IMG/VR virus record: IMGVR_UViG_3300018080_008436
Location: 310,001-374,000 of that record
Strand: one strand, 5' to 3'
DNA: 64,000 nucleotides
Shown: positions 1 to 64,000 of the stretch, piece after piece
Position numbering within the stretch: position 1 is the first letter of the stretch
Layout of the letters: every line of letters begins with the position of its first letter
The notes under the pieces: model-generated
Told to the model about the DNA's origin: nothing
Seen by the model: the letters and a program-made list of their open reading frames with translations, nothing else
The model's database searches: none
Made by a program: the position numbers and the translations under genes

Positions 1-350
1 TTTTTAATGAACATACCCATCATTGGGTTCATGATGATAGCTTTCGGGTCTTCTAAAAGCTTACAAAGCTCATACACACCTTGTATAGTAAAGCCTCCGA
101 CAGATAAAGCATGTTTCTTTGGTAAAATACTTGCTTCTAGTAAAAGAAAAAATAGTTCATCTTCTTTTTCTTGTCCGACTTGCTCTAAAGGAGGGATCAA
201 AGCGGAATCTCTGCCAGTTACATGATCAACAGTATGATCAGGCATCATTAGATATCCACCAAGCTCTCTGTTTATTTCATAAACTGGATGAAGTCCACCT
301 AAGTCATCATTAATTAATAGGATTCTTGCAAGGTTGTTTAATTTTTTCAT
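1..350 (-). CDS. hypothetical protein, runs off the left edge
   Basis: Open frame MKKLNNLARILLINDDLGGLHPVYE... from ATG at 350, GGAGG RBS upstream; not in the ORF track because no stop is in the window. Confidence 0.75.
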   Translation of the reverse strand, partial: MKKLNNLARILLINDDLGGLHPVYEINRELGGYLMMPDHTVDHVTGRDSALIPPLEQVGQEKEDELFFLLLEASILPKKHALSVGGFTIQGVYELCKLLEDPKAIIMNPMMGMFIK

Positions 351-364
351 TATTTTCCTCCACT

Positions 365-394
365 AAAAAAGCCCCCGAATTTAATCAGGGGCTT
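365..394 (-). terminator. intrinsic terminator
   Basis: Minus strand AAGCCCCTGA-TTAAA-TTCGGGGGC followed by T6, just after the 399..890 stop. Confidence 0.8.
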
Positions 395-398
395 GAGT

Positions 399-890
399 TT
401 AACATCTCTTGTCTGCGGCCCAGGTTGCGGCCCATGAGTGAGGCTTGTGTTCGCAGTGGAACCCTTGAGCGGCAACCATACCAACCAACTCTGGTAGGTA
501 TTTTGAGCTTTTGTACTTAAGATTTGGATTAACATCCAAGTGAATGGTGATGATCTTCGCAGGGTCAATCTTACCATTTAGGAACCATCCTACCTCAAGA
601 GACCTAAAGGCTTCAATCATCAATCTCTGTCTCAAATTACTGATTCTCTCAGTTCTTTCTGAAGATAGGATTGCGCATCCACCTAATCCAAGGGTATATG
701 CTACGAGGCAAGTAGTAAAGGTGCAGTACTTTTTGCCTTTTCTGGAATAGTTCTGGCTATCTGTACCAATGTAGAACTCCGCATTGGGATGTTCTCCCAT
801 AAAGTCTATCACTTCGATAGCTGTCCTATCCCCAAACCTTTTCCACTTCCAGTTAATAAAAGGCGTGTACTTCCCCTCGTAGAATCCCAT
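399..890 (-). CDS. RNase H-like YkuK/DUF458 family protein
   Basis: YIGTDSQ motif, RL..EA..S, IHLDVN, KP.SWAA..AD pattern. Confidence 0.75.
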   Translation of the reverse strand: MGFYEGKYTPFINWKWKRFGDRTAIEVIDFMGEHPNAEFYIGTDSQNYSRKGKKYCTFTTCLVAYTLGLGGCAILSSERTERISNLRQRLMIEAFRSLEVGWFLNGKIDPAKIITIHLDVNPNLKYKSSKYLPELVGMVAAQGFHCEHKPHSWAATWAADKRC

Positions 891-907
891 AATATGTCTC
901 TCCTATT

Positions 908-1225
908 CTATGGTATGATGATCCCTCCTTTTCTTTTGTCGTTAGGAGTGACTATCGTACTCTGTTGTTCTTTCAATTTTTCGATAGCTTCTTGTTGAGC
1001 CTCGTCTCTCAACCGATCATACTCTTCTTCAGCGAATTTCTGAAAATCTTCGAAGCACTGCTCAAGAGTATACCCTTCTGGGAATTCAAAGTTTTGTGGA
1101 TCTCCCCCATATGGAGTTGGAATGATGAACATCCCGATGAACTGAGGTTCACCTTCTCCAACGGGGAATTTGCCAACTAACTGCTTCCCGTCGTCGTCCA
1201 CGAATTGTTTAATTTCGTAGATCAT
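908..1225 (-). CDS. hypothetical protein
   Basis: 105 aa ORF, ATGA overlap with upstream gene. Confidence 0.75.
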   Translation of the reverse strand: MIYEIKQFVDDDGKQLVGKFPVGEGEPQFIGMFIIPTPYGGDPQNFEFPEGYTLEQCFEDFQKFAEEEYDRLRDEAQQEAIEKLKEQQSTIVTPNDKRKGGIIIP

Positions 1226-1575
1226 ACCCCAATCCCCAGAGTCTCTTCAAGATCCATGACAACGTCTCCACTGTCATTCCAGGAATTGACGACTTTGCTC
1301 TGGATGTTTCTCAGAGCAGGCAACGGAAGGTTCTCAATGTTGACCATATGAGGAACAACCATTACCTTAACCCCAGTTACTCCTTCGAAAAGTTCGTTTA
1401 CCGTTTCGGCAACTCTTTCCATGTCGGACTTTGTTGCTGGAGTCTTTTCATTGCCAACCGTGACAATCAAAAGAGATCCGTCTTCGACATTTGGGAACAC
1501 CTGGGTTTTGAGTGTTTCCAGATCTCGATCCATCTGTCCACTCGTTTCTTTTTTTACAGTCTCTTTCTTTGACAT
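1222..1575 (-). CDS. hypothetical protein
   Basis: 117 aa ORF, AGGAG RBS, promoter upstream. Confidence 0.75.
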   Translation of the reverse strand: MSKKETVKKETSGQMDRDLETLKTQVFPNVEDGSLLIVTVGNEKTPATKSDMERVAETVNELFEGVTGVKVMVVPHMVNIENLPLPALRNIQSKVVNSWNDSGDVVMDLEETLGIGV

Positions 1576-1616
1576 TGTCTTGCTCCTTAGTTAGACTTAA
1601 GAACGATGATATTTAT

Positions 1617-1644
1617 AGTATAGACCGAAAAAACAATAAATCAA
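1617..1644 (-). promoter_or_regulatory. sigma70-type promoter
   Basis: TTGATT-N16-TATACT. Confidence 0.55.
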
Positions 1645-2126
1645 GGGCGAGTATGCAAAATAACTTGTTCGATCAACCTTTCTATGGAAGTTTCTGGCAA
1701 CCTTCTCCTTTCCTTTTTATAAAGAAAATCAAGGTATCTCGTTTTTGGTGCATTATCTGGACGACCATAAAAGAAGTTCTCAGATCCTACATGTAACCCA
1801 AATTCAACATTGGTTGTAAACGCTGGCATTGTTTTAAGTTCTCTAGGAACCCACGCAAGTATGGCTCCAAATTCTCGACAATGCGCTAAAGCCCTATATT
1901 CCCAATAAACTTGTTTGTGATAGTCAAAGGTGTCATCACCCTCTTTTTCTCGTGGTTCAGGGACATAGAGAACTCCATCGAATTCATGCTGTTTAAAAAT
2001 ATCGATAGCATTTGGCCTCCATGACTGCACATCAATGCTTCTTGGAGATGGCCCGACTAAAAACACAGGTTTTGATATACCTCTGATATCCTCTTGAATT
2101 GGTTCTCTTGCATAAACTACTTTCAT
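1641..2126 (-). CDS. nucleoside 2-deoxyribosyltransferase-like protein
   Basis: VFLVGP..SWR...QV.WE..AL...WVPR...TTNVEFG pattern. Confidence 0.7.
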   Translation of the reverse strand: MKVVYAREPIQEDIRGISKPVFLVGPSPRSIDVQSWRPNAIDIFKQHEFDGVLYVPEPREKEGDDTFDYHKQVYWEYRALAHCREFGAILAWVPRELKTMPAFTTNVEFGLHVGSENFFYGRPDNAPKTRYLDFLYKKERRRLPETSIERLIEQVILHTRP

Positions 2127-2446
2127 TGTATCTCTCCTTTATTCTTACACTCCATGTTTTTAACAGTGAAGATTTCATATCTAATGCTAAGGATGATGTT
2201 AAACTGGCTACAAACGTCTATTAATTCTTCATCCATTGGAAAGTCAGGAATTTCTTCCCCTTCTGGCAATGCACTTATCCAATCTTCTGCTTTTTTGACC
2301 CATTCATTCGCCATATGTAAGTTTGTAAATGTTCCCACTTTCCAAGTAGTGAAGCTATTAGTACCAGAAACGGTGCCCTCAACAAGATAGACATTATTAA
2401 CGTCTTCAAGATTATGGTGACTTAATAGAGTGGGTTTAATTTTCAT
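2123..2446 (-). CDS. hypothetical protein
   Basis: 107 aa ORF overlapping the next start. Confidence 0.65.
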   Translation of the reverse strand: MKIKPTLLSHHNLEDVNNVYLVEGTVSGTNSFTTWKVGTFTNLHMANEWVKKAEDWISALPEGEEIPDFPMDEELIDVCSQFNIILSIRYEIFTVKNMECKNKGEIQ

Positions 2447-2473
2447 TGTAATACTCTAAATTTTATTGCAAAA

Positions 2474-2681
2474 CTCCAAGCTCATAGGCAGGATTCTGTT
2501 TAATATTTTCCATCATTTATCTATTGGCATCAACCCGACCATTATAGAGTAGCTCACCCTCTAGGTCTGTTTGAATTGCAACCTCGGTAGTGCAAACGAA
2601 TCTCTTCTCCTACCTTAAGCTAAGTTGTCCTGACCTTCCTCTCATGAGCATTACCTCGTAGAGCGATGGATCGGCTTGAAA
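2474..2681 (-). ncRNA. rnpB: RNase P RNA, minimal (catalytic domain with vestigial specificity domain)
   Basis: GAGGAAGGUCAGGAC (2641-2627) and ACAGAAUCCUGCCU (2499-2486) form P4 with the bulged U; P1 UUUCAAGC/GCUUGGAG, P2 UCCAUC/GAUGGA, P5 CAAC/GUUG, P6 UAGCUUA/UGAGCUA, P7 GGUAG/CUACC, P15-17 with GGU loop, UAGAUAAAUGA motif. Confidence 0.88.
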
Positions 2682-2686
2682 ATGTT

Positions 2687-3118
2687 TTATCCTGGCCAAG
2701 GCCAAGACATAGTTAAGTGTATTGAATACATAAATCCGCCACCATCCTTAACGGCGGAATATATAAAGGGGAAAGGCTTCTTTTTAATGTCTGCGATGGC
2801 TTCCTCAAGATAAGCGATAACCTCTTCCTCAGCCTTATTATCTCCAAGTTCTTTCCGCTTTTCGTGCCAACGAATCTGATCCCTATTTGGAACAATCCGA
2901 ATAAACATGTCAGCAGGAATCCTGTCCTCATTACTACAGAACTCAGTCTTAACCCCAATTTTCTTTTCGTTGGCTTTCTTAATAAAATCTAGGATTTCTG
3001 CTTCAGTCATCTCCATAACTTCAGACATCCCAAAATCTTCTTCTGGAATGCCAAGTGACTCTAGGATATGGACATCCTCTGCAATTGCGTGAAAAACGAC
3101 TTTCATTGATGGCTCCAA
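2687..3118 (-). CDS. hypothetical protein
   Basis: ORF track; real start may be an internal Met. Confidence 0.65.
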   Translation of the reverse strand: MEPSMKVVFHAIAEDVHILESLGIPEEDFGMSEVMEMTEAEILDFIKKANEKKIGVKTEFCSNEDRIPADMFIRIVPNRDQIRWHEKRKELGDNKAEEEVIAYLEEAIADIKKKPFPFIYSAVKDGGGFMYSIHLTMSWPWPG

Positions 3119-3508
3119 TTATTTCTGTTTTCTACCAAGCAGTTTTTTAGTCTTCTTTTCCAAATCGTTGAGTTCAGAGAGCATTTTATCTCTTTCTTTA
3201 CCTTTTTTGTTGGCTCTAACCTCACGTTTCATCCTACGGATTTCAGCAAGTGCTGATTTGAGTCTGTCTTCATTGGTTTTTTCTTCAGGCTCTTCGTCAA
3301 GAGCTTCGTCTATATCATCCAAAAATTTATCAATGATATGTTCAGTATCTCCTGCCTTGTTAGCCCACTGTATAACGAGTTCTGTTGCAGTGAAGTTGAA
3401 TTCATCCATAATTCCATCTATGCCAAACTCGTTGTAAGTTTCTTCTATGTTTTGGGCAATTTTCGGAGAGCATTCGTTTTTGATCAAGAATTTATATAAG
3501 CTTTTCAT
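3119..3508 (-). CDS. hypothetical protein with C-terminal coiled coil
   Basis: 129 aa ORF, ATGA overlap. Confidence 0.7.
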   Translation of the reverse strand: MKSLYKFLIKNECSPKIAQNIEETYNEFGIDGIMDEFNFTATELVIQWANKAGDTEHIIDKFLDDIDEALDEEPEEKTNEDRLKSALAEIRRMKREVRANKKGKERDKMLSELNDLEKKTKKLLGRKQK

Positions 3509-3960
3509 CTGTTTTGCTCAATGTATTTTTTCTTGTATCTCAGTGCTACTTCGCGAGTAGTAGGAATTATTTCCCTGTTCCCTTCATTCTTTAATTTCTT
3601 GTATCCTGTTCCCCATCCCTCTTCTGCGAGGCCACATTCTCTGCAAGATCTAAAAGGAGGTCTATGAGAATGATAATCACTGCTTTTCGCTTCAGCTTCT
3701 AAAACTAATTCATGAGGACATTTGTCCATATAAGCTTCTTCAGCTTTTATTCTGAGTTCAGTCAAGGATTTTAATCTGCGTCCCACTTGGTCAATTTTGT
3801 CTTGGACTTGTTGAATGAGAGCCTTTTCAACTGCACCATCACTGATTGCTTCTTGAACAGTCGATCCTAAGTCTGCAATACTTTGGATTTCTTCTGCTTC
3901 TTCGTCTTCGCACCACATTGGGTCAGGATCTGTATCAATCATTTCATTATTTATGGACAT
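3505..3960 (-). CDS. hypothetical protein with possible Zn-binding C/H residues
   Basis: CPHE...CRECG; GAGGT RBS. Confidence 0.7.
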   Translation of the reverse strand: MSINNEMIDTDPDPMWCEDEEAEEIQSIADLGSTVQEAISDGAVEKALIQQVQDKIDQVGRRLKSLTELRIKAEEAYMDKCPHELVLEAEAKSSDYHSHRPPFRSCRECGLAEEGWGTGYKKLKNEGNREIIPTTREVALRYKKKYIEQNR

Positions 3961-3990
3961 AGTCTACCTCATCGATTGTTGGTTAGACTT

Positions 3991-4082
3991 TGGCGGAAGG
4001 AGAGGGATTTGAACCCTCGTGCCCCTTTCAGGACCAACCGCTTTCCAGGCGGTGACGATTAACCAGACTCCGTCATCCTTCC
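3991..4082 (-). tRNA. tRNA-Ser(GGA)
   Basis: Cloverleaf, loop CU-GGA-AA, long variable arm, G73, encoded CCA. Confidence 0.95.
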
Positions 4083-4088
4083 ATATTT

Positions 4089-4346
4089 TTATTTTTCATC
4101 TTGGGTTTTCGTTTCCCCTACTTTGATCAGATGTCTTGGGTTAACTAAAACAAGATAATTTTTAAGTACACAATATCCATTATCCAACATATACTCAATT
4201 TCATACATGGTGTTTATACTCATACTCCAAATACCTGCACCATGCCAGTCTTGATATTTTTGGGGGCGTTTAACAACATCCCCAATTTTCAAGCCGTTAG
4301 GATTGCAAACATCTGCCAGTTCAAGATCCGTTCTTTTCATCTTCAA
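4089..4346 (-). CDS. hypothetical protein
   Basis: 85 aa ORF in an overlapping gene chain. Confidence 0.6.
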   Translation of the reverse strand: MKMKRTDLELADVCNPNGLKIGDVVKRPQKYQDWHGAGIWSMSINTMYEIEYMLDNGYCVLKNYLVLVNPRHLIKVGETKTQDEK

Positions 4347-4599
4347 GTTCCTTGTTGATGAAATTCTTTAACACTGCATTGAACCCAATAGAGACAAGTT
4401 CTGAAAGCTCGTCCTCTGTTAAATCATGGGTTCTGACCCCCTCAATATTTTCTGATGCTTTTACAGCAACAACAGGAAGTCCACTCTCTTTTATTAAATC
4501 TTTTAGTGCAATAAGTATTAACGTATCGATCTCTCCTTCAGTAAGATCGATCTTAAATGGTTCGCCTGCTTCAAGTTTTTCTGGTTCAAGAATTTTCAT
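4321..4599 (-). CDS. hypothetical protein
   Basis: 92 aa acidic ORF, ATGA overlap. Confidence 0.7.
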   Translation of the reverse strand: MKILEPEKLEAGEPFKIDLTEGEIDTLILIALKDLIKESGLPVVAVKASENIEGVRTHDLTEDELSELVSIGFNAVLKNFINKELEDEKNGS

Positions 4600-4826
4600 C
4601 GTTTAATTACCTTCTCAGGCATTTCATCTCTTTTGTTCACAACCATGTACTTCCCATTGCCCTCAAAAATAACAGAAAGACCGCCATTTATTAGCTTAGC
4701 TGTTTCGCATTTGATCATTTCTGCCCCATCTTTTCTTTTGATCATCTCCCCAACATACTCTTCCTGTACTTTTTGATTGATAAAATCTGTTAGATTCATA
4801 TATCTACCTTTTATTTGGCTCTTCAA
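4596..4826 (-). CDS. hypothetical protein
   Basis: ORF track; start probably the internal MNL. Confidence 0.6.
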   Translation of the reverse strand: MKSQIKGRYMNLTDFINQKVQEEYVGEMIKRKDGAEMIKCETAKLINGGLSVIFEGNGKYMVVNKRDEMPEKVIKR

Positions 4827-5016
4827 TCACCATTATACAGCCAAGATTAGTATCAAAGTAACTAAGTCCATATTCTTCCAGAACTTCTAGGACCAGTTCC
4901 CTCATTTTAAGGGAATTTCCTGTAACAACCTCAAAAGGAGGGTCATAATTAAAAATATGAGAGTCAAGTAAAGACCGAACATCTTGATGCTTAACCCCAT
5001 GTAAATCTAACTTCAT
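4804..5016 (-). CDS. stand-alone Smr-domain protein
   Basis: MKLDLHG...VVTGNS...NLG motifs; ATG at 5016 overlaps the nadD TGA. Confidence 0.7.
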   Translation of the reverse strand: MKLDLHGVKHQDVRSLLDSHIFNYDPPFEVVTGNSLKMRELVLEVLEEYGLSYFDTNLGCIMVIEEPNKR

Positions 5017-5666
5017 TTTCCGTGTAACCAACCCTTCCGATTATGAGTCTCTTTCATTTGAACCTCTTCGGAAGGGACATAAAGACAGTGGTCCTGGATA
5101 TATCGTTGAACTTCTTCGTCCAAATATGGCAAAAAGTCTGATCTGCCATGTTTTTTGAAGTGATCTCTTGCCATAGTAGACGAACATTCGGTAATTTTGT
5201 CTTCTACGTCCAAGAAAAGATGGGGAGGATTCTTATACCATCGATATTTCTTCTTCAATTCGATTCCACTTCTTGTTACAACAACAAATTTGGCAATTTC
5301 CCGTAATTTTTTGAAATTATGCCAGTTAATGAAGTTGTTTACGTTGTCAGCACCAATGATAAAACTGATATCAACATCAAGTTGTGGGTCTTTGAGGAGG
5401 GTTTGGACTAATTCGAAGGTCGAACCACTCAGTTCATGTCTAATTTCGTAATCAAATACATGAAGTTTCGGATTTTTTCTGCAAGCGATAGCGCACATCC
5501 TGAGTCTGTGTAAATTAAGCTCTAAATTCTTACCAAATCGATGTTTATTGCAAGGCAAGAGCCAAACTTCATCAAATTTTCCTTTTTCAAGGACAAATTC
5601 AGCTACTTGTATATGAGCAAGTGTTGGGGGATTGAAAGCCCCGCCAAGAATGGCAATTTTAGTCAT
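5013..5666 (-). CDS. nadD: nicotinate/nicotinamide nucleotide adenylyltransferase
   Basis: ILGGAFNPPTLAH, FIIGADN...W, VVTR, SST.AR motifs; GGAG RBS before ATG 5666. Confidence 0.9.
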   Translation of the reverse strand: MTKIAILGGAFNPPTLAHIQVAEFVLEKGKFDEVWLLPCNKHRFGKNLELNLHRLRMCAIACRKNPKLHVFDYEIRHELSGSTFELVQTLLKDPQLDVDISFIIGADNVNNFINWHNFKKLREIAKFVVVTRSGIELKKKYRWYKNPPHLFLDVEDKITECSSTMARDHFKKHGRSDFLPYLDEEVQRYIQDHCLYVPSEEVQMKETHNRKGWLHGK

Positions 5667-5684
5667 AGTTTTCTCCAATGATTT

Positions 5685-5772
5685 TGGCGGAAGAGGTGGG
5701 ATTCGAACCCACGGATGCTCTCACATCAACGGTTTTCAAGACCGCCGCCTTCGACCTCTCAGCCACTCTTCC
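5685..5772 (-). tRNA. tRNA-Ser(UGA)
   Basis: Cloverleaf, loop CU-UGA-AA, long variable arm, GCCA end. Confidence 0.95.
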
Positions 5773-5778
5773 AAATTT

Positions 5779-5915
5779 TGATGGACAAGACGGGATTCGA
5801 ACCCGCAAATCGAGATGCCTCACCCATTGCTTAGGAGAAAAATAACTCCTGCCCATGGTAGCGACATTACTCTTAAGACCAGAGCCTCAACTTTGCCAAT
5901 TTAAGTTACTTGCCC
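5779..5915 (-). ncRNA. tRNA-like RNA with G3:U70/A73 acceptor and ~60 nt structured insert in the anticodon arm
   Basis: Acceptor GGGCAAG/CUUGUCC-A, D arm ACUU/AAGU, T arm GCGGG-UUCGAAU-CCCGU; ends UCA rather than CCA. Confidence 0.7.
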
Positions 5916-5929
5916 GTCTTGTCAAATTT

Positions 5930-6051
5930 TGGCGGATGAGGTAGGATTCGAACCTACACTGTAGCGGTTTCTGTTTTTTGGTTGCTGAAGAGAACCTTTT
6001 TGTCAAGTTCATTTTTTGGACCGCCGTCTCTGCCAGTTGGACTACTCATCC
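5930..6051 (-). tRNA. tRNA with ~45 nt insertion (possible intron) in the anticodon loop; identity uncertain, possibly Leu(CAG)
   Basis: Acceptor GGAUGAG/CUCAUCC-GCCA, D arm, stem GCGGU/ACCGC enclosing a ~52 nt loop ending CAGAA, intact T arm. Confidence 0.75.
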
Positions 6052-6062
6052 ATATTTATAGT

Positions 6063-6090
6063 AATATAGCCTTAAAATAAGAGATTGCAA
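6063..6090 (-). promoter_or_regulatory. sigma70-type promoter inside the tRNA region
   Basis: TTGCAA-N16-TATATT, 12 nt upstream of the 6051 tRNA 5' end. Confidence 0.6.
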
Positions 6091-6109
6091 GTTAAATATA
6101 AAGAAAAAT

Positions 6110-6196
6110 TGGAGGAAGATTGAGGGTTCGAACCCCATCCCTTTCGGAACCATCTGTTTTCGAAACAGTGACAGGAGCCATCCTGCATAATCTTCC
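6110..6196 (-). tRNA. tRNA-Ser(CGA), non-canonical 8/4 fold
   Basis: 8-bp acceptor GGAAGAUU/AAUCUUCC, 4-bp T stem, 6-bp D stem with 4-nt loop, loop UU-CGA-AA, U73-CCA. Confidence 0.85.
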
Positions 6197-6204
6197 ATAG
6201 AAAT

Positions 6205-6294
6205 TGGCGGAAGGGGAGGGATTCGAACCCTCGGACCCCTTGCGGGGTCGCAGGTTTAGCAAACCTGTACTTTCGGCCACTCAGTCACCCTTCC
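6205..6294 (-). tRNA. tRNA-Ser(GCU)
   Basis: Cloverleaf, loop UU-GCU-AA, long variable arm, GCCA. Confidence 0.95.
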
Positions 6295-6304
6295 ATAGGG
6301 GGCA

Positions 6305-7042
6305 TTATACCCCAAAAATCAATAATTCAAAATCGCCATTCTCATGTTCTACGATTGCAGAGCAATGCTCTACCCAATCTCCGCAGTTATAGTAGTCAAT
6401 CCCATCAATTTTTTTGATTATAGGAGAATGAACATGACCACATATAACTCCATCGCAATGATTCTCTTTGGCATACTCTGAAAGGAGACCTTCAAACTCT
6501 CCAACATAAGTAACAGCTTTTTTAAAATTTTCCCTGGCAAACTTTGATAAACGAACTCTTTTCACTCCGAACATCCTTAAACATCTTGCCAGGAACTCAT
6601 TCATTGAAACAAGAGTGTCATAACCCCAACTTCCAACCTTTGAGATCATGACTCCAATTCTTGAAAAAAGAATGAAATCAAACTTATCTCCATGAGTGAT
6701 GTAATACTTCTTTCCAAAACTGTGATAATATGTTTCTTTACAAATTTCCAGGTTCGGATAATGAAAACTGTCCAAAAGTTCCATCATACCATGATCATGA
6801 TTTCCTAAAACATAATGGACGTTACAGTGTTTTGACATTTTTAGAAGTCTTCTAATGACTTCTGTTTGGTTTTTATCCCATTTAGTTCTGTCTAATCTCC
6901 AAAGATCAAAGATATCTCCGATAAGATATAAATTGTCACATTCAGTCTCTTTTAGGAATTTAAGTAGTTCTTTAGATTTGCATCCAACACTGGCCATGTG
7001 GCAGTCTGAGATGAATACTGCTCGGTACTTAGTTTTACTCAT
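6305..7042 (-). CDS. calcineurin-like metallophosphoesterase, UDP-2,3-diacylglucosamine hydrolase (LpxH-like) family
   Basis: ISDCH, GDIFD, GNHD, HGD, GHVH, NCGDW motifs; AGGAGG RBS before ATG 7042. Confidence 0.85.
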   Translation of the reverse strand: MSKTKYRAVFISDCHMASVGCKSKELLKFLKETECDNLYLIGDIFDLWRLDRTKWDKNQTEVIRRLLKMSKHCNVHYVLGNHDHGMMELLDSFHYPNLEICKETYYHSFGKKYYITHGDKFDFILFSRIGVMISKVGSWGYDTLVSMNEFLARCLRMFGVKRVRLSKFARENFKKAVTYVGEFEGLLSEYAKENHCDGVICGHVHSPIIKKIDGIDYYNCGDWVEHCSAIVEHENGDFELLIFGV

Positions 7043-7130
7043 ATTTTTCCTCCTATAAGTAGTAAGGAATAATACTGAGAAAACAGGATAAAACCTACTC
7101 AATAATGAGTTGTTAACCAAGTATTAATAT

Positions 7131-7221
7131 TGGCAGAGGGAGTGGGACTCGAACCCACAAACCGCATTTCTACAGCTTACATGATTTCAAATCAAGCTCT
7201 TCATCCAGCCAGATTCCCTCC
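7131..7221 (-). tRNA. tRNA-Ser(UGA) with degenerate D arm
   Basis: Acceptor GGAGGGA/UCCCUCU-GCCA, loop UU-UGA-AA, long variable arm. Confidence 0.8.
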
Positions 7222-7227
7222 ATTGAT

Positions 7228-7313
7228 TGGTAGCTAGGAGGGGGGTCGAACCCCTACGCCTTTCGGCATTAGTTTCTAAGACTAACATGTCTACCAAGTT
7301 CCATCACCTAGCC
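7228..7313 (-). tRNA. tRNA-Leu(UAG)
   Basis: Loop CU-UAG-AA, variable arm GCC-GAAA-GGC, ACCA end. Confidence 0.95.
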
Positions 7314-7318
7314 ATCTT

Positions 7319-7395
7319 TGGTAGCCTCGCTGGGAGTCGAACCCAGAACATACAGTTTCTAAGACTGCCCTCTCTGCCAATTGGAGTACGAGACC
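7319..7395 (-). tRNA. tRNA-Leu(UAG), short variable loop
   Basis: 77 nt cloverleaf, loop CU-UAG-AA, ACCA end. Confidence 0.9.
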
Positions 7396-7403
7396 ATTAA
7401 ATT

Positions 7404-7489
7404 TGGCGGAAGGTAGGAGATTCGAACTCCTATGCCCGTGAGGACGACAGTTTAGCAAACTGCTGGCTTACCATTCGCCACAACCTTCC
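7404..7489 (-). tRNA. tRNA-Ser(GCU)
   Basis: Loop UU-GCU-AA, long variable arm, GCCA. Confidence 0.92.
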
Positions 7490-7491
7490 AT

Positions 7492-7578
7492 TGGTAGCCA
7501 GGGAGGGCCTCGAACCCTCACTCCCTTTCGGGAACTGGATTTTGAATCCAGCGCGTCTGCCAATTTCACCACCTGGCC
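7492..7578 (-). tRNA. tRNA-Leu(CAA)
   Basis: Loop UU-CAA-AA, long variable arm, ACCA. Confidence 0.95.
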
Positions 7579-7589
7579 AATAAATTTAA

Positions 7590-7657
7590 TGGAGCTAATG
7601 AGATTCGAACTCATCCCCCTGCCTCTATGGGCAGTTCGGCTACCGTCTAGTAACCCC
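7590..7657 (-). ncRNA. 68-nt tRNA-like RNA with G3:U70/A73 acceptor and 6-nt anticodon-position loop
   Basis: GGGGUUA/UAGCUCC-A acceptor, CUGCC-CAUAGA-GGCAG, AUGAG-UUCGAAU-CUCAU; no CCA. Confidence 0.65.
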
Positions 7658-7689
7658 AATTGGTTGCGTATAAACATATAAACAATATT

Positions 7690-7777
7690 TGGTAGTCTCG
7701 GGGAGATTCGAACTCCCACCTCCTTCGCGGAGACAACGACCTCAACGTTGCGTGTCTGCCAGTTCCACCACGAGACC
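7690..7777 (-). tRNA. tRNA-Leu(GAG)
   Basis: Loop UU-GAG-GU, long variable arm, ACCA. Confidence 0.95.
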
Positions 7778-7824
7778 ATTATAAGTGGCCATAACTGACG
7801 AATTAACCCCAGTTTTGGCCGTTT

Positions 7825-7844
7825 ATTCGTAATATATTACGAAT
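7825..7844. repeat. 20-bp perfect palindrome in a tRNA spacer
   Basis: ATTCGTAATATATTACGAAT. Confidence 0.8.
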
Positions 7845-7847
7845 TAT

Positions 7848-7923
7848 TGGTAGCCCTGGTCGGATTCGAACCGACACTTTACGGATTTTAAGTCCGCTCC
7901 CTCTGCCGTTGGAGTACAGGGCC
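7848..7923 (-). tRNA. tRNA-Leu(UAA), short variable loop
   Basis: 76 nt, loop CU-UAA-AA, ACCA. Confidence 0.9.
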
Positions 7924-7928
7924 ATTTT

Positions 7929-7990
7929 TAACTGTTTTTCTCGTTATAGTGGAAAATATAACTGTTTTTCCAGTTTTGTAACTGTTTTTC
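7929..7990. repeat. three 12-bp direct repeats
   Basis: TAACTGTTTTTC at 7929, 7959, 7979. Confidence 0.85.
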
Positions 7991-7998
7991 CAGTAAAA

Positions 7999-8090
7999 TG
8001 GTGAGCAGGGAGGGATTCGAACCCCCAATGTTTACCCAAAGGGGACAGATTTACAGTCTGCCGCAACACCACCATCGTTGCCGCCTACCC
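7999..8090 (-). tRNA. tRNA-Tyr(GUA), extended D stem
   Basis: Loop CU-GUA-AA, G1:C72, long variable region, ACCA. Confidence 0.9.
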
Positions 8091-8094
8091 ATTT

Positions 8095-8182
8095 TGGTCC
8101 TGGTGGTAGGTAACGATCCTACTTGATGCGCAATGATGATAGTTTTACAGACTACCCCGTCTCCTTAACGGTCTACACCAGG
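8095..8182 (-). tRNA. tRNA-Tyr(GUA) with C1:G72 and atypical T loop
   Basis: CCUGGUG/CACCAGG-ACCA, loop CU-GUA-AA, T loop AUCGUUA. Confidence 0.85.
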
Positions 8183-8184
8183 AT

Positions 8185-8206
8185 AAAAAGGTGACTTAAG
8201 TCACCT
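8185..8206 (-). terminator. terminator-like or processing hairpin inside the array
   Basis: AGGTGAC-TTAA-GTCACCT followed by TTTT. Confidence 0.45.
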
Positions 8207-8293
8207 AATGCCTCTGGGTCAGACTTACCAATACCGTCATATTGGGTCCGATAGCCCAGTAAGGACTTTAAGCGTCTGGTTTTCCCCAGACCC

Positions 8294-8381
8294 TGGAGCG
8301 CGGTGAGGGATTCGAACCCTCGCGGACATAAGTCCCATCAGTTTTGCAGACTGTGCCATTAAACCACTCTGGCAACCGCGC
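8294..8381 (-). tRNA. tRNA-Cys(GCA) with long variable arm
   Basis: Loop CU-GCA-AA, U73-CCA, variable hairpin GGAC-UUAU-GUCC. Confidence 0.88.
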
Positions 8382-8387
8382 ATATTA

Positions 8388-8458
8388 AGCACGATGTCGG
8401 AATCGAACCGACTTCTGCGGGTTTGCAATCCGCCGCCTCACCATCTGGCTCATCGTGC
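8388..8458 (-). tRNA. tRNA-Cys(GCA), no encoded CCA
   Basis: GCACGAU/AUCGUGC-U, loop UU-GCA-AA. Confidence 0.88.
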
Positions 8459-8494
8459 ATGGCAATAAAATTTCAAAGATCTCTTGATGTTTTA

Positions 8495-8566
8495 AATATT
8501 CCCGTTCGGTAACATTCGAAACACTCTGAAGTTCAAAACCTTAGAATATTACCGCTCGGTAACATT
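8495..8566. promoter_or_regulatory. two copies of a 22-bp palindromic operator-like site
   Basis: AATATTCCCGTTCGGTAACATT (8495) and AATATTACCGCTCGGTAACATT (8545). Confidence 0.5.
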
Positions 8567-8586
8567 TTGGCTATCAATTAAGCCAT

Positions 8587-8619
8587 AAAAAAACCCCGTT
8601 CGGAAAACCGAACGGGGTT
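8587..8619 (-). terminator. attenuator terminator upstream of the tRNA array
   Basis: 12-bp stem AACCCCGTTCGG-TTTT-CCGAACGGGGTT followed by T run. Confidence 0.9.
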
Positions 8620-8637
8620 GAAAACCGAGTTAAGAAC

Positions 8638-8715
8638 TTACGTTCTCTGGACGCACAACCCCGTCCATCTCAAACTGAGATATGATGAACATAGGCTGAG
8701 CGATAAAGATTTCAT
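8638..8715 (-). CDS. leader peptide MKSLSLSLCSSYLSLRWTGLCVQRT (putative attenuator)
   Basis: ATG 8715, TAA 8640-8638, AGGA RBS; codons 3-15 only Ser/Leu/Cys/Tyr; contains antiterminator strand GGACGGGGTTG. Confidence 0.85.
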   Translation of the reverse strand: MKSLSLSLCSSYLSLRWTGLCVQRT

Positions 8716-8754
8716 TATAAGTTCTTTCCTGTTAAAAATTCAAATTACAACCCT

Positions 8755-8782
8755 ATTATAAACTGGATCTGAAGCTTTTCAA
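8755..8782 (-). promoter_or_regulatory. sigma70-type promoter for the leader and tRNA array
   Basis: TTGAAA-N16-TATAAT. Confidence 0.75.
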
Positions 8783-9084
8783 GTTGAAAACGCAATTATT
8801 TCAAATTTTTCTTTTTCTTTCAGCCATTCGTACTCATGAAGGTAAGGGTTATCGTAGAAAATAATTGGATACTTTCCACCACCAGTACATATTGGGACAA
8901 CATTATAGGATAGCCATTCAGTCGCCTCTTCAAAATCCATCCCTTCTCCCATGAACTTCTGCAACATAAGTTCATAAGAATAAATAAGTTCATCTCTTAT
9001 GGTGATGCCAACAACACAATTGTCCAAATCATCTAGTTTAATGGTCCCATCATCACATTCTTCCAATATTTTTTGAATATCCAT
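8779..9084 (-). CDS. hypothetical phage protein
   Basis: 101 aa, YSYE.M...EEA.EW..YN motif. Confidence 0.75.
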   Translation of the reverse strand: MDIQKILEECDDGTIKLDDLDNCVVGITIRDELIYSYELMLQKFMGEGMDFEEATEWLSYNVVPICTGGGKYPIIFYDNPYLHEYEWLKEKEKFEIIAFST

Positions 9085-9339
9085 TTATGGGCCAACCCAA
9101 ATAATTCCAATGTTTTTACCAACAGTTACTTTTAATTTAACCATATTATTGCCGATTGCAACGATTCTGTTGAATTTGTAGGTAATAATCTCTCTGGCTT
9201 GGATCATGGAGTTACATACGCCTGTTGAAACGGTAAAACAGGTATCAGGACATTCTATGCTTGCTTGAATGCCACGGGGATGAATATTCTCAAATATTAT
9301 GTGAGCTTCTTCTCCACAAACTGGGCATTTCATACTCAT
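9085..9339 (-). CDS. small Zn-finger protein, Lar-like
   Basis: CPVCG...CPDTC. Confidence 0.5.
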   Translation of the reverse strand: MSMKCPVCGEEAHIIFENIHPRGIQASIECPDTCFTVSTGVCNSMIQAREIITYKFNRIVAIGNNMVKLKVTVGKNIGIIWVGP

Positions 9340-9344
9340 GGCAC

Positions 9345-9459
9345 AAAAAAAGTGCGATACATCTCAACATCAACAACTCGAAATAATCGTACAGGCCGCT
9401 AAACCTAACAACTACGCCCCATGGTAGCTAGAATCGCCAACGTTAAAACATACCGCACT
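9345..9459 (-). ncRNA. orphan structured RNA, 29-bp G-U-rich stem with branched head
   Basis: Uninterrupted 29-bp helix (18 Watson-Crick + 11 G-U) only on the minus strand, followed by U7. Confidence 0.75.
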
Positions 9460-9463
9460 AAAG

Positions 9464-10063
9464 CTATTTTATCTTACCTTTCATGATTTTCTTGGCGATA
9501 TCCAAAATATTCTCGTCAATGGGGAATACATCTTTTTTCTGGTCGATCTGACCAAGATGATCTTCAAGTTCATCACTTTCGAACTCATCATCTTCAGGAA
9601 TTACTCCAAAATGCTCTGGAAGAAGTTTCCTTAACAAATCAGTGCTAATCATAATATCCATGTTTTCCAACACAGAGATAATTATGGCATCAATGAACCC
9701 TACTCTACTGATCGCATCAATAATTCCGTCTGAAACTGACGACAACATGATATTAACGTTGATTACTTCATCCCCTATTTCAGGATCATAATGCAAGTCA
9801 ATATAAATACCGCTCAAGAATCGGTCTCCAGCCCTCCAAGTATTTACCATAGTTTTGTATACTTCTACCATATTTGGTGCGTGTGGGTCATCTTCGTTCA
9901 CTTCCAAAACATAATTAATGGATTGGGCAACTTCATCAGATACTGGGAAAAACAATATGCAATTGTTCTGAATCTCTGAAGCTAAAGGCAATACGAGTCC
10001 CCCAGAACTATCTTCGTTGATCTGTGATTGATCAACGCATGGCATTACGTGGAATCTGTTCAT
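9464..10063 (-). CDS. hypothetical protein, weak resemblance to bifunctional nuclease (DUF151)
   Basis: Spacing of GIYID...IDAII...IMI...LL; acidic tail. Confidence 0.45.
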   Translation of the reverse strand: MNRFHVMPCVDQSQINEDSSGGLVLPLASEIQNNCILFFPVSDEVAQSINYVLEVNEDDPHAPNMVEVYKTMVNTWRAGDRFLSGIYIDLHYDPEIGDEVINVNIMLSSVSDGIIDAISRVGFIDAIIISVLENMDIMISTDLLRKLLPEHFGVIPEDDEFESDELEDHLGQIDQKKDVFPIDENILDIAKKIMKGKIK

Positions 10064-10098
10064 GTGAAAACCTCAAAATCTTGATACCTTATTATACA

Positions 10099-10353
10099 TT
10101 ATCTTCTGCAAATTGGTAGCTGAACATACAATTGATTTGAAGAAGGCTGTTCTGTTGTGTTACCTGGGTTACCCCGAAAATGTTTTCCAGCATATCTGTA
10201 AACAGGTTGTTGCCAATACTGAGGTTGATTGATGTAATATGGATGAGTGTAGAACTTCAACCAATATGCTGGTCCAGTACTGTCTAATTGGATCAACGGA
10301 GGTGGATATCCGCTAAATCTATACTGATACTTGTCTTTATCGTATTCTGTCAT
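10099..10353 (-). CDS. hypothetical Y/P/Q-rich protein
   Basis: ATGA overlap with the upstream gene. Confidence 0.65.
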   Translation of the reverse strand: MTEYDKDKYQYRFSGYPPPLIQLDSTGPAYWLKFYTHPYYINQPQYWQQPVYRYAGKHFRGNPGNTTEQPSSNQLYVQLPICRR

Positions 10354-10610
10354 ATGATATCCAAAGTGTTTTGGGTTCTTTTGGCGACAGTTCCGTATTT
10401 GGAACCGTATCGAGTGGCAGAGAAACGATAATAATCTTTAATCTTCTGCTGATAATCTTCGTCAAAAGAATTGATGTCAACCCTACCTTCTAACACATTA
10501 ACTGCATCAATTCGGAGTTGTTGGACATCGGGAGGAACCCCAAGTACATCATCACCTATCTGCTCAGGCCCAATAGGTTCTTGGGGATACAGTTGATTTT
10601 GATTCGCCAT
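10350..10610 (-). CDS. hypothetical protein
   Basis: 86 aa, GAGG RBS. Confidence 0.65.
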
Positions 10611-11622
10611 ATGCCTCTCTCAAAGCTTTTACCAAGCCTTCCCTTTTATCTTTACCAATATACTTCGAGGGAATCTGAGGCAATACCTTCACAAAAATAG
10701 TCCCACCATTCAAGAAGTCAACTTTGATCTCATAGAATTTTTCAGTGTCCCAATCTGACTTTAGTTGAAACGTGACATCCTTCTTCTTGAACAGTTTAAC
10801 GGTAATGTTTTCTTCAGCTAAAATCTTATCAATTGTAACTTGAACAGATAGAAAAAGATCCGATCCTTTCTGAACAACCCCATCTTGCTCAGAAGGATAA
10901 TTAACAACAACGTAATGAGACCCAGTATAAGTAGAGTCATCCGACTGATAAATCGTATTTCCCTTGTCTTTGAGTCTCATACTGGCATTATGATTGATGT
11001 TTGGGGGGATCTGTATTCTCGTTTTTGAACGAGTTTGCATGTAGCCAACTCCTTTGCATTTCTCGCAAGGCTTGAATCTTTTTCCACTTCCACCACAGGC
11101 TCCACAAATGTTTATATATTGGAACCCAGGTTGATTTACGTGTTGTTGCCCTTGACCATTACAAGTAGGGCAAACAATTTCTTTTCCAAGAAATGCCCCA
11201 GTTGTTTTGCAAGCATCGCAAGCAACAACCTGTTGTATAGTGTGGTTTTTCTTACAACCAAATATCGCTTCTGCTAGAGTAATGCTAATAGATGATCTCG
11301 AATCTGGATTGATCCGTTTTCTGGAAGGCTGATTGCTTCGTTGTCCCCCAAAGAAGTCTTTGAAAACACTCCAAGTTCTTGAAGTCCCAGAATGCGGATG
11401 TGGTTGTTGATTTCCTATCGTACCAAACCTGTCATATTGAGCTTTCTTTTGGGCATCCGAAAGGACTTCGTAAGCTAAAGAGATCTCTTTAAACTTCTCT
11501 TCTTTTGCCTCATCGCCAGCATTTTTATCAGGATGGTATTCCTTAGCTAATTTTCGATAAGCTTTCTTAATCTCATCCTGTGAAGCTTCTCGCCCCACCC
11601 CTAATACTTCATATGGATTCAT
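10564..11622 (-). CDS. dnaJ: DnaJ chaperone
   Basis: J domain with HPD, four CxxCxGxG-type repeats, C-terminal domain. Confidence 0.92.
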
Positions 11623-13931
11623 CTGGAACGCTTTCTCTTTCTTTTTCTAATGACAATGTCGCCACTTTTATCAGCAGTTATAGTCAGAGTATAACTGTAC
11701 TGATCGATATCCTCAATTTCAAGGATTGTGTCTGCAACAAGTGGCTCAACTTGTTTTGAAATAATTCGATCAAGTGACATGGCATTCATACCATGTTCAG
11801 AGTCATGATATTTAACAATAGCTTCAGCTATCTTCGCCCCAATCTTAATACTAATGTATTTGTGATTAACGCGCTGAGCGAATTCTGTAAGTCTCATTTC
11901 TACAATGTCTTGAAGATTCTCTTTCGTCAGTTCCACAAATGGTACGAAGGCATCGACACGATTAACGAATTCTTCACCATAAGATTTCTTACAGAAGTCA
12001 ATTAAACGAGTTCTCTCATTTTCCACAAGGCTTTTTTTACCTTTTGAATTAAAACCCATGGAAGCTGACTTAGAAATATTCAAACCGAAGTTACCTGTCA
12101 TGATGAAGAAGATATTTTTGCAGTCAACCTTTTCACCTACTGCACTAGTAATGGTTCCTTCTGACATAACTTGTAAAAACAGCCTCATGACTTGTGGATG
12201 AGCTTTCTCAATTTCATCGAGCAGTAGGATGCAATAAGGTCTTCTTTTGATTTTGTCAACTACAACATCAACATCCTTGAAACCCACATATCCTGGTGGA
12301 CTCCCAATTATTTTGCTAATTGAGTGTTTTTCAGAGTATTCTGACATATCAATCTTAATCAGATTTTTCTCGCTTCCAAAAATTGCTTGAGATAACTGTT
12401 TGGCGGTATAAGTTTTCCCTGTTCCACTTTGCCCTCCAAAAGTAAGAACTCCAATGGGTCTGTCAGGGTTTCTAACTCCGCTATAAGCATTTCTAAGTAC
12501 CCTACAAACGCTTGTAACGGCTTCTTCTTGTCCAATTACTCTTTTCTTCAGAAATTCCTCAGTCTTTTTAATTCTTTCATGTGTATCCCACATGATAACT
12601 TCTAAAGGAACTCCGCATTGTTTACTGATGACTTTGGCAACATCATCTGAGGTAATTATGGGAGTGTGTTCGTCATTTTCCGACCAAGCGTTTTGAGCAC
12701 ATGCAGTATCCATACAGTCAATTGCTTTATCTGGGAAGTATTTGGTTGGTCTGTATCGTTTGGTCAGATTGATAATGGAGTCAATAGCATCGTTTGAGAT
12801 CGTGCATTCATGATACTTTTCAAAACGATCTTTGATTCCCATCAAGATTTTTTTGACATCTTCATCTGATGGTTCATCAATATTGACAACTCCAAAGCGT
12901 CTTGATAATGCCCCATCGTCAACAAAATGTTTTTTATATTCTTGATGAGTTGTGGCCCCAATACACTTCAACTTCCTTGCAAGAGCAGGTTTAAGAATGT
13001 TTGCGGCATCCATAGCGGAGCCAGCACCTCCTGCACCTACAATCGTATGAATTTCATCAATAAACAGAATGACATCTGGATCATCTTCAACGGCCTTGAT
13101 TAGATCCTGTATCCTTTTTTCAAAATCTCCACGATATTTTGTCCCTGCAACCATTCCTGCCATATTGAGGGAATAAATCCTACACCCTCTGAGTTTGGGA
13201 GGGACAGCATTACTGATGATTCTTTGAGCGATGCCCTCAACAATAGCAGTCTTCCCGACTCCAGCTTCACCAACTAAAATTGGATTTGATTTTGTTCTTC
13301 TGCAAAGGATTGTAATTGTTTCTTCGATTTCTGAATCTCTTGAAATTATCGGATCAAATTCTCCGTTGTTTGCCAACTCTGTCATATCAGTGCAGTATTG
13401 GTCAATAATAGAGTCTTTGGTCTTTTTCTTCGAACTTCTTGAAGTTTTAACTGTGCTTTTGTGAGATTTGCTACTTAAGATCTCTTCAATGCAACTCTTG
13501 AACTCCTTGCATTCTTTGGAAATGATTCTCTTAAGATTCAGGTGAAGATCCATGATAGATATGAACAGATGTCCAAGTCCAACGATTTTGTGGCCATTAT
13601 CGCGAGATAACTTATCTGCCGCTTTGCACACTTCAACGATTTCTTTTGAAATATTAATTTCGTCAAAGGTAACCCCAGAGTCCCCACTCTCATTTTCCTT
13701 TTGTCTATTGGAAAGGAGTCTCTTAAACTTCTTAACGCAAGTGTCTAAATCAACTCCATGCTCGTGCAACGCTAATGTTACAACGTTTTCTCCAGTGAGC
13801 AATGTTCCAATCAAGAATGACTCTGGATATAGGCAATCCACATGAGCATCAATACTTGCGGCTTTAGCAAATACGATCATGTGTAGAACATCGTTACTAA
13901 ACCTGTCATACATCTTCTGGTTTTCTGACAT
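11619..13931 (-). CDS. ClpA/ClpC-family AAA+ ATPase
   Basis: Clp N domain, [46 protein letters not shown]. Confidence 0.93.
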
Positions 13932-13949
13932 ATCTTAATCCTTTCTAAT

Positions 13950-14156
13950 TTAGGAGCAAAAAACTTCCTCTTCTTCTTCAAAACGTAAAAAACTTAACAC
14001 TTCATCAAGATCATCTCCAGACAATTCCTGGTAGATCTTTGCGATACCATTAATCTCATCATCAGACAGGTCGGGATAACGAGACAACGCCAACTTCCCC
14101 TTCTTGTTCATGCTAATCAGGGGTCTTCCTTTTTTATCTCTTATTTCGAATGACAT
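13950..14156 (-). CDS. hypothetical protein
   Basis: 68 aa, AGGAGGT RBS, promoter upstream. Confidence 0.75.
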   Translation of the reverse strand: MSFEIRDKKGRPLISMNKKGKLALSRYPDLSDDEINGIAKIYQELSGDDLDEVLSFLRFEEEEEVFCS

Positions 14157-14181
14157 AGCTACCTCCTAAAATGTCTACCTT

Positions 14182-14209
14182 AATATACTCAGGTTTCTAC
14201 TCAAGTCAA
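14182..14209 (-). promoter_or_regulatory. sigma70-type promoter
   Basis: TTGACT-N16-TATATT. Confidence 0.65.
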
Positions 14210-14225
14210 GCTAAGGTAGCTAATA

Positions 14226-15344
14226 TTATTCGATGTCTACAAAATTGACAATTGGGTTGTAATCTTCGGGCATATACTCGTCTTCAGCGAGAGCCACTAA
14301 TTTCCTCAAACTGTCCTTAATAACCTTTTTGTCTCGTTCGCCTTTATACTTGCTGACTTCGTTATCCAATTCTTCTAGAGTCTTCTTGATTTCTTCGTCA
14401 TTATAAAAATTCAAATTGTTAATATGCTTGATCATCTTTTTGATTTTTCTGACATGCATCTTATTCACATCTCTGTCATGACGTTGTAGAACTTTGTAAG
14501 TATTATCTGCCAACTCAGCGATTTGATGCCTCAAGAAAGAAACCGTGGAATCTAGGAACGAATCTACTAGTTCTTTCTTTTTGTCTTGATATTCTTGAGC
14601 AACAACTTGCTTCATTTCAAGTTCCAAACGGTGGTCAAGAGCTTTTTGCTCACTGTCTCTTGCAATCTGTTCGGCCTTAGCGATATCACTCTGAATAAAG
14701 GATGGTAACGGGATGGACAGAAATGTAACTTCATACTTGAATGAAGCCACTATTTTTTCTCTGTCGGGGATTTTATCTATGATTCTTGAAGTGAAACTTT
14801 CAGTAAACGATACTGGAGGGGATTTGTCATCATCTGGATACAAACGTTTCCAGACTTCATGAGCCATACCCTCATAGTCTTGTTTTACTTCTTCAATAAT
14901 TGAATCGTATCGCATCCCTATGCTTTTGGCAAGATCTAAGAACTCATCTCGGAGATCATCACTTTCTGCTTTCCAGTTCTTGAAGGCAGAATATGGGACG
15001 AATTTTCCCCAAACAGTGTTGAAGCTATGTGATGTCAGGGTTTGTCTGGCTCGTCTTTCAACTGATGCGATTTCAGCAAGAACACTTGGAGGTAAAAGCT
15101 TCTCATGCCCTAGATCGATATAGTTGAGCATGAAATCTTTGTGATCTGAATTGTTAAAATCAATACCAAGTTCTTCATATTTTAGACGACTAATTGCTCT
15201 CCATCTGGAAAGGGTCAGTTTGACAATGACTCCTTGTTCCATTAAAGCAAGTGCCCAATCGTCCCTGAACTGTTTGATTTCAACTTCCTGTCCATTAATT
15301 TCCATCTTCAGGTTCCTTAGTGCAATTCTTCCTAAAGAACTCAA
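14226..15344 (-). CDS. helical hypothetical protein (DUF3150-like, tentative)
   Basis: 372 aa, LG.EKLLP...W..FVP pattern; start may be the internal MEING. Confidence 0.6.
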   Translation of the reverse strand: MSSLGRIALRNLKMEINGQEVEIKQFRDDWALALMEQGVIVKLTLSRWRAISRLKYEELGIDFNNSDHKDFMLNYIDLGHEKLLPPSVLAEIASVERRARQTLTSHSFNTVWGKFVPYSAFKNWKAESDDLRDEFLDLAKSIGMRYDSIIEEVKQDYEGMAHEVWKRLYPDDDKSPPVSFTESFTSRIIDKIPDREKIVASFKYEVTFLSIPLPSFIQSDIAKAEQIARDSEQKALDHRLELEMKQVVAQEYQDKKKELVDSFLDSTVSFLRHQIAELADNTYKVLQRHDRDVNKMHVRKIKKMIKHINNLNFYNDEEIKKTLEELDNEVSKYKGERDKKVIKDSLRKLVALAEDEYMPEDYNPIVNFVDIE

Positions 15345-16011
15345 CTAATCGTTCTGGACAGAATTGATTTACTGTTGCTCTGGTGTCAATCCCTGGCAAC
15401 CCCGCATATTTCCTAAGGAAATTATACATAAGTCTGTCATCATTGTATTCTTCAGTGTTTCGATAGAGACATGCCGCAGATACTCCATACTTTCTTTTAA
15501 AGATCATACAGTTGTTGTCAACCATCTTGTATGGAGTTTTTGCATCCTCTCCAACACTCTCGAACTCATCAATGCCAATACATTCATATTGGTCGTCTGA
15601 AGTCGTTGTCCAGATCCTTCGTCTGCAAAACCCCCATTCTTTCCCACCAAGGACTTCCATAATGTTGTCAACATGGTCAGCATCCCACATTGCGTCATCA
15701 TCTAGGAAAGTAACCCATTCAGTGTTAGCAATCATCAAGCCAACAGCCCTTAATGCAGATCCAGCGGCCTTCGAGTTGATAAGATTGTCCTTAATCACAA
15801 TACTATTTACAGAATAATTCGCTCCTTCTCGTTCCATGTCATATGGAGACCTAACTTTCCCCGCATCATTTGGGAACAGGAATTCATCTTCTCTCTTATT
15901 GTCCCACAACAGAAGATGTTTTATGGGAATAACCGATTTCTGGTTCTGCACTGATTGCATTGTAAGCTTAAGACTGTCTCTGCCTGTTGTCGGTGTAATT
16001 ACAGTGATCAT
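15295..16011 (-). CDS. glycosyltransferase, GT2/GT-A fold
   Basis: ITVITPT..R, WVTFLDDD, VDNNC, DDR. Confidence 0.8.
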   Translation of the reverse strand: MITVITPTTGRDSLKLTMQSVQNQKSVIPIKHLLLWDNKREDEFLFPNDAGKVRSPYDMEREGANYSVNSIVIKDNLINSKAAGSALRAVGLMIANTEWVTFLDDDAMWDADHVDNIMEVLGGKEWGFCRRRIWTTTSDDQYECIGIDEFESVGEDAKTPYKMVDNNCMIFKRKYGVSAACLYRNTEEYNDDRLMYNFLRKYAGLPGIDTRATVNQFCPERLVEFFRKNCTKEPEDGN

Positions 16012-16844
16012 AGTTGTCCTCCTAAATCAAAACCCGCTTCTGGCAAATCCAGAACGTTTGGCATTTCTGGCATTTCTGACATTTCTGGGTTCATTAACTC
16101 TTGTTGAGGTCCGTTGTCTTCTGGAACGCTCTTTGGCACCTTTTTCTGAACAACAACTTCAAAATTCCAAAGAGCATGAGATTTTTCACCATAATGTCTC
16201 AGAACAATACTGGTGTCTGCGAAAATCTGCCCCCCGATATCTCTCCATCTTTGGCAAAAGCTCCAATCTTCAGAGAGATATTTCTTCTTTTCTCCATCTT
16301 TGAGATGCAAAGTCTGGAGCATTGGGATGTAAAGGCCGTAAATCTTCTTGTCTGACATATTGTCATCGCCATCATAGATTAGGTCTGGGTATGCATCGAT
16401 CATTTTCTCAACTGCGCTTCTGTGCAAGCACCAACATCCGCTAGACATCCAAAGCATTGGAAGTAAGCCCTGATCGAAGTTTGGTTGTCTATTCCTGTCC
16501 ATCGGAACAGATGAACAAATCGTTTCTTCATCATTCTTCAACGCATACAGTCCACCAACAAACTTTGCTTCATGAGAAACAAGTTTGGTAAAAATGTTAT
16601 TGCTGGAGAATTTGTTAATGATTTCTAAGTCAGAATCAATAGAAATGAAATAGTCACACTCCTCATATTCATGCATAAATGCGCTAAGATGTACGTTCCT
16701 GACTCTAGAAATCATTGAGTCGTTTTCACTGTAATAAATCTGTATGTCATGCTCTTTACAACTATGGATGGCGCTATATAAGCTTTGCATCATTTTTAGG
16801 TGAGGTCTGCCCAAGACAGGGACGGATACCAAAATCTTTGCCAT
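16008..16844 (-). CDS. glycosyltransferase-like protein, GT-A fold
   Basis: ISRVRN, FISIDSD, GGLY, LSEDWSFC, L.HYG. Confidence 0.8.
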   Translation of the reverse strand: MAKILVSVPVLGRPHLKMMQSLYSAIHSCKEHDIQIYYSENDSMISRVRNVHLSAFMHEYEECDYFISIDSDLEIINKFSSNNIFTKLVSHEAKFVGGLYALKNDEETICSSVPMDRNRQPNFDQGLLPMLWMSSGCWCLHRSAVEKMIDAYPDLIYDGDDNMSDKKIYGLYIPMLQTLHLKDGEKKKYLSEDWSFCQRWRDIGGQIFADTSIVLRHYGEKSHALWNFEVVVQKKVPKSVPEDNGPQQELMNPEMSEMPEMPNVLDLPEAGFDLGGQL

Positions 16845-17380
16845 TATTGATTCTCCTTGTACTCAATATAATCTAAAGTTTTTTGAAGTAGCTCTTTTGT
16901 ATTATCAAGGTTATTATACACGATGATTTGAGGAGGAGGGGCCATAGCCGCAATCATTTTCTTTTTAGCCTTAATATCGTTCTCATCAATGCATTTTGAC
17001 CCAATCGTACCATAAACAATTCTATGGATACCTTTTTGTAAAATCATCCGAAGGCATCTGTGGCAAGGTTCTCCAGTTACATATATCGTGGAGCTACCCA
17101 AATCAGAATAACTGCCATGATAATTAATCAAACAGTTTTCTTCTGCATGAATCATATACCAGTACTTATCTGGGCGTTTGGATAAATCTTCGTCACTAAA
17201 AGTACCACCTTTTAATGGGCCGTTGTATCCAATTGACAAAAGTCTGTGATCGTAAGAGACTAAGCAGGCTCCATGAACAGTACTTTTATCAACAGATCTT
17301 TGGGCGACAGTAAGTGCCAATGCCATATAGTAATCGTCCCAATTTGGTTTCGTCTCTTCGCCACCTTGCCATTTACCCAT
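16844..17380 (-). CDS. dCMP deaminase (ComEB-like)
   Basis: WDDYYM, GYNG, HAEEN, PCHRC. Confidence 0.9.
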   Translation of the reverse strand: MGKWQGGEETKPNWDDYYMALALTVAQRSVDKSTVHGACLVSYDHRLLSIGYNGPLKGGTFSDEDLSKRPDKYWYMIHAEENCLINYHGSYSDLGSSTIYVTGEPCHRCLRMILQKGIHRIVYGTIGSKCIDENDIKAKKKMIAAMAPPPQIIVYNNLDNTKELLQKTLDYIEYKENQ

Positions 17381-17930
17381 TTTTCAATCTCCCAAACGCT
17401 TCATAGCCTATTTTTTGTACAGTTTGATAATTCTGATTTTCCAAAGCTTCGTTTAATCTTCTATAAGCTTTTGAAACCCATACTTTATGTTTGTGAAAGT
17501 CTTTTCTCAATAACATTCTGCATTGATTTGAGACCAGGATGTTCTCATTTTCAATTTGTCTTTCGAAATTGATCTTTTTCGAAACGTTTTTCATCCCCTG
17601 AAGGATTAAGTCATCCACATCTTTGATGTTATAGTACTTGCAAAGATAGTTGATCGCTTCCATCTGATTTCTTAAACCAAAGAAGTCGATGCAAAAGTGG
17701 ATAATTGTTCCTTTCTTCTGACAGCCAAAACAATGATATAGCCAAACTCCGTCTATGTTATTTACATGGAAGGAAGGTTTAGTCTCGTAATGGTCTGGCA
17801 ATGGACACTCACAAACTGCGCCCATTTCATCTCGGTTCCACTTGAGATCTAATCCAGATTCAGTTTCAATGAATTCTGGAAGATCGCAAGTTTTTACGAG
17901 ATGTTCTCTTAGATACCTTAGATCACTCAT
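17373..17930 (-). CDS. CHC2 zinc-finger protein (DnaG primase Zn-binding domain, no TOPRIM)
   Basis: CPLPDH.E.KPSF...YHCFGC..KG. Confidence 0.8.
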   Translation of the reverse strand: MSDLRYLREHLVKTCDLPEFIETESGLDLKWNRDEMGAVCECPLPDHYETKPSFHVNNIDGVWLYHCFGCQKKGTIIHFCIDFFGLRNQMEAINYLCKYYNIKDVDDLILQGMKNVSKKINFERQIENENILVSNQCRMLLRKDFHKHKVWVSKAYRRLNEALENQNYQTVQKIGYEAFGRLKNG

Positions 17931-19591
17931 TCGATGCCTAGTAGTTCTTCAAGTTCAGAGTCTGCGTCAATGATATCCTGCAATGCTTGTCCTCCATCAG
18001 ATGAAGACTCATCAGGGAAAATAATGTTATCATCGTCATCGTCCCCAAGATAGATCTGATCTTCCAGTTTCTCTTCATTAATCAATTCGTCTTCGCTGAC
18101 ATCACTATTGAATAGAATTTCATCAACTCCTTGGACCTGTCCTGGCTCAAAAACTGGATCTGACACTCTACCAAGACGACCATCGAAATCAAGAACCATC
18201 GTTCTTTTTGATTCATCATCTCTGGCCTTAGTTCCAAAGACAAACATTTTGGTTGGTGGGGAGTCGCTGTTCAAAACAGCACTTAAAGCATTGTCGGCAT
18301 CAGCACTGATCATATTCGAACCTGAAAGGTCTTCAGTATGAACGGCAACATCCGCATCATCTGTGCCTGTTGCTTTGTCAGATTTGTTTCTAATGTCCTT
18401 AGTGGCCGCTTTTTTGATCTGTACAGCAGATATGGTAACATAATCGTTAACTCTTCCATAAGCCTGAAGTCTTGAAGATGTATAAGCATCATCAAGATCA
18501 GGTCTGCCCTGAGTTCTTGTTTCGTTACCAATAACGCCAAGATAGTCAACAATCAAAGTGTCAATCTTTTCGCCTTTGGCTTTCAGTTCGGCCTTAACTT
18601 CTTCGATCTTACTGATAATCTTAGACAATTTGGTTTGCTGAGCCATCTGAATGACGTGGAAGTTAGGTTTAATCTTATCCACAAGGTCCATGGCCGCTTC
18701 TTTCAAACGGAAATAGGACTCATCATTCAAACCTTTCTCCCCTTTTCCACCTACTTTGATTCTATTGTAGTCAGTTAAAGCATGTAGGGCCAAAAGTCTG
18801 GTGAATAATGGGATGGCTTTCTTCTCCATGGAAACATAAACAACATTGTACCCTGCCTTGGCCATATTAAAGCCAATGTTGAACATTAATGTTGTTTTTC
18901 CACCATTAACCATACCGCTAATGATAGTATAGGTCCCATATTCAAATCCATGATAAATGTTATCAATGGCCATCAGACCTGTTGGAATAGTGGGGAGACT
19001 TTCTGGATCTTCTCTTCGTTTTTCGATATACTCTAGAGTATGTTTCATCCCTTCTTCGAAGTCCATTATGAGACTGTATGGATCTGGGTCCATGTTCTCA
19101 ATCTTCAGAAAGGACTCCTGAACCTCTTTTACAAGGTCAACCTGATTGTTGGTAGCCTTAACGATTTTTTCAAGATTCTCGTTAATGATTTTAAATGCTT
19201 GCCACTGGATAAATCTGTTGTTGATGTTAGTCTTCAACAATTCATAATCTTCAAGATCTACATCTCTGTGGTAAACGTCATCCCAATAGATCCTAGCGGC
19301 CCCTTTGTCCTCATCAGTCAGTTCCTTTTTACCATAATGACTCATACCATCCATTATGGACTCCATAGCCGTTCTGGTTAGAACTGCACCATGCTTACCG
19401 TAATACGACTTGATTACCTCAAACAGGAATCTTGGCTGATCATGCCAAAAATGCCCTTCTGGTCCACCTCTAAATCCACAAGACATTGCGTCCATGAGGA
19501 TCTTTTTGTCCTTCAAAAGAAGGCATAGAAATCTTGGCTCTTCTTTAAGAGCTTGGCGCTTCAGCGCCTCGTTTTTAATCCGTTCTATCAT
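17927..19591 (-). CDS. DnaB-like replicative helicase
   Basis: IPTG...D, GMVNGGKT, YVSME, IVDYL, I..DAD motifs. Confidence 0.88.
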   Translation of the reverse strand: MIERIKNEALKRQALKEEPRFLCLLLKDKKILMDAMSCGFRGGPEGHFWHDQPRFLFEVIKSYYGKHGAVLTRTAMESIMDGMSHYGKKELTDEDKGAARIYWDDVYHRDVDLEDYELLKTNINNRFIQWQAFKIINENLEKIVKATNNQVDLVKEVQESFLKIENMDPDPYSLIMDFEEGMKHTLEYIEKRREDPESLPTIPTGLMAIDNIYHGFEYGTYTIISGMVNGGKTTLMFNIGFNMAKAGYNVVYVSMEKKAIPLFTRLLALHALTDYNRIKVGGKGEKGLNDESYFRLKEAAMDLVDKIKPNFHVIQMAQQTKLSKIISKIEEVKAELKAKGEKIDTLIVDYLGVIGNETRTQGRPDLDDAYTSSRLQAYGRVNDYVTISAVQIKKAATKDIRNKSDKATGTDDADVAVHTEDLSGSNMISADADNALSAVLNSDSPPTKMFVFGTKARDDESKRTMVLDFDGRLGRVSDPVFEPGQVQGVDEILFNSDVSEDELINEEKLEDQIYLGDDDDDNIIFPDESSSDGGQALQDIIDADSELEELLGIE

Positions 19592-20289
19592 TTCACCCTA
19601 ACCCTAAATACATTCTCATCATTTCGAATATCTGCATGAGACAACATAGCAAGATATGATCCGCAATGATCCTCCTTGATAGCGTTCTCCTGATTAGTTA
19701 ACTGTCCAGCCAAAGGAACTGTAAAAGTAATAATCGTTGGCTTGGAATAATCGTCGCGATATTCTAACAATTGATCAAAGAAAACCCCCGCATCAGTCAG
19801 ATACATGCTAAATCTTTTGTGATAAAATTCACTCAGAAAAAGTATCTGCTCTTCCTTGACCTTTTTGACTAAGTCATTTCTGTTCTCAAATCCAGCCCCT
19901 TTCAGTGTTTGGAACTGACCCGCAAGATTAGAACAGTTATAGGTGTTGCCATGCTTGTCACATGCGATCATTCTAAATAAGATAGCGAATGCCGCTTTTT
20001 TTCTTGCATGAGAGTCGTGCAGACTTCCACCATCAATAATAACAAATGGTTTTTTGAATAGAACCTTTGGGTTCTTGTAAACGGTCTCAGCAAATTTATT
20101 GACATCCTTATGGTATTTGTCGCACAGCAAGTCCCTAAATTCATCTTGCTTAACTCTGAGGTATTTATCGGGGATACCTGCCCGTTTACCTCTTTGGAGG
20201 ATTGCCCTCGCCTGGACGAACATTCTCCTTCTCTTTTCCATTTCGTCCTGGTAATCTTCTAATGTCTTGTCACCCATCTTATACTCCAC
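19588..20289 (-). CDS. DnaC-like helicase loader with degenerate Walker A
   Basis: RAGIP.KY start, LL.YR....KPTIIT; adjacent to DnaB. Confidence 0.5.
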   Translation of the reverse strand: MEYKMGDKTLEDYQDEMEKRRRMFVQARAILQRGKRAGIPDKYLRVKQDEFRDLLCDKYHKDVNKFAETVYKNPKVLFKKPFVIIDGGSLHDSHARKKAAFAILFRMIACDKHGNTYNCSNLAGQFQTLKGAGFENRNDLVKKVKEEQILFLSEFYHKRFSMYLTDAGVFFDQLLEYRDDYSKPTIITFTVPLAGQLTNQENAIKEDHCGSYLAMLSHADIRNDENVFRVRVK

Positions 20290-21502
20290 AACCTATGTAT
20301 CTGGAATTATAATCACTATATGTCTCCTGAAGAGACTTCAGTGAAGTCTTGTCTTTGCTTTTAGAGTTATGGCCTTTAAGTTTCGATTCTGCAAAGAAAA
20401 GAATCCATGACTTCAGAAATTCTTCGTCATGTCCAGACCCCTTAATCGTATCCAAGATAACCCCCGCATGACGTACTTCCACTCGATATTCATGGAACTG
20501 CGCGTCACCGTATTTTGATTTTACAACACTTCTATAAAACTGGACAAGTGATTTAGAGTCTTTCATCGGCTCTAAAGACTTGAATGTTTCGAATTTTGCT
20601 TCTACGTTTTTCTGGGGAACTCTCTTTCTCTGTTTAGTTTCCTTCACCAGATTGTCATCTTTTGGTGAGAGGTTTGCCTCAAGTTCTTTATGTTCTTCTC
20701 TGGTATTTTTTTTAGGAACCAACTTATTATAAACACCTAATGGCAAACGATCATAAAAATGCTCATCTTCTTCCAAACCTTCATAGGCGTTCATTTTGGA
20801 AATTCTGCTGTTCAGTCCATTTAGATATTCTTTATACCCAACGCTTTCATTCCATCTTTCTAACTTAGCCTGAACATCAGGATGCATTTTCCCAACCATT
20901 CGATCAACGAATTGGCAAAACGATTTGCGAACATCATGGATCGATGACTTATCTCCACTTTCAGAAAGGATTTTGAGCATACTCATGACCATGTTTTTGG
21001 TAGGGGCGATGATTTTTCTGATAGTTTTCGGAGTAACTACTCCTTCAGTATTGTAAAATTTCCATAAACCAATGTCCCTCTCAAGAATGAACATATAGTT
21101 TCTTGGAAAGCCACATTTCCAAACATAGAAAATGTTGTTCTCATCAAGTTCATTGATTCGTTTGACAATATTACCAACATCTTTATTTGCCTCTTTCCCT
21201 TCCATCCTGTATTTCACTGGATGACAGTTCTCCAGAAGCAGAACAGGATTGACAGGTATGTTTGTGTAAATCCTTCTTTCTTCTGACGCATCATAATATT
21301 TTGAATCTTTCTTGTAGTACATTTTATTAGATATGATCTGATCAAAGATGACCAAAGAAAGTTTCGTTAAGGTGGCGGGATATAAGCCAGCGTAACAACT
21401 CAGAAGATTCAAATTACATAGCTTGTAATTATTCTGATGTTCTGTTAGCTTATTTCTCGCTTCGTTTTTCGCTTTTGTAGCCATAGGAGCCTCATCTTGC
21501 AA
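20279..21502 (-). CDS. hypothetical basic protein, possible replication initiator
   Basis: 407 aa; position directly upstream of the loader and helicase. Confidence 0.45.
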   Translation of the reverse strand: MQDEAPMATKAKNEARNKLTEHQNNYKLCNLNLLSCYAGLYPATLTKLSLVIFDQIISNKMYYKKDSKYYDASEERRIYTNIPVNPVLLLENCHPVKYRMEGKEANKDVGNIVKRINELDENNIFYVWKCGFPRNYMFILERDIGLWKFYNTEGVVTPKTIRKIIAPTKNMVMSMLKILSESGDKSSIHDVRKSFCQFVDRMVGKMHPDVQAKLERWNESVGYKEYLNGLNSRISKMNAYEGLEEDEHFYDRLPLGVYNKLVPKKNTREEHKELEANLSPKDDNLVKETKQRKRVPQKNVEAKFETFKSLEPMKDSKSLVQFYRSVVKSKYGDAQFHEYRVEVRHAGVILDTIKGSGHDEEFLKSWILFFAESKLKGHNSKSKDKTSLKSLQETYSDYNSRYIGCGV

Positions 21503-22832
21503 TAATAAGGTACTCTACCCCACGTTCCACATATTTGTGTCCATCATCCAAGTAGTTCTCGAAGAAATGGTTGGCATCAACTTTATTCTTGCCTTTTCTG
21601 TACTGGTAGGTAATCGGAACCTCTATTACTTTTATGTCTGTTTTTCCAGCATTCCTGATGGTCGATGTGATAGTGTCAATATCTGCATATGAAGAGTCAT
21701 TGTAGCTTAAAATCCATGTTTTGAATTTCAGACATAGACTCAATAAATACTCAAACTCGGCCTGATATCCCTTCTTGTTTGAGAACCTTTTTGAACCTTT
21801 CTGTATGTGCTCTAAGTCTTCCAACTTTTCCTCATATAAATATTCTTCCAAGAACCTGTATAAGGTGGAGTAGTCGCTACTAGCCCCACCATAAGGGGGA
21901 TCTAAGTAAATCAGATCTGCATTAATAATCCCCCCTTCTAATAATTCTACAACATCCGAATTGAAAACCAAGCTTTCTCCAGAAGAAAGAACAGAATTAA
22001 ATTTCCCCAACTGTATGTCAATGTCGGTAATTTCCTTCCCTTTGTTCTTGTCATGCTTTAGTCTATGTTCTAGATCCGCAATGGTTTGCCCCTGATAATA
22101 CCTACCGCCAAGGAAGCAATGTCGGTTGATATGATTTTCCATAGCCATCAAAGAAAATGCGCCTTTGTATTTCTCGCACATTTCGTTCATTGCGGCTTCA
22201 AACATAATCTCATTATTGTCATCCCGTCTCTTTCTGGTGGTATCTCTCCATTTCTCGGTCCAGAATGATTTTCCAACTTGATGGGTGGACCTTAATTTCT
22301 TCAGATCTTTGCCATAGACAGAGAAATTACTGTTTGGGATGCTTGCCAAAGTCGCTTTGTTAAGAAGATCAATCCCGCAGTAAAACTTCTGTCCACATAA
22401 TATCTCTACATTCCTTCGATAGCGATCAAGGAATCGACATTCTTTCTCTGTAAAGAACTTGCCTTTATAGTTGTCGAGAACAAACGTTCTGCAACCTTCT
22501 GGTTGGTTTTGGCATAAGAATCGGATGTCGTCTTTGGTAACGGGCATAGTGGCGTTTTCCAAAAGACAAACTGCTGTAATGGACGAAGAAGTTAAAAGAT
22601 CATTGCAGATAACTTTCTTCCCCATAGCTTTGAAAAGAAGAGATACCATAGCGCTCCCGCTGAAAGCATCGAACGCGCTGTCGAATTCAATACCTTCACT
22701 TTCTATGGTATCCCAAATATGTAACAGGAGCCTTCTCTTGCTTCCAACGTAATTACTTGGGAGAGAAGAGATGTTTTTGACAATAGATTTTTTATCCCTG
22801 TCATTCTGCAACACTGCGAAAAAATCATCCAT
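21492..22832 (-). CDS. DNA N6-adenine methyltransferase (D12 class)
   Basis: YVGSKRRL, DAFSGS, ND, IYLDPPY, LSY motifs. Confidence 0.88.
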   Translation of the reverse strand: MDDFFAVLQNDRDKKSIVKNISSLPSNYVGSKRRLLLHIWDTIESEGIEFDSAFDAFSGSAMVSLLFKAMGKKVICNDLLTSSSITAVCLLENATMPVTKDDIRFLCQNQPEGCRTFVLDNYKGKFFTEKECRFLDRYRRNVEILCGQKFYCGIDLLNKATLASIPNSNFSVYGKDLKKLRSTHQVGKSFWTEKWRDTTRKRRDDNNEIMFEAAMNEMCEKYKGAFSLMAMENHINRHCFLGGRYYQGQTIADLEHRLKHDKNKGKEITDIDIQLGKFNSVLSSGESLVFNSDVVELLEGGIINADLIYLDPPYGGASSDYSTLYRFLEEYLYEEKLEDLEHIQKGSKRFSNKKGYQAEFEYLLSLCLKFKTWILSYNDSSYADIDTITSTIRNAGKTDIKVIEVPITYQYRKGKNKVDANHFFENYLDDGHKYVERGVEYLIIAR

Positions 22833-22864
22833 GAAACGCCTCGTAAAATAATGTACTTCATTGT

Positions 22865-22892
22865 ATTATACTCTGGGATCTTGGAAAAACAA
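22865..22892 (-). promoter_or_regulatory. sigma70-type promoter
   Basis: TTGTTT-N16-TATAAT. Confidence 0.55.
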
Positions 22893-22899
22893 GAAAGAC

Positions 22900-24450
22900 T
22901 TAGATATCAAAGATGGTAAAATTCTTACCTGTATCCATGATCTCATCTATTTCCCCCAATATATAGTCATCGCCAGCGGAATTAATGAGATTAAATCTCT
23001 CTTCAGCTTTCAGGAGTTTCTTCACCTTATTATTCTGTTTGGTAAGAAATCTGGCTTTGTGGTTATAAGTAACAACAATAGATTTGTCTCTGGGATTTGC
23101 AGAACCTCTATCTGGTCTGAGAGTCCTGCCAACTCTTTGATAGACTCTGGTTGCAGATGCACCACCTCCAGCAAGCAAAGCGGCATCAAGTGTAGGAATG
23201 TCCAAACCCTCATCTGCAAGAGTAGTTGCAATCATGCACATGATATTTTTATCTCGCAGATCTTGGATACATTGTCTACGTTTTTTCCCTGTCATCTTCC
23301 CAGTTACAAATGGAGTATTTGGGATAAGTTTCTTCAATGCCTCTCCATGATGATAATGCTTAACAAGAATTAACGTACTGAGATCTCTGCTGATAAGATG
23401 ATTGGCTGTCCTGGCTACATGAGCATGAAAAGCATCATTCTTTGTTACACATTTTGAATAAACGGACGAGAATGTTGATGGTACACTATCATGATGAATG
23501 GGATCAAATAATATATATGGAGTGAGAAGATATCCATGGTCAATTAGGTATGATGCGCTAATGTCAACAATCTTCTTGCCAAATAAGCCCTGTAAGACGA
23601 TCTCTGCGTTATCTTCCCTATAAGGGGTAGCCGTACCGCCAAAGCGCCAGTAAGCGTTTGGAGAGGCCCCTATAACGTCTCTACAGATCTTTGAACTGGC
23701 ATGATGACTTTCATCAAGGTATAAGCCCTTTGTGGCTCCTAGAAGCTTTCTAATGGCTTTATTTTTATCATGTGAGAGAATATCGTTGTCATCCCATACA
23801 TCTTCATTATCAAACATATAGTCGCTGATCTTAAAAACGTCCTCTTCATGAAGACTTCTGACCACAGATTGAATCGTACAAACATTTATATCTTTGATAT
23901 CAAAATTTCCTGCACCAATTCTTCCGATTGGAACGTTCAGAGTGGAAGATAGGGTGTCGTAAGCCTGATCAAGCAAATCTCTTGTTAGAACGTAGAACAT
24001 AAATGGAGCAGTTTTGATTTCGCCAATAAGCTGAGACACCATCATAGTTTTTCCGCCACCTGTAGCGACTTTAAGTATCCCTCTAGTTCTACTCAAAGCT
24101 CTGCTAATAGTGAAATCCTGATAGTCTCTTTGTTCAAAACATTTAGGGGGTTGGAATTCAAGGAATGGGATGTTCTTTTCAGGAGCAGACCTAATGTCGT
24201 CCTTTTTATGAGGAATGTTGTATTTATTCAATACATTTATCACTAGAGACAACATTCCCGTAAGGAATGACTGTCCTTTATTTTTGTGATAAAACCTTAT
24301 ACGGCCATCCCATTTCTTATCTTGATAAGATTTAGCGAATGGAGCGGCAGGAGAGAAGTACGAAAGATGTCTATGAAGTTCATCTTGTACGTAGTCTGGT
24401 AAATGTCCCACAATTTTCGAATTTGCATTTCCGATCAGTATTTTTACCAT
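22900..24450 (-). CDS. superfamily 2 helicase (UvsW/ResIII-like)
   Basis: RDYQ, ATGGGKT, DESHH, TATP, EGLDIP, QRVGRTLR. Confidence 0.9.
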   Translation of the reverse strand: MVKILIGNANSKIVGHLPDYVQDELHRHLSYFSPAAPFAKSYQDKKWDGRIRFYHKNKGQSFLTGMLSLVINVLNKYNIPHKKDDIRSAPEKNIPFLEFQPPKCFEQRDYQDFTISRALSRTRGILKVATGGGKTMMVSQLIGEIKTAPFMFYVLTRDLLDQAYDTLSSTLNVPIGRIGAGNFDIKDINVCTIQSVVRSLHEEDVFKISDYMFDNEDVWDDNDILSHDKNKAIRKLLGATKGLYLDESHHASSKICRDVIGASPNAYWRFGGTATPYREDNAEIVLQGLFGKKIVDISASYLIDHGYLLTPYILFDPIHHDSVPSTFSSVYSKCVTKNDAFHAHVARTANHLISRDLSTLILVKHYHHGEALKKLIPNTPFVTGKMTGKKRRQCIQDLRDKNIMCMIATTLADEGLDIPTLDAALLAGGGASATRVYQRVGRTLRPDRGSANPRDKSIVVTYNHKARFLTKQNNKVKKLLKAEERFNLINSAGDDYILGEIDEIMDTGKNFTIFDI

Positions 24451-24463
24451 TGAAAGTCATCTT

Positions 24464-24676
24464 TTATTTATCTATTCTGCAAATTCTACCAACACAATTG
24501 CAACCTGAAGGTTTCTCTTCTGGAGGGTTGTCAACCAAAACAACAACCATAGCCCCTTCGCATTTAGGACAGATTGTTGAGGTGTTGTCTACATGTCCGC
24601 ACATAGCACATTTCTTCATTGAACTGATAACAGTTGGTCTGGTTGGTTCGGAATGTCCTCTTTTAATCATACTCAT
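24464..24676 (-). CDS. small Cys-rich Zn-ribbon protein
   Basis: CAMC..CPKC..C.C...C. Confidence 0.6.
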   Translation of the reverse strand: MSMIKRGHSEPTRPTVISSMKKCAMCGHVDNTSTICPKCEGAMVVVLVDNPPEEKPSGCNCVGRICRIDK

Positions 24677-25107
24677 AGTGAATTTTCCTTTAAAAACTTT
24701 TCCACTATGTTATTATACCCAAGTTTATACATTTCTTCCTCCACAACAGGATCTTTTGTAGGTATTTTACCATCGCTGATGTAATCTGTCAACTCATCCA
24801 GAGATTTCTCAATGGCTTTCTGAAAGTAGACAGTATTCATGATCCCACATTTTTTACAGTAGTATTCAACAGCGATATCACCAAAGTTCCTGGCATTCAG
24901 GCAAACAGATATTTGTCGGACCCCATTCTCTTTGATTCTCTTTCTACAGGTTGGGCATTTTACTAGCGCCCAATCTGGAATCCCCATTCCCTCTGACATT
25001 TTTTGATGGAAATCAAGAAGCCCATCCCTCATGTCCTTCTCTTCATAAAAATTACTTTCCATCTTCCTGTTTTTCGGCCCCGTTTTGAGTTTCTTCAGTT
25101 TCCCCAC
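24673..25107 (-). CDS. Zn-finger hypothetical protein
   Basis: CPTC...CKKC. Confidence 0.65.
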   Translation of the reverse strand: MGKLKKLKTGPKNRKMESNFYEEKDMRDGLLDFHQKMSEGMGIPDWALVKCPTCRKRIKENGVRQISVCLNARNFGDIAVEYYCKKCGIMNTVYFQKAIEKSLDELTDYISDGKIPTKDPVVEEEMYKLGYNNIVEKFLKENSL

Positions 25108-25294
25108 TGTTTTCTTCTACTTGCACTTGCGCTTCTTTGATCAACCTCTCTTTCTCTCGTTTGAGATTGGCGAGAACTCTACCCAAGTCTCTATAAGCAA
25201 GCACTTCCTGCCCATTAAGCAGTTTGCTGTCGATTTTCTCAACATCTCTTATCAGAGAGTCAAGAACGTTAACATTTTTCCATAAATCACTCAT
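25052..25294 (-). CDS. hypothetical protein
   Basis: 80 aa, GGAGG RBS. Confidence 0.65.
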   Translation of the reverse strand: MSDLWKNVNVLDSLIRDVEKIDSKLLNGQEVLAYRDLGRVLANLKREKERLIKEAQVQVEENSGETEETQNGAEKQEDGK

Positions 25295-27305
25295 TTTTTT
25301 GTCCCTCCAGTTCTTCTATGACACTGTCAATAATATCTTTGAAAAGTATCGCAATGTTGTAGTTCTCAGGTGTTACCTGTCCTCCGACTTTATCTCTGAT
25401 CATTTCGTCAATAGAGATTCCTGACTTCAGTTCGAACTTAATTTGCTCACTATGAGCTTGTCTTTCATCCTTATCTGTAAGATACAGATACCAATACTTA
25501 TCACGATCAGTGTCTTTAAGCTTTGGATCTTTATTATACTGATTTTCGTGCTCTGGATTTGTAATTGAGAACAAATTATGCGCATATTCATGAACCAGAG
25601 TAGAAGCCTGTTCCGCAGGAGAGGGCATGTCAACCGTATCAATTGCGATCAATGGAGGATTAACAAAGATGCCCTTGGCAATCTCATATGGAGCTTCGAT
25701 TTCAGACTTCTTAAACGACTCTGCGCTCATGAATCCCCCTTTGATTCCCTGACCAAACAACATCTCAACAGGGCCAACAACAACGTTCAGATTCTCAAAT
25801 GAAACTTCCCTTTCTTTAGCCAATGGCTCAAGAAGTTCACAAGCATCATAATAATCTTTTAGATCCCTAAGATGAAAAGAGTCTCCATCTCCAATCCTGA
25901 TACTTCTGGAGTTATGATCACTACGAAATTGAGGTTTATCTTTCCCCTCTGGAACTTCAGTTTCGTTGAAGTATCTGACTTTTGCCAATTGTGTAAGACG
26001 ATCTTTATCACCTTTCACCATATTGACATAAGAATGATCATCTGACTTGATGTCAATCGTATTGGTATAACGATTGTATCTCGTAATGAGTGGGATGGTT
26101 ACTGGATGGAAGAACTTCCTCCAGATTTCTTCTCTAACATAGACAGGAGTCTCGATAATAACAAACTTAGTTTTGGTATTATAATCAATGACTCTGAACC
26201 ATGGGATCTGTCTATCTGCACTTAATTTTCCATTTCGAATCATAGATGAAATATTAATAGGGAATTTATCATCGGTTTTAAATGACACATAGTATGGTGT
26301 CTTCGCAGGGTTCTCATGCCCATCCTCTTCAAATGAATAAGCAATCTTCATCAACTCATTGGCAGACCCGATAAGCTGATGGAAGTTCCCGACATTTTTA
26401 ATGAAGATGTTGCTGATCTCTTCAAAGGTCCAACCAAGTTTCAAAAACCTTTTGATAGCAAAAAGAAAAGCGTCTCTATGTGCTTGTGGTGCATCTTCGG
26501 CATAATCGCCAAAAACAGAAGGGTCAAAGAAGTATTCCCGATAACCATTCAGGATATGCCATTCCTTTTCTGGGGCTGATGGTTGAGGATCGCTACCGAT
26601 ATTAATTAAAATAAAGGGAGCCTTCTGAGAGAGAAGATTCTCAGGCTTATCCCGCTTACGTCCATCAATGTCTATCTCTTCATAAAAATTAATCCCTTTG
26701 GTATCATGTGGAGAGACATAGCCCCCAAGAACAGTACCTTCTCGATCATCCTGGGTTCTCATTTTTAAGTGGGGAGGGAGGGCCTTCGCAACAGATGGCA
26801 TACGATTGAGATTAACCTCAATGATTGGAATCCTGTCAACGTTTTCTCCACCAAGATCTTTATGGATTAGATCCTTGATATTTTTGAAGCCATCAAGATA
26901 CCGTACTCTTAAAGATGAGAAGGGCGATCCATAAATGATAGGTTCTTTTGAGTAAGTTCCAAAAGTCTCAACGACCTTATCTTTGATCTTGTCAAAGAGT
27001 TCTTCAAACTGATAGTTAGTGAAATAATCTTTGTTGATAACATAGAACCTTCCAGAGTCGATATCATAACAGACCTGTAGAAGGTGTTTGGCATCGAATC
27101 CCTTGAACTGCTCCTTAAGAAGCTCCAAGGCGGTTTTTGCATTCATGCTGACAGGAGCACGAAAAATTCTGGATTTGTGGTTTTTAGTTGGTAATGACGC
27201 AAAATAACTAACGATTTGGTTTCTTAGATTCGAGGTAGTCTGTTGCTTCGATGTCATATTCAATTCTCGCTTTGAACTCGCCCAAATTCCACGAATCTGG
27301 ATCAA
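25287..27305 (-). CDS. large protein with C-terminal HExxH zincin-like motif
   Basis: STLVHEYAH...E.QA; start uncertain (27257 or later). Confidence 0.6.
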   Translation of the reverse strand: MIQIRGIWASSKRELNMTSKQQTTSNLRNQIVSYFASLPTKNHKSRIFRAPVSMNAKTALELLKEQFKGFDAKHLLQVCYDIDSGRFYVINKDYFTNYQFEELFDKIKDKVVETFGTYSKEPIIYGSPFSSLRVRYLDGFKNIKDLIHKDLGGENVDRIPIIEVNLNRMPSVAKALPPHLKMRTQDDREGTVLGGYVSPHDTKGINFYEEIDIDGRKRDKPENLLSQKAPFILINIGSDPQPSAPEKEWHILNGYREYFFDPSVFGDYAEDAPQAHRDAFLFAIKRFLKLGWTFEEISNIFIKNVGNFHQLIGSANELMKIAYSFEEDGHENPAKTPYYVSFKTDDKFPINISSMIRNGKLSADRQIPWFRVIDYNTKTKFVIIETPVYVREEIWRKFFHPVTIPLITRYNRYTNTIDIKSDDHSYVNMVKGDKDRLTQLAKVRYFNETEVPEGKDKPQFRSDHNSRSIRIGDGDSFHLRDLKDYYDACELLEPLAKEREVSFENLNVVVGPVEMLFGQGIKGGFMSAESFKKSEIEAPYEIAKGIFVNPPLIAIDTVDMPSPAEQASTLVHEYAHNLFSITNPEHENQYNKDPKLKDTDRDKYWYLYLTDKDERQAHSEQIKFELKSGISIDEMIRDKVGGQVTPENYNIAILFKDIIDSVIEELEGQKNE

Positions 27306-29319
27306 CGGGTTCGTATGTTTTGCCGTTAAGTATCAACTTATAGTTGAATATTGCTATCGTTGTTGGCCAACTCTTTCCATTGTACTGATTACACATTCCA
27401 AGACCATGAATCCAAGCGGAAGCTTCTGGTTCGTTGTATCCCTGGTCCATTAAACCTGAGAATCCAACAGCATAACAGCCGAATCGGATTGATGGATAAT
27501 GTATATGCCCAATAAATGTGTTATGACCTAACGATCTTGACGCTTTCTCCAATTTGTTTCCATTTTGGTTGTAAAAGGTCATGTCGCCATGTATGAACTT
27601 GGCGCTACCTATTTCCAGTACATTCTTAAGATAAGTTATCTCGTATCCAGAATTTGTCAAGTCGCAAATGAACTCAACATTGAGAATTGAGTTCAATTGA
27701 GGGTATTTTTTTATGAAATCCTGGGCAAATCGCTCATGGTTACCTGTAATCGCATGGCGTTCCTTTGCCCATTTTGCCATTCGTTTCATAATATAGCTGG
27801 TTCTTGCCCCTTCGTTCAAATAATCACCAAAAATTACATGTCCTTTGTCCAGATCATGGTGGTTAATTGCCTTGGCATCAAAAAAGTCTCCAACATTAAC
27901 TAATACATCTGGTTTGTAATCTTTACATACTTGTTCCTGGAGATCAAGCACATTAGCGTCATGACTTGGAGCATGCATGTCAGCCGTCACAAAAATCTTT
28001 TTACTTGGTTCATGTACGCCTTTTGAAGAAATGATTTTGTCGAAATACGAAGTGTAGTATTCGCCATTTATTTGCTGAACCAAACATGGTACAACAGTAT
28101 GATCCCCATCTTCATTTACATGAACAATCAGAATCCCCTGATTCCAAATCTCATATTTATGCTTTTGCTTTCTATACTTAGAAAACCCATCATGATAGGC
28201 GACTTTCACAGTCCTTCTGTCTTGAAAGTCAATCTGTTTGATAGTTCTAATTATGTGTTTCTCGCATAATGATCCAGGAGACATGAAGAAATGGGAAGAT
28301 CCATCAGATGCGGCTTTAGAAACAACCTCTTGTCGATGACAGTTCACAATCATCTTGCCTGCAAAAATCTCGTTATCAAGGTTTTTAATAGAGGTTGAGA
28401 CATAATCAGTGATCATATCCTGATTACTTACGGTCAGGTCATGTCCTAAATTAATATCTTCTCTAATAATTTTATAGCTAAAGTTATGGGAGAACCTTTT
28501 CTTATGAACAAACTTGAGTTCTTCTGTTTTAGCAAGAACAATTAAGTTCTCCACATCTCCCCACTTAAAGCTAATCTCATTATCGTCATCTAGAATATGA
28601 CCTATGTGAATGACATTGTCTGCGTCAAAGAAATCGTTGACATTATTAATTAGATCAAGCATCTTTCTCTTAGTATGCTTGCCATGAGAGTCACCAACAA
28701 CGATATAGGTTCCTTCATCAAGTTGGATCGATTCCTCATTTCCCAACCCATATTCATCAAGGTCTTGAGTTGCGAGGTCTTTAATCTCTGTAAAACAGAT
28801 GGGAAGGTCTTTTTCTTGAAGGTTGATCCTTTCCAAAAAGTCGTCTTTTCTCATCTCTTTAATTCGACAGTAATTATGTCTACTCAAAGAGACCATCGCA
28901 TTAACTAGATGCTGAATCAGTTCTTCATTACTTTTGGCTTCCTCATCCTCACCTTTTTCATTAGCATGGAAAGTTGCCGCATGCCATGCTTTCCAGTCTG
29001 TATTCTGTGCTTTCCTTTCAACAGAAGAGACAGTTCTCTCCATCTTCTCTGCTATAAAAGGGTATGATTTTTCAGAATCTAGATACGTATGGAGACGCAA
29101 CATATCCTGTTGACTCCATACGCTTCGTCTATTTATGGGGTCGGTATTTTCTTCAGTATCATCGAAGAAATGTTTCCAATTTACTCTACTAAATTTTCTT
29201 CTGGCCGCATCACCACTACATCTCAGTTCCTCCCCGATCTCTGGCCATGTTTTTCCTTGATTAACTCTCAGTTCATACAATTGTTCGGTGTTGTCATTAG
29301 TCCAAAAAGACACGCTCAT
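27208..29319 (-). CDS. HTH/Myb-like repeats fused to two tandem metallophosphoesterase domains
   Basis: W.EIGE.L and WS...IAEKM.RT repeats; GDSH/GHILD then ADMH/GDFFD/GNHE/HGD/GHIH. Confidence 0.75.
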   Translation of the reverse strand: MSVSFWTNDNTEQLYELRVNQGKTWPEIGEELRCSGDAARRKFSRVNWKHFFDDTEENTDPINRRSVWSQQDMLRLHTYLDSEKSYPFIAEKMERTVSSVERKAQNTDWKAWHAATFHANEKGEDEEAKSNEELIQHLVNAMVSLSRHNYCRIKEMRKDDFLERINLQEKDLPICFTEIKDLATQDLDEYGLGNEESIQLDEGTYIVVGDSHGKHTKRKMLDLINNVNDFFDADNVIHIGHILDDDNEISFKWGDVENLIVLAKTEELKFVHKKRFSHNFSYKIIREDINLGHDLTVSNQDMITDYVSTSIKNLDNEIFAGKMIVNCHRQEVVSKAASDGSSHFFMSPGSLCEKHIIRTIKQIDFQDRRTVKVAYHDGFSKYRKQKHKYEIWNQGILIVHVNEDGDHTVVPCLVQQINGEYYTSYFDKIISSKGVHEPSKKIFVTADMHAPSHDANVLDLQEQVCKDYKPDVLVNVGDFFDAKAINHHDLDKGHVIFGDYLNEGARTSYIMKRMAKWAKERHAITGNHERFAQDFIKKYPQLNSILNVEFICDLTNSGYEITYLKNVLEIGSAKFIHGDMTFYNQNGNKLEKASRSLGHNTFIGHIHYPSIRFGCYAVGFSGLMDQGYNEPEASAWIHGLGMCNQYNGKSWPTTIAIFNYKLILNGKTYEPVDPDSWNLGEFKARIEYDIEATDYLESKKPNR

Positions 29320-29351
29320 ATAAATTTCTCCACAAGAAATGATATACTATA

Positions 29352-29379
29352 ATTATAGCCAGCAATCCGCCGACTACAA
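29352..29379 (-). promoter_or_regulatory. sigma70-type promoter
   Basis: TTGTAG-N16-TATAAT. Confidence 0.55.
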
Positions 29380-30027
29380 GCAAAAATACGAAAATTCAAC
29401 AAAACCCATTTCCTCAGGTACATTTTCATATCTAACAACAAACCCATTTTCGAGCAATTCATAGACATAAAGTCTTGGAAAATCGAATGGGCCTGGATAC
29501 TCGTTTGAAGTTGTGCTACTGTCACTACTTAAAGATTGGCTTGAACTACTGGATGAGTCTTTTGAGCTAGAACTGGACGTACTGTCTGAACTAGGAGTAT
29601 CTTCGCTACTGGTGCTGGAAGAATCTAATGAGCTTGAACTAGAGGAATACTCTTGTGAGCTTGAACTAGGAGATCCTAAGCTACTTGAAGAAGATTCGCT
29701 TGCCTCTGTTGAGCTACTACTGCTTGATGAGTCTTTTGAGCTTGAAGAACTGGATTCAGTAGAAAGTGAAATTGAAGTAAGACTGGATTCAGAAGTTGGG
29801 CTTGATGAGCTTGATGAAGATATTCCCCCTATTGATAAACTTGATTCACTAGAAGAACTATATTCAATAGCTGGATTATAAATAGGTATAGAGGCCCATG
29901 TGATAATGGCACTCGTTATAGGATAACCAGTTATGATAGTAATATATCCATCTCCTGAACCAGCGTAAGCCTTCTTTCCTGTCAGGGGATAGTTATCAGA
30001 TCTTCTTAAATCGTATCGTCTTATCAT
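29374..30027 (-). CDS. Ser-rich protein
   Basis: Long poly-Ser tract between short globular ends. Confidence 0.8.
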   Translation of the reverse strand: MIRRYDLRRSDNYPLTGKKAYAGSGDGYITIITGYPITSAIITWASIPIYNPAIEYSSSSESSLSIGGISSSSSSSPTSESSLTSISLSTESSSSSSKDSSSSSSSTEASESSSSSLGSPSSSSQEYSSSSSSLDSSSTSSEDTPSSDSTSSSSSKDSSSSSSQSLSSDSSTTSNEYPGPFDFPRLYVYELLENGFVVRYENVPEEMGFVEFSYFCL

Positions 30028-33000
30028 TCTGGTAGCCTTTTGCTTATTGGAACGTTTATAATAGTTCCATCACTTGACCTCGGAATCCTTTTGGAAATAT
30101 TATACATTACTCCAATATGATGGATAACTGCGACCTCATCAGTGAAATTTGTTACTCTTGTTGCGACTCTGAATGATGACGCAAAGAACAAATCCATAAA
30201 TATAGTTGTCGATGGGTCCTGTGGAGCCAAGAATGTAATCGTCCCTTCAATATTATTGGCCGCGTATTCTGAAGAATCAATCAAAGTCCCTTGAGTCTCA
30301 TCCAGTCCAAGTCTATAAACATTCAGTGTAAAGTTTGCATTCCATCGACCATTAACAGCCGTATAAGTTTTGAAATCTTCTGTTTGTAATAATTCATTAA
30401 ACCTTGTGGGCAATATCGTATGTTGATCTGGAATGATGTTATAGTACTCTTCTGGTCTCAAGGATTCACTTTGAGTCATAAGGTATTCTACAGTAGAGTT
30501 CTCTGGGACATCTGCTTCGCTAGTTATATGAATTGAAGAAATGTATTCGTCATCGTCCAAGTTCACTGAGATTGGTTTGAAGAAAATAACGAATTCTCTT
30601 GGGTTGTAATAATCAACTTCTACTCCACCGTTAATTACTGGGGTTTGGAAATCAGAGTTTCCAACGAGTTTGATCTCATATTGAATATATTTCTGCAAAG
30701 CATCAATTGACTTGTCATGTTCATAAGGAATTGAATAGTCAATGAAGTCAGTCCAGTCAGAATATGTAATCCCATCTACACTAGTTCTTATTCTGTAGGT
30801 TACTTCTGCTCCTGTAGGAACGGTAACTCCCGCTATTACAGTAGTGTCTGGGATATTGGGATTCTCAAAGACAATCGTCCCAGTAAGAGTTGTTGTGTTA
30901 ATTTGTAAATTATTCCCTGATGCGATCTCATTACAAATACTATTTATTTGGGCTGAAGTGCTGTTATCTAAGTAGAATACAGACGATCCTCCCTCCTCTC
31001 CATATTTCTCAAGCAAGATAGAGTCAGATGCATGGGGTTGCCCTAATTGAATCGGAATTATCTGAACTTCACCCTCTCCATCAACAAAGTTGACAGTTTG
31101 TACAGCTTGATTTAAAGAATTCTCGGATGTATTCTCGTCGCCATCTGTGACAATGATTACAAATTTCTTATAGTCTTTGTAATCTTCGTTATTTGTTTGA
31201 TATTGGACCAATTGCTCTGCGGCTCTTTTTACTGCATCATGCAATTGACTTGCACCAAAGAAACCAAATGAATCGATTGCAGAGGCCAAGTAGATATCAT
31301 CACTTGTTAACTCTGGGACTCTATGTCTAATGGATGGATACCATTGTTGAATACTGGCCACATTGATGATGAATTGTCTTTCGGAAAGATAACCATCAGA
31401 CGTTGCAGAAACTCTGGCCTTAATATGCATGTAATCTCTTTTTACTCCTGCTCCCATTACCAAGAATCCAGGATCAGTTCCTTCTTCGTCTTCTGGTGGT
31501 TTGTATGGAAGTAGTTCAACAGTAATACGAGATCCATCAGTTACAATCTCTTCTGGTACGACAATTACATTCCCGATATCGTCAACGTACTGATACTCAG
31601 GGAACTTCGCATAAACACGAATATCAAAACCTCTTTCAGTTTCTTCGATATCGGTAGCAGTATAGAATGTTGCGGACGTATCTTCACTTCCAGCAGGGCC
31701 AGCAACTCCTGATTGAGATGAAGCTTCTTCTTCGTCCTCATAATCTAATATAAAGATTGGTTCACCATTATTAAGGTCGTTCCCCAATTCTATCTTAGTA
31801 GCAAGTCGTCTTGCCAATTCAGTTCCAGCAGGCACTTCGAGCGTAGCAAACATCATTCTGTTGCCTTCTGGATTCACAGGTTCATTTTCATATGGTTGCG
31901 AATTTGTGGGATCGTATCTAACTGTTCCATTTACAACAAAGTCTGTATCAATATTCTTTGTTGGAAGAATGTTCGTCATGGCAACACATCTGACATTATG
32001 AGAGTGACTTAACTGCTCATCTGATTCATAGCTGGTAAACGTATGAGTATGATTGCCAATTGAGCCGAACAAATTAATCGTACTTGTCGTAGTGCCATTC
32101 CCATTGATATCTAAGCTAATTACATGAGTGTGACTGCTTACTACTTCACCTCCGCTATCTTCGTCATATACGTCTGAACGAATTAAACCAGACTGAACAG
32201 AATAGTCAGACAAAGAAATGTCTTGGTTGGGACCGACAATCAAACAACCATCAATCAGGTTTCTTGTATCCTTCATCTGAGGTAACTGTCCACCAGAAGC
32301 ATTACTCTCTTCGCAAATTCCACTTTCAAATGTCACTTTTGGCAATGGATACTCTATTACTGACTCAAAATCGGTTCCCTCATTAATTGTGAGTTGATTG
32401 AGAATTGGTTGGCCTTTCCAAGTCAATTCAGCATAGATTCTTGCAGTAGTAACTCCATCTCTGACAAAATTAGTCTCATATTTTAGCTCAATACCAAGGG
32501 GTTCCACATATTGTTGTAGTGGTTTTGGAATTCTAATGCCACCACCAGGAGTGGGGAGTGGCCTTCCATTGGCGATTTCTCCTCTTCTGTATCCCCCTTC
32601 TTCCTTTCTGTAAGAGGTATATGCTTCAACCTGACTTAACCAAGGCTCTCTAAAGATCTCACGTTCTCCAAGAGGTTGCTGATGTCCAATATTTTTGTTT
32701 TTAGGAATGGCTGTTAACTCAAGCCTATCTGTTTGCCAAGTGGACCTTCTAGGGTTTGAATTGAATGTTGTTAAAGTTCTTGGTAAATCATTCGGTTGTC
32801 CCAAACCTCTAAGCCTTTTTACACCATCCTCTCCAACGAAAATGTCAGTTGGGTTGAAGTCATCTTGTAAATCCACTACAATTTTTGCGTTTGGATTACT
32901 TTCTCCATCAGCGTAGATAGGTGTCAGAGCGTCTTTTGCATAAAAAATGAATGAATCATCCTCATCTCCAAAGTTCTGACCAGTCAAGCTAACGATCCTT

Positions 33001-36000
33001 CTAACTTTTCTTACATATCCAGATGGATGGAAAACTTCAATATCTACATTAACATCCACAATTGGAGGGCAAAGTTCTGCCGCCGCCGCACCCGCTTCCC
33101 TTGGTTCAACTGGCTCTATTGGCCCAATGAATACCCCTCCAGCCCAACCATTATCAGTAACACTTGAGCTTGGCTCAACATTAAATTGTTTGGCTGATCT
33201 AAAAGAGAAGTTTACTTGGACGTTATCTTCAACAACTTCACTAGCGTCAAGATATTCCACGCCAGTCCCTATCTCATAAACTTCATTTTCAGCAGGGACC
33301 AAAACGCCTGGATTTACAGAAGTTATAGTAACTGGATTCGCTATGAAGAACATATCTGCTAATATTTGCTCATGTTGATCTCTGTCCCCAAACGATACAG
33401 AAGCTTCGATAAATAACAAGGAAACAATATCACTCGTTGGTATTGTTATAGAGGCTTTGCCATTAACTATTTCTAAAGAGAATTGATACTGCTCAAACTG
33501 TTTGGCATATGTCCATTCTGCTGGATCTTGATAGAAAAGTCCGCTTTCTTCCTCAGTATCTTGTTGAACAGATCCACCAACAAGTTCAATGTATTGATTA
33601 ATGATGTCATTTGCGTTAGTAGATCTGAGTCCAGTTCCAGAACTTGCACTTGGTGCGCTATCCGTCTCATTAACAGATTCAAGAACTTCTTCGAACGGAT
33701 TGTTTTGAACTATTTCTCTCCATTGATCGATAGCTGTTTTGGGTGTTTCCACAGGCTCCCCATTTTCATCAACAGCCACATTTTCCAATGGTCTTATATT
33801 AGCAAATTGTTGAGTTGTTGGATATGAAGAATCTTTATAAACAACATTTGATGCTGTTGCATCCAAATCAATCACTCTATTTGTATACAGAGTTATATTA
33901 ATGAATTGATCGTTAGCTAAAACAAACTCATCAGCCACAATATAATTAAGAGTAATTGTACTGCCATCAGAAGCATGATATCCTCTAACATACCTTTTCT
34001 CATATCGTGGAAAACAATCTAAGCTATCTTCATCTTTTGGAGCGGCTAGATAATATTGGACCCGATCTGATTCAACATAAGTACTGTCAATAACAATAGG
34101 GGAAATAAAAGAAACTTCAAATGGATCTAGATACAATCTAGCAAGAGTCCTCCCAGTTTCACCCATAAAATCGGCATATGCGAAAATCTCATAATCTTTC
34201 GAGAAGAATAAAGGATTTTCTATGCCAGGGATATTCAGCCCTTCAAAAGTTTTCTCCTCATATTCAGTGGCAAAACTCTGCATAGATGACGTAGCCAAAC
34301 CATTAGAGGTATATATTGGAGTTTCGATTACATAATCGACATCTTCTTCTGTGGCATCAGTTTCTTCAGCAGTTGGTAATTCTGTGGCCGTTTCTTGATC
34401 CCCATCATTTTGCTCTAATTGAGCTACAATATCCGTTTCAGGAGAGTATCTGAGTAATCGACTTAAATCTTCTTCTTTGTCTTTTACTGTTTCCAATATA
34501 TCTTCAACAATAGGAAGTACCCTTGCACAAACGTTACCATCAACAGTTGGCATATCAAGAGTTTGCCTCTGAGTAAATTTTTCTGCAAGATTCAAATCTT
34601 CATAAGGAGTTGATGGTGGAACTCTGTCGATATCATATGGTTTTAATAATGATGGATCAACATCTTTGTCATTAACAATTGGAGTCACATCAACGCTAAG
34701 TATCTCTGTCGCAAGAATATTATCTGTTGGAGTTAACTTCTCATCTGACGATTCGTTAAGTCTTATGGTTGTTCCCAATTCAGCAGAAACATCAAACAAA
34801 AGTGGATCGACAATATCAATGTATGGCCCAAGATTTGGATCAGTTCCAATCTCATCAATTTTGGTTGTTTGGATGTTACCTGATTTATCTAGAATATCAA
34901 TAATACTTTCTCTGAAATACCCCTCAGTAGATTGTACATAAATTCTTTTTTGGCCAGCAAACGATGGGTATGTTACAAAGGCTGATTCTATTTTGTCTTT
35001 TGCAAAAATGTCTGGCTCTTTATCAACTAACAAATTGACTTCTGTTCCGTCAGGGAACGGAGTTCCATCTTTCTCAAAGAAACTCATTGGAAGAAGGGCT
35101 GTCTGCCCAAAGAAGAAGATGTTATAACTCACCCATTCACTAAATGCTTCGAAATCCCACTCTAAATAGTAACCATCTGAATTCTGCAAATAAAAGACGA
35201 CATCTCTTGAGACCTTAGTATCTCTAACAAGGATGTTTGCGGTTGATCCGTTAATGTTTGTTATTTTGTTATAAGAACTGTCTTGAACAATACTGCCAGC
35301 TAAACTATTATTTGTGACAGCGAGGCGCACACCAGGATCGAAGGTTATTGTATTACTATCAATCTCTGTGATTGTATGGCCAATATTAGCGGCATCCCCT
35401 TGTAAGATATCTATTACATCTCCAACTTCAAAATCAGAAGCGTCTTCAACTGTTACAGTTGTGTCTCCAACATACAAAATGCTAGTAATATTGCTTTGCG
35501 TTATTCCTGCATTTGTTAGTAGCTTTCTGGAGATAAGATTTGTAGATGCAACGATATCTATGGACTCTTCATTATTTGGGGCATTATTCCCAAGAGTAAT
35601 TGAAGGAGATTCACTGCCAGGATAAAATAACTGCCAATTAGTAAGATTTACATCACTAATAACATTGAAGTCAACTTTGAAATCTCCAATATTGTATGTA
35701 TGGTTATTTTCAAGAGTCTTAAATCCATAAGCAATCATGGGATCTTCAACAGAAACAGCAGTAACTGATGAGAAATCTATTGTCGCATCACCAGTTCCAG
35801 AAACCAGATTCAAAGTCCCACTATCAATTGGACTAGTGTTACCATATGTAATTAAAGAAATCTGATCACTTTTTAGCTTATGTTGAACCGTAAACTCAGC
35901 ACCATTATTCTCATAAACAGCGTCAACATCAGCCTGAGAACCCGAAACATCAAAGATGTAAGTTGTTCTACTTGGGTTATTCAGGTCTAGGTTAATCGTT

Positions 36001-37940
36001 GCGAATGTCCCAAGTCCTGCTGTAATAGTGGATACATCAACATCAGAACCCCCGAAGGTGAACATATCAAACTTTATGTCAGACGGATAGTAGGTTTTAA
36101 ATCTATTTACTAAGCACTCAACGATGTTTTGTCGGTTGTTGTATCTGTCCATCATCCCCATACTTCCAGAACTATCTACAACAAATGAGAGTATTGCATC
36201 AGAGTACTCAATTTCACCATCAACAATGTCATCTTCAATGGTTATCGGGTCTGTGGCAGGAGGTGTTGTTATAGTACTGTTTCCTGGATCGAAAGGGTCA
36301 AAGTTACCAACAACTCTTAAAGCAAAAACGGAATTGTAAAGGTCTTCCCAAGTAGTCTCATCTTTACTTGTCCATGCAAAAGTGTCTGAATCAGCATTTT
36401 TCTCATCATATGCCCATAATACAAAATTATCTTCATCTCCATTGTGGCGCAATGTGATGGAAAGATATCCATTACTAGGAGTTGTTTCATCCATTAAATC
36501 GAAATCGAACGCATACCAATCGTCTTTAACAATTGTTGAGGCATGAAGTGAGGCCAAATGGAGTTCGCTTTTAGGAGTCCCATCATCATAACAGTCAGAT
36601 ATGGACATCCTTATCCAATAATTTGATGTTCCTCTTGCCCTGTACAAGAATACATAAACCTTACCAATACTGTATTCCGAATCATAGACTTTGAATGTTT
36701 GTGCAAGTCTATTTCTTATGTTTGGGTTGGCCGCAGAAGACAAACCTAATAGCAATGGTTTTGTTTGGTTCCAAAAGAGACCCGAACTAGAAGAGCTTGA
36801 GGAAACATTTGCTTCACTTTCACTACTGGTACTGGAAGAATCAATACTTGAACTACTAGAGGTTGAATTACTTGTTGGACTGGATGAAGAAGAGTTTGAC
36901 TGTGAACTTTCCGATTGAGAACTATGCCCAAGGCTTGAAGAAGATGAGCTTGAATCAAGAGAACTTGAACTAGAAGAGCTACTTGTTGTAACTGTGCTGG
37001 ATGAGTAACCACCCGAATCAGAAGAGCTTGAATCAAGAGAACTTGAACTACTGCTAGAACTTGAGCTAAATTGGTTACAAGATAGGGCTAAGGTATTCGG
37101 AAATGGCAATAGGGTTCCATCCCAGTCAACTGTACCAGATAATCCACTATTGTTTTGTTCAATAAGAGTTATTGTTCCTGCGCCAGTCCTTTGACCGACA
37201 GCTATTAAGTTGATTAAGCCAACCTCCCTATAAACTCTGACCTGTTGAATTGCTCCTTGGACAAACAAACCAACATACATATTGCAATTGGTAGTGTTTC
37301 CATCTCCCATCCCTGAAAAAGTCCAGTTTGTGAAGTAAGCACAATTGCCCCCTTCGCAGAATGGACTTGTACAACATTGGGAGCTACTTGAGCTTGGAGA
37401 TTGAGTCGATTGACTGCTTGTACTTGAAGAATCAATAGAGCTAGACGAACTAGAGGTGCTTCTGTCGATACAATATATTATGCCTGAATAAGAGAAGTCA
37501 AGTGGAGTCCCATCCCAATTTACTTGTCCAGTTATCCCGCTATTATCTCTTTCTTCAAGATCTATATCTGAGGCTACCAATGAAGTAACTTGCCCCAAAG
37601 CTATGATATTAAAATATGTTGGGTCTTGGTATAGTTCAACCTGCTGAGTGTTAGTTGCTGGGAAGAACACCGTTCTTACATAAATAATTTCATAATCAAG
37701 ACTTACCCCAATAAGATTCCACCCAGTTAGATGAGCACAAGCAGTTCCTTCGCATTCTGGGTATTGACAGTATCCCGAACTACTAGAGCTTGAGGAAGAG
37801 TCTATACTCGAAGATGAGCTACTAGAAGTAGAAGAAGAATCTATACTCGAAGATGAGCTACTAGAAGTAGAAGAAGAATCTATGCTCGAACTCGAACTTG
37901 AACTTTCGCTATATTGAAAACTTGAACTTGAACTTGACAT
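30024..37940 (-). CDS. 2638-aa putative virion structural protein with poly-Ser linkers and split vWA domain
   Basis: FVVDSSGSM and distant FVIIVTDGDEN; HxH motifs; acidic beta-rich sequence. Confidence 0.7.
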   Translation of the reverse strand: MSSSSSSFQYSESSSSSSSIDSSSTSSSSSSSIDSSSTSSSSSSSIDSSSSSSSSGYCQYPECEGTACAHLTGWNLIGVSLDYEIIYVRTVFFPATNTQQVELYQDPTYFNIIALGQVTSLVASDIDLEERDNSGITGQVNWDGTPLDFSYSGIIYCIDRSTSSSSSSIDSSSTSSQSTQSPSSSSSQCCTSPFCEGGNCAYFTNWTFSGMGDGNTTNCNMYVGLFVQGAIQQVRVYREVGLINLIAVGQRTGAGTITLIEQNNSGLSGTVDWDGTLLPFPNTLALSCNQFSSSSSSSSSSLDSSSSDSGGYSSSTVTTSSSSSSSSLDSSSSSSSLGHSSQSESSQSNSSSSSPTSNSTSSSSSIDSSSTSSESEANVSSSSSSSGLFWNQTKPLLLGLSSAANPNIRNRLAQTFKVYDSEYSIGKVYVFLYRARGTSNYWIRMSISDCYDDGTPKSELHLASLHASTIVKDDWYAFDFDLMDETTPSNGYLSITLRHNGDEDNFVLWAYDEKNADSDTFAWTSKDETTWEDLYNSVFALRVVGNFDPFDPGNSTITTPPATDPITIEDDIVDGEIEYSDAILSFVVDSSGSMGMMDRYNNRQNIVECLVNRFKTYYPSDIKFDMFTFGGSDVDVSTITAGLGTFATINLDLNNPSRTTYIFDVSGSQADVDAVYENNGAEFTVQHKLKSDQISLITYGNTSPIDSGTLNLVSGTGDATIDFSSVTAVSVEDPMIAYGFKTLENNHTYNIGDFKVDFNVISDVNLTNWQLFYPGSESPSITLGNNAPNNEESIDIVASTNLISRKLLTNAGITQSNITSILYVGDTTVTVEDASDFEVGDVIDILQGDAANIGHTITEIDSNTITFDPGVRLAVTNNSLAGSIVQDSSYNKITNINGSTANILVRDTKVSRDVVFYLQNSDGYYLEWDFEAFSEWVSYNIFFFGQTALLPMSFFEKDGTPFPDGTEVNLLVDKEPDIFAKDKIESAFVTYPSFAGQKRIYVQSTEGYFRESIIDILDKSGNIQTTKIDEIGTDPNLGPYIDIVDPLLFDVSAELGTTIRLNESSDEKLTPTDNILATEILSVDVTPIVNDKDVDPSLLKPYDIDRVPPSTPYEDLNLAEKFTQRQTLDMPTVDGNVCARVLPIVEDILETVKDKEEDLSRLLRYSPETDIVAQLEQNDGDQETATELPTAEETDATEEDVDYVIETPIYTSNGLATSSMQSFATEYEEKTFEGLNIPGIENPLFFSKDYEIFAYADFMGETGRTLARLYLDPFEVSFISPIVIDSTYVESDRVQYYLAAPKDEDSLDCFPRYEKRYVRGYHASDGSTITLNYIVADEFVLANDQFINITLYTNRVIDLDATASNVVYKDSSYPTTQQFANIRPLENVAVDENGEPVETPKTAIDQWREIVQNNPFEEVLESVNETDSAPSASSGTGLRSTNANDIINQYIELVGGSVQQDTEEESGLFYQDPAEWTYAKQFEQYQFSLEIVNGKASITIPTSDIVSLLFIEASVSFGDRDQHEQILADMFFIANPVTITSVNPGVLVPAENEVYEIGTGVEYLDASEVVEDNVQVNFSFRSAKQFNVEPSSSVTDNGWAGGVFIGPIEPVEPREAGAAAAELCPPIVDVNVDIEVFHPSGYVRKVRRIVSLTGQNFGDEDDSFIFYAKDALTPIYADGESNPNAKIVVDLQDDFNPTDIFVGEDGVKRLRGLGQPNDLPRTLTTFNSNPRRSTWQTDRLELTAIPKNKNIGHQQPLGEREIFREPWLSQVEAYTSYRKEEGGYRRGEIANGRPLPTPGGGIRIPKPLQQYVEPLGIELKYETNFVRDGVTTARIYAELTWKGQPILNQLTINEGTDFESVIEYPLPKVTFESGICEESNASGGQLPQMKDTRNLIDGCLIVGPNQDISLSDYSVQSGLIRSDVYDEDSGGEVVSSHTHVISLDINGNGTTTSTINLFGSIGNHTHTFTSYESDEQLSHSHNVRCVAMTNILPTKNIDTDFVVNGTVRYDPTNSQPYENEPVNPEGNRMMFATLEVPAGTELARRLATKIELGNDLNNGEPIFILDYEDEEEASSQSGVAGPAGSEDTSATFYTATDIEETERGFDIRVYAKFPEYQYVDDIGNVIVVPEEIVTDGSRITVELLPYKPPEDEEGTDPGFLVMGAGVKRDYMHIKARVSATSDGYLSERQFIINVASIQQWYPSIRHRVPELTSDDIYLASAIDSFGFFGASQLHDAVKRAAEQLVQYQTNNEDYKDYKKFVIIVTDGDENTSENSLNQAVQTVNFVDGEGEVQIIPIQLGQPHASDSILLEKYGEEGGSSVFYLDNSTSAQINSICNEIASGNNLQINTTTLTGTIVFENPNIPDTTVIAGVTVPTGAEVTYRIRTSVDGITYSDWTDFIDYSIPYEHDKSIDALQKYIQYEIKLVGNSDFQTPVINGGVEVDYYNPREFVIFFKPISVNLDDDEYISSIHITSEADVPENSTVEYLMTQSESLRPEEYYNIIPDQHTILPTRFNELLQTEDFKTYTAVNGRWNANFTLNVYRLGLDETQGTLIDSSEYAANNIEGTITFLAPQDPSTTIFMDLFFASSFRVATRVTNFTDEVAVIHHIGVMYNISKRIPRSSDGTIINVPISKRLPE

Positions 37941-37942
37941 CT

Positions 37943-40900
37943 TTAATTAACTTCTGGCTGAATCAGAGGTAAAATCTCTGAACTTCCTTTCTTTGTAGAG
38001 AAGATTTCTCCACCTGTTGTACCTGCTACTGTTTGTCCTGACGCAGATTCAACTCTTACTATACCATTGACTTCTAAGTTGCCTTCAACGAAGTCATTTA
38101 GGTCAGCTATATTCTCCCAGGTATTCCCATCATCCTCACTATTATAAATGAAACTGCTTGAACCCACGACCAGAATATTATTTTGGTCTTTTTTCATATC
38201 GGAAACGACATCGATTAATGCAGTGTTTCTGTGAGTATGTTGAGAAGGCAACCCTCTAATCAGATAATCTTCCACCTGGATTGTTTCAACTTGATTGTTG
38301 CGTACCATGTGCTCATGTGTATTCGAAAATTCGTCTCTCAAAACCTTTACCTGAACAGTATTCGCAACAAAATAAGCGTTACTTGCAACGATCTCTAGTT
38401 TTATGGTTGTCGAGTCGATTACTGATTTGATAAAATTGGTTTCTGATTTATTCGCAGAAGATATGATAGTAATCTTATCTCCATTAACCATATTAGTTGT
38501 ATCCTCAACCTTAATCGTTGAGTCTCCCAACTCAATATCTTCTGTGACAACATGTGTACTTGTTACAAAGTCATCATAATATATATTCTTTGTATAGCCA
38601 TAATTAGTGGCGTTGATTTCCCAACTCCAAGTCTCAGAAATTTTGATATTGTTGTATTCGGTGAAGTCCCAATTAGTATTGTTGAGTAACTTAACGGTCA
38701 TTGTTGTCGCTGTATGCTGAACTACCTCACTAAAATATTCAACTCCAATTTCCAATGGGTTCCAGAATCGAATTCTTGCATCTTTGAAAAGAGTTCCATC
38801 TTTTTGAACCAATGCATTGTTAAACAAGCTTGTATCAGAGACTTCAAACTTAACAGTGGCATTTAGAACCTGTTCAAAAGAAGCTATCGATCCACTAACA
38901 AATCCACCAACCAAATCCAAATCATGATAATGGGATGAATCCGTAGAAGTAATTTTGTTATTGAAAGAAGATAATGGTTGGTAAATCGGACCAGTTAATC
39001 TAAATACATCGTCAGACCCTATAATCAACCCCACAGGAGTTGTTATTATTTCAGTATTAATTAAGCTAGAGAAGTCATTTAGTATGATCTTATTCCTAGA
39101 ATTCTGATAAACTGTCATGCCTTCTATCAACGCGGCATCACTATCACCATTGGTAACTTGGAAATCAAAATCAACCAAGAAATTATCAACAACATTTTGG
39201 GTAAAAACTACGTCAAGGTTAACTTTTCCACTACTGTCAATCCCTACGAATGATTGCCCAGGTATGATATCTTCATTAGTAGAATCTGGAGTCTCAGCAT
39301 TGTAGGGGGTGATAGTTCCGTCAATGATTATCTGATTTGACGTATTAGAAACAACTGTGTACTCTTTGCCAAGATTTCCATTTTGATCAGTTGATACGTA
39401 AATTTTTCCGTTAGCCAATTGATTGTTTTGCGTGAGGAAGTCAAAATCAACATCAAGAACTGACCTATCTCCAACAAATTTTATTCTCTTGCCAACATAC
39501 GTTAACCAAATAGCTACGAATTCAGTTTCCAGTTCTACAGTTATTTCTCCACCAATTGTCCTAGAAGAGTTTTCCGCGATAGTGTACCCAGCTACAATAG
39601 GCAAGTCTACAACATAAAGTGTTCTTCCTTTGTATTGATTTGCTGAAATAGTATCTGACGCTTCAATTGACAGAACTACCGCATTATTAACAGGGTTGAC
39701 AGAAATCGATTTTATTAAGCCAGATACATCGATATTAGTTACCTGTCCTGGGAATCCAACAGACCAAATCTGACCATCATAAGGGAACTCACCTGTTGTA
39801 GTTTGACTATCTTCGTAAACTCCGATATCTGTACCAAATAATATATTTCCATTGTCAGCTTCTACCATATCGTTTACAACAACTGGGTAAACTTCAAATG
39901 CCAAATTACCACTCTGGCTTTGGATAGTTTCATTAGCCTCTCTGCCAAGAACTACAATAGATGAATCAAATCCTGAGTTGAAAATCACCCTACCACTGAA
40001 GATAGGAGTGTCGTTCCCTTCGGCAAAAATGGAGATGTTGCGTTTGTCCAATTCTCCGTCTGCATATCTAAAGTCATTTGGATATGTATAGGATACTGAC
40101 ATAATGGTATGTCCAAAGGTTGAAACTTTGGATGACTGAATTGTTCCCCTAACTTCTTCAAACTTCCTATACGTACTCCATACCTTACCCAAGTCGGAAC
40201 TTCTAAGAATATAGTGAATCACATTACTCAGGTCCGTTCCTGCGGCACTAGCGAGAATCCCACCAGTTGATATCGGCAAAAAGTTTACGATGTTTACGTT
40301 TTCAACTGTAGCATCAAACAATCCAGAGGTCCATACAAAATCACCAAGGTATGGGGTGTAAGCAATTTTATTCTTCCCTCCAACTAGCAAAGTATTGGTC
40401 AGGTCAACGTTACCAAGGTTTTCCTCTCCATCAAACTGTTGCCACCAAGACCCCATAGTTAATCTAACACTTGCGATTGTTTCTGGATCTTCTTCAAAAG
40501 GAGGAGAAACCTGGATAGAGTTTGGAGTAGCTTTTACAATAACATAACTTGTGTTATTTTTAGGGTTCGATGGATCACTTATAGTTTCTATCTTAACTGC
40601 TCTATTTGGTACTAACTCTGAGTAAATTCCCCCAGCCGCTTTGATAATACCAACTGTTGGATCTCCCTCAATATTTTTAAATGAAGCTTCATGAGGTGGA
40701 ATAACAACAAAACTATCTTCAGGCCATCTTAAGGACATAGAGAGTGCAGGGAATCTGACGGCTTCCTGATCTTGAAGCGTCCATGTGATCATATCCTGAG
40801 TCAAATAAACCCCGTTATCAGTTGCAACTAACAGATTCTCATCCCCAAAGACACTCATATCATAAACAGGTCTTTTCAACCCCCAAACATAGAACCAGTT

Positions 40901-43900
40901 CGCGTTTACATTGTCGTTTCTTCGCGCCCAGAAAACTCCGATATCAGTTCCAACAATAATATTACCAGAGAATGTACCTGTTCCAATAAGGATCTTGTTG
41001 ATTGACGTTGCTCCCTTAGCTTCAAATGGGCTTTGGAAGTTAACTAAACTGTATGCTTCGCTATTCTCAATGTCTATGTAATTCCCATAATAGTTTTCAT
41101 CCGCAGGATTTTCAGAATAATGGAAGTCATAGAAAAGGCTCTGAATCATCTCAGAATCGATTTCGGGGTAGACATACCTTACAGCTTGAGTCAACTGTAA
41201 AAGGTTGCTCAGATAGGCGTTATTTAGCTCATATGGCCTTTGATCGCTTTCATACGACAGCCGATCTTCTATTTCTTCATGAGTGTTGGTGCCAATGTTG
41301 GTTAAGAAACTATCATATATGTTCAATCGGATAGCCGAACTTGCATCTAAATTAGGCAATTTATAAACAGTGGCAGGAGTATCTATTTTTATTGTTGATC
41401 TCGGAGAGAATGAAATTATGTTATCTGAAACAGATGTGATTGTTCTATAAAGATAAGATGTCTCAACTTCTCTCTCTTCAACCGATCTTTGAGCTTCAGC
41501 TTCTGCGGCTTGTTCCGCACTTGCGCCACTTTCTCCTCCAGCCACAACAGTTTCTGTTGGTGGAGGAAGCTCATCTTTCCGAATCGAAATGCGATCTCCA
41601 GCCTGAAACTGACTTGCGTCCTCAACTTCAATGAAATTATCATAAACAGATAAACCGTTGGTCAAACTTGATGTTCCACTGAAGTCTACCAATCCTAATG
41701 TCGGATCAACTGTGAAACTCCATCCTCTAGATGCTCTATTATCGATATCTGTTTTGGTTGAGTAAATAAGTTTACTGTTAATATAGATATCATATGGCAC
41801 ATCTGTTGGCCATCCTCCACTCTCGGCATACCACTTATCGAAATTAACGAGAGTTGTAATAGTTTGATCAGTTACAGTAATCTCTTTTAAATAGAATGTT
41901 TTGCTTCTATTCCCATAAGCGTAATCGAAATATACATTTTCTCCGTTAAGAGTTAGTGATGGCAGTGGAGATCCAGAAAAACTAAACTTACTTGTAAACG
42001 ATGAAGAATATTCATAGACTTCATTAACTGAGCCAACAAAGAATGATTCTAAATCATATGACACTTGGAAAGAATATGCAACAATATCACTAATTTTATT
42101 CCACCCCCCAGAGTATCTATAAATGCCGTCTGGTTTAGAAAGATACATAATACCATCATATGCAAAGAACTTGCCATTCTCACCTTCTTCTGGAAGATTG
42201 CAAATAAAATTCCATGTCTCTCCACTATCTTTTGATCTATAAACCTTTGTATTTGATACGGCATAGAGAGTTATGACTAAGCTATGGGTATGGCCATTGG
42301 CACTTTGAACAGTCCAATCGGTTACGTCATGAGTATGCCCATCTTCCAATTCAAGAGTTCCATTCCCATTAATGTTAACATCAAGAGTATGAGTGTGACC
42401 AAGCTTAGTTGTAACTTTCATAGACTTAAAATCTTGTTCAATCTGGTTGTAGTTACCTTCGAGTTTCTCAACCCAGGTCTTTCCTTGGTCTTCTGTTTTG
42501 AAAATTCCATCAGAGGCACAATATACGTTATTACTTGTGAAAACCAGTATGTCATTAATGTTGGGAGATTCTCCTGGCCTTGTTGTATTAGAAAGTATTG
42601 TACTTCTATTGTGAGATCTGAGAACCAGAACTCCATTATTTGAAGCAACCCAAACACTTCCTTCTTCATCTTGTTCTGCATTTTTGAACACCCCTACATT
42701 TGATGGAGTATTTGGGGCTTCCCAACTAAGATAGAAGTTATCTTGTAAGTTGACATTTGTTGCAACGATATCTTTTCCCACAGTCAAGATTTTATCTGTT
42801 GTAACACCATTTCTTGTAATTTCTTGAACCTCGATTGATATCGCTGGGATACCATCAAGATATCTCTCGACCTTGGCGACTGTTTTAACTGAGCCTGGAT
42901 TCTCAGCAATCCTTTCTTGAACTTCTTCACTTTCTGGATCTAACAACTCATTTGTCTCTACGTCTCTAAGTTGAACCGCTATTAATGTCTCGTCATCTCC
43001 AACTTCATCAAAATCTTTAAGGTCAGTTATTTTGTAGTTTGGAACTGGAATATATGAAAGTTTTTGAATCATTGTTTGATCGGCATCACTATTTGATTCA
43101 GATTTCCCTACAATAAGATATGAATCTCCAGTTTCTGTAAGAGTTTCTTCCGCTAAAGCAATTTGCAGTGTGTAGATATCACTTGTAATCTTCAACGGAG
43201 TGCCAGTTTCTATCTCATAATTTTGCTTTGCTTTTTCGAACATTTCTAATAGATCTGTTCCTGTCTCATAAAAAGGCAGATCGTTAATAACAAAAACAAA
43301 CGCATCATCATTTGGGATCATGATTAAATCATCGGATGTTCCAACATATAGATTACCGAATCGATCTTCAAACATAGAGTATGCAACTTTAACATCTCCA
43401 ATAACTGATTGAATGATTTCATGAGTGTGAGAAGAATCCGTTTCAGTAGTTTCGTTTATGTCATTCTGCCAATCAAGCAATCCCTGACTCTCTGCATCCT
43501 CAACAACCCCATCTTGTACTGAGTGCAAATGGGCAACCAAATACGTTTCGTCATCCTGCCCTACAGCATAGTATACAGGCTCGTCGTTGATGTATGTTTG
43601 TTCAGTAAGACCTGTATTCTCTTCATTTACCAATAAATTATGGTAATGGTCTAATGTATTTTCTGTTACTGATGGTGTTACCAAGAAATTTATACCATCA
43701 TTACTGATTACGGGATAGTTAAATGGTGAGAATGGTTCGTCTGTTCTTCCAACATGAGACAAGAATGGGATCTGAGAAATCTCAAATACTCCAGATGCGA
43801 TTTTCTGAGCATTGACAAAAAAGATATTCTCATTCCTGATAACTCCTGTTACCTCTGAATTCCCAAGGATTTCAATCGTAACATGATCTGCCTCTAATCC

Positions 43901-45484
43901 TACCGTCTTTTGATAGTCGAGTAAAGTAACTTCAATATTTCTTGCCGCGTCAGGAGTGAAAACAAACGTGTCGTCTTTATCTCTTAACAATGCCTCGGCA
44001 GTTACACTTTGACTTTTCAAATCTGCAAATCCAGCAATGGACTGAGTTTCTTCATCAAAGAATACAAATGGATTCGTGTTAATATCAACGCTTGCAAAAG
44101 AAGCATTGAATTCTGTTATCATGTTTAACATGAATCTATAAACACTACTTTGCTGTTCAGAATATTGGAATCTTGTTCCCTCATATTCAAAGTCAACACC
44201 ATAAGTTTTGGTTATCCCTCCAATTATTCCTGTAAGAGAAATCGTCTTGGTTGTTGGGTCGGCAGTAATATCGTCAGATGTCTCGTCACCAACTGGGATG
44301 TTGTTTACATAAACTATGTATTGGCTTGATTCATCCCATACAAAATTTGAGATATCTGGGAGAACGTGAGTGTGGTCTTCAACAGTCCCAGTTGTAAACT
44401 CCTGAGTTTGCATTTCGTTCTCAACTATCTTATGATAGTGATTGTCAGCCGTTCCAACAATACCAACTGTTTGACCGTTACCATCAGTATCTATTGTAAA
44501 TGTATGTCGATGTCCTTCGACAGTATCTGTTAGCTGACTTTCTGTTATGCTGAAATTTCCTCTTCTGCTTTCTGGGTTATAAGAGGTAAGAACTGCGTTT
44601 CTGAAATCTGTTTCAAGATTGATTCTTGCAGGATCGTATGATGCAGACCCACCATGGTGATGGGCGGCAACAATTTGATTTGCATAACTGGTGATTGTAG
44701 ATTCAAGATTCTTCAAAGTATTAACATCAGAAGTGTCAATAGAAACAACCTCATTTCCTCTTGTTGTTACCAAACCTAAGAGTACTTTAGCTGGGGCCGC
44801 AGAAAAGTTTGGTGCTGAGTTAAAAGTAACTTCAGTAAAATGATTCGCAGAGTCATCTCTAAACTGATATGAGTATATCGCATCCATTTGAGTGTCGTAA
44901 GCTTCTTTTGCAACAATATAGTCATTAAAATCGTTGTAATCATTGACTGACGGTTCGGGGATCAAATATGGAGGGTAATCAGCCAAAGGCGGATAGAAAT
45001 TAGAATATTTTCTAGTAACCCAAATATAAGTATCTGCATTGTTGTTTAAAGTTATGACTTCTGGTATGACAACTTTTACGTAGGCATTTTCAATTGGTTT
45101 TGTTGGATTGAATGTTGGGTCATATTCTTGAACGACTGCGATATAGGCATCTGCTTCTGCATCAGTCATATCTTCTTCTGGGGCTTCTTGAAGTTTTACG
45201 ACTTCAACTTCTCGATCTCCGCTAACCATACTTGATCTTTGTTTGACTGTATATGGGCTTTCAGCGAAGTATCCATTAATAATTCCTCTACCTGGAAGTA
45301 TTTGAACTGTTGTATCTGTTAGATGTTCTATTTCCCATCCTTCAATGACACCAACACCAACGACTCCAACATATGACTCCATATTGTAGTCAACTGTGAC
45401 GAATCTCTGGTATTCTGACTGAGCAGAATATGCTCCCCCTCTTGGGAAGTATTCTAATTTGAATCTTGGTGCAATTTTAGGCAT
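37943..45484 (-). CDS. 2513-aa putative tail/fibre protein with BNR/Asp-box propellers and HxH repeats
   Basis: SKDSGETW, SSDLGKVW, SEDDGNTW boxes; ~13 HxH motifs. Confidence 0.7.
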   Translation of the reverse strand: MPKIAPRFKLEYFPRGGAYSAQSEYQRFVTVDYNMESYVGVVGVGVIEGWEIEHLTDTTVQILPGRGIINGYFAESPYTVKQRSSMVSGDREVEVVKLQEAPEEDMTDAEADAYIAVVQEYDPTFNPTKPIENAYVKVVIPEVITLNNNADTYIWVTRKYSNFYPPLADYPPYLIPEPSVNDYNDFNDYIVAKEAYDTQMDAIYSYQFRDDSANHFTEVTFNSAPNFSAAPAKVLLGLVTTRGNEVVSIDTSDVNTLKNLESTITSYANQIVAAHHHGGSASYDPARINLETDFRNAVLTSYNPESRRGNFSITESQLTDTVEGHRHTFTIDTDGNGQTVGIVGTADNHYHKIVENEMQTQEFTTGTVEDHTHVLPDISNFVWDESSQYIVYVNNIPVGDETSDDITADPTTKTISLTGIIGGITKTYGVDFEYEGTRFQYSEQQSSVYRFMLNMITEFNASFASVDINTNPFVFFDEETQSIAGFADLKSQSVTAEALLRDKDDTFVFTPDAARNIEVTLLDYQKTVGLEADHVTIEILGNSEVTGVIRNENIFFVNAQKIASGVFEISQIPFLSHVGRTDEPFSPFNYPVISNDGINFLVTPSVTENTLDHYHNLLVNEENTGLTEQTYINDEPVYYAVGQDDETYLVAHLHSVQDGVVEDAESQGLLDWQNDINETTETDSSHTHEIIQSVIGDVKVAYSMFEDRFGNLYVGTSDDLIMIPNDDAFVFVINDLPFYETGTDLLEMFEKAKQNYEIETGTPLKITSDIYTLQIALAEETLTETGDSYLIVGKSESNSDADQTMIQKLSYIPVPNYKITDLKDFDEVGDDETLIAVQLRDVETNELLDPESEEVQERIAENPGSVKTVAKVERYLDGIPAISIEVQEITRNGVTTDKILTVGKDIVATNVNLQDNFYLSWEAPNTPSNVGVFKNAEQDEEGSVWVASNNGVLVLRSHNRSTILSNTTRPGESPNINDILVFTSNNVYCASDGIFKTEDQGKTWVEKLEGNYNQIEQDFKSMKVTTKLGHTHTLDVNINGNGTLELEDGHTHDVTDWTVQSANGHTHSLVITLYAVSNTKVYRSKDSGETWNFICNLPEEGENGKFFAYDGIMYLSKPDGIYRYSGGWNKISDIVAYSFQVSYDLESFFVGSVNEVYEYSSSFTSKFSFSGSPLPSLTLNGENVYFDYAYGNRSKTFYLKEITVTDQTITTLVNFDKWYAESGGWPTDVPYDIYINSKLIYSTKTDIDNRASRGWSFTVDPTLGLVDFSGTSSLTNGLSVYDNFIEVEDASQFQAGDRISIRKDELPPPTETVVAGGESGASAEQAAEAEAQRSVEEREVETSYLYRTITSVSDNIISFSPRSTIKIDTPATVYKLPNLDASSAIRLNIYDSFLTNIGTNTHEEIEDRLSYESDQRPYELNNAYLSNLLQLTQAVRYVYPEIDSEMIQSLFYDFHYSENPADENYYGNYIDIENSEAYSLVNFQSPFEAKGATSINKILIGTGTFSGNIIVGTDIGVFWARRNDNVNANWFYVWGLKRPVYDMSVFGDENLLVATDNGVYLTQDMITWTLQDQEAVRFPALSMSLRWPEDSFVVIPPHEASFKNIEGDPTVGIIKAAGGIYSELVPNRAVKIETISDPSNPKNNTSYVIVKATPNSIQVSPPFEEDPETIASVRLTMGSWWQQFDGEENLGNVDLTNTLLVGGKNKIAYTPYLGDFVWTSGLFDATVENVNIVNFLPISTGGILASAAGTDLSNVIHYILRSSDLGKVWSTYRKFEEVRGTIQSSKVSTFGHTIMSVSYTYPNDFRYADGELDKRNISIFAEGNDTPIFSGRVIFNSGFDSSIVVLGREANETIQSQSGNLAFEVYPVVVNDMVEADNGNILFGTDIGVYEDSQTTTGEFPYDGQIWSVGFPGQVTNIDVSGLIKSISVNPVNNAVVLSIEASDTISANQYKGRTLYVVDLPIVAGYTIAENSSRTIGGEITVELETEFVAIWLTYVGKRIKFVGDRSVLDVDFDFLTQNNQLANGKIYVSTDQNGNLGKEYTVVSNTSNQIIIDGTITPYNAETPDSTNEDIIPGQSFVGIDSSGKVNLDVVFTQNVVDNFLVDFDFQVTNGDSDAALIEGMTVYQNSRNKIILNDFSSLINTEIITTPVGLIIGSDDVFRLTGPIYQPLSSFNNKITSTDSSHYHDLDLVGGFVSGSIASFEQVLNATVKFEVSDTSLFNNALVQKDGTLFKDARIRFWNPLEIGVEYFSEVVQHTATTMTVKLLNNTNWDFTEYNNIKISETWSWEINATNYGYTKNIYYDDFVTSTHVVTEDIELGDSTIKVEDTTNMVNGDKITIISSANKSETNFIKSVIDSTTIKLEIVASNAYFVANTVQVKVLRDEFSNTHEHMVRNNQVETIQVEDYLIRGLPSQHTHRNTALIDVVSDMKKDQNNILVVGSSSFIYNSEDDGNTWENIADLNDFVEGNLEVNGIVRVESASGQTVAGTTGGEIFSTKKGSSEILPLIQPEVN

Positions 45485-45493
45485 AATTTATCC

Positions 45494-48400
45494 TTAATCG
45501 GTTGTTACTGTCCATCCTTTTCCTTGAAGGTTTGATTTTGCTGTTAGTCCTGCTCCAGTTGGGGCAGTATTCCCTAACGTATTAACGATTCCATTACTCA
45601 ACCCATTCCCATCCAAGTCTATCAATATATTATTAACTGCTGTAGCAGAGAAACTATTATTTCTACAGTCTACATCATCCAAGGATGTGTTACTTGACAA
45701 ATCCAACGTTGTTAATGAGTTATTCCTACATTCCAAATCTTCTAGCACTGTGCAATTTGATACATCTAACGTTGTCAACGAATTATTTGAGCAATGGAGG
45801 ATTTCCAAATCAACTAACAGAGATAAATCAAGCGAAGATATCGAATTGCTCCCACAGTTTAATTGGAAAAGATCAGGGTGATCTTCAACAGCCAATGAAG
45901 TCAAACCATTAGACGGAACTGAAAGTACAAACAGACTTTGGTTAGTAAGATCAAGACTTGTTAGGAGAGGGTTGCTAGTGATACTAACATTATTTACACT
46001 AGTAAGTTGTGAAATGTCTATGGAAGTAATGTCTGAGTCATTTACAACAACCTGAGTTGGAGACGTTGGCGATATTCCTGAGGCAAATGCAGTATGAGAT
46101 GGCTCACCATCCGTATAAGTGTGAGTTACGCTGGAAGTATCGAAGTATTTTGTCTCATCATCCATGTCCCAGTCAGTATTCCCCACTGCTCCACCACCTC
46201 CCAACGCGAAGAAGATACTATCTGGACTTGCAGATTCCGTAACAATCGTCATAATTGGGTGACCAATGCCAGATGAAGAGCTAGAATATTCTTCGGAAGA
46301 AGTACTTGAACTTTCTGAATAACCTTCTGAACTTGAACTTTCGCTTTCTGAACTACTTGATTCACTTTCTGAACTACTTGATTCACTTTCTGAACTACTT
46401 GATTCTGAATATTCTTCGGAACTACTACTTGATTCAGATTCTGAACTGCTTGATTCGCTTTCTGAACTGCTTGATTCGCTTTCTGAACTGCCTGATTCGC
46501 TTTCTGAACTTTCACTCTGTGATGAGGACGATTCAGACTGAGAACTACTGGATTCTGACTTGGACGAACTTGATTCACTTTGAGAACTAGAACTCTCTGA
46601 CTGAGAACTAGAACTCTCTGACTGAGAACTACTAGATTCACTTTGAGAGCTTGAACTCTCTGAGTAGCCTGCCGAAGAAGTACTAGAACTTTCAGAGTAT
46701 CCTCCTGAACTAGAAGAACTCTCTGATTGGGAACTACTAGATTCACTCTGAGAGCTTGAGCTTAAGCTTTGACTACTTTCTGATTGAGAGCTACTGGATT
46801 CACTCTGAGAGCTTGACGATTCAGAATATCCTTCTGAACTAGAAGAACTATCGGACTGTGAACTATTTGATTGACTACTGGAACTTTCTGAGACTCCTCC
46901 TGAACTGACAGAACTTTCTGAATAACCAAAAGAAGAGCTAGAGCTTGACGACTCCCCTAAACTCGAAGAACTACTTGAATCAAGAGAACTGGATGAACTA
47001 TCGGAACTACTGGTATATTTAAGAACTGCGCTACAATCTTCGGTTCCTCGCCCCATGTTCCACATACCTTCCCTTTCGATGCTGTTAACAACTTTGTCAA
47101 CAATCAGAAAGTTATCTAATACTCCATGGAACCAATTCCCTACACTTGATGAACCCATATAAAATTCACTATTCGAATTGGCCATTGTTACATATCCAAC
47201 GTCCACTTGAGAGCCAGAGATATCTACGTTCCTCAAATAAATTTTGATATCAGAAGTGTCATAAGTTACTACAAGATAGTTCCATTTGCCTTTTAGTAAC
47301 GATTGGGAAGAACTTATTGATCTTGTGTTGATCCCATTGATCAAATCAAATTTTACTATTCCGTTCTCAACATATAAATCCCAAACCCCATCTTTAGAAG
47401 CGATATACTGTGTTCCTGTAATACTGTATGGCTTTACCCAACAAACTATTGAGAAGCTTTGATCACTGACTCCATCAGTAAAGTTTAGTTTGGTTCCAGC
47501 AGGAACCTCAATGTTCTGTTGAAGTAAGTTATCAAGAACAATAGCGTTGTTTACTTTTCCAACAACAGACCTGGTTGAAGTATTTATTGCCACTCCATTC
47601 TGTTGCAAAGTTCCAATTTGAGAAAAGTCACCAGAAGAGTCCCACAAAAATGAGTTCCCATAATTCTCATTCAATTTCCAATATCCAACAATATTGTCAC
47701 AGAGATCCCATTCTGTCTCCTCTATGGTACTGGATGAACTAGATGAAGATGAAGAACTGGAACTGAATAAGACGTTTTCTCCTTCTACTAGAGTAACCAA
47801 CCCATCTTTCATACCAACAACAAAACTCATTCCAAATTCTTGAATAGAACTATTGTCATAATCAAATTGAGCTAAGGTGTCTTCATCATCGACAGGAATA
47901 GTTATCGTTTCGATATTGGATTTCAAAATCTCCCAAGTTGATGGAACGTTTGCTTGTTCAATCTCCATCATAAAAGATGAGGAGAAGTTAGCTGTGTAAA
48001 GATCGCTATTGAAACCAGCCGCTGTCCAGAATGCAAGATCATATGTTGGTCTTTGGACCGAAGAAACTTCAATTGAGTCAATTGATGACAGAATCTCTAT
48101 TTCTCCTTCTTCATCTGGAGATTCAAGAATCAATCCACCTCCATCAGCAACATGCTCTTCTAAAATGTCAGGAATCTCTTCTGCGAAATCATCTGGAAGA
48201 CCAATAAAATAGATAACATCAAATTCGTCAGCCCCAAATGTTTTAATATACTCTGTATCTATTTCTCTATAGGTTACTCCTTCAATTGAATCTATGTAGT
48301 TTTCGTAATATGTTTCAATGCTTTTAACAACACCAACATGCACTACTTCTCTTGGCAATTTCTGCCCAGCCCACTTGAGGAATGTTCTCCAAAAAGTTAT

Positions 48401-48499
48401 TGGAGTTGTTCCATGGCCTGTTCGGAAACCTCCCAAACGGTCAGTAGTTATGGCAACTCTGCCATTAATATGTTCTTTTGTTATTAATGCTACATACAT
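45494..48499 (-). CDS. LamG-like domain + long Ser/Glu repeat + LRR domain protein
   Basis: VGYWKLNE, FSI.CWVKP, W.YLVVTYD; (SESSSSQ/E)n; C.NNSLTTLD.S repeats. Confidence 0.8.
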   Translation of the reverse strand: MYVALITKEHINGRVAITTDRLGGFRTGHGTTPITFWRTFLKWAGQKLPREVVHVGVVKSIETYYENYIDSIEGVTYREIDTEYIKTFGADEFDVIYFIGLPDDFAEEIPDILEEHVADGGGLILESPDEEGEIEILSSIDSIEVSSVQRPTYDLAFWTAAGFNSDLYTANFSSSFMMEIEQANVPSTWEILKSNIETITIPVDDEDTLAQFDYDNSSIQEFGMSFVVGMKDGLVTLVEGENVLFSSSSSSSSSSSSTIEETEWDLCDNIVGYWKLNENYGNSFLWDSSGDFSQIGTLQQNGVAINTSTRSVVGKVNNAIVLDNLLQQNIEVPAGTKLNFTDGVSDQSFSIVCWVKPYSITGTQYIASKDGVWDLYVENGIVKFDLINGINTRSISSSQSLLKGKWNYLVVTYDTSDIKIYLRNVDISGSQVDVGYVTMANSNSEFYMGSSSVGNWFHGVLDNFLIVDKVVNSIEREGMWNMGRGTEDCSAVLKYTSSSDSSSSSLDSSSSSSLGESSSSSSSFGYSESSVSSGGVSESSSSQSNSSQSDSSSSSEGYSESSSSQSESSSSQSESSQSLSSSSQSESSSSQSESSSSSGGYSESSSTSSAGYSESSSSQSESSSSQSESSSSQSESSSSQSESSSSKSESSSSQSESSSSQSESSESESGSSESESSSSESESSSSESESSSSSEEYSESSSSESESSSSESESSSSESESSSSEGYSESSSTSSEEYSSSSSGIGHPIMTIVTESASPDSIFFALGGGGAVGNTDWDMDDETKYFDTSSVTHTYTDGEPSHTAFASGISPTSPTQVVVNDSDITSIDISQLTSVNNVSITSNPLLTSLDLTNQSLFVLSVPSNGLTSLAVEDHPDLFQLNCGSNSISSLDLSLLVDLEILHCSNNSLTTLDVSNCTVLEDLECRNNSLTTLDLSSNTSLDDVDCRNNSFSATAVNNILIDLDGNGLSNGIVNTLGNTAPTGAGLTAKSNLQGKGWTVTTD
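46270..47010 (-). repeat. Ser-rich low-complexity coding repeat (~21-nt degenerate unit), boundaries approximate
   Basis: Encodes SESSSSQ/SESSSSE heptads. Confidence 0.8.
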
Positions 48500-50938
48500 T
48501 TATTGATTTACCAAATTGATTTTATCACCACTAAACATCAAAGCAAACTCATCCACAACAGGTAAGCTTGTATCATATGAAACCATCCTGATACCAACTC
48601 TTATATTGTCAATTTCTGGCATTTCGAAAAACTCATCAGGATTTATAATTGTGTAATCATCCCAGTCAGTTGAATTATCTGCATTATACCCAAATGTTAT
48701 CTCAGTATTTGTTGGTTGAGTAATTGTCCCTGTCAACAAACCTTTCTTGATATCAGATTCATTCTCAAGTGAGAACTTAACGGTATAGAAGTACTGTGCT
48801 CTTTTGGTTGAATATACCAAATTCACACTTGTAACTTTTGGAGTGAGGTCGTTGGAATTTGTTTCCATTAGAACCTGGAATTGAGCAAACTGCCCTTCAA
48901 GACGAACGTTGTTTAAATCCCTTACAATTGGATTAGCTTCACCATTATTTGAATTGTAACAAGTTCCCCAAGGTGTTTGGCGCATCTCAGAGATAGAGTT
49001 TCCAGTTCTTATACATATCGTTATTTTAGTATTGTCTGGTTTATCTTCAGACCAAATGAGTTGCTTCCAGAAACCAATGTCTTCTTGAACTTGAAGGACG
49101 GGACTAACAAAAACAGCGGTCACCCTCTCAACTGGAATTGCAGTTGCGTCTTCCATATATTTCCATTTTTCTATCTCTTTGTCCTCATTGATTTCAATAA
49201 TTCTTTTATATAAAGCATACATAAAGGTTTCAGCGGTTGTTTCGGAAGGATTGCCAAACCCATTTGTGACATCAGCATAAACCAACCTTTCCCCCGTTCT
49301 GTAGGCATTTAAAGTAGCCTCATCTGCATATAAGATTCTGCCGAAAGATGTTGCAAACAACACTCCACCATTTTGGGTATCTTTGGTCATGAAAGTAATC
49401 TCTTCACCATTATTAAAATGTATTATTGGAATTCCTCTGCTTTGACTGGTATCTGGTACACCTTCAGGCTCTGGTTCTGCTTCTGTATCAGTTGTTTCTG
49501 GTATACTAAACAACAATGAGAAGTCAGCATCACTTAAATCATAATCAGTCTCTGCTGGGGTTTCAGAAGCTGACAACCATTCGATGTACATTTGATAGTC
49601 CGTTCCATCCGCTAGTGACAATGGTATGTTCCACTCAAAAGTACCATCATTAGAAGTTTTCGGAGTTATTTCCAAGACCTCTGCTCCACTTTTATACAAA
49701 GCGAGTTTGACAGCATCGTTTACTCCTCTTGTTGAAGACCAAGTAATATCAACAGTATCTCCAATTAGCCAAACCTCACCGCCATTTGGAGATGTCATGA
49801 CTACTGTTTTCCCTGCATTAGGATCTTCCTCTGGTTCAGTTGGAGTCTCCTCTTCTGCTGGAGTAATATCTCCACAATGAACTAGATACAGTTTGTCTCC
49901 CATGGCCGCTAAATTGGCTCCTGTGTCAATATTCAGGAGTTGTTGTACCCCTTCTGCGTCAGTATCGAAGATGGGAGTGAGATTTCCTTGATAGTAGTTA
50001 AAAACTCTACCCCAGTTTCCACCCCCCACAGTGACTGTAGAACCATCTTGAGCAAAACTACCGATCCCAACCAATCTGTTATATGGGAATATATCAAGGA
50101 TATCTTCATTTGACAACCCATCGGTTTTTATGATATCTTTTGTATTTATAAATTCGTATGTTGTATGAGAGAAGACATTCTTAGAAACCCTTCTGGTTGT
50201 TGCAACATTATCTGGCTGTGATATTTCAATCTGCCAATTACTTCCGTCATATGAAACTACATTTTGAGCGTCCATTGCCAGGTAGATTTTGTTATCAAAT
50301 GACGACATCTGGTTAATTGACGTTCCATAAGGTCTATAGAAAACAACCCATGCTTGATTTACAGCATCAAACCTATAGACAATTGCAGGTCTAGACGTTG
50401 CCGCATAAATTTCCCCATTATAGGATACAAAATTAACTACTTCTCCATTGGAAGTTTGATCAAGTGTAACCGCATTTGTTGTTAGATTTATCCTATAAAT
50501 TAAACCATTAGGAGAAGTCCCTGCGAAAAGAGTTGATCCATTGACAAGCAATGCTGTGACAAGCTGATCGTCTAGTTGATAAAAGTTCTCCCATATGTAT
50601 CTATCTTTACTCCTAATGATCATTCCGTCATTGCTGGTTCCAGCATAAGCATATGTCGAATCGAATGTGATTGACCAAATAGATTTCTCAGAACTCTTTT
50701 CATAGATGAATGGCAATAGTCTCTCATCTTGGTAGTCGAGATAAGAAGAGCTAGAACTAGAACTGGAATCGATAGAACTACTAGATGAGCTAGATTCGGA
50801 TTGAGAACTAGAACTAATGCCAAAACTCGAACTAGATGAACTACTAGTTGAGCTTGTACTCGATTCAGAAGAATACAAGTAACTAGAGCTAGAACTAGAG
50901 TCTAGTGAACTTGATGAACTAGATGAGTTATTGGCCAT
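48500..50938 (-). CDS. beta-propeller protein with SPNGGE Ig-like domain
   Basis: YAGTS..G.I.R repeats; SPNGGE.W..G....ITW. Confidence 0.7.
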   Translation of the reverse strand: MANNSSSSSSSLDSSSSSSYLYSSESSTSSTSSSSSSSFGISSSSQSESSSSSSSIDSSSSSSSSYLDYQDERLLPFIYEKSSEKSIWSITFDSTYAYAGTSNDGMIIRSKDRYIWENFYQLDDQLVTALLVNGSTLFAGTSPNGLIYRINLTTNAVTLDQTSNGEVVNFVSYNGEIYAATSRPAIVYRFDAVNQAWVVFYRPYGTSINQMSSFDNKIYLAMDAQNVVSYDGSNWQIEISQPDNVATTRRVSKNVFSHTTYEFINTKDIIKTDGLSNEDILDIFPYNRLVGIGSFAQDGSTVTVGGGNWGRVFNYYQGNLTPIFDTDAEGVQQLLNIDTGANLAAMGDKLYLVHCGDITPAEEETPTEPEEDPNAGKTVVMTSPNGGEVWLIGDTVDITWSSTRGVNDAVKLALYKSGAEVLEITPKTSNDGTFEWNIPLSLADGTDYQMYIEWLSASETPAETDYDLSDADFSLLFSIPETTDTEAEPEPEGVPDTSQSRGIPIIHFNNGEEITFMTKDTQNGGVLFATSFGRILYADEATLNAYRTGERLVYADVTNGFGNPSETTAETFMYALYKRIIEINEDKEIEKWKYMEDATAIPVERVTAVFVSPVLQVQEDIGFWKQLIWSEDKPDNTKITICIRTGNSISEMRQTPWGTCYNSNNGEANPIVRDLNNVRLEGQFAQFQVLMETNSNDLTPKVTSVNLVYSTKRAQYFYTVKFSLENESDIKKGLLTGTITQPTNTEITFGYNADNSTDWDDYTIINPDEFFEMPEIDNIRVGIRMVSYDTSLPVVDEFALMFSGDKINLVNQ

Positions 50939-51297
50939 TATTCTTTACCTTTTAATTCTACGAAACCTGGAGGGAGATCGACAGGAACACTAGGTTTATG
51001 ATCCTTAAAATCTTTATTCCCCGAATCCTGTTCTCTATCCTTGATCATAACGTCATTTGGTCCTTGAGCAGTCATATCAACTTTTTCTCTTATGACAACA
51101 CAAAAATCAAGATCTTCTATCTCTGGGATTTGACAATTTGTTCCAGAAATGACAAACTCGATTTCCCCCTCATCTGTTTTAATAACATCTGCAAAATGAT
51201 CAATTGTCATTGCTTCAGAAACCTCAACCTCTTCTGAATCAATTAATGATAGAGATTTATTAAATTTTATGATAGTTATCGCCATAATTATCTCCAA
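50938..51297 (-). CDS. hypothetical protein
   Basis: ORF track; likely start MAITI. Confidence 0.65.
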   Translation of the reverse strand: MEIIMAITIIKFNKSLSLIDSEEVEVSEAMTIDHFADVIKTDEGEIEFVISGTNCQIPEIEDLDFCVVIREKVDMTAQGPNDVMIKDREQDSGNKDFKDHKPSVPVDLPPGFVELKGKE

Positions 51298-54200
51298 ACA
51301 TCTCCATTTGAATCATGTGCCCTGATATATTTTAAGCTACCCTCACTTTGATATGCAATTGCTGGACGACCATTGGTTTCTCTTAAAGTGAGATAAGAAG
51401 CGTTTGTATCTATTATTTGAGGCGTATCTGTCCAACTAGTTCCTCCAGTATTGTCTGCTCTAATGTACTTAAGTATCCCCCCAGTTATGATATATGCTAT
51501 AGCTGGGCGACCATTTATTGAGTAGACAGATACTTGTTCAATATCCACTAAAGATCCTTCGTCACTAGCGTCATATGTATTCCATGATAAAGACCCTATA
51601 GAAAATTTCAAGATATTATTCCCAATAGATGGGTGATATCCGAAAGCGACACCATAAGATGCCCCAATTATTGCCACAGAAACAGAGTTATTATATCCAG
51701 TTGATGGGAAGCTATATACAGTGCTATATGGATTCCAAAAGCCAGCAGTTCCCCCAGTTACAGTCCCAATCTCATCCTTATTCGGATTAAAATATACCAT
51801 CCTGGTACTTCCAATGGCATCCATATATTGAGTCACTTCTGATGTAACTAATAAAGGGGATTCTGCCCCCCAGCTAGACCCATCTGCATTATCAGCTTGT
51901 AATGAGTACATGGAAAATCCGCCTTGTGAGTATACCGCTATTGGTTTTGAACCATAAGTTAACTTAAGTGGATATTCATAAAGTGCGCCACCTCCACTTA
52001 AAATATCAGCAGGAGTATCCGTCCAAGAAGTACCGAAAGCATCGTCTGATTGGATATATTGTGTAACATAAGGGAAGCTGTCTCCTTTACAATATAAAAC
52101 GGCTGGCTTAAAGTTTACTTCAGCTAATGAAGGTGGATAGGTTTCATCTTCTATTCCAAATGTGCCAATTGTAGCTGGGTTATCCCATTCATCCCCTGAA
52201 GTATCTGATGCCATAAGGAATCTCATCTCACCAGAGTTGTTGTCATAATAGGCAATTGCAGGTCTACTATTTATTATTTCCATAGAAGCATATTTTGCGT
52301 CTTGAGCCAAGACTTCATATGGAGCACTGCTAGATGATGAGCTTTCTGAATATCCCCCCGAACTTAAACTGCTGGAGCTATCACTAGACTCAGAACTAGA
52401 ACTGGAACTGGAATTCTCAGAGTACATCTCGGAACTGGAGCTTTCACTAAAAGAATCTGAACTCTCTGACCAAAACTCATTATCGCAATTATAAATATAT
52501 ACAAATGTTCCGTCAGAAGCGGCAACCTGACTATTGTTTAAATCAACCCCCTGCCAGAAGGAAAATGTTGGTACAAACAATATCTGGATATTTTCCCAAT
52601 TCTCATCAATTTTTGTGTTTACATAAATAGGAAAAGAAACGCCTACAACATGACTGTCTTTGTAAAGTCTTGATATGTTACCTGTATTTGTTCCAAATGA
52701 ACCTTGATATACCCATGATGTTCCATTAAATTCATAGACAAGACCACCATTAACAATCAAAGTATTATCATATATTGCAACAGTCAATCCGAATTGTGTT
52801 GTAAGGCTGGGCAAAGTCTGGAACTCTGACCAAGATGAACCATTCCACCGATAAATATAAACGACTCCATTATTTGAATCGTAGCTCTTGTCTCCAACCA
52901 CAATCCAGTTTCCAAAAACATCAACGCCATCTCTGTTACCATAAGAAGGAGTGGCAGTAGTTGATCCTAAAGATGGAGTGATTTTCTGTATGAAATTCCA
53001 GCCACTAGAATAATGGTAAATATATATAGCGCCAAGAAATGAGCTATATACAGGTGCTCCGACCACTAATCTTCCGTTATGAAGCTTTATTGCAGAGCCA
53101 AAATAATCCCCGACATTTTCTCCTGCAAAAAGTGCTGTGCTGGACCAAGAGGCCCCAGTATTACGATAAACATAAACTAATCCAGTAGTTGAGAGAGACA
53201 ACTGAGAAGAGCATGCTAAGTCTTTTTGTCCAGATTGACTGTCGTCTAAAGCAACAATTCCACCAAACAAATCTCCATCCCCAGATCCATTAATTTGAGT
53301 GTCATAGCTCCATGAACCACCAGCATACTCATACAAATAAACACATCCTCTGTTGTTATTCCCAGACGTGTCATACGTTGGATTGCCAATAGCCATGTAA
53401 TCATCTGTCATTGAAATGTCATCAACATTACCTCCCCCAGGATTTGGTGGTTCAAGTGTTTGGATGATTTCGCAACCAAAAGAGGAACTGGAACTTTCTG
53501 AGTCGGATTGAGAACTAGAACTGTTGGAATAATTCTCAGAACTTGAGGATTCTGAGAACCCCCCACTATCAGAACTTGAAGATTCTGAGAATCCCGCAGA
53601 ACTAGGGCTAGATGTACTTGACGGATCTGAAAACATCTCTGAACTTGTTGAACTGGAACTCTCAACAAAGAAGTATTTATTCTCATCCGATATTACATAA
53701 AATGTGTCAGAGGATGGATGCTGACTTGCTCTTAAAATATATGGGAAACTATCACTTGTTGATAAAACACCCAAATAGGTTCCACTTGAATCGAATTTAA
53801 CAATTCGGAGGCTTGACTGAGTACCTCCACCAACATAAAGATAATCTGTTGAGGTGTCAATATCAAAACAGCTAACTGATTTACCTGAGAAATATGAAGT
53901 AATATTATAGTCAATAGTTTTAACTAAATTCCCATTTATATCTGCAAACTTAAAGAGCTTATTCTCAGTTAAGATGAATAGATCCCCTTTTGAATTCGAT
54001 AATGCTCCAAGAACATTACTATCAGTAAAAGATCCTGTTGCAATCATATCCCCATCAGAATTAAAGCTTAGAAGACCCAGTATCTCGTCAACTACATAAC
54101 AACCTCCACTATCATGGTTAGTACAAGCTATAGTTGGGGAACTTAAGTTGATTATCTCAATGTCAATATTAAGATCTTTGTCTGTTTTGTAAACAGATGT

Positions 54201-54563
54201 TCCATCAACAACCCAACACCCTAAACATTCATTATTTGTAGGGTTCTCGTCTTCCATGGGAACTTGATACTGAATAACAGAGATGGAGTAAGGATAAGAA
54301 AGAGACAATGAATTTAGCTCATTACCTTCATAGTCCGACTTAATAACTAATCCATTATTGGTATCTACTCTAAATATGTTCCCACTAGACCAGCAAGAGT
54401 CTACGGCCTGTTGAATGGAGAATTTAACAGGGGTATCATAAGATATTAAGGACGAAACAAATGTAAATGAAGAATTGTATTGACTATATATCTGTTGATA
54501 CCCGTCAAACCCAAAAGCCGTAACCCCTCTACTGCGTGATGTTTGTTGATTCGCAATATTCAC
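51288..54563 (-). CDS. multi-propeller protein (FG-GAP-like repeats, poly-Ser linkers)
   Basis: DYFGSAI...LVVGAP...GAIYIY; NGRPAIAY repeats. Confidence 0.75.
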   Translation of the reverse strand: MNIANQQTSRSRGVTAFGFDGYQQIYSQYNSSFTFVSSLISYDTPVKFSIQQAVDSCWSSGNIFRVDTNNGLVIKSDYEGNELNSLSLSYPYSISVIQYQVPMEDENPTNNECLGCWVVDGTSVYKTDKDLNIDIEIINLSSPTIACTNHDSGGCYVVDEILGLLSFNSDGDMIATGSFTDSNVLGALSNSKGDLFILTENKLFKFADINGNLVKTIDYNITSYFSGKSVSCFDIDTSTDYLYVGGGTQSSLRIVKFDSSGTYLGVLSTSDSFPYILRASQHPSSDTFYVISDENKYFFVESSSSTSSEMFSDPSSTSSPSSAGFSESSSSDSGGFSESSSSENYSNSSSSQSDSESSSSSFGCEIIQTLEPPNPGGGNVDDISMTDDYMAIGNPTYDTSGNNNRGCVYLYEYAGGSWSYDTQINGSGDGDLFGGIVALDDSQSGQKDLACSSQLSLSTTGLVYVYRNTGASWSSTALFAGENVGDYFGSAIKLHNGRLVVGAPVYSSFLGAIYIYHYSSGWNFIQKITPSLGSTTATPSYGNRDGVDVFGNWIVVGDKSYDSNNGVVYIYRWNGSSWSEFQTLPSLTTQFGLTVAIYDNTLIVNGGLVYEFNGTSWVYQGSFGTNTGNISRLYKDSHVVGVSFPIYVNTKIDENWENIQILFVPTFSFWQGVDLNNSQVAASDGTFVYIYNCDNEFWSESSDSFSESSSSEMYSENSSSSSSSESSDSSSSLSSGGYSESSSSSSAPYEVLAQDAKYASMEIINSRPAIAYYDNNSGEMRFLMASDTSGDEWDNPATIGTFGIEDETYPPSLAEVNFKPAVLYCKGDSFPYVTQYIQSDDAFGTSWTDTPADILSGGGALYEYPLKLTYGSKPIAVYSQGGFSMYSLQADNADGSSWGAESPLLVTSEVTQYMDAIGSTRMVYFNPNKDEIGTVTGGTAGFWNPYSTVYSFPSTGYNNSVSVAIIGASYGVAFGYHPSIGNNILKFSIGSLSWNTYDASDEGSLVDIEQVSVYSINGRPAIAYIITGGILKYIRADNTGGTSWTDTPQIIDTNASYLTLRETNGRPAIAYQSEGSLKYIRAHDSNGDVWR

Positions 54564-54609
54564 AAGTTACACTCATATGATCATAGAATATCTAAACATT
54601 CTTCAATTT

Positions 54610-55701
54610 TTACTGCTCGTTTTCCTCTAACCATTTTTTAGCAAGCAAAGCCTTCCAATGATTATTCTTGACACTTTCTTGTATAGAAATGTGATCTTCT
54701 AGAGGATTTGTTAAGCAATCAAACATACATGGTTCAAATTCCCATGCGATTTTCTTCTCTTCTGCCCTTTTCCGAAGGTTGTTAACAAGATCGCATGACT
54801 TTTTGCAGTTTATGCATTCATTGTATACCATTTGCTCCCTCAACCTAGTGCAGAAAGTTCTGACATTATCCCTAAAAATCATTTTTGCATTTTCTTCGTA
54901 GTAATCAATGATTTTCTGGTATTCTTGTTTTTTCATGAACTCATAAATTGTATCAGCATATTCCCAAAGATGATTACCTATCTCTTCTGGATAACTCCTT
55001 TTGAGTTTCGGATCAATTTGATGTCGAGAGAAGTCCCCTTCTTCCAAGAAATTTTGAACCTTGCCTAATGTTTCATCAGGATACATGATAAGATCATCAA
55101 ACGAAATAACCAGAATAGGTATGTCTGGGTTCGCTAAAAGCCATTTGCATGCCTGATATGTTACGTTAATAAACATTTCGGGAGTATGAATCCTTAACCC
55201 TGACTCAACTTCTTCTTCATGAGTCATAAAAGGAAATCGTTTTAATCTTTCCTGAGATTTAGCAACTTGCCTTGGATCTCTAAGCATATAGATGATTTTG
55301 TCAATATATTCAGGATTACTGTTAAAAAGACCCTGGCTAACGATCTTGCATATTTGGCCATCAAGCTTAGGCATATTCATGTGCCACTTGATGCCTCTAA
55401 CTGAGTATCGGCATTCCCAGAATCCGTTAGGATTCATGTCTTTGCTAATCTTAAAATCTCTTTCGGCATTTGGGGCAACTATTTCTCTTATATATTGCCT
55501 GGCCTCAAACTCTTCATCTGTTTCTTCATCGTGTTTTTGTAGTCCAATCGCGATTCTTTGTTCCTGAGGAAATTTATGACCAATTATACGATCATCTCCA
55601 AAGGCTATGCGCAAGCAATCCATCATTAATGATGTGCCAGAACGAGGACACCCAGAAACAGTAATCAGACCTTTATTTTGTTGGTCAGAAGGAACATCCA
55701 T
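54610..55701 (-). CDS. sulfotransferase-family protein
   Basis: VSGCPRSGTSLMM PAPS loop, NP.GFWE, RDP..V..S. Confidence 0.8.
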   Translation of the reverse strand: MDVPSDQQNKGLITVSGCPRSGTSLMMDCLRIAFGDDRIIGHKFPQEQRIAIGLQKHDEETDEEFEARQYIREIVAPNAERDFKISKDMNPNGFWECRYSVRGIKWHMNMPKLDGQICKIVSQGLFNSNPEYIDKIIYMLRDPRQVAKSQERLKRFPFMTHEEEVESGLRIHTPEMFINVTYQACKWLLANPDIPILVISFDDLIMYPDETLGKVQNFLEEGDFSRHQIDPKLKRSYPEEIGNHLWEYADTIYEFMKKQEYQKIIDYYEENAKMIFRDNVRTFCTRLREQMVYNECINCKKSCDLVNNLRKRAEEKKIAWEFEPCMFDCLTNPLEDHISIQESVKNNHWKALLAKKWLEENEQ

Positions 55702-55762
55702 AATAATTCTCCATGTTATGCTAATAAATCCTTAAACATTATACATGAAGGGCTAGGTCAGA

Positions 55763-56500
55763 TTAATCAAAATAAGCAGGAATTGAGTTTTCTATCATAA
55801 TCCTGCTTACTGAACACTGGAGGTTGTTTAGATTATAAACATTGTCCAGTATCTGGAAAGGGATATCTTCAAAAACACTTGAACCTGAAGGGGCAGTTTG
55901 GCCAATGGCTGTATAGAAGGCGCTATTGACATCAAGATCATCAATAATTGGAACCCCACCACCAACAATATCTTGATCGTCAACTCGAATAACCATAGTT
56001 ACATCATTACCTATATAAGAAATCTCATCTTTATCCCAGAAAAATTCAATTTCAAAGCTAGTGTTTTTTGATATTGTGGTTTCGTCGTCTATCAATGAGT
56101 AACTGCCAGCGGAAGTTTTGACTCTAAATTCTATTCCATCTTTTGTAAAAAACGCTCCAATCCCTGGAGATTCAATATCTGTTTCGCCCATATTGACTCC
56201 CCAAAGCATATATTCCTTTTCTGAAAATCTAGCTGGGTGGATGACTCCATTCTGCAAATTAAATGGGAAAGACATGATTAATCCGACATATCCAGTTGAT
56301 ATAGAGAAAAGCTTGGATGCATCATCACAGAAGATTCTACCCTGATTATGCAAAGTTTTCTTTATTGATGACGCGAAATGAGGGGTTTCGTTATCCTCCA
56401 CGACCTCAAAGAAACCAGAATGACGCATTTCAGCCGCATTATCAATCAAAGGGTTGTGAATGCTTTTTAGGTCTTTTGTGTCGCTATAGTAAGTGATCAT
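55763..56500 (-). CDS. hypothetical protein
   Basis: 245 aa, AGGAG RBS. Confidence 0.75.
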   Translation of the reverse strand: MITYYSDTKDLKSIHNPLIDNAAEMRHSGFFEVVEDNETPHFASSIKKTLHNQGRIFCDDASKLFSISTGYVGLIMSFPFNLQNGVIHPARFSEKEYMLWGVNMGETDIESPGIGAFFTKDGIEFRVKTSAGSYSLIDDETTISKNTSFEIEFFWDKDEISYIGNDVTMVIRVDDQDIVGGGVPIIDDLDVNSAFYTAIGQTAPSGSSVFEDIPFQILDNVYNLNNLQCSVSRIMIENSIPAYFD

Positions 56501-56511
56501 TTGATTACTCC

Positions 56512-56952
56512 TTATGAATAGTCAAAGAACACCTTATATGCTCCATTTCCCGTTTCAAGATTAGTCGATCCAATCTCAATATCAAGATAGATGTAGTCAG
56601 ATACAGCAGAACTTTTGTTCCCTATATCTTCATTGTTTGCGTCTCCAGATGTTCCTGTCGTGTTGAGTCCAGAAAAGTGGTTAGACAATGGGGAAGATGC
56701 TACTGAGGAACTAAAATCTGGTGATGTTTCGATACCGAAATGGCCATCGTCCCCAGAAGTTACACTAATTCCGCCATTTGATATGACCCCCAGTTTGATA
56801 TTTCCTACTGCGGAAACATCATCAAACGCTATGTCGATGACCTTAACTCTACTATGAGTTCCAGAAGTTATTCTCCCAAAATCCAAAATAGAGACGTTGC
56901 CTAACAGAGCGCCACTCTCATTATGATACTCCCTAACTGTAATACTAGGCAT
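56512..56952 (-). CDS. hypothetical beta-rich structural protein
   Basis: Start MPSIT with AGGAG RBS. Confidence 0.7.
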   Translation of the reverse strand: MPSITVREYHNESGALLGNVSILDFGRITSGTHSRVKVIDIAFDDVSAVGNIKLGVISNGGISVTSGDDGHFGIETSPDFSSSVASSPLSNHFSGLNTTGTSGDANNEDIGNKSSAVSDYIYLDIEIGSTNLETGNGAYKVFFDYS

Positions 56953-56962
56953 AGTTTTCTCC

Positions 56963-59900
56963 TTATTTTTTAGGCATAATCCATTTTTTGGTTTGGACTT
57001 CGCTCCAGCCACTATCGGCTGAGTAAACCTGAATATTTACATAATATAGTTCTCCAGGAGTCAAGTTATCTCCTCCACCATAATAGATTGAGTTCAAGTC
57101 TGTTTCAATTATACCAGAGTCCCACTTGTCGCTCAAATATGGCTGAGAACCAACAAAAATTCTTACTTTTTCAACTGTTCCGATTTCTTTGATATGTTCG
57201 TTTTTAACAACCATGGCCGTATATTCAGTGACCCCACTGTCTACCCAACCTTGGAAAGTAAAGTCTTCGAAACTCAAGAACCCAACTAACCCACTTTGAA
57301 GAACGATAACCATTTGATTATTCTGCTCGTCATAATCAACTCCAATTGATCCAAAGAAATCGATCTCCGTTTCACTTGAAGAAGGATAAATATCAACCAT
57401 ACTAAAATCAGCATCTGAGAAATCTTCGTTCGCATCATTGACTTCTGCGGCAAGCCATTCCATTCTTATTTTGTAATCTGAAGCTATTTCCAAGGTTGCT
57501 GGAACATTCCAAGCAAACACTCCAGTGTTCGGAGTTGATGAAGTTATGGTTCTCAAAAATACATCTTCTTTATATAACTCAATCTTGACAGAATCATTAA
57601 TGGACTTGTTAGATTTCCATAATATCTCGACTTCTCCACCAATTAAAACATTCTCACCACCATTAGGATATTCAATCTCTACAGGTTGTGTTGCTGGAGT
57701 CGGATTATCTTCCTCATCGGGCTTAAACAAAACATTAGGAGACGTTGTAACATTGTATTCTCCGTTCAATGTATTGTAAGCGTGATGTTGAGCGACAAAC
57801 TGATCTCCCCCAGCATCAATCTCAGACAATCCATATAAGAAGTTGTTAGAACAGAACTTACAATATCTAGCCTGACCGTTGGTGAATCTTTCATTAATCA
57901 ATAATCTAAAGAAGTCTCTATCAAGAACTCTCAAATAACTATCATCGGACCCATTTAATGCAATCATAAGTTGACCGTTACTTGAAATGTCGAAATCTGA
58001 GATTTCATATCCCTCAATTCCATAGATTGCTGTGATTGATCCGTCATACTTCCAAAGAACATTCGTCCCAGCAACAAATGTTGAATTGTAATAATCGGAT
58101 TGTACGATTTTAAACGGAGCATCGAACCCATCAACTTCACTAACAGTTGTCAAAGCATCTGGGTCGAGTTCTTGAATCTTTCCTAACTCTGGCAGTGCTG
58201 TCCATATGTTAGTATCATACCACGACATAATTTGATAAACATTATCAACAGATGTATTCTCAGTTACAAAAAGTTGAGGTTGATCAGAGTTGTCAATGAA
58301 ATGTTCAATTGTATATTTCTTAAGTTTCTCATCTGTAGTGACATACATTTGTTGCCCTTCAGGATTAACAATAATGTTCTTAATTGTACCGTCCTCAGAG
58401 GTACTAAATGCTGATGCGGCTACATTTGAGTTATATTCGATTTTATAAAGTCTGTCGTCCGAAGTTCCAGCCCAAAATGATCCTGTTGAATCTTCTAATG
58501 GATTGTAAGAAACATTTGATGAAATTGCATCAGTAATTAAGTCTTGATTCCAAGTGAATTTAGGTATGATAAATGAGTATTTTACTTGTTCGTCTTTATA
58601 TTTTTCTTCCTGAATCCTAACACTGATATTTTTAACAGGAGAGTCTTTGACAATTAGATCCACATAAAAAATGGGTTCATGTTTAATGTTGACATCATCA
58701 TCTTCTGGAACATAACAATTGCTTGCTCCAGCGATTTCCTCAACATCTGGAGGATTCAGTAGATTGTCGTAATTGAAAAATTCATTATTAACAGTTCTAA
58801 ACGAGAATTGTATTTGTTGAGTGTCGTCATCTGAATCAAATCCACTTTGTGGAGTATAGGTAAATGGAATTAAGTTGTCTGGGTTATTTCCAGCAATGAT
58901 CTGGTTTAATACTTCTGTGAACTCATCTGGTAAGCTTGAAAAAGAAGATTCAGAAGAGGAGTTCACATCCCATTCGTCTCCGTCAACATCCTCGGATATT
59001 GCAAACATTAAAGAGCCATTATAAGCAATCGCTGGTCTTCCATCTACAACAGTTAAAGAAGTCCCCTCAGTATTGTTTGTCAATGAAGAGACAACCACTG
59101 GTGTTGGCCAATTCGTGCCATTTATATCTTCAGAACGAATATATCTTAATTGAGTGTCTACAGAAGCTTGATAACTAATCGCAGGATGTCCATTCACAAT
59201 GGCTAGGGAGTTCCAAACCCCGACATAGCCACTATCAACATCTTTTATGTTCCCCGCCGACCAATTTAACCCATCAGCATCGTCTGCGATAGTGTATTTT
59301 AGCTTAAAGCCATGGACATCATAATAGCTTACACAAGGCTTGCCATTGGTGATGGCTATAGACATATATCTATAACTTCCCGAATCAATTAAAAATCTAT
59401 TTGTAGAGGTCCAGCTAGACCCATTAGCATCATCTGCCTGAAGATAAGATAAAAATGAGCTTTTTCTGTATACTACTGCTGGCTTGCCATTTACCTCTGC
59501 TAAAGAAGATTCCCTAATGAAGTCTGGAGTATTGTCAACTTGCTTGACATTTCCTGCTGACCAATTTGATCCATCAGCGTCATCTGCTATTGCATATTTG
59601 ATATATTGATTAGTCTCATCCCAATATGATATTGCTGGCTTACCATTAATTATTGCCAAAGATGGATTGTGCCCCACGTCACCAAATGAATCTACTGTTT
59701 GGTAATTCGACCAACTTGAACCATCAGCATCATCTGATTGAATATAAATGAGGTTTTCTACAACAGAGTCATAATATGCTATCGCAGGTTTTCCGTTTAC
59801 AGAGGATAATGAAACCTCAAAACTAGAAGCCCCACCAGAAGAAATAGTTTTTATATTGCTGGATGGCCAGAAAAGGCCCTCTATATCACTGGCAATGACA

Positions 59901-60016
59901 TACTTTAATTGTGAATTGTCATCATCATAATATGCAATAGCTGGCTTGCCATTAATAACCGACAAGCTGGAGCTTGTCATGGTTGTTCCGCCAGAATCTA
60001 CTGTTATAATTGCCAT
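56963..60016 (-). CDS. beta-propeller repeat protein with YPNGGE Ig-like domain
   Basis: Seven NGKPAI.Y-type blades. Confidence 0.75.
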   Translation of the reverse strand: MAIITVDSGGTTMTSSSLSVINGKPAIAYYDDDNSQLKYVIASDIEGLFWPSSNIKTISSGGASSFEVSLSSVNGKPAIAYYDSVVENLIYIQSDDADGSSWSNYQTVDSFGDVGHNPSLAIINGKPAISYWDETNQYIKYAIADDADGSNWSAGNVKQVDNTPDFIRESSLAEVNGKPAVVYRKSSFLSYLQADDANGSSWTSTNRFLIDSGSYRYMSIAITNGKPCVSYYDVHGFKLKYTIADDADGLNWSAGNIKDVDSGYVGVWNSLAIVNGHPAISYQASVDTQLRYIRSEDINGTNWPTPVVVSSLTNNTEGTSLTVVDGRPAIAYNGSLMFAISEDVDGDEWDVNSSSESSFSSLPDEFTEVLNQIIAGNNPDNLIPFTYTPQSGFDSDDDTQQIQFSFRTVNNEFFNYDNLLNPPDVEEIAGASNCYVPEDDDVNIKHEPIFYVDLIVKDSPVKNISVRIQEEKYKDEQVKYSFIIPKFTWNQDLITDAISSNVSYNPLEDSTGSFWAGTSDDRLYKIEYNSNVAASAFSTSEDGTIKNIIVNPEGQQMYVTTDEKLKKYTIEHFIDNSDQPQLFVTENTSVDNVYQIMSWYDTNIWTALPELGKIQELDPDALTTVSEVDGFDAPFKIVQSDYYNSTFVAGTNVLWKYDGSITAIYGIEGYEISDFDISSNGQLMIALNGSDDSYLRVLDRDFFRLLINERFTNGQARYCKFCSNNFLYGLSEIDAGGDQFVAQHHAYNTLNGEYNVTTSPNVLFKPDEEDNPTPATQPVEIEYPNGGENVLIGGEVEILWKSNKSINDSVKIELYKEDVFLRTITSSTPNTGVFAWNVPATLEIASDYKIRMEWLAAEVNDANEDFSDADFSMVDIYPSSSETEIDFFGSIGVDYDEQNNQMVIVLQSGLVGFLSFEDFTFQGWVDSGVTEYTAMVVKNEHIKEIGTVEKVRIFVGSQPYLSDKWDSGIIETDLNSIYYGGGDNLTPGELYYVNIQVYSADSGWSEVQTKKWIMPKK

Positions 60017-60024
60017 TCTTTACC

Positions 60025-60846
60025 TCAAGGAATCGGCTGTTCTTCTAAGTAAGCCGTACCTAATAATTTATTATTATCTCTAAAAATCTGTTGTATGTAG
60101 TAATTGACAGTATCATTTATTATAACAAAAGCATTCCCAGAACTTCTATCTATACTGACACAAGTTAAATTCTCTAATCTCTCGTCCTTCAAATCGTTCT
60201 CAATGATCTGCTGAGTATCAAAATCAACCATATAAAGAACCGAATCTGCGACAAACCATAAACGATTCAAATTAGTGTCATAATCCATCGTGAAATTCTT
60301 AGGAAGCGTTGATAGATACGGCTTCTCATATTCAATTGTGGTTGAAGGGATTGTTCCAGGAAATTCAAACTCAAACAACGTTTCGCCAATATTATTTAAT
60401 TGAGTCACTTTCTGAGTTGAAGCGTCAACAAAACTCTTTACAAAAATCGTTCGATTATTCCTGTTAAGAATAATTGAATGTGGCAAAGTGAATCCTTCAA
60501 TTGAACGAATAAAAGAATTGTCAACAGAACTTAAAGACAAAACATTCCCATTACCCGCATCGGCTATCCAATATCTTCTATTAAATGGATTCCAAGCCGT
60601 ATCTAGAGGAAAATTAAGGTCCCCATAGTCCGTTATGGATTTGATCGTTGTTGCGCTATAATCATCGTTATTTGGGTTCTGAGGGTATAGTATGACGGTT
60701 CCATCATCTAACAATGGGTAACAGGTCAAAAACGTTCCATTAATAGGGTGAATTTTAATAGATTGAACTTCATCAATATTCTCGACTGTTCTAGTTTCGA
60801 GAAGACTGATTTCTCCTAAATTAATTGTATTGATTCTATCTGACAT
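60025..60846 (-). CDS. NHL-like beta-propeller protein
   Basis: LNFP.D...WIADAGNG.V. Confidence 0.65.
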   Translation of the reverse strand: MSDRINTINLGEISLLETRTVENIDEVQSIKIHPINGTFLTCYPLLDDGTVILYPQNPNNDDYSATTIKSITDYGDLNFPLDTAWNPFNRRYWIADAGNGNVLSLSSVDNSFIRSIEGFTLPHSIILNRNNRTIFVKSFVDASTQKVTQLNNIGETLFEFEFPGTIPSTTIEYEKPYLSTLPKNFTMDYDTNLNRLWFVADSVLYMVDFDTQQIIENDLKDERLENLTCVSIDRSSGNAFVIINDTVNYYIQQIFRDNNKLLGTAYLEEQPIP

Positions 60847-62985
60847 TTAGCACCCCCAATCTCCATTTCCTCTTTCCCATTTAATAGTTACTCCATCAGT
60901 TGTCAGAATATATCCAAATTGCCCATTAGCTATCTCTGATCCTAATGTCCATGTAGCAGGGTTTATATTGTCATTAGATAAGTTTATTGGATTTTGCCAA
61001 GTTCCTGAGTAATATCCAACGTATCTATTCCAGTCACCTCCATGACCATTGTTATCATAACGAACATTAAGGTACATCCATGTACTAGTATATCCAGTAT
61101 AATATATTGACACAAAGGCATTCATATTAATTCTGTCGTCACCTTCAGTTTGCCGCCAATATTCTCCACCAGGAGGGCCAGGATTACAATTATAATTATC
61201 TGGGCAAACTTCCTGAGGTTTCCCATTTGCAAATTGGCATCCAAGGAAACTTCTTTCTGTAGGTGTCTCTCCAGACCAAGATAAAGTAACAAATATTGTT
61301 GGACCTGTATCTCCAGGACAATTGCACTGAGGAAGTCCAGACGAACTTGAGCTAGAGGTAATTCCGAGAGAGCTATCACTACTTGAGGAATCCAAAGAAC
61401 TAGAAGAACTACTTGATGTACTAGAGGAACTACCCTCTCTTGCACCAGTACATTCATACATATATGCTTTCCCAGGATTTCCATCATTATAGATATATGA
61501 ACCAATCCCTATATAATCTCCATTAACTGCAACCTCATTATATGTTTGGTTACTTGGGTTTGGTTCTGTAAAATTCTGATAAAATATCCAAGAATCATCA
61601 ATCCATCTATATAGATTTTGTCCGATTAATAGTTGATCTCCATCTATAGAAGTCTGAAATGAAGTGGAACCTAAAGAAAATCCCTGAACATAATCCCATG
61701 AATCTCCATTCCACTCATATGCATAAACATATCTTGGATTGTTTTGGGAAATTGTCATTCTATCCCCATTAATCCTTACGAGATAACCAAGCCCATCATT
61801 TGGAGTTGGCCCAGTGAAAGTTTGAATATGTTTCCATTTGCCATTTATTCTTTCATAAGCGTATGCCCTACCCCTTTCGCCATATTCTCTACGAGCACCA
61901 ACAATTGCATGATCTCCATAAATAGATACTGCGTTTCCAAAATACCCATTAGATTCTGCGTTGGGAGATGAGAGTCTTTTCTCTAGATACCATGTGCTCC
62001 CACTTCTTGCATAAATATAAGCCAACCCACCATTTGTTTCATAAGTACCTTGATATGCTCCAATAATAATCCTATCCCCACTCATATAGCATGATACGCC
62101 AAAATAATCATCAATATTAGGATCTTGTATAATTTGATGCTGAACCCATGATGATCCATTCCATCTATAAATAAATAGATATCCCTCTTCCCTTTCTGTG
62201 GTTATAGCACAATAATTTCCTCCATCATATGCAACCTGCCATCCGAAATGCCGATACAGAGAACTATCTGCTTCGATCATTTGCTTTTGAGTCCAAGAAC
62301 CATTTTCCAATTCATAATAAAAAACTTTCCCATATGAGTCCAAACTGTCATAATGACTAGCCCCAACAAACATTTTTTTACCAGAGATCTTTATTTGTGT
62401 ACCATATCTGTCACCGTTTATTGGCCCCTCAATGGCTTGTTTGTATTCGAAACACCCATCATTAAAACTTGATGACGAACTATTTGGAAGACAGGCATGT
62501 TCACAAACTTCAATTGTTTGCCCCTTCTCGTATTTAGAACTTGCGCTGAGATTGTCAAGGGTAATAACATCCTCTGCACCTTTGTTTACATAAGTTCCTT
62601 GATCAACTCCATCTATACAAACAGTTCCTTCAGGTATTACCCCCAAAAATGGAGGTGGAGAGAACCACATAGTGCCGTGAGATTGCGAAATGTTTCCGAT
62701 TGCTGTTGTTACACAAATAAGAGAGCTAGAAGAAGAAATATTCTCCAAAGATTCCGAAGATGAAGATTCCCCACCAATAGATTCAGAGCTTTCTGAAATT
62801 GAGCTTGGCATGAAGCTATCAGATGACGAACTAACAAGTTCACATTCCAAACAGGTTGAGAAAGTTCCCTCAATACTTAATGGATCAGTATCGACAGGGT
62901 CATAGGTTCTCTCAGTGTACGTATAGCACGTCCCCTCTATCCTAACTGTCTTCCCCTGATATTCTTCAAATACTATATGTCCCAT
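60847..62985 (-). CDS. FG-GAP repeat protein with poly-Ser linkers and Cys-containing C-terminal module
   Basis: YFG.AVSI.GD.AIVGA repeats. Confidence 0.8.
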   Translation of the reverse strand: MGHIVFEEYQGKTVRIEGTCYTYTERTYDPVDTDPLSIEGTFSTCLECELVSSSSDSFMPSSISESSESIGGESSSSESLENISSSSSLICVTTAIGNISQSHGTMWFSPPPFLGVIPEGTVCIDGVDQGTYVNKGAEDVITLDNLSASSKYEKGQTIEVCEHACLPNSSSSSFNDGCFEYKQAIEGPINGDRYGTQIKISGKKMFVGASHYDSLDSYGKVFYYELENGSWTQKQMIEADSSLYRHFGWQVAYDGGNYCAITTEREEGYLFIYRWNGSSWVQHQIIQDPNIDDYFGVSCYMSGDRIIIGAYQGTYETNGGLAYIYARSGSTWYLEKRLSSPNAESNGYFGNAVSIYGDHAIVGARREYGERGRAYAYERINGKWKHIQTFTGPTPNDGLGYLVRINGDRMTISQNNPRYVYAYEWNGDSWDYVQGFSLGSTSFQTSIDGDQLLIGQNLYRWIDDSWIFYQNFTEPNPSNQTYNEVAVNGDYIGIGSYIYNDGNPGKAYMYECTGAREGSSSSTSSSSSSSLDSSSSDSSLGITSSSSSSGLPQCNCPGDTGPTIFVTLSWSGETPTERSFLGCQFANGKPQEVCPDNYNCNPGPPGGEYWRQTEGDDRINMNAFVSIYYTGYTSTWMYLNVRYDNNGHGGDWNRYVGYYSGTWQNPINLSNDNINPATWTLGSEIANGQFGYILTTDGVTIKWERGNGDWGC

Positions 62986-62998
62986 TATTCACTCCTAC

Positions 62999-64000
62999 TT
63001 ATGGACAGTTCTCATTTCCTGTTGTTGGAACGTAATTCAAAGAGCCATTTTTCCAACTACCCCAAGGTTGTCCTGATCCCGAAATTGGCTCCCACTTAAT
63101 AGTAACTCCCTCTAAGTGACCCGACGTAACAGTACATTTCCCAAACATGATGTCTCTAATGTCAGTGTAAGCCGAAGCGCTACTCCCCCAAACCCCACAC
63201 AATGTTGTTGGAGATACGTTAATCATATTGTCTACATTAAAGTGAGGATTGCAACCAGTTGTTGTACCATATCCTCCACCTTCATTATAGTTCAAACCTA
63301 CATAAAACTGGGCTTGGTTATTTCTTATTATAACTGCTATGTCTGCTTCTCCTGGGCTATATCCACTTCCTTGGTCTACACTGAGTCGAACTGAGTCATC
63401 TATGGCTATTCTCCAAACTTCTCTGCCTGAAGTCCAGTAATTGCTTGGACAAATTATTTTACTCTCCCCATTTTCCCACTCTTCTCTTAAGAAAACCCTA
63501 AGACCTGGACCACTCCAACAAAGTGTCATTTTTACTCTTGGATCGGAATTCCCCTCACAATTTATCTGATCTAACGCATCGCTTTCAGAACTAGAAGAGC
63601 TAATAGAACTACTGCCCAAACTGCTCTCACTTGAGTCAGAACTGAACAAGAGACTGCTTTTACTTGATTCAGATGAAGATGTATTTCCAATACTTTCTGA
63701 GGAACTACTAATTGATTCACTAATTGAACTGATACTTTCAGTAAATAGCTCGCATGCATCATATCGCCAATTTAAGAAACCTGATGAATCTGATGAAGAA
63801 GACGGAGGATCAAAACTAGAACTCGATTCAGAAATGGTTATACTTGATTCACTTGAACTTGAATCAGATCCGACAACCCCAGAACTTGACGACTCAGAAT
63901 TTCCTAAGGAACTTGACTCGGATTGTGAACTGGAAGATTGTGAAATCGAACTTGATGACTCAGAATAATTCTCACTTGAGGAGCTAGACGAAGGACTAGA
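62999..64000 (-). CDS. Ser-rich protein with Cys-containing C-terminal module, 5' end outside the window
   Basis: Frame of the 62999..63649 ORF stays open to position 64000. Confidence 0.8.
   Translation of the reverse strand, partial: SSPSSSSSSENYSESSSSISQSSSSQSESSSLGNSESSSSGVVGSDSSSSESSITISESSSSFDPPSSSSDSSGFLNWRYDACELFTESISSISESISSSSESIGNTSSSESSKSSLLFSSDSSESSLGSSSISSSSSESDALDQINCEGNSDPRVKMTLCWSGPGLRVFLREEWENGESKIICPSNYWTSGREVWRIAIDDSVRLSVDQGSGYSPGEADIAVIIRNNQAQFYVGLNYNEGGGYGTTTGCNPHFNVDNMINVSPTTLCGVWGSSASAYTDIRDIMFGKCTVTSGHLEGVTIKWEPISGSGQPWGSWKNGSLNYVPTTGNENCP

Follow-up and report, generated by a model that had tools for sequence, protein, structure and literature searches.

What is the 208-nt core of an RNase P RNA doing in an intergenic gap of a viral record, and could such an RNA still be an enzyme with so little left of the domain that recognizes tRNA? 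RNase P belongs to the small group of universal ribozymes, and its two-domain design is treated as nearly invariant in bacteria: a catalytic domain (C-domain) is joined to an S-domain (P8-P14, with CR-II and CR-III) that binds the elbow formed by the T-loop and D-loop of tRNA. To our knowledge, no natural exception is usually cited besides archaeal type T. The RNA considered here lies near one end of the window, by which we mean the whole 64,000-nt stretch of DNA that was analysed. We hold with high confidence that it is a phage-borne RNase P RNA that has kept its C-domain and lost nearly all of its S-domain, its catalytic activity being inferred. Our main reading, to which we assign a probability of about 0.75, is that this catalytic-domain-only RNA would trim the 5' leaders of pre-tRNAs, probably together with the RnpA protein of the host. 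Catalysis, partner and substrates are all inferences in this reading, and there are no transcript, cleavage or complementation data.

The RNA occupies its intergenic gap on the minus strand and reads from position 2681 to position 2474 of the window. The motifs quoted in an earlier account, made without database searches (the sequence-only reading), are the reverse complement of the plus strand, which places the RNA gene on the minus strand, as are all the features given below. An upstream ORF (2687-3106, 139 aa from an ATG at 3106) has its stop codon 5 nt before the RNA, and the ATG of a downstream ORF (2123-2446, 107 aa) follows 27 nt past it; neither flanking ORF has a known domain in PHROGs or Pfam. 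Motif counts for a promoter or terminator of the RNA's own were at chance level in the sequence around it.

Identification rests in the first place on covariance models. An E-value scan of positions 2300-2900 gave a match to RF00010 (RNaseP_bact_a) at 2469-2682(-), with 48.9 bits and an E-value of 4.5e-14, and the alignment is global, running end to end over model positions 1-367 with the S-domain and P18 cleanly deleted. At Rfam gathering thresholds, no RNase P match was found anywhere in the window: the score falls below the 100-bit cut-off of RF00010 because about 140 S-domain positions and P18 are absent, and standard annotation misses the RNA because of that score. Among the models of the RNase P clan it is bacterial type A that scores best, not the archaeal models. 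The model of the family described below (R1, with the window RNA as one of its 10 seed sequences) matches exactly 2474-2681 over model positions 1-193, with 179.1 bits and an E-value of 5e-49. The sequence-only reading had claimed a 208-nt RNase P RNA at 2474-2681, and this held, R1 giving the same coordinates; the search with bacterial and archaeal RNase P models that it proposed as a check did find a match for the C-domain, the best being RF00010. The minimum free energy fold of the single sequence is not more stable than shuffles (z = -0.91) and does not recover the structure. Folds of this kind are unable to form the pseudoknots.

Helix for helix, the C-domain is like that of bacterial type A RNase P RNA (rnpB, RF00010), with P1-P5, P15-P17, the P4 and P6 pseudoknots, CR-I, CR-IV and CR-V, the GCAA of J5/15 and the GGU of L15 all present. 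P1, helix 1 of the family, pairs UUCAAGC (2674-2680) with GCUUGGA (2475-2481) and shows changes on both sides in 9 of 9 pairs. P2, helix 2, pairs UCCAUC (2665-2670) with GAUGGA (2509-2514); all 6 of its pairs have compensatory changes, and 99.1% of its alignment cells are paired. The P3 hairpin (2641-2663; helix 3, placed by the alignments) is 23 nt long in the window RNA, as against about 10 nt in most relatives, where the loop is often GNRA or UNCG. J3/4 and the 5' strand of P4 lie at 2628-2642, where GAGGAA (CR-I) is followed by AGG-U-CAGGA, aligned to the Rfam consensus GAGGAAAGUCCGG. The 3' strand, UCCUGCCU, lies with the ACAGAA of J2/4 (CR-V) at 2486-2501, an assignment supported by the Rfam alignment and by conservation. 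Together the two strands form the P4 pseudoknot, with its bulged U at 2633 and with CR-I and CR-V on its flanks.

The remaining elements surround this core. P5 (helix 4) is CAAC/GUUG in the window RNA as against CUCC/GGAG in the consensus, the CAAC of 2624-2627 pairing with a GUUG that lies with the GCAA of J5/15 at 2576-2582. The GCAA, at the position equivalent to E. coli A248, is kept in 51-54 of 54 relatives, and its positions were not used in collecting the sequences. P6 is an unusually long pseudoknot of 7 bp between UAGCUUA in J5/7 (2616-2622) and UGAGCUA in the loop of P17 (2550-2556). The P15-P16-P17 arm, including the L15 internal loop, spans 2529-2575 and aligns to P15-P17 of RF00010; its helices (9-11) covary across the family. 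On the 3' side of L15, GGGUU (2532-2536) contains a GGU that is conserved in 53 of 54 relatives. In bacterial RNase P the GGU of L15 pairs with the 3'-RCCA of tRNA. J15/2 (CR-IV), GCCAAUAGAUAAAUG at 2514-2528, is the site where P18 would be, and A160, G161, A166 and U167 of CR-IV are invariant. The P6/P16/P17 arm is what distinguishes type A from type B, and the arm specific to type A is present here (P1-P3, P5, P15-P17 and the P6 pseudoknot), every helix covarying.

What sets the window RNA apart from bacterial type A is the loss of P8-P14, whose CR-II and CR-III form the T-loop binding site, and of P18, leaving 208 nt as against roughly 350-400 nt. In the RF00010 alignment, the approximately 140 model positions of the S-domain come down to 36 nt and the 23 positions of P18 to a single nucleotide, with P8-P14 replaced by P7 and a 3-bp hairpin. 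The remnant (2586-2614; helices 5-8) consists of P7, GGUAG/CUACC, closed round 19 nt: GA, a 3-bp hairpin with a GAGA loop, and GUUUGCA. This layout is common to 51 of 54 relatives, most of which enclose 18-20 nt. A kink-turn or T-loop in the stub, which remains no more than a possibility, was dropped as a candidate, the 3' loop GYUYGYA being too variable and not fitting the kink-turn consensus. Likewise rejected as a partial S-domain was a 108-nt insert in the stub of one relative (L225), which does not align to the S-domain of RF00010.

These results settle most of the structural claims of the sequence-only reading. P4 with its bulged U, P6, the changed P5, the GGU of L15, P7 round 19 nt and the absence of P18 were all as it had described them. 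Two small corrections are needed. The interior of P7 is indeed about 19 nt long but holds a conserved 3-bp hairpin and is not unstructured, and the absence of P19, which it had also listed, says nothing, because type A RNase P RNAs do not have this helix.

Could such a shortened match be a chance resemblance, or the debris of a host gene? A search of the region (blastn) and of 20 kb around it (megablast) against GenBank phages found no relative, the sole match being a 59-nt tRNA, and the flanking proteins had relatives in IMG/VR only within the same phage; relatives were therefore sought by way of RNA motifs. Two independent motif scans and the covariance model yielded at least about 78 distinct homologues of 183-295 nt (most of them 183-218 nt). 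They are carried by contigs from IMG/VR and from metagenomes, the longest of 527 kb, and by the published 735-kb huge phage LR756501.1. The first set of 54 members came from a CR-I/CR-V pattern scan, and 24 more, the second set, from a scan anchored on other motifs. Both were gathered with exact-motif patterns, and the counts are lower bounds. In the first set the search pattern itself accounts in part for the fact that GAGGAA..GUC and ACAGAA never vary, a bias only partly removed by the second set, which was gathered without CR-I. The 68 non-seed sequences score 92-196 bits on R1. The full-length match of the window RNA to this model comprises the type A C-domain, the P7 stub with its GA and GYUYGYA flanks, and the lack of P18.

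Median identity within the family is 64%, with divergence to 47-64%, and the structure is maintained across this range. Before any model fitting, 31 of 44 pairs were compensatory in an alignment of 10 sequences (MAFFT and RNAalifold). In the model-fitted alignment 96.8% of cells are paired and 34 of 39 nested pairs show compensatory changes; the score is 0.829, whereas shuffles reach 0.20 and slid controls 0.06-0.11. The pseudoknots, which are not included in the covariance model, covary too. All 8 pairs of P4 are kept with compensatory changes in the first set of 54 and in the second set, as is the bulged U; one pair is GC in 30 sequences and AU in 24, another AU in 31, GC in 17 and CG in 6, without mismatches, and a P4 pair fixed by the first search pattern changes to CG or UG in the second set. 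For P6, one pair is UA in 25 sequences and CG in 17, and another is UA in 33, AU in 7 and CG in 5. Covariation across homologues, which had been proposed as a check, is strong, both pseudoknots included.

A chance match is excluded by the E-value and by some 78 homologues with compensatory base changes. The second possibility is that the RNA is a functionless, decaying fragment of a host rnpB gene acquired by the phage. The Rfam score below the gathering cut-off and the large missing parts would fit this idea, but exact deletions of the same layout recur in about 78 sequences at 47-64% identity, with 96.8% of pairs kept by compensatory changes, which drift would not produce. We regard decay as all but ruled out.

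A different objection accepts the element as real but denies that a phage encodes it: the contigs would be plasmids, other mobile elements or pieces of small cellular genomes misfiled as viral. In favor of this view, no capsid, portal or terminase match was found in the window, and two family members (L037 and L045) lie in contigs binned into bacterial MAGs, the first of them without nearby tRNAs and carrying a CHAT-domain gene. Against it, IMG/VR contigs of 476 and 296 kb match the window, which is unidirectional and encodes proteins of phage families: phrog_4871 (1.9e-207), a DnaB-type helicase and phrog_14336. A family member is also found in LR756501.1, an unannotated GenBank record of 735,411 bp that we take to be the largest complete, manually curated genome of the 2020 huge-phage paper. 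Finally, the pattern gave 54 hits in 185,579 species genomes, of which just 2 are family members, as against at least 34 IMG/VR contigs. A non-phage origin thus appears very improbable.

If the RNA is phage-encoded, its surroundings offer the best indication of its substrates. Bacterial type A rnpB is a single essential chromosomal gene, whereas the window RNA is carried by a phage near a tRNA array. This array (3991-8458), the likely source of substrates, holds 14 tRNA genes predicted by ARAGORN (Ser, Leu, Tyr and Cys) and 2 tRNA-like genes with inserts; the RNA itself lies outside it, 1,309 nt from the nearest same-strand tRNA, which is upstream. Across the family loci there are 646 same-strand tRNA genes as against 5 on the opposite strand. 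Same-strand tRNAs occur at 62 of 79 loci, and for 31 of the 79 copies a tRNA gene is no more than 20 nt away; some relatives are only 0-10 nt from tRNAs, often inside arrays. The sequence-only reading had suggested that the RNA matures the many non-canonical tRNAs of this phage, a reason that finds no specific support: the arrays of relatives hold 20-34 tRNAs for nearly all amino acids, mostly of ordinary length, and therefore the RNA goes with large tRNA arrays in general. CCA is encoded by 13 of the 14 tRNA genes of the window, consistent with use of L15. A link between encoded CCA and the GGU of L15 was considered and dropped, since GGU persists both where every tRNA gene of a phage encodes CCA and where none does.

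The mechanism that we propose is inferred throughout. The RNA would be made within a long minus-strand transcript; in the relatives that lie 0-10 nt from tRNAs, it may be freed by the same cuts that mature the neighboring tRNAs, so that its 3' end would be the leader of the next tRNA. It is predicted to fold into the usual RNase P active site and to hold pre-tRNA by three features, namely the acceptor stem, the residue that precedes the cut and the 3'-CCA, leaving the distance to the T-loop elbow unmeasured, with cleavage at +1. In the cell it would borrow the RnpA of the host. The phage may gain additional capacity, or capacity independent of the host, for maturing the dozens of tRNAs that it expresses.

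Other activities can be imagined for the same RNA. It might be an active ribozyme of the RNase P type whose main substrates are not ordinary pre-tRNAs but polycistronic mRNAs, tRNA-like elements or host RNAs, or one that acts in cis for its own release. The window RNA does lie between two protein genes with spacers of only 5 and 27 nt, and it lacks its own terminator; without the S-domain, substrate choice is relaxed, C-domain RNAs cutting simple hairpins, and the window has tRNA-like genes with large inserts. That said, the strongest signal from context is that of standard tRNA arrays, with 646 tRNAs on the same strand and a tRNA directly beside 31 of the 79 copies, and the CCA-binding L15 is conserved, so we consider other main substrates unlikely. 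Alternatively, the RNA might be a decoy or regulator: by sequestering host RnpA, or pre-tRNAs, it would divert tRNA maturation in the host or bring it to a halt, without catalysis in vivo. It has kept the domain with the RnpA-binding surfaces and lost the S-domain that makes the natural enzyme efficient, and no phage protein partner has been found, all of which would suit a decoy. Such a decoy would need the protein-binding surfaces only, though, and at 64% median identity the bulged U of P4, the adenosines of J5/15, the GGU of L15 and CR-IV and CR-V are conserved as well; a position inside the phage's own tRNA arrays also suits processing better than inhibition. This explanation too strikes us as improbable, and maturation of pre-tRNAs remains the preferred reading.

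Which protein would assist in that maturation is a matter of inference. A Pfam scan of 33 ORFs of 75-300 aa in the 64-kb window, and only there, found no Ribonuclease_P domain, in keeping with the earlier remark that no RnpA was recognizable in this stretch. No RnpA was found near family members when E. coli RnpA was compared by tblastn with all the fetched loci. The sole credible match in those loci is on a 315-kb metagenome contig (L155) that does not carry a family member and that may be cellular, from a candidate-phylum bacterium. A weak match beside a reduced RNA outside the family (L114) is spurious, being antisense to a 607-aa ORF. In a tblastn search of GenBank phage records with E. 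coli RnpA, none was found in the 735-kb phage LR756501.1, and the other matches look like bacterial contamination. When the 1,306 ORFs of 54 loci were clustered all against all in search of a dedicated cofactor, no neighboring protein proved to be shared beyond one close sub-clade. In solved bacterial holoenzymes, the RNA surfaces known to contact RnpA all lie within the retained domain. The partner is assumed, then, from the retained RnpA surfaces and the failure to find a phage rnpA, and on that basis we favor host RnpA as the likely candidate.

There is laboratory precedent for an RNA of this kind. The E. coli C-domain alone cleaves substrates and is stimulated by the C5 protein (18 as against 2161 for the full-length RNA); such constructs (Eco CP RPR) are active alone at high Mg2+ and with C5 at 10 mM Mg2+ (PMC5839562). 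[quoted passage not shown] The parts list of the engineered S-domain deletions of M1 RNA is the same as that of the phage RNA, but those are laboratory constructs, whereas the phage family is natural and conserved, with a P6 lengthened to 7 bp and a conserved P7 stub.

Archaea supply the natural parallel. Type T RNase P RNA works with an S-domain cut to a hairpin past P7, in a molecule of about 200 nt with a normal C-domain (PMC13462272). In type T (Thermoproteaceae such as Pyrobaculum and Caldivirga; RF02357), as in the window RNA, the S-domain is a single stem past P7, a likeness of architecture only. Type T is archaeal, works with Pop5, Rpp30, Rpp29 and L7Ae and is the only RNase P of its cell, whereas the window RNA is of bacterial type A descent; its stub is shorter than that of type T, and no T-loop motif was identified in it. 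In the Rfam clan scan the window RNA did not meet the criterion for an archaeal-type C-domain, and a reduced RNA that is of archaeal type (L055) was cleanly separated. The comparison with type T drawn in the sequence-only reading stands as an architectural analogy and no more, the best model being bacterial type A. The two reduced forms are convergent, their reduced state not having been inherited in common.

Nor is the family alone among bacterial-type RNAs. Four other reduced type A RNase P RNAs of 191-224 nt (L161, L114, L018 and L014) were found on phage or metagenome contigs, with the S-domain cut to 4-18 nt in three of them. Two of them come from different IMG/VR viral contigs: L018 is embedded in a tRNA array, and L014 lies downstream of one, with about 44 nt to its nearest same-strand tRNA. 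L014 retains part of P7-P10 and lacks P15-P17. L161 and L114 are on metagenome contigs without a same-strand tRNA nearby and keep P18. All four score 107-160 bits on Rfam, above the cut-off, but only 42-58 bits on R1, and they probably represent separate reductions outside the family of the window.

With these included, a bolder reading is that large phages encode working RNase P ribozymes of their own, and we lean towards it by a narrow margin. Viruses would thereby gain their first RNase P, no natural RNase P RNA of bacterial type would be smaller, and the S-domain and P18 would be shown to be dispensable in vivo. The RNAs would be released by tRNA-end processing, and the phages' own tRNAs matured with host RnpA or with no protein, whatever the fate of the host rnpB RNA. 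Repeated selection in phages for an enzyme consisting of the C-domain alone would also be indicated, by at least three or four separate reductions: the window family, the L161/L114 type, L018 and L014. No prior report of a phage-encoded RNase P RNA was found in the literature searched. If the reading is true, a viral branch is added to RNase P, and tRNA 5' maturation joins the translation-related functions of huge phages. How the cleavage site is chosen without a T-loop ruler could be studied, in structure and mechanism, on a minimal ribozyme of about 190-210 nt that occurs in nature, and an unannotated intergenic element in published huge-phage genomes would be explained.

Reduced RNase P RNAs are also known from organelles. 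Those of yeast mitochondria (the RPM1 type) and of some plastids are shrunken and lie next to tRNA genes in small genomes. These organellar RNAs have also lost much of the periphery of the C-domain and need dedicated proteins; the phage RNA, unlike them, keeps a complete bacterial C-domain.

The long open reading frames (ORFs) of the window all lie on the minus strand, including two adjacent giants at 30024-37940 and 37943-45484 (2,638 and 2,513 aa) in which no Pfam domain was found beyond a faint Reg_prop repeat. The motifs quoted for the minimal RNase P RNA by the sequence-only reading are the reverse complement of the plus strand, and therefore this RNA reads from 2681 to 2474, also on the minus strand. 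It fills the gap between an upstream ORF (2687-3106, minus), whose stop codon falls 5 nt before the RNA, and a downstream ORF (2123-2446, minus), whose ATG lies 27 nt past it. A terminator-like hairpin of 10 bp followed by a T-rich run is found at 2735-2758 (minus), within the 3' end of the upstream ORF and separated from the RNA downstream by about 55 nt; this ORF may have its true stop elsewhere, or the hairpin may be read through.

With the curated Rfam thresholds, scanning the entire window gave matches to 12 tRNAs only and none to RNase P. A permissive scan of 2300-2900 produced a match to bacterial class A RNase P (RF00010) at 2469-2682 on the minus strand (48.9 bits, E = 4.5e-14). The alignment covers model positions 1-367; the blocks P7-P14 (about 140 positions) are reduced to 36 nt and P18 (23 positions) to a single nucleotide, and outside these regions the RNA aligns throughout. 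What keeps it short of the curated cut-off of 100 bits is the deletion of one third of the model rather than any poor match in the remainder. Single-sequence minimum free energy folding did not recover the RNase P structure, and the fold was not unusually stable (z = -0.91). Since a double pseudoknot is expected to defeat such folding, the result says little for or against.

Numbered from window position 2681, the RNA forms P1 (2-8 with 201-207), P2 (12-17 with 168-173) and P3 (19-41, longer than in its relatives), followed by GAGGAA in J3/4, which is CR-I. P4 pairs 46-54 with 189-196 and carries a bulged U49, P5 pairs 55-58 with 100-103, and the 7-bp P6 joins J5/7 to the P17 loop (60-66 with 126-132). 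P7 (68-72 with 92-96) encloses only 19 nt, namely GA, a 3-bp hairpin with a GAGA loop, and GUUUGCA. J5/15 is GCAA; P15, P16 and P17 occupy 107-153, with GGGUU on the 3' side of L15; J15/2, AUAGAUAAAUG, constitutes CR-IV, and J2/4, ACAGAA, is CR-V. The sequence-only reading had described a ribozyme of about 208 nt without most of the specificity (S-) domain, and its statements on individual elements all held against the RF00010 alignment and this map.

Searches of GenBank phage sequences with the window found no relative, and flanking-protein searches of IMG/VR returned only the same phage, on contigs of 476 kb and 296 kb. Relatives of the RNA were collected with a pattern of two P4-flanking core motifs 105-135 nt apart, a spacing that excludes RNase P RNAs of normal size. 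This pattern yielded 16 stretches in IMG/VR, mostly visible homologues, 54 in 185,579 species-representative genomes, and at least 120 in metagenomes. A covariance model, R1, built from 10 sequences (193 positions, 39 pairs), assigned 92-196 bits to 54 different sequences (the first set); the window received 179 bits, with boundaries at exactly 2474-2681. Since the pattern fixes parts of CR-I and CR-V in advance, a second scan was anchored solely on the P17 loop, CR-IV and ACAG. It added 24 members missed by the first (the second set; 100-159 bits), from IMG/VR contigs of up to 527 kb. BLAST with a relative located a further member in the GenBank phage record LR756501.1 (735,411 bp, without annotation), near 181.3 kb. 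The record agrees in length with the 735-kb genome of the 2020 huge-phage study, which we take it to be; the paper from that study nowhere mentions RNase P. Given the exact motif patterns and the one truncated scan, both the size of the family and the variability of its core are underestimated.

The first-set RNAs range from 183 to 218 nt (median 196), with identities of 47-99% (median 64%). In the second set, inserts of 68-108 nt in the P7 stub bring some members to 245-295 nt (contig loci L225:10744-11038, L214:2310-2604, L218:1285-1559 and others). The one insert tested, that of L225, did not align to the canonical S-domain, and these inserts are probably lineage-specific expansions of unknown role.

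It could be argued that the carriers are not really phages. This is unlikely in light of their IMG/VR membership, phage-family proteins in the window, the copy carried by the 735-kb phage record, and the near-absence of the family from cellular genomes, where R1 found just two members, both on contigs of metagenome-assembled genomes (MAGs). One is a 1.5-kb contig carrying 13 tRNAs (L045). The other (L037:5910-6124, minus) lies on a 197-kb contig binned as Gemmataceae, adjoins a CHAT-domain protein and has no tRNAs within 8 kb; it may represent a prophage, a phage binned wrongly or a copy in the chromosome.

A plain MAFFT alignment examined with RNAalifold, before any model fitting, gave 44 pairs, of which 31 have changed in a compensatory way. 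In the 54-sequence alignment standard pairs fill 96.8% of cells (63.8% in shuffles), both sides have changed in 34 of 39 pairs, and the covariation score is 0.829; shuffles score 0.20, and shifting the partners by 1-3 columns lowers it to 0.06-0.11. This alignment was fitted to R1, which inflates the covariation figures. The P4 and P6 pseudoknots were not included in the model and are nevertheless borne out. Variable P4 pairs in the first set show no mismatches (GC 30 and AU 24 at one; AU 31, GC 17 and CG 6 at another), and P6 pairs also vary (UA 25 and CG 17; UA 33, AU 7 and CG 5). In the second set a P4 pair frozen as G-C by the first pattern becomes C-G or U-G, with the partner changed to match, and the bulged U is retained throughout; six mis-parsed rows were inspected by eye for this reading. 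Positions not used for collection are conserved as well: GCAA of J5/15 in 51-54 of 54, GGU of L15 in 53 of 54, and the CR-IV positions and the GGAG and AC of the stub. The window RNA is homologous to the type A catalytic domain and has been kept intact by selection, and the covariation all but excludes a dead fragment.

The family is tied to phage tRNA arrays. The loci of the 79 copies hold 646 same-strand tRNA genes and 5 on the opposite strand; same-strand tRNAs occur in 62 of these loci, and for 31 copies the nearest tRNA gene is no more than 20 nt away. One copy begins 1 nt after tRNA-Cys and ends 4 nt before tRNA-Leu (L013), another overlaps tRNA-Phe by 2 nt and touches tRNA-Lys (L017), and a third is 9 and 8 nt from two tRNA-Thr genes (L005). 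From sequence alone, the 3' end of such flush copies would in effect be the 5' leader of the next tRNA. The window RNA is placed more loosely: 1,309 nt separate it from the same-strand array upstream (3991-8458), where 13 of the 14 tRNAs encode CCA. No promoter or terminator flanks it above chance, so it is probably cut from a longer transcript. A ribozyme with other substrates remains possible, especially for the window copy embedded in mRNA, but association with tRNAs dominates across the family.

The window RNA descends from bacterial type A RNase P RNA and is inferred to act in the same way. It differs from that class in failing the gathering score and in lacking the S-domain and P18; its likeness to type T RNase P RNA is one of architecture only. 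The same scans turned up, on phage and metagenome contigs, other reduced type A RNase P RNAs of 191-224 nt with different deletions (L161:933-1156, L114:4263-4477, L018:482-672 and L014:10596-10802). These score 107-160 bits, above the Rfam cut-off, yet poorly on R1, so automated annotation may already call some short phage RNAs RNase P. P18 is retained in L161 and L114; the L018 RNA lies within a tRNA array, and that of L014, about 44 nt past the last tRNA of its array, has part of P7-P10 and lacks P15-P17. An archaeal-type RNase P RNA of 187 nt (L055:496-682, minus; RF00373, 111 bits), without P15-P16 and much of the S-domain, lies on a contig of 18.9 kb from the MAG of an uncultured archaeon. 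In the literature searched no description of a phage-encoded RNase P RNA came to light, an absence of evidence only, as subscription journals were mostly outside its scope.

In the mechanism we consider likely (roughly 0.75), the minimal RNA would cleave 5' leaders of pre-tRNAs, although there is no evidence of activity or expression. It would read the acceptor stem, the -1 residue and CCA instead of using the T-loop ruler, would probably partner with host RnpA, and would itself be released by flanking tRNA-processing cuts. Experiments provide a direct precedent: by itself the C-domain of the E. coli RNA shows activity, which C5 protein stimulates, and once the S-domain is gone P18 becomes dispensable and a P6-type pairing important (PMC5839562). 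The phage family, having lost both S-domain and P18 and having a long, covarying P6, matches this pattern. Type T archaeal RNase P functions in cells with an S-domain the size of a hairpin (PMC13462272). No conserved protein was found beside the RNA across the family. In the window, 64 kb of a 476-kb genome, 33 ORFs of 75-300 aa contain no RnpA domain, and E. coli RnpA as tBLASTn query gave no credible hit in the phage loci retrieved or in the 735-kb phage. That the RNA is instead a decoy for RnpA is unlikely, as its catalytic and substrate-docking elements are conserved. The suggestion of the sequence-only reading that it might mature non-canonical tRNAs is not needed: the arrays found with relatives comprise 20-34 tRNAs for almost every amino acid, most of them ordinary in length.

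In the tRNA array of the window (3991-8458, minus) all genes are for Ser, Leu, Tyr or Cys, and long and short versions are often paired: Leu(tag) of 86 and 77 nt, Cys(gca) of 88 and 71 nt, Tyr of 92 and 88 nt, and a Leu(taa) of 76 nt without a long variable arm. Short Leu tRNAs of 74-76 nt are also present in two relatives (L016 and L019). Two tRNA-like genes uncalled by ARAGORN, at 5933-6051 and 5782-5915 (minus; Rfam tRNA 36.8 and 34.6 bits), have about 44-60 extra nucleotides within the anticodon loop and might be intron-bearing tRNAs or tRNA-derived elements. The 3' CCA is encoded by 144 of 442 tRNA genes in the 54 first-set loci, mostly all-or-none per phage: it is present in nearly all or hardly any of the tRNA genes at most loci, and a few loci are intermediate. 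In L017 a tmRNA gene (2543-2928, minus) shares the array with the minimal RNA (1943-2134), and an array near another family member contains a tRNA with an amber-reading CTA anticodon (L117:571-644, minus), a possible hint of stop-codon reassignment or suppression in that phage.

What the first reader, a model, noticed from the sequence alone, without database searches (positions are those of the whole stretch)
5779..5925. 137-nt tRNA-like RNA with alanine identity, large structured insert and an alternative pairing switch
Seen: acceptor, D and T arms are intact with G3:U70 and A73. The anticodon arm is replaced by ~60 extra nt forming hairpins (CUCU/AGAG; AUGUC/GGCAU; CCAU/AUGG; AGGAG/CUCCU). 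The segment GACAAGACGGG overlapping the 5' end is an exact 11-nt complement of CCCGUCUUGUC (3' strands of the T stem and acceptor), so two exclusive folds exist. Established: G3:U70 + A73 specify AlaRS charging, as in tmRNA. Inference: a mini-tmRNA-like RNA, intron-containing tRNA or decoy whose maturation is conformationally gated.
Basis: partly seen in the sequence, partly recalled or inferred. Interest (0 to 1): 0.65.

Follow-up and report, generated by a model that had tools for sequence, protein, structure and literature searches.

The report
Alanine-type tRNA-like gene, huge phage
A huge phage's tRNA gene cluster holds a 134-base tRNA look-alike that keeps the tRNA body and the marks that alanine-charging enzymes read, but carries 71 extra bases where the anticodon should be, so it cannot read codons; it is either a working non-decoding RNA or a recently broken tRNA gene.

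Summary
Window 5782-5915 (minus strand) is a tRNA-shaped gene (Rfam tRNA 34.6 bits, cut-off 29). It has intact acceptor, D and T arms, G3:U70 and A73, and 71 nt in place of anticodon-arm positions 30-40. An exact 11-nt pairing links the 5' leader to the 3' strand.

It lies in a Ser/Leu/Tyr/Cys tRNA array of a roughly 0.5-Mb phage, next to a second over-long tRNA-like gene (E2).

- **tmRNA:** not detected by ARAGORN or Rfam, and the D arm is full.
- **Spliceable tRNA:** not clearly. Only one strained excision gives a canonical anticodon arm.
- **Repeat or mimic:** the insert is single-copy and matched nothing outside this phage.
- **Orthologues:** none at the matching position in seven related phage contigs, so conservation of the insert could not be tested.
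- **3' end:** it lacks the encoded CCA that 14 of 16 array members have.

Two or three other tRNA-likes in this clade also combine G3:U70, A73 and no CCA. One pair of orthologues keeps G3:U70 while neighbouring pairs covary. This suggests a small class of alanine-type, non-decoding tRNA-likes.

Best reading (about 0.4): E1 belongs to that class. Main rival (about 0.35): a young pseudogene. Interest is moderate.

The parts
5782..5915 (-). E1: 134-nt tRNA-like gene, from G1 at 5915 to discriminator A73 at 5782
   Evidence: Rfam RF00005 34.6 bits, above the gathering score of 29, full-length model match. ARAGORN with introns allowed reports the same ends.
5909..5915 (-). Acceptor 5' strand GGGCAAG (G3 at 5913)
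   Evidence: Direct reading; pair table.
5783..5789 (-). Acceptor 3' strand CUUGUCC (U70 at 5785), followed by A73 at 5782
   Evidence: Direct reading. Pair string --o---- shows G3.U70 as the only wobble in the stem.
5890..5906 (-). D arm ACUU-AAAUUGGCA-AAGU
   Evidence: Rfam alignment. Pairs checked by script (corrected).
5790..5806 (-). T arm GCGGG-UUCGAAU-CCCGU (G49.U65 wobble)
5815..5885 (-). 71-nt insert replacing anticodon-arm positions 30-40. It holds hairpin GCUCU-GGUCUUA-AGAGU (5869-5885) and a long arm AUGUC..CCAU..GCAGGAG-UUAUUUUU-CUCCU..AUGG..GGCAU (5815-5867). GAG (5886-5888) and CUC (5812-5814) close the junction.
   Evidence: Minimum-energy folds. Insert alone z = -1.7. No 7-nt loop with U33. 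Single-copy and matched only in this phage.
5916..5923 (-). 5' leader GACAAGAC. Together with G1-G3 it is an exact 11-nt complement of 5784-5794 (3' strands of the T stem and acceptor).
   Evidence: the repeat finder pair I11. The precursor's minimum-energy fold uses it. It overlaps a promoter-like -35 TTGACA.
5779..5781 (-). UCA where the other array members encode CCA
   Evidence: Table of 3' trailers.
5933..6051 (-). E2: neighbouring over-long tRNA-like gene (G73-CCA) with a 52-nt anticodon loop that holds a conserved 43-nt module (5978-6020). It gives context for E1.
   Evidence: Rfam tRNA 36.8 bits. Orthologues at L013:7752-7870, L142:1635-1756 and L232:7119-7242. The module hairpin covaries.
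7587..7657 (-). E3: second Ala-type tRNA-like in the same array. Acceptor GGGGUUA/UAGCUCC with G3.U70, A73 followed by UUA, and loop CAUAGAG without U33.
   Evidence: The orthologue L015:6820-6928 keeps G3.U70 and A73-UCA, with compensatory changes at pairs 5 and 6.

Best explanation
E1 is a tRNA-derived gene that no longer decodes. It keeps a complete tRNA core (acceptor, D and T arms and the tertiary-contact bases), so it should be transcribed with the array and cut out by the normal tRNA-processing enzymes as a stable RNA.

Its acceptor stem carries the alanine identity set (G3:U70, A73, G2:C71). Because UCA is encoded in place of CCA, its 3' end would have to be trimmed to A73 and given CCA by the CCA-adding enzyme. 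After that, AlaRS could charge it whatever the anticodon region looks like.

The 71-nt branched insert replaces the anticodon loop, so the RNA cannot read a codon.

I take it to be one member of a small class of alanine-type, CCA-less, non-decoding tRNA-like RNAs that this phage clade keeps in its class-II tRNA arrays. It would act as a tRNA-shaped decoy or sink, or as a ribosome-independent alanyl carrier.

Shown: the anatomy, the identity marks and the context. Inferred: expression, processing, charging and the role.
For: 1. **Intact tRNA core.** Rfam tRNA match above the gathering score, and all stems paired. By direct reading the core bases U8, A14, G18 G19, A21 and the T loop UUCGAAU are all present.
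2. **Placement.** It sits 14 nt after E2 and 9 nt before tRNA-Ser(UGA), on the same strand.
3. **G3:U70 with A73 and no CCA recurs in non-canonical tRNA-likes of the clade.**
   - E3, window 7587-7657.
   - Its orthologue L015:6820-6928. There G3.U70 is kept while pairs 5 and 6 change compensatorily, and the trailer is A-UCA as in E1.
   - L234:8937-9038.
   - No canonical tRNA in these loci has G3:U70.
4. **The lineage maintains insert-bearing tRNA-likes under selection.** E2 has orthologues in at least three related phages, with compensatory changes in the acceptor, T, anticodon-stem and insert helices.
5. **L234:8937-9038 may be a relative.** It shares G49.U65, a D loop starting AAAU-GG, and AAUGGG...GGC at exactly the same distance (22 nt) from the T stem.
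Against: - No orthologue at the matching position in seven related phage contigs. Every E1 copy found is identical, so there is no covariation for the insert or the leader pairing.
- The insert folds no better than chance.
- UCA, U70 and U65 are each one C-to-U change away from CCA, G3:C70 and G49:C65. That pattern is what early decay would look like.
- A 6-nt direct repeat (UGAGGC) brackets 67 nt of the insert, and acceptor-like 7-mers recur (GACAAGA, GGGCAAG, GGGCAGG). Both hint at a recent insertion or duplication.
- A model built from E1 does not rank L234:8937-9038 above ordinary tRNAs (27.4 bits).
- No expression data.
Confidence: 0.4

Rival explanations
1. E1 is a young pseudogene. A class-I tRNA paralogue of the array was disabled by an insertion or duplication in its anticodon arm. 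It is now starting to decay and has no function. G3:U70 is an accidental C-to-U change.
For: - Orphan status: no counterpart in related arrays.
- The encoded CCA is lost (UCA), unlike 14 of 16 neighbours.
- Two G.U wobbles and the UCA are all single C-to-U changes.
- UGAGGC direct repeats flank 67 nt, and acceptor-like 7-mers are repeated.
- Insert stability is within the range of shuffled sequence.
- No canonical anticodon loop.
- Over-long 'pseudo tRNAs' are already known in megaphage genomes (PMC6784885).
Against: - All three tRNA arms and the tertiary-contact bases are still perfect.
- The same G3:U70, A73 and no-CCA combination recurs in other tRNA-likes of the clade, and one orthologous pair conserves it.
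- The neighbouring insert-bearing gene E2 is clearly under selection.
Confidence: 0.35
2. E1 is an interrupted tRNA gene. Its insert is removed at the RNA level as an unusual short intron, like the 'enigmatic introns' of Lak megaphage tRNAs, to give a decoding tRNA.
For: - ARAGORN with introns allowed proposes Gln(CUG).
- One excision restores a 5-bp stem with loop CUCUGGU.
- Relatives carry inserts whose removal restores canonical arms: L015:6252 gives loop CUUAAAA, L015:8664 gives CUUGAAA, L130 gives AUUUCAA.
- There is precedent in megaphages (PMC6784885).
Against: - The only solution uses nucleotide 26 as part of the stem, leaves a 4-nt variable loop and pairs a Gln anticodon with an Ala-type acceptor.
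- No group I intron or other ribozyme family was found by Rfam at E up to 10.
- I saw no bulge-helix-bulge motif when reading the fold by eye.
- No RNA ligase or splicing endonuclease was found among the 20 window proteins scanned. Most of the genome was not examined.
Confidence: 0.07
3. E1 is a miniature tmRNA-like RNA. It would be charged with alanine, enter stalled ribosomes and offer a short reading frame from its insert.
For: - G3:U70 and A73, as in the tRNA-like domain of tmRNA.
- The insert holds GCA GGA GUU AUU UUU CUC CUA AGC AAU GGG UGA (window 5820-5852, read directly). This is a 10-codon frame that starts with an alanine codon and ends with a stop.
- E3 in the same array has a tmRNA/tRNA-Ala-type acceptor (GGGGUUA/UAGCUCC) and a weak tmRNA match (10-18.5 bits).
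Against: - ARAGORN's tmRNA search is negative.
- Rfam tmRNA models score 12.8 bits at most on E1, against a cut-off of 47, and match the T arm only.
- E1 has a complete D arm, which tmRNAs lack.
- No pseudoknots were seen and no CCA is encoded.
- The frame is buried in a hairpin, and the tag does not end in the usual hydrophobic/Ala-Ala motif.
Confidence: 0.05

Closest known systems
tRNA-Ala and AlaRS minihelix substrates
   Same: G1:C72, G2:C71, G3:U70 and A73 on a 7-bp acceptor stacked on a normal T arm. By established knowledge, AlaRS recognises these without reading the anticodon.
   Different: No anticodon arm, and 61 nt longer than a 73-nt tRNA body. CCA is not encoded. The fourth pair is C4:G69 rather than G4:C69. 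Charging was not tested.
tmRNA (Rfam RF00023 and permuted forms)
   Same: An alanine-type acceptor and T arm joined to a large non-tRNA insert, which carries a short frame that starts with GCA.
   Different: E1 has a full D arm. No pseudoknots were seen, no long P2 helix, no CCA and no tmRNA model hit. It is also far shorter.
Over-long 'pseudo tRNAs' with 'enigmatic introns' in Lak megaphages (Devoto et al. 2019, PMC6784885)
   Same: tRNA genes of a roughly 0.5-Mb phage that exceed normal length because of an insert in the anticodon region. The removal mechanism is unknown and the inserts are identical across samples.
   Different: The Lak inserts are 90-115 nt, sit after position 37 of tRNAs with recognisable anticodons, and one may itself be a tRNA. 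I saw no resemblance in the intron sequences shown. E1 has no recognisable anticodon.
Phage T4 stable RNAs 'species 1 and 2' (rnaC, rnaD) in the T4 tRNA cluster. Recalled from memory and not checked here.
   Same: Small stable RNAs of about 120-140 nt and unknown function, encoded among phage tRNA genes and processed with them.
   Different: No sequence comparison was made. Alanine identity is not a known feature of them.
Module-bearing tRNA-likes of this and other phages
   Same: A tRNA body with extra structured RNA in the anticodon arm. E1's first hairpin (..CU-G.....A-AG..) aligns with the module hairpin of L227:4864-4978, which is the best non-self hit of the E1 model (40 bits).
   Different: E1 lacks the A-rich 5' flank and the UyUwCAGCAA tail. 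The module model does not hit E1 at E up to 10.
YrlA / bacterial Y RNA-like tRNA mimics (RF02553)
   Same: Non-coding RNAs that contain a tRNA-like module.
   Different: The only match scores 19 bits against a cut-off of 69. It spans the T arm of E2 and the D arm of E1, so it is an artefact of two adjacent tRNA genes.

Membership tests
tRNA (Rfam RF00005) | Cloverleaf core: 7-bp acceptor, D arm with G18 G19, T arm with UUCRANY loop | tested here: met
   34.6 bits against a gathering score of 29, full-length model. All pairs are standard or G.U.
tRNA (decoding) | 5-bp anticodon stem with a 7-nt loop, U33 and purine 37 | tested here: not met
   71 nt replace positions 30-40. The hairpin loops are GGUCUUA and UUAUUUUU. 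Only one strained excision yields a canonical arm.
tRNA (decoding) | 3' CCA, encoded or added | tested here: inconclusive
   The genome encodes A73-UCA, while 14 of 16 neighbours encode CCA. Post-transcriptional addition cannot be tested here.
tRNA-Ala identity | G3:U70 wobble pair | tested here: met
   G at 5913 pairs with U at 5785.
tRNA-Ala identity | A73 discriminator and G2:C71 | tested here: met
   Direct reading.
tRNA-Ala identity | Aminoacylation by AlaRS | not testable with these tools
   Needs a charging assay.
tmRNA | Detected by tmRNA models (ARAGORN; Rfam RF00023 and RF04321) | tested here: not met
   No ARAGORN tmRNA. Best Rfam match is 12.8 bits on the T arm only, against a cut-off of 47.
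tmRNA | tRNA-like domain without a D stem, joined to the rest by a long helix, with pseudoknots | tested here: not met
   A 4-bp D stem with a 9-nt loop is present, and the folds show no pseudoknot-forming complementarity.
tmRNA | Tag reading frame with a resume codon and an in-frame stop | tested here: inconclusive
   A GCA...UGA frame of 10 codons exists (5820-5852). It lies inside a hairpin and the tag is atypical (direct reading).
tmRNA | SmpB partner | not tested
   Only 20 of the window's proteins were scanned. The rest of the roughly 0.5-Mb genome was not available.
Group I intron in a tRNA gene | Intron of 200 nt or more with the P1-P9 core, inserted in the anticodon loop | tested here: not met
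   The insert is 71 nt and no Rfam intron family matches at E up to 10.
Archaeal/eukaryal-type tRNA intron | Bulge-helix-bulge at the exon-intron borders, with excision restoring a canonical arm | tested here: not met
   No such motif was seen when reading the folds by eye. The excision scan gives one strained solution.
   No R1 hit on 5782-5915 at E up to 10.

The most novel reading that the evidence does not exclude
E1, E3 (window 7587-7657), L015:6820-6928 and L234:8937-9038 would form a previously undescribed class of phage RNAs. They would be AlaRS-chargeable tRNA-like molecules whose anticodon arm is replaced by variable structured RNA and whose CCA is not encoded. Huge phages would use them for something other than decoding. 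Possible roles are a decoy for host tRNA-directed defence or toxin enzymes, an alanyl donor outside the ribosome, or a stripped-down trans-translation device.
Probability: 0.2. Interest if true: 0.8.

Novelty: new variant of a known kind. Interest (0 to 1): 0.45.

Why it matters
Phage tRNA arrays are usually read as codon-usage helpers or as replacements for host tRNAs destroyed by defence nucleases. This array mixes ordinary tRNAs with several tRNA-shaped genes that cannot decode, and some of those carry alanine identity marks.

If these RNAs are made and charged, phages use the tRNA fold as a chassis for other RNA functions. AlaRS, which ignores the anticodon, would be the natural enzyme to exploit. 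That idea can be tested directly with standard RNA sequencing and charging assays.

If E1 is only a broken gene, it still records how quickly these arrays gain and lose members.

Tried and rejected
- **Known RNA families.** Rfam at gathering and permissive thresholds gave only tRNA. The YrlA match (19 bits) is an artefact of two adjacent tRNA genes. tmRNA_permuted (12.8 bits) matches the T arm only.
- **Homologues of E1.**
  - Exact or degenerate DNA patterns from the 3' half, the long hairpin, and the AAUGGG..GGC-plus-T-arm stretch found only the same phage in IMG/VR. They found nothing in 185,579 species genomes.
  - blastn against 50,697 phage records gave only T-arm matches.
  - blastn against all fetched loci gave nothing for the insert.
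- **Synteny walks.** I used NMNAT and the 199-aa array-adjacent protein. Related arrays were found, but none holds E1 at the matching place.
- **Other anchor proteins.** The Metallophos and DnaJ searches returned unrelated phages with no useful arrays.
- **Is E1's insert an E2-type module?** No. Model R1 gives no hit.
- **Is L234:8937-9038 an orthologue?** This remains a lead only. The MAFFT alignment is uninformative, and the E1 model scores it 27.4 bits, no better than ordinary tRNAs.
- **CRISPR-repeat or other host-sequence mimicry.** Not supported for either insert. The E1 pattern had 0 genome hits. The E2 pattern had 3 hits, all inside protein-coding sequence.
- **Promoter reading of the leader (TTGACA-16-TAAATT).** Such sites are no more frequent than in shuffles.
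- **Literature.** Five searches found no description of this RNA. The only related report is the Lak megaphage tRNA introns.

Full report
**Where it is**

The window is part of a huge phage genome. It is identical to IMG/VR contig 3300018080_008436 (476 kb) and to JGI contig Ga0180433_10000003 (525 kb). The same sequence occurs in at least three other samples.

All genes in this part run on the minus strand. Between ClpB/DnaJ genes (13931-10564) and an NMNAT-like gene (5678-5013) lies a tRNA array at 8458-3991. ARAGORN reads it as Ser x5, Leu x5, Tyr x2 and Cys x2, so nearly all are class-II tRNAs. A calcineurin-like phosphoesterase gene (7120-6305) sits inside the array. The finding lies in the array, between an over-long tRNA-like gene (E2, 6051-5933) and tRNA-Ser(UGA) (5772-5685).

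**Checking the observation**

On the minus strand, 5915-5782 reads as follows:
- Acceptor GGGCAAG, then UA.
- D arm ACUU-AAAUUGGCA-AAGU, then U.
- GAG, then 71 nt, then CUC.
- Variable loop GAUUU.
- T arm GCGGG-UUCGAAU-CCCGU.
- Acceptor 3' strand CUUGUCC, then A.

Rfam's tRNA model scores it above the curated cut-off (34.6 against 29), with the insert placed inside the anticodon arm.

The 11-nt complement between the leader plus G1-G3 and the 3' strands of the T stem and acceptor is exact. It wins in the fold of the 147-nt precursor (-51.5 kcal/mol, z = -3.9). The mature 134-nt sequence folds as a tRNA-like shape (-43.9 kcal/mol, z = -2.6).

Three qualifications apply:
1. After A73 the genome reads UCA, not CCA, although 14 of the 16 array members encode CCA.
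2. The insert on its own is not more stable than shuffled sequence (z = -1.7), and its base has alternative pairings.
3. Exact 11-nt inverted repeats within 160 nt occur four times in this window, where I estimate about 2.4 by chance. The same leader also forms a promoter-like -35 box, and such sites are no commoner here than in shuffles.

The pairing is real. That it acts as a switch is not shown.

**What it is not**

- **tmRNA.** ARAGORN, which looks for tmRNA, finds none. Rfam's tmRNA models match only the T arm, at 12.8 bits against 47. E1 has the full D arm that tmRNAs lack.
- **Group I intron.** The insert is too small, and no intron or ribozyme family matches.
- **Simple spliceable tRNA.** I enumerated every single excision that would leave a 17-nt anticodon arm with five pairs, U33 and a purine at 37. 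One solution exists (UGAGG-CUCUGGU-CCUCG, Gln CUG). It has to use nucleotide 26 as part of the stem, and it contradicts the alanine-type acceptor. ARAGORN's 'Gln with 42-nt intron' is no better founded.
- **Repeated or borrowed sequence.** A pattern from the long hairpin occurs once in the 476-kb contig and nowhere else in IMG/VR. It is absent from one genome each of 185,579 bacterial and archaeal species.

**Relatives**

No phage closer than 59% NMNAT identity exists in the protein collection. I fetched syntenic ClpB-DnaJ-array-NMNAT regions from seven more distant relatives (L013, L015, L019, L142, L227/L246, L232/L242, L234 and L247).

None has E1 at the matching place, and blastn finds nothing like its insert. 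E1 is an orphan at present sampling.

**The context changes the picture**

These arrays are full of aberrant tRNA-like genes.

- **E2 and its orthologues** (L013:7752, L142:1635, L232:7119) keep a tRNA body and a long insert across phages whose proteins are only about 50-60% identical. They show compensatory changes in every helix. Their insert contains a 43-nt module: an A-rich flank, a 6-bp hairpin, then UyUwCAGCAA.
- **The same module turns up in other tRNA-like genes.** It occurs in another family of the clade (acceptor GGAGAGG) and in unrelated viral contigs (L130, L074, L079, L045, L038). The hairpin covaries (97.7% paired, three pairs with double changes, 0 of 500 shuffles as good).
- **Conclusion from this.** Insert-bearing tRNA-likes are maintained by selection in this lineage. 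E1 itself does not contain that module (no hit at E up to 10). Its first hairpin does align with the module hairpin in the best non-self hit of an E1-based model (L227, 40 bits).

**The alanine marks**

I ran a census of every T-arm plus acceptor combination in the clade loci. G3:U70 occurs in none of about 60 canonical tRNAs. It does occur in four non-canonical elements that also have A73 and lack CCA:
- E1.
- E3 (window 7587-7657), with acceptor GGGGUUA/UAGCUCC. This is almost the classical tRNA-Ala/tmRNA stem.
- L015:6820-6928, the orthologue of E3, with acceptor GGGGCCA/UGGCUCC. Its trailer is A-UCA, as in E1.
- L234:8937-9038.

Between E3 and its orthologue, pairs 5 and 6 have changed on both sides while the G3.U70 wobble has stayed. 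That is what selection for the wobble predicts. The middle of that RNA differs completely in length between the two phages (71 against 109 nt).

L234:8937-9038 shares further oddities with E1: G49.U65, the D loop AAAU-GG, and AAUGGG...GGC exactly 22 nt before the T stem. The E1 covariance model does not rank it above ordinary tRNAs, so I treat it only as a lead.

**Weighing the explanations**

For a functional, non-decoding alanine-type tRNA-like RNA:
- The tRNA core is perfect.
- The alanine set recurs, and in one case is conserved.
- The lineage demonstrably keeps insert-bearing tRNA-likes.

For a young pseudogene:
- E1 is an orphan.
- The encoded CCA is lost.
- U70, U65 and U74 are each one C-to-U step from the canonical state.
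- The insert is bracketed by a 6-nt direct repeat and is not convincingly structured.

I put these at about 0.40 and 0.35. The spliced-tRNA and mini-tmRNA readings are at about 0.07 and 0.05.

The proposed mechanism rests on established knowledge, not on tests made here:
- The tRNA fold directs RNase P cleavage and 3' processing.
- A non-CCA trailer allows endonucleolytic 3' cleavage, followed by CCA addition.
- AlaRS charges any acceptor helix that carries G3:U70.

**Comparison with what is known**

The nearest published case is the set of over-long 'pseudo tRNAs' with 'enigmatic introns' in Lak megaphages (PMC6784885). The phenomenon is the same. The sequences are unrelated, and there the anticodons are recognisable. 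From memory, phage T4's stable RNAs species 1 and 2 are another precedent for unexplained small RNAs inside a phage tRNA cluster. E1 is best filed as a new variant of tRNA-derived, tRNA-like phage RNA, not as a member of the tmRNA or intron families.

Noticed in passing
window 5933-6051 (-), module at 5978-6020. Also L013:7784-7826, L142:1666-1709, L232:7153-7196 and 7572-7614, L015:8689-8731 and 7951-7992, L227:4889-4931, L234:10288-10329, L130:3500-3540 (-), L074:589-629, L038:2324-2365: A conserved 43-nt RNA module (A-rich flank, 6-bp covarying hairpin, then UyUwCAGCAA) sits inside the anticodon arm of tRNA-like genes in this clade and in unrelated viral contigs. It lies either in the loop or splits the 5' strand of the anticodon stem near positions 28/29. 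In the second case a 7-nt U33/A37 loop follows, whose 'anticodon' differs between orthologues (UGA, AUU, UUC, AUG). It has no Rfam family, and a pattern scan of 185,579 genomes gave only chance hits in coding sequence. It could be a new short tRNA intron or a new functional RNA module, and it may be more interesting than E1 itself.
   Followed up: partly
window 7587-7657 (-); L015:6820-6928: A second alanine-type tRNA-like (E3). Its acceptor is GGGGUUA/UAGCUCC with G3.U70, and A73 is followed by UUA. It has a reduced D region (CUAGACGG), loop CAUAGAG without U33, and a weak tmRNA-model match (10-18.5 bits). The L015 orthologue keeps G3.U70 and A73 but has a 38-nt longer, unrelated middle.
   Followed up: partly
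L015:8664-8780 compared with L018:370-518: The same tRNA-like gene in two near-identical phages differs by a 32-nt piece that carries a UUCG hairpin and is flanked by the direct repeat GAACTTG. A similar doubled hairpin occurs in L015:7886-8036. The module therefore gains or loses pieces at the DNA level.
   Followed up: no
L015:6252-6366 compared with window 7851-7923 (-): The L015 gene looks like the window's short tRNA-Leu(UAA) but has a 39-nt imperfect hairpin in the anticodon loop. Removing it would restore the loop CUUAAAA. ARAGORN finds no other Leu(UAA) in the part of L015 that was fetched.
   Followed up: no
window 6110-6196 (-) and 7134-7222 (-); L232:6985-7070: tRNAs with serine anticodons (CGA, UGA) score 34-38 bits on the selenocysteine-tRNA model. 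They have an 8-bp acceptor and a 6-bp D stem, a shape like tRNA-Sec or the 'allo-tRNAs'. ARAGORN missed 7134-7222.
   Followed up: no
window 7231-7313, 7322-7395, 7495-7578, 7693-7777, 7851-7923 (all -): All five Leu tRNAs start with a G1.U72 wobble, as do their counterparts in related phages. Two of them (73-74 nt) lack the long variable arm that bacterial tRNA-Leu normally has.
   Followed up: no
window 8592-8782 (-): Two promoter-like sites (8782-8755 and 8743-8714) are followed by a strong 12-bp terminator hairpin with a U tract (8619-8592), just upstream of the array. This could be a small RNA or a leader. A similar terminator sequence precedes the array in L019.
   Followed up: no
window 6305-7120 (-) and 5013-5678 (-): A calcineurin-like phosphoesterase gene and an NMNAT-like nucleotidyltransferase gene are embedded in the tRNA array. 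Relatives carry thioredoxin, a second Metallophos gene and an Apyc1-like metallo-beta-lactamase nearby. These may relate to RNA-end repair or counter-defence.
   Followed up: no
L142:137-254; L232:7696-7840 (= L242:13137-13281); L246:5928-6080: Further 118-153-nt tRNA-like elements with A/U-rich acceptor helices of 7-11 bp (for example AGAUUAGAAAA/UUUUCUAAUC), no CCA and, in L142, two internal T-arm-like hairpins.
   Followed up: no

Follow-up and report, generated by a model that had tools for sequence, protein, structure and literature searches.

A conserved family of inserts in the tRNA genes of huge phages

Described inserts in tRNA genes and the locus compared with them

Bacteria and their phages are thought to have only self-splicing (group I) tRNA introns, whereas protein-spliced tRNA introns are a hallmark of archaea and eukaryotes. 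The nearest precedent for the gene considered here is the set of tRNA "introns" of Lak megaphages (Devoto et al., 2019, Nat Microbiol, PMC6784885), which were reported as "highly conserved" and "enigmatic", were not classified by Rfam, and were suggested to be possibly common in large phages. The inserts shown in Table S6 of that paper are 75-115 nt long, lie after the anticodon (from about position 37), and contain T-arm or minihelix-like pieces. Archaeal tRNA introns with a bulge-helix-bulge (BHB) motif, including the non-canonical and "transposing" introns of Thermoproteales (reviewed in PMC4090602; reportedly also in Fujishima et al., 2010), are short and protein-dependent, occur at non-canonical positions including the anticodon stem, recur with similar sequences in different tRNA genes, and are joined by RtcB. 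Bacterial group I introns, such as those of cyanobacterial tRNA-Leu(UAA) and Azoarcus tRNA-Ile, interrupt the anticodon arm as well but are self-splicing ribozymes of at least about 200 nt. In full-text literature searches, no description of the module reported here or of RtcB-linked tRNA introns in phages was found, and a 2026 review of jumbo phages cites introns only in a list of mobile elements and does not discuss tRNA introns (PMC13282480).

We examined a 64,000-nt stretch (the window, bases 310001-374000) of a 476,248-bp IMG/VR virus record, which sits inside a 524,692-bp metagenome contig from a sediment sample. G+C content was about 39%, and most genes lay on the minus strand. A gene for the outer-membrane protein LpxR and a neighbouring gene 60-64% identical to proteins of Lentisphaeria and Verrucomicrobia pointed to a Gram-negative host, perhaps from the PVC group. 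ARAGORN found 59 ordinary tRNA genes in the genome and 69 when introns were allowed. The gene of interest, t5, and its surroundings are made up of the following parts:

Window 5930-6051, minus strand: insert-bearing tRNA gene t5, 122 nt, with an encoded CCA.
Window 6020-6024, minus strand: 5' strand of the anticodon stem (GCGGU), forming 5/5 Watson-Crick pairs with 5964-5968 (ACCGC).
Window 5974-6017, minus strand: 44-nt stretch (AAAAAAU to CCAAAAAA) whose removal leaves the loop CC|CAGAA, as inferred by comparison with the short-arm Leu loops CUUAGAA and CUUAAAA.
Window 5982-6017, minus strand: conserved module, with A-rich lead (6017-6011), hairpin GAACUU (6010-6005), loop GACAAAA (6004-5998) and AGGUUC (5997-5992), and tail UCUUCAGCAA (5991-5982).
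Window 5969-5973, minus strand: CAGAA, remnant of the anticodon loop (CAG, A37, A38), matching (U)AGAA of tRNA-Leu(UAG) at genome 317319.
Window 6063-6090, minus strand: sigma-70-like promoter match TTGCAA-16-TATATT directly upstream of t5 (9 of 12 matches; a consensus match only).
Window 5782-5915, minus strand: neighbouring insert-bearing tRNA-like gene t6.

An earlier note, made from the sequence alone, had described t5 as a tRNA with an insert in its anticodon loop, and this observation was confirmed. The acceptor stem (GGATGAG/CTCATCC) was paired 7/7 and followed by UA, a D arm (GTCC-AACTGGCAG-AGAC, 3 bp plus a C.A mismatch) and G26; the anticodon stem enclosed a 51-nt loop (about 52 nt in the earlier note) with the internal hairpin and two copies of CCAAAAAA (6019-6012 and 5981-5974), and was followed by a 6-nt variable loop (TACAGT), a T arm (GTAGG-TTCGAAT-CCTAC, 5/5), G73, and the encoded CCA. 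Standard ARAGORN missed the gene, whereas ARAGORN with introns allowed found it, and the Rfam tRNA model (RF00005) scored window 5933-6051 at 36.8 bits against a gathering score of 29 (E = 7.9e-5 over 12 kb), treating about 50 nt as an insertion in the anticodon arm. The 5' part was closest to the short-arm tRNA-Leu(UAG) at genome 317319, while the acceptor and 3' part were closest to tRNA-Ser(UGA) and the short-arm Leu(UAA), so that the remark on mixed identity also held. DNA contigs of three public runs were compared with the locus; contigs of one run, which may be the source sample, were identical over the whole gene and showed neither variants nor an insert-less allele, but the contigs listed for the two independent runs do not cover the gene. 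No RNA run containing this phage was found.

A conserved insert family

The insert shared 89-91% identity over about 35 nt with two other places in the genome, both of which lay in insert-bearing tRNA genes. Alignment of eight copies showed an A-rich lead, a 6-bp hairpin with a G-started loop, and the tail YNUNCWGCAA, with seventeen invariant positions in 48 columns. All six hairpin pairs were formed in 8/8 copies, with compensatory changes at two pairs and a U.G-to-C-G change at a third, indicating a constraint at the RNA level. A covariance model built from this alignment (R1), whose E-values are rough and which its own building copies match by construction, found eight places in the genome, seven of them in tRNA-like genes; the eighth was weak and lay outside any tRNA. 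Five were Rfam-positive insert-bearing tRNAs, namely t1 (genome 198200-198319), t2 (282508-282626), t3 (195772-195897), t4 (282011-282138), and t5, which R1 scored at 60.3 bits at window 5974-6021; the sister copies scored 40-47 bits with the Rfam tRNA model.

The remaining two tRNA-like places differed in architecture. Copy 10 (genome 281812-281926, minus strand) is a circularly permuted tRNA gene, in which the 3' half (281926-281893; anticodon-stem 3' strand, variable loop, T arm, acceptor 3' strand) precedes a 49-nt linker with the module and the 5' half (281843-281812; acceptor 5' strand, D arm, anticodon-stem 5' strand). It has no anticodon loop and is followed by a terminator-like hairpin, and ARAGORN called a cloverleaf once the halves were put in normal order. 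Circularly permuted tRNA genes occur in Cyanidioschyzon merolae; copy 10 differs in belonging to a phage of bacteria and in carrying the module in its linker. Copy 11 (genome 239000-239092, minus strand) is a 93-nt minimal tRNA-like RNA with a perfect acceptor stem, T arm and CCA, in which a GC hairpin stands in place of the D arm and the module in place of the anticodon arm. The neighbouring gene t6 scored 34.6 bits with the Rfam tRNA model and has G3.U70 and A73 (the alanine identity set); its 60-nt insert (window 5823-5882) carries a diverged hairpin plus UAAGCAA and was not detected by R1, and its removal would give the loop UUGAGGC, that is, a GAG (Leu) anticodon loop.

Outside this genome, four further genes carried the module on three unrelated or distantly related phage contigs. 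The strict DNA pattern had no match in one genome for each of 185,579 prokaryote species but matched three foreign metagenome contigs, of which L043 and L044 carry the same gene (t7) and L047 carries two genes (t8 and t9, the latter at L047:2481-2603 with the same GCGGU/ACCGC stem as t5). A looser pattern added t12 in the 43%-complete IMG/VR record G002 (locus L059). Within IMG/VR, the only match to the strict module pattern, and the only match to the t2 acceptor/D-arm pattern, was a 100% identical 296-kb record. L043 was syntenic with genome 269-284 kb at 50-80% protein identity, with t7 sitting where t2 sits, whereas the L047 and G002 loci shared almost no detectable proteins with this genome, so the module is far better conserved than the proteins around it. 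In L047 the two module genes lie just upstream of tRNA-Ser(UGA), as t5 and t6 do here.

Other tRNA-like features were observed. Four ARAGORN "intron" calls (genome 23700, 78389, 79219, and 209460) were not counted because neither the Rfam tRNA model nor R1 confirmed them; those at 23700-23896, 78389-78589, and 79219-79380 (minus strand) have inserts of 71-124 nt, and two of them (23700 and 78389) have perfect acceptor stems and T arms, with the shared sequence GACGTTGGTTCGAATCCAAC and a CCA end, so that they may be a different insert class or other tRNA-like RNAs. Between the tRNA genes, at window 7134-7222 and 7587-7657 (minus strand), elements not called by ARAGORN gave a tRNA-Sec-model hit (38.3 bits, cut-off 47) and a weak tmRNA-model hit (18.5 bits). 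In window 7228-8458 (minus strand) and genome-wide, many anticodons occurred twice, once in a normal tRNA and once in a tRNA with a long variable arm although the amino acid is not class II (Cys 71/88 nt, Gly 74/87, Asn 74/91, Ile 78/91, Glu 76/91, Lys 75/88), together with an 89-nt tRNA with a Met (CAU) anticodon; conversely, short-arm tRNA-Leu genes lie at window 7319-7395 and 7848-7923, which may bear on charging identity or recoding. A tRNA with a CUA anticodon (an amber suppressor by anticodon) lies at genome 409748-409822 (minus strand), although window ORFs read well under code 11.

Position of the insert and gene content of the phage

All single deletions leaving a tRNA-sized middle region were enumerated, with the joined forms assessed by stem and loop counts only. 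In six genes (t1, t2, t3, t7, t8, and t12) the best solution removed one contiguous stretch between nucleotides 28 and 29, restoring a 5-bp anticodon stem and a 7-nt loop with U33 and R37. The two bases before the insert (UU, UU, CU, GU, GG, CU) pair with positions 42-43 (AA, AA, AG, AC, CC, AG), and the three bases after it pair with 39-41; in all, 29 of 30 stem pairs were Watson-Crick, with four different 27-28/42-43 combinations. The restored loops were as follows:

t1: CUGCAAA, anticodon GCA, U73, fits Cys.
t2: UUGAGGA, anticodon GAG, A73, fits Leu.
t3: CUAUUAA, anticodon AUU, G73, the Asn loop with G34 changed to A.
t7: AUUACGA, anticodon UAC, A73, fits Val.
t8: UUUACAC, anticodon UAC, A73, fits Val.
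t12: AUUUCGA, anticodon UUC, A73.

Several of these loops were identical, or nearly so, to the loops of the phage's ordinary tRNAs (CUGCAAA for Cys; CU[A]UUAA against CUGUUAA for Asn; UUGAGGA against UUGAGGU for Leu), and the discriminator base mostly fitted the anticodon (U73 with GCA, G73 with AUU, A73 with GAG and UAC). The orthologues t2 and t7 share acceptor stem, D arm, module, and position, but their anticodon arms are wholly different and both canonical. In t4, t5, and t9, by contrast, the 5-bp anticodon stem is complete, the insert lies in the loop, and no single deletion yields U33. For t5, the 51-nt loop of the primary transcript does not have the 7-nt form with U33 and a purine at 37 of a functional decoder, and the best deletion (44 nt) gives CCCAGAA (anticodon CAG, C33, G73). 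The genome has no ordinary tRNA-Leu(CAG), and CUG makes up about 10% of Leu codons.

Known classes were examined in turn. No Rfam intron or ribozyme family (including hammerhead, twister, pistol, hatchet, and HDV) matched at E <= 1 in 26 kb covering all copies, and inserts of 41-53 nt (44-51 nt in t5) with a single 6-bp hairpin are too short for a group I or II intron. By inspection of t1 and t5 around the inferred junctions, no BHB motif (a 4-bp central helix flanked by 3-nt bulges) could be drawn, and PF01974 (EndA) gave no match in the 476-kb genome, while archaeal controls matched. As in the Lak megaphages, the inserts lie in tRNA genes of a huge phage and are conserved in sequence between genomes, but they lie 5' of the anticodon (28/29 or in the loop), are shorter, and share a hairpin-GCAA module. 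A Y RNA was rejected because no TROVE (Ro) domain was found and the best YrlA (RF02553) score was 27 bits against a gathering score of 69, at junctions of adjacent tRNAs only. A CRISPR-repeat mimic was rejected because the strict pattern had 0 hits in the 185,579 species genomes and the looser pattern gave 24 hits, about our own estimate of the chance number, of which 22 were single per contig and two lay on one Sedimentisphaerales chromosome and were not array-like; none scored with R1. A tmRNA-like reading frame starting at GCA was dropped by eye since only one copy runs into a stop codon, and an internal promoter (TTGACA inside the module) was set aside given the lack of a consistent -10 element, a 19-nt spacing, and the covarying stem.

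The phage encodes RtcB (PF01139, 224-226 bits, genome 198526-199671), starting about 200 nt downstream of t1, and a T4 Rnl2-type nick-sealing RNA ligase (genome 98.7-99.7 kb). Both enzymes are common in large phages as tRNA-repair enzymes (PMC7824862), so their presence is weak support for splicing; RtcB was not found in the incomplete record G002, and the RtcB neighbourhoods of 21 other phages showed normal tRNAs or none, with no inserts. The genes next to RtcB are unannotated or host-like; a 354-aa gene after RtcB was considered as a nuclease candidate but dropped, being a conserved hypothetical protein of Lentisphaeria and Verrucomicrobia next to LpxR. A DHH-family phosphoesterase (genome 280005-281108) lies next to the t2/t4/copy-10 cluster and is conserved in L043. 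The window also encodes DnaJ and a ClpB-like double AAA+ chaperone, a calcineurin-type phosphoesterase (Metallophos) between tRNA genes, and a cytidylyltransferase-like gene beside the tRNA cluster (window 10564-13931, 6305-7120, and 5013-5678, minus strand); the loci of relatives of the Metallophos gene hold no tRNAs. Homing-endonuclease genes lie beside t3 (HNH) and t12 (GIY-YIG, SegE-like). A 214-nt RNase P RNA-like gene (window 2469-2682, minus strand), 3 kb from a tRNA cluster, matched the bacterial class A model at 48.9 bits (E about 4e-13, below the gathering score of 100); P1-P4 and the conserved catalytic-core strands align, while the whole specificity domain is replaced by about 36 nt, which would be unusual for a phage-encoded RNase P RNA. 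This hit was reproduced on 5 kb but not on a 381-nt slice. Dispersed or tandem repeats of about 100-300 bp at 77-92% identity are shared between window 46284-46589 and genome 208600-210100.

Interpretation and alternative explanations

We propose, with a probability of about 0.4, that the insert is an intervening sequence removed from the precursor RNA by proteins rather than by self-splicing. Six members keep a canonical anticodon arm, with mostly fitting discriminators, and the t2/t7 pair has done so since the insertion across long divergence, suggesting that these genes are, or recently were, under selection as tRNAs. From established ribosome structures, a bulge of about 45 nt at 28/29 faces the 30S P-site contacts of the anticodon stem, and an unprocessed RNA is therefore unlikely to decode. 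The linkers between module and tRNA helix vary in length (6-9 nt on the 5' side, 6-15 nt on the 3' side), which led us to reject fixed cut sites measured from the module, whereas the two exon ends always abut within a continuous anticodon helix, so the junctions seem to be set by the tRNA helix. In this model, an endonuclease would recognise the module and cut, the single-stranded flaps would be cut or trimmed back to the helix, and the nick would be sealed by RtcB (3'-P/5'-OH ends) or by the T4 Rnl2-type ligase (a 3'-OH/5'-P nick in duplex RNA). The logic is analogous to that of intervening sequences of bacterial 23S rRNA, which are cut out of a helix without re-ligation, and of U-deletion editing in kinetoplastids, with cutting, trimming, and REL/Rnl2-type nick sealing templated by the opposite strand, although the enzymes and substrates differ. 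The analysis itself establishes the family, its conservation, the 28/29 position, and the restoration of canonical anticodon arms, whereas removal at the RNA level, the enzymes, and the order of steps are deduced without RNA evidence and without an identified endonuclease. For t5, removal of 44 nt would give a Leu(CAG)-like tRNA with C33 and G73, so it is among the least tRNA-like members and may be degenerate or diverted.

The interpretation in the earlier note was thus supported in part. Its statements that the insert is far too short for a group I or II intron, that its removal can give a CAG anticodon, that identity elements are mixed (Leu-like D arm and loop remnant, Ser-like acceptor and G73), and that any removal would need proteins were right, and ligases of the kind it named are encoded. 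It had set conservation of the insert position in relatives as a test, and the position is conserved in a relative with about 65% protein identity, though for the pair t2/t7 rather than for t5. It could not see that the insert belongs to a family, most members of which carry it in the anticodon stem. A splicing endonuclease, a canonical Leu tRNA from this gene (given C33 and G73), and the nuclease-decoy idea remain unsupported.

The main rival, which is only somewhat less likely, is that the module is permanent and is itself the functional part, as a protein-binding site, a decoy or sponge for a host anticodon nuclease or other RNA enzyme, or a regulatory RNA, on a tRNA scaffold that gives RNase P/Z processing, CCA addition, and stability. 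The near-identity of the module across phages whose proteins are 50-80% identical or not detectably related, the promoter-like site of t5, and copies t4, t5, t9, 10, and 11, which suggest that the module has a role of its own, favour this view, and stable tRNA-like RNAs of unknown function occur in the tRNA clusters of T4. However, a pure scaffold would not need the canonical arms of six members or their maintenance in t2 and t7 through complete sequence turnover, and no partner protein is known.

It is unlikely, though possible, that the module is a selfish or protective DNA-level insertion, either a small mobile element or one that breaks the target site of free-standing homing endonucleases, with the interrupted genes being pseudogenes or becoming so. 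Near-identical copies in different tRNA genes and phages, the adjacent homing-endonuclease genes, the 8-nt direct repeats of t5 (CCAAAAAA), and copies 10 and 11, which look like rearrangement products, are compatible with it. On the other hand, there is no consistent target-site duplication (microhomology at the junctions is only 1-3 nt), covariation in the hairpin and across the split anticodon stem argues for selection on the RNA, all stems are intact in every copy, and no transposase or end structures are present in 45 nt. Less likely still is a dead tRNA-Leu(CAG)-derived pseudogene with no functional link to the other copies: C33, G73 with a Leu-like body, the 6-nt variable loop, and the chimeric origin fit, but all four stems are perfect or nearly so, the CCA is encoded, and the same stem plus module is kept in t9. 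A new self-cleaving or self-splicing RNA, forming a three-way junction with the anticodon helix and leaving 2',3'-cyclic phosphate and 5'-OH ends for RtcB, has the invariant positions, the geometry, and the RtcB gene adjacent to t1 in its favour and remains possible but is very doubtful, since no Rfam ribozyme or intron family matched at E <= 1, the junction strands (7 + about 20 + 0 nt) do not fit the hammerhead core, two cuts would be needed from about 45 nt, and the linker lengths vary.

A broader and slightly more tentative reading is that huge phages of bacteria carry a mobile family of short tRNA introns, lacking a BHB motif, that are removed by a so far unknown protein pathway, which would be the first protein-dependent tRNA splicing system in the bacterial world and would come with a permuted tRNA gene and a phage-encoded RNase P RNA that has only the catalytic domain. 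The Lak megaphage inserts raised the question of such introns in 2019 and it was left open; the present family makes it testable because it has a short, well-defined conserved module, a recurrent and exactly inferable junction (28/29), several paralogues with different anticodons in one genome, and candidate ligases encoded nearby. If the inserts are spliced, a new RNA-processing pathway and a new kind of mobile intron would follow. If they are not, the module is a conserved phage RNA element displayed on tRNA scaffolds, with a likely role in the conflict between phage and host over tRNAs.

Follow-up and report, generated by a model that had tools for sequence, protein, structure and literature searches.

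We describe a transcription unit of a huge phage in which a ribosome-mediated (leader-peptide) transcription attenuator very likely gates an array of tRNA genes. Expression of the tRNA genes is probably confined to times when the leader's codons are poorly decoded by the cell. This conclusion draws on the anatomy of the unit, its conservation, the co-variation of its RNA structures, and the match between leader and array.

Anatomy and conservation of the unit

The window (the whole stretch of DNA analyzed, 64,000 nt, IMGVR_UViG_3300018080_008436:310001-374000) carries the unit on its minus strand. Between 8783 and 8585, a strong sigma70-type promoter is followed by a 25-codon open reading frame (ORF) and a 12-bp terminator with a U-run, and a boxA-like element and an array of Cys, Tyr, Leu, and Ser tRNA genes lie downstream. 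A sequence-only reading of this DNA had proposed the order promoter, 25-codon ORF, terminator, and tRNA genes, and each element was located on the minus strand as proposed. The features are as follows.

8751-8783, minus strand: promoter of the CTTGAAAAGC...TATAATAGGG class, -35 at 8782-8777 and -10 at 8760-8755
8724-8730, minus strand: Shine-Dalgarno-like AGGAAAG, 9-12 nt upstream of the ATG, read off the sequence
8638-8715, minus strand: leader ORF, 25 codons plus TAA, peptide MKSLSLSLCSSYLSLRWTGLCVQRT, from the sequence
8671-8709, minus strand: regulatory tract, codons 3-15, 13/13 Ser/Leu/Cys/Tyr, touching all 10 anticodon classes of the array
8684-8702, minus strand: segment 1 (anti-antiterminator), where the tract pairs with segment 2; minimum-free-energy fold, z = -5.6
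8652-8669, minus strand: segment 2, with the antiterminator core at 8666-8656; predicted to pair with 8620-8610 under a ribosome mask on codons 5-12
8632-8647, minus strand: small hairpin with the UAA stop in its loop, predicted in stalled-state folds
8585-8620, minus strand: intrinsic terminator, made up of segment 3 (8620-8608), a loop, segment 4 (8603-8592), and a U-run (8591-8585)
8495-8566, no strand assigned: two 22-bp palindromes (AATNTTNCCGNNCGGNAANATT) at a distance of 50 bp; the insertion is peculiar to this phage
8464-8483, minus strand: boxA-like element (AGATCTTTGAAATTTTATTG) just upstream of the first tRNA gene, a motif match
7134-8458, minus strand: first tRNA block; Cys GCA (two), Tyr GUA (two), Leu UAA, Leu GAG, a tRNA-like gene (7657-7587), Leu CAA, Ser GCU, Leu UAG (two), and a Sec-model-like tRNA (7222-7134)
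6305-7120, minus strand: metallophosphoesterase gene inside the array (Pfam Metallophos, E = 1.6e-11)
5685-6294, minus strand: second tRNA block; Ser GCU, Ser CGA, tRNA-like genes (6051-5933 and 5915-5782), and Ser UGA
5013-5678, minus strand: cytidylyltransferase-like (NadD-like) gene inside the array (Pfam CTP_transf_like, E = 2.3e-16)
3991-4082, minus strand: distal tRNA-Ser GGA

The promoter (TTGAAA-16-TATAAT, 8782-8755) has 11/12 matches to the sigma70-type consensus. In its extended form it occurs four times in this phage contig, every copy ahead of a tRNA array and none elsewhere. A Shine-Dalgarno sequence and a start codon stand directly behind the promoter in the window, in eight orthologues, and in four other units.

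The same unit precedes the same kind of array in eight diverged relatives, giving nine orthologous leaders with that of the window. Six of these loci were reached via ClpB homologues (ClpB identity, 66-81%), and two, L025 and L030, via a 199-aa neighbor protein (52-59%), which is 48-59% identical across the set. Promoter, Shine-Dalgarno motif (AGGAA type, at the equivalent position), ORF (25-29 codons), terminator, and a first tRNA-Cys are kept in all eight, in unchanged order. A short ORF and a terminator upstream of tRNA arrays, which the sequence-only reading had suggested looking for in related phages, are thus present in eight of them.

That reading had also held that the array serves Ser, Leu, Cys, and Tyr only, and the anticodons agree: Cys GCA (two), Tyr GUA (two), Leu UAA, GAG, CAA, and UAG (two), and Ser GCU (two), CGA, UGA, and GGA. 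Four tRNA-like genes (7657-7587, 7222-7134, 6051-5933, and 5915-5782) were missed by ARAGORN; the last two contain an insertion of about 45 nt or more. The cytidylyltransferase-like gene is syntenic in relatives. At 6063-6090, where the reading had noted an internal promoter as a caveat, lies a promoter-like site, weaker than the main promoter and one of three inside the array (7982-7955, 6090-6063, and 5925-5898). Given these sites, a hairpin at 8206-8189, and the two protein genes, the distal tRNAs may be expressed separately. Some tRNAs of the array are structurally unusual, with Leu lacking the long variable arm and Cys having one.

Leader codons match the tRNA array

Codons 3-15 of the leader had been read as Ser, Leu, Cys, and Tyr codons only, with a cognate codon for each of the ten anticodon types. 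This was confirmed. In the six frames of the window (64 kb), every other run of such codons is shorter, Ser-rich, and limited to 3-6 anticodon classes; the tract alone covers 10. Its enrichment has a binomial P of 5e-8 against the ORF composition of the window itself. Across the orthologues, 122/144 codons (85%) are cognate in frame versus 49 and 51/144 (34-35%) in the other two frames. The sole orthologous array with a tRNA-Phe, in L039, is preceded by a tract with three Phe codons. All 12 units tested are enriched for regulatory codons cognate to what their operon supplies.

The decisive result lies in this very genome, in its paralogous units. Three further units, which share the promoter, have a V/A/I leader ahead of Val/Ala/Ile tRNAs, a T/K leader ahead of Thr/Lys tRNAs, and a pheM-like F leader ahead of Phe tRNAs; in all four units of the genome (S/L/C/Y, V/A/I, T/K, and F), the amino acids of the array exactly match those of the leader. 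A Leu/Glu/Gln leader ahead of Leu/Glu/Gln tRNAs also occurs on an unrelated phage contig of 111 kb. The assignment of each leader to its own array is the single best of 120 permutations. The expectation that leader codons co-vary with the anticodon set is therefore borne out by three independent lines: in the orthologues, L039 included, in the paralogues of the same genome, and in the unrelated contig.

Sensing at the level of isoacceptors, as the sequence-only reading had proposed, stands in part. In its favor, each anticodon of every complete array has a cognate codon in its own leader. Against it, some leaders hold codons without a matching phage tRNA, such as the UCN codons in L044, and the last three tract codons of the window are badly placed: in the ribosome-mask model, stalls at codons 14-16 cover segment 2, so these codons are too close to free it. 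The leader's only TTG (Leu CAA) is among them and would be poorly placed for sensing.

What the attenuator reports might instead be the supply or charging of amino acids, or the general capacity for translation and its coupling to transcription, rather than particular tRNAs, the match with the array being secondary. A missing tRNA and an uncharged one look alike to a stalled ribosome; classical attenuators, such as those of the trp, his, leu, and thr operons, respond to tRNA charging; and several tracts include non-cognate codons such as AAC, CGT, and AGA. Yet extra tRNA does not cure amino acid starvation, so the wiring is sensible mainly as a loop of tRNA supply. Moreover, the amino acids are grouped according to array composition, not biosynthetic families, and anticodon coverage is complete in every complete array. 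We consider this account improbable.

Terminator and antiterminator co-vary

The terminator is a 12-bp stem at 8619-8592 with 8 G-C pairs, followed by seven U (hairpin energy, -22.7 kcal/mol). In the alignment, 93% of cells are paired and five pairs are changed on both sides, which 0/500 shuffles reach. The 11-bp match of 8666-8656 with 8620-8610, noticed in the first reading, is real: the antiterminator duplex has an energy of -20.6 kcal/mol, equaled by 0/300 shuffles. In the aligned helix, 85% of cells are paired, compared with at most 61% in slid controls, and three pairs are changed on both sides. Segment 2 of each unit pairs better with the terminator arm of that unit than with foreign arms (2/5000 permutations do as well), and the antiterminator pairing is found in 13/13 units, co-varying with the terminator.

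Folding with and without ribosome masks had been suggested as a check. The full-length fold consists of the 1:2 helix and the terminator in the window and in all six tested orthologues. The 1:2 helix includes regulatory codons, and masks on codons 5-12 release segment 2 from it, whereupon, in 6/6 orthologues tested, upstream pairing takes up 9-12 nt of the terminator arm. The paralogous units and the L/E/Q unit follow the same folding logic, with the antiterminator present in all four. A stop-codon hairpin is predicted in the stalled-state folds of 6/6 leaders tested, its stem sequence different in each. Co-variation of the 1:2 helix is weak (75% of cells paired in the six-leader alignment), and the register of the anti-antiterminator and of the outer stem is weakly conserved. 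In 4/6 orthologues, the thermodynamic fold of the nascent RNA prefers the antiterminator even with no ribosome present; it must therefore be kinetics, together with the ribosome at the stop codon, that bring about termination when no stall occurs.

It could be argued that the ORF encodes a functional micro-peptide or is spurious, that the hairpin is a constitutive leaky terminator or insulator, and that the codon bias stems from peptide function or RNA composition. The orthologous peptides do have fairly similar C-termini (GLCVQRT, GLCAQRT, and GLCVQKF), and the region of the tract is rich in pyrimidines and overlaps with paired RNA. However, the conserved C-terminus coincides with segment 2, which is conserved as RNA, and in the orthologous leaders the positions of the tract are not conserved, while its composition is. 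Out-of-frame composition is ordinary, and the antiterminator co-evolves with the terminator. Nor would this account predict V/A/I, T/K, F, and L/E/Q leaders with matching tRNAs, or the joint appearance of Phe codons and tRNA-Phe in L039, and we regard it as very improbable. The frame-specific codons, the leader-array match, and the co-varying antiterminator support the original proposal that stalling would free the antiterminator and turn on the tRNA genes.

The spacer between terminator and tRNA genes

The spacer from the terminator to the first tRNA gene measures 8-42 nt in most units, 26-74 nt in the relatives, and 126 nt in the window. A spacer of only 8-42 nt leaves no room for a separate promoter, and in most units the tRNAs thus depend on read-through. 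An array promoter downstream of the terminator would have spoken against the sequence-only reading, but at the scan threshold no promoter-like site turned up in the 126-nt spacer of the window; an intrinsic terminator, with no promoter after it, separates the leader from the first gene. None of the relatives and none of the paralogous units has the two palindromes of this spacer.

In 11 units, a boxA-like motif occupies a fixed position 22-39 nt ahead of the first tRNA; in L056 it closely follows that tRNA. Across units, 12-17/20 positions of the motif are identical to the E. coli rrnB boxA region (L051, 17/20; window, 13/20); in shuffled controls, at least 13 identities occur in ~4% of trials and at least 14 in <1%. 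As in rrn-type boxA antitermination, a boxA-like sequence stands in the leader that begins a long operon of untranslated RNAs. Unlike in rrn operons, the phage element lies behind a probably regulated terminator and ahead of phage tRNAs. It may function in Nus-type antitermination.

Least probable of the alternatives is that the leader RNA senses tRNAs directly, like a T-box, or binds a protein (PyrR- or TRAP-like, or a repressor at the palindromes), the ORF being incidental: a weak Rfam match to the PyrR binding site (8692-8585) and the two palindromes downstream of the terminator would fit it, but no T-box or other Rfam family reaches threshold, the palindromes are confined to this phage, and start codon, Shine-Dalgarno sequence, frame, and stop are conserved, with frame-specific codon enrichment. 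A T-box riboswitch (stem I with specifier loop, T-box sequence) had no Rfam match at E <= 1 in 3000-10000. The PyrR binding site (RF00515) scored below its family gathering threshold (28.9 bits versus 54, E = 0.7).

Proposed mechanism

According to the attenuator model, host RNA polymerase would start at the sigma70-type promoter and a ribosome would begin the 25-codon leader. With fast Ser/Leu/Cys/Tyr decoding, the ribosome would reach the stop codon between segments 2 and 3 and keep segment 2 off segment 3, or segment 2 would pair again with segment 1 once the ribosome had passed; formation of the 12-bp terminator would then end transcription ahead of the tRNAs. Were any cognate aminoacyl-tRNA scarce, the ribosome would stall in the tract on segment 1, segment 2 would be free to pair with the 5' arm of the terminator, and polymerase would read through. 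It would then pass the boxA-like element, gain Nus-type processive antitermination, and transcribe the Cys/Tyr/Leu/Ser tRNAs, which would relieve the stall in a negative feedback loop. The phage uses this module at least four times, once per amino acid group. We infer that the leader is translated and that read-through is regulated and depends on stalling. The physiological trigger may be tRNA-cleaving host defense or plain supply feedback; that host anticodon nucleases are the trigger is speculation.

Relation to known systems

Regulatory codons clustered in a short ORF, an intrinsic terminator, and 1:2, 2:3, and 3:4 helices that exclude one another characterize the canonical trp attenuator and the multivalent attenuators of ilvGMEDA (Leu/Val/Ile) and thr (Thr/Ile), whose codons stand for several amino acids; every one of these features is also found in the window unit. 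Those operons encode biosynthetic enzymes, whereas the phage codon sets follow the content of the tRNA array and not a pathway. In trp, the ribosome at the stop codon covers segment 2, while the stop codon of the window unit sits within a small hairpin that separates segment 2 from segment 3. The E. coli pheST-ihfA attenuator (pheM) resembles the phage Phe unit: its leader peptide governs a part of the translation machinery that serves the leader's own amino acid. The phage Phe leader (MNNLNNIFRFFSHL) and pheM have equal length, the same start, and IFRFF in common, and a terminator follows the leader in both. The cargo of pheST-ihfA is a synthetase mRNA and that of the phage is tRNA genes, so the phage product would feed back directly on the sensor; furthermore, pheM senses one amino acid and the window unit would sense four. 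Known attenuators control biosynthesis or aminoacyl-tRNA synthetase genes, but here the first downstream genes are tRNAs. This cargo is the point of novelty and lies outside the definition of the mechanism.

T-box riboswitches likewise tie translation-related genes to the state of specific tRNAs via a terminator/antiterminator switch. However, they bind uncharged tRNA directly through a specifier loop and T-box sequence and do not need translation, whereas the phage units have a conserved, apparently translated ORF.

Phage-encoded tRNAs replace host tRNAs destroyed by defense nucleases, as described for T5 tRNAs against PARIS and retron effectors and for anticodon-loop variants (PMC11464382, PMC11555353, PMC10264068, PMC13056530). 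Those studies concern the tRNAs themselves, while the units described here concern control of tRNA transcription. We found no description of decoding-sensing control of tRNA gene transcription in these papers or elsewhere in the literature searched. Classical ribosome-mediated attenuation with tRNA genes as cargo, which in the window unit would sense four amino acids, thus appears to have no earlier description in that literature.

A broader reading, which we hold tentatively and think rather unlikely, is that huge phages run a modular surveillance of decoding, in which each array is gated by a leader of mirror codons and only the missing tRNAs are transcribed; its strongest form would be an inducible counter-defense against tRNA-cleaving immunity, whose nucleases the structurally unusual Leu and Cys tRNAs might escape. 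If this were true, the phage would measure decoding capacity codon family by codon family, and in the strongest form the targets would be anticodon nucleases, PARIS, retron effectors, and bacterial Schlafen nucleases.

Organization of the leader and the tRNA array

The unit lies on the minus strand, and when the window was read again, every coordinate that the sequence-only reading had assigned to its elements was correct. Its features are the following.

8782-8755, minus strand: sigma70-type promoter, TTGAAA-16 nt-TATAAT, with 11/12 consensus matches
Between promoter and leader ORF, minus strand: ribosome-binding motif AGGAAAG, read from the sequence
8715-8638, minus strand: leader ORF of 25 codons, peptide MKSLSLSLCSSYLSLRWTGLCVQRT, found by ORF reading
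8619-8585, minus strand: intrinsic terminator from a terminator scan, a 12-bp hairpin with 8 GC followed by seven U
Within 8458-3991, minus strand: tRNA array annotated with ARAGORN, comprising Cys GCA (two) and Tyr GUA (two); Leu UAA, GAG, CAA and UAG (the last twice); and Ser GCU (two), CGA, UGA and GGA

Rfam models added four tRNA-like genes to this array that ARAGORN had missed. Codons 3-15 of the leader specify only Ser, Leu, Cys and Tyr. Across the six frames of the 64-kb window, this tract is the longest such run and the only one touching ten anticodon classes; remaining long runs, low in complexity and rich in Ser, touch 3-6 classes. With amino-acid usage in the long ORFs of the window as background, 13/14 cognate codons correspond to P = 5e-8. 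The proposal that the tract is restricted to these four amino acids and matches all ten anticodon classes of the array is borne out by a unique run.

The contig that includes the window comes from a huge phage and measures 476 kb in IMG/VR and 525 kb in the JGI assembly. ClpB-like and DnaJ genes lie upstream of the array, the ClpB-like AAA+ chaperone (770 aa) and a full DnaJ occupying 10564-13931. Several relatives have ClpB homologues of ~1100-1150 aa with intein or homing-endonuclease domains (LAGLIDADG, Hom_end), as examined in protein entries P0007, P0042, P0045, P0047, P0050, P0056, and P0099. Farther away, two giant ORFs (2638 and 2513 aa, at 30024-45484 and 45494-54563) have almost no Pfam matches, and the ORFs of ~1000 aa adjoining them carry Laminin_G_3 and FG-GAP repeats; together these probably encode tail-fibre or adhesin-like proteins of the huge phage. 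An INPHARED DNA search with the leader region gave nothing useful and revealed no cultured-phage relative, and neither the 199-aa protein beside the array nor the L073 unit, from an unrelated phage contig, had a match there. The 101-aa ORF upstream had no homologues outside this phage; in the six contigs that carry it, the leader differs by a single base, C8634G. IMG/VR relatives of the embedded metallophosphoesterase showed neither synteny nor tRNAs.

Predicted RNA switch

Folding of the full leader gives -57.2 kcal/mol, which corresponds to z = -5.6 relative to dinucleotide shuffles. In this fold, part of the codon tract (segment 1, 8702-8684) pairs with segment 2 (8669-8652) and the terminator, made of segments 3 and 4, is formed. 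The sequence-only reading had proposed folding the leader with and without ribosome-masked segments, holding that a stall on any tract codon would free the antiterminator. A 30-nt ribosome mask was placed with its A site on a given codon, and the fold was computed for nascent RNA ending at the terminator loop. With masks at codons 5-12, 8666-8656 pairs with the terminator 5' arm (8620-8610; 10-12 nt paired), so that stalls there are predicted to give the antiterminator and the unmasked full leader the terminator. The claim does not extend to codons 14-16, where the mask hides segment 2 and the antiterminator is absent. Segments 2 and 3 are separated by a small hairpin whose loop contains the leader stop codon. 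These modelled folds follow the 1:2, 2:3, and 3:4 scheme of classical attenuators, that is, anti-antiterminator, antiterminator, and terminator. The ribosome-free nascent fold already favours the antiterminator in 4/6 orthologues; termination must then rely on kinetics together with a ribosome positioned at the stop codon.

Orthologous units and structural co-variation

Two proteins, the ClpB-like one and the 199-aa neighbour, served as queries whose homologues led to syntenic contigs. Eight distinct, diverged relatives have a tRNA array at the syntenic place, with tRNA-Cys first, then Tyr, Leu, and Ser tRNAs (the Tyr gene of one relative, L044, was read by eye). Ahead of all eight lie a promoter, an ORF of 25-29 codons, and a strong terminator; examples of the leader peptides are MKSLSYNLSCLYLSLRYAGLCAQRT, MNNLSYSLLSLSSCYLYSSDRNGSCVLKF, and MKTLSSYSLSSLSCYLSSKGAGLCAQMF. 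Positions within the tracts drift while composition is kept: over codons 3-18 of nine leaders, Ser, Leu, Cys, Tyr, or Phe account for 122/144 codons in frame, versus 49 and 51 in the other two frames.

Four relatives lack the array at the syntenic site: L040 and L042 (ClpB 59-62% identity) and L018 and L019 (72-74%). In the stretches examined, these relatives showed no comparable leader-terminator unit; L018 has no strong terminator at the site, and no such unit was seen in the L019 stretch read. An apparent tRNA 3' end is retained at ~4862-4895 of L019, at the syntenic site without the Cys/Tyr/Leu/Ser array, which suggests that this relative lost its array recently.

Since a nine-leader MAFFT alignment puts three coding regions in the wrong place, pair counts were taken from a six-leader alignment and complemented with per-sequence duplexes. 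Terminator pairing is retained in 93% of the cells of that alignment, and five of its pairs have changed on both sides, which none of 500 shuffles matched; for the antiterminator, the figures are 85% and three such pairs (slid controls, ≤61%). Among the nine leaders, the most stable duplex of the post-tract region with the terminator 5' arm ranges from -12.8 to -25.4 kcal/mol, and in 8/9 of them at most 2 of 300 shuffles do as well. Each leader is also fitted better by its own terminator than by those of others (2 of 5000 permutations do as well). The register of the anti-antiterminator is less well conserved than those of the other helices.

Leader codons and tRNA content

Three independent lines of evidence support the view that leader codons follow the tRNA set of the array. 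The nine orthologues share descent; the independent evidence comes from four paralogous units, an unrelated contig, and a gain of Phe. In the last case, the array of L039, an orthologous relative, includes tRNA-Phe GAA, and three codons in the tract of its leader, MKNLLFSSCYLFSSLYFSVMEREFANT, specify Phe. Tracts before arrays lacking tRNA-Phe have none, and one Phe codon occurs in L030, whose array is cut off after tRNA-Tyr.

An extended-promoter scan of IMG/VR gave four matches on the window's own contig, every one just upstream of a tRNA array; a looser promoter pattern added no sites in this contig. A scan for the terminator-junction motif recovered a further unit on an unrelated phage contig.

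Paralogous and unrelated leader-array units
L051, same phage genome: leader MKKRVEIAIAVVAVAVVADGQGFSALSG; tRNAs Val UAC (two), Ala UGC, Ala GGC, Ile UAU
L056, same phage genome: leader MYATTKTTKTTKTTKKRVASGGLLS; tRNAs Thr GGU, CGU, UGU; Lys UUU (two), CUU
L062, same phage genome: leader MNNLNNIFRFFSHL; tRNAs Phe GAA (two)
L073, unrelated 111-kb phage contig: leader MKIINNILEVLEQLQEQLLMT; tRNAs Leu UAA, Glu UUC (two), Leu CAA, Gln UUG

Masked folds gave a stall-dependent antiterminator in all four of these units. Among the 120 possible permutations of five unit types, the true assignment of leaders to arrays is the single best, and every anticodon in every complete array has a cognate leader codon. 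Some tracts also include codons for Asn or Arg, or codons that have no matching phage tRNA. The co-variation of leader codons and anticodons that the sequence-only reading had asked for in homologous loci is therefore present, in the frame-specific composition, in the Phe gain, and in the matching paralogous and Leu/Glu/Gln units. Two tandem terminators precede the tRNA-Phe genes of L062 (7540-7380). A 19-mer junction scan of bacterial genomes returned 28 scattered matches, and rRNA or tRNA genes were nearby in 0 of 15 loci checked.

From terminator to tRNAs

In most units, just 8-42 nt separate the terminator from the first tRNA; hence, the tRNAs must come from read-through. A motif conserved in the spacer was considered as a promoter and rejected: its hexamer spacing misfits, and the sole sigma70-like match (8579-8606 of the relative L016) would start transcription inside a tRNA. 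With short spacers and a motif of this kind, a promoter downstream of the terminator, the arrangement initially named as incompatible with attenuation, is unlikely to serve these arrays. The motif matches instead the boxA region of the Escherichia coli rrnB leader, at 17/20 positions in L051 and 13/20 in the window (8483-8464). This boxA-like element stands at a fixed distance ahead of the first tRNA in eleven units and just after it in L056. In rrn operons, boxA-type elements convert polymerase to a processive, Rho-resistant form. By analogy, polymerases that pass the attenuator would adopt this form for the long untranslated array.

The array of the window also contains weaker promoter-like sites, a hairpin at 8206-8189, and two protein genes, which calls for caution about the reach of the attenuator beyond ~7130. 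The hairpin resembles a terminator (7-bp stem, then TTTTAT) and separates the two tRNA-Cys genes from the tRNA-Tyr genes; it may serve in RNA processing, or it may terminate weakly and be overridden by boxA-type antitermination. Two 22-bp palindromes, 50 bp apart (8566-8545 and 8516-8495; consensus AATNTTNCCGNNCGGNAANATT), separate the terminator from the boxA-like element, and their 3' halves resemble the terminator 3' arm. Neither relatives nor paralogous units have these palindromes, which are confined to this one locus of the phage and could represent either a pair of operators or a small insertion. A direct repeat, GAAAAACAGTTA, occurs three times at 7990-7929, between tRNA-Tyr and tRNA-Leu UAA, where it overlaps a weak promoter-like site at 7982-7955.

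Unusual tRNA and tRNA-like genes

A conserved family of tRNA-like genes, ~116-134 nt long, has ~45 nt or more inserted within the anticodon arm or beside it.

Insertion-bearing tRNA-like genes
Window: 6051-5933 and 5915-5782
L016: 10998-11119
L018: 16047-16163
L019: 4952-5067 and 5795-5913
L025: 13649-13766
L032: 7547-7664
L034: 13261-13381

They occur even in relatives without the main array. Aligned members (5915-5782 was left out) share a conserved hairpin within the insertion, along with the motif TTCAGCA. The intron mode of ARAGORN gave inconsistent anticodons, and hence no assignment was made; the insertion may be a non-canonical intron, or the family a new tRNA-like RNA. In the window (7395-7319, 7923-7848, and 8381-8294) and in L016, L023, and L034, tRNA-Leu genes of 76-77 nt lack the long variable arm usual in bacterial tRNA-Leu, and tRNA-Cys genes of 78-88 nt have an extended one. 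These shapes might matter for recognition by synthetases or tRNA nucleases. For the tRNA-like gene at 7222-7134, the best-scoring model is tRNA-Sec (38 bits, below threshold), and the anticodon loop UUUGAAA of this gene contains a UGA anticodon; another, at 7657-7587, is 71 nt long, with a CAUAGAG loop and no encoded CCA.

Probable leader-peptide attenuation with tRNA genes as cargo

The unit has every anatomical feature of leader-peptide attenuation, a mechanism that textbooks have described for fifty years. T-box and PyrR models do not fit the window leader in an Rfam search. Among known systems, the pheST attenuator comes closest: E. coli PheM and the phage Phe leader of L062 are alike, with 14 residues each and IFRFF in common. 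Multivalent leaders, like that of the window, are known from ilvGMEDA and thr. Unlike in every known leader-peptide attenuator, the cargo here is tRNA genes. A full-text literature search found genes for amino-acid biosynthesis, for synthetases, and, in a few cases, for resistance or transport as known cargo and no description of attenuation control of tRNA genes, in agreement with the earlier impression of novelty. Anatomy, orthologues, co-variation, and the match of leaders to arrays support the reading as a leader-peptide attenuator and, more broadly, a real, conserved, and modular family predicted from sequence and modelled folds to gate phage tRNA arrays.

Phage tRNAs have been described as counter-defence (PMC11464382, PMC11555353, PMC10264068), and bacterial Schlafen proteins as tRNA nucleases (PMC13056530); counter-defence through phage tRNAs against such nucleases is a plausible setting for the attenuator. 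The sensor would respond to a shortage of the very molecule whose synthesis it regulates. A virus would thereby match supply to demand directly in the decoding machinery, and would do so with at least four such loops in a single genome. The signature of a short ORF, terminator, boxA, and tRNA array may predict which tRNAs a phage expects to be scarce in its host, and the leaders would be compact natural sensors of decoding capacity per codon family, with possible use as reporters. This offers a concrete, testable answer to the old question of why and when phages express their tRNAs.
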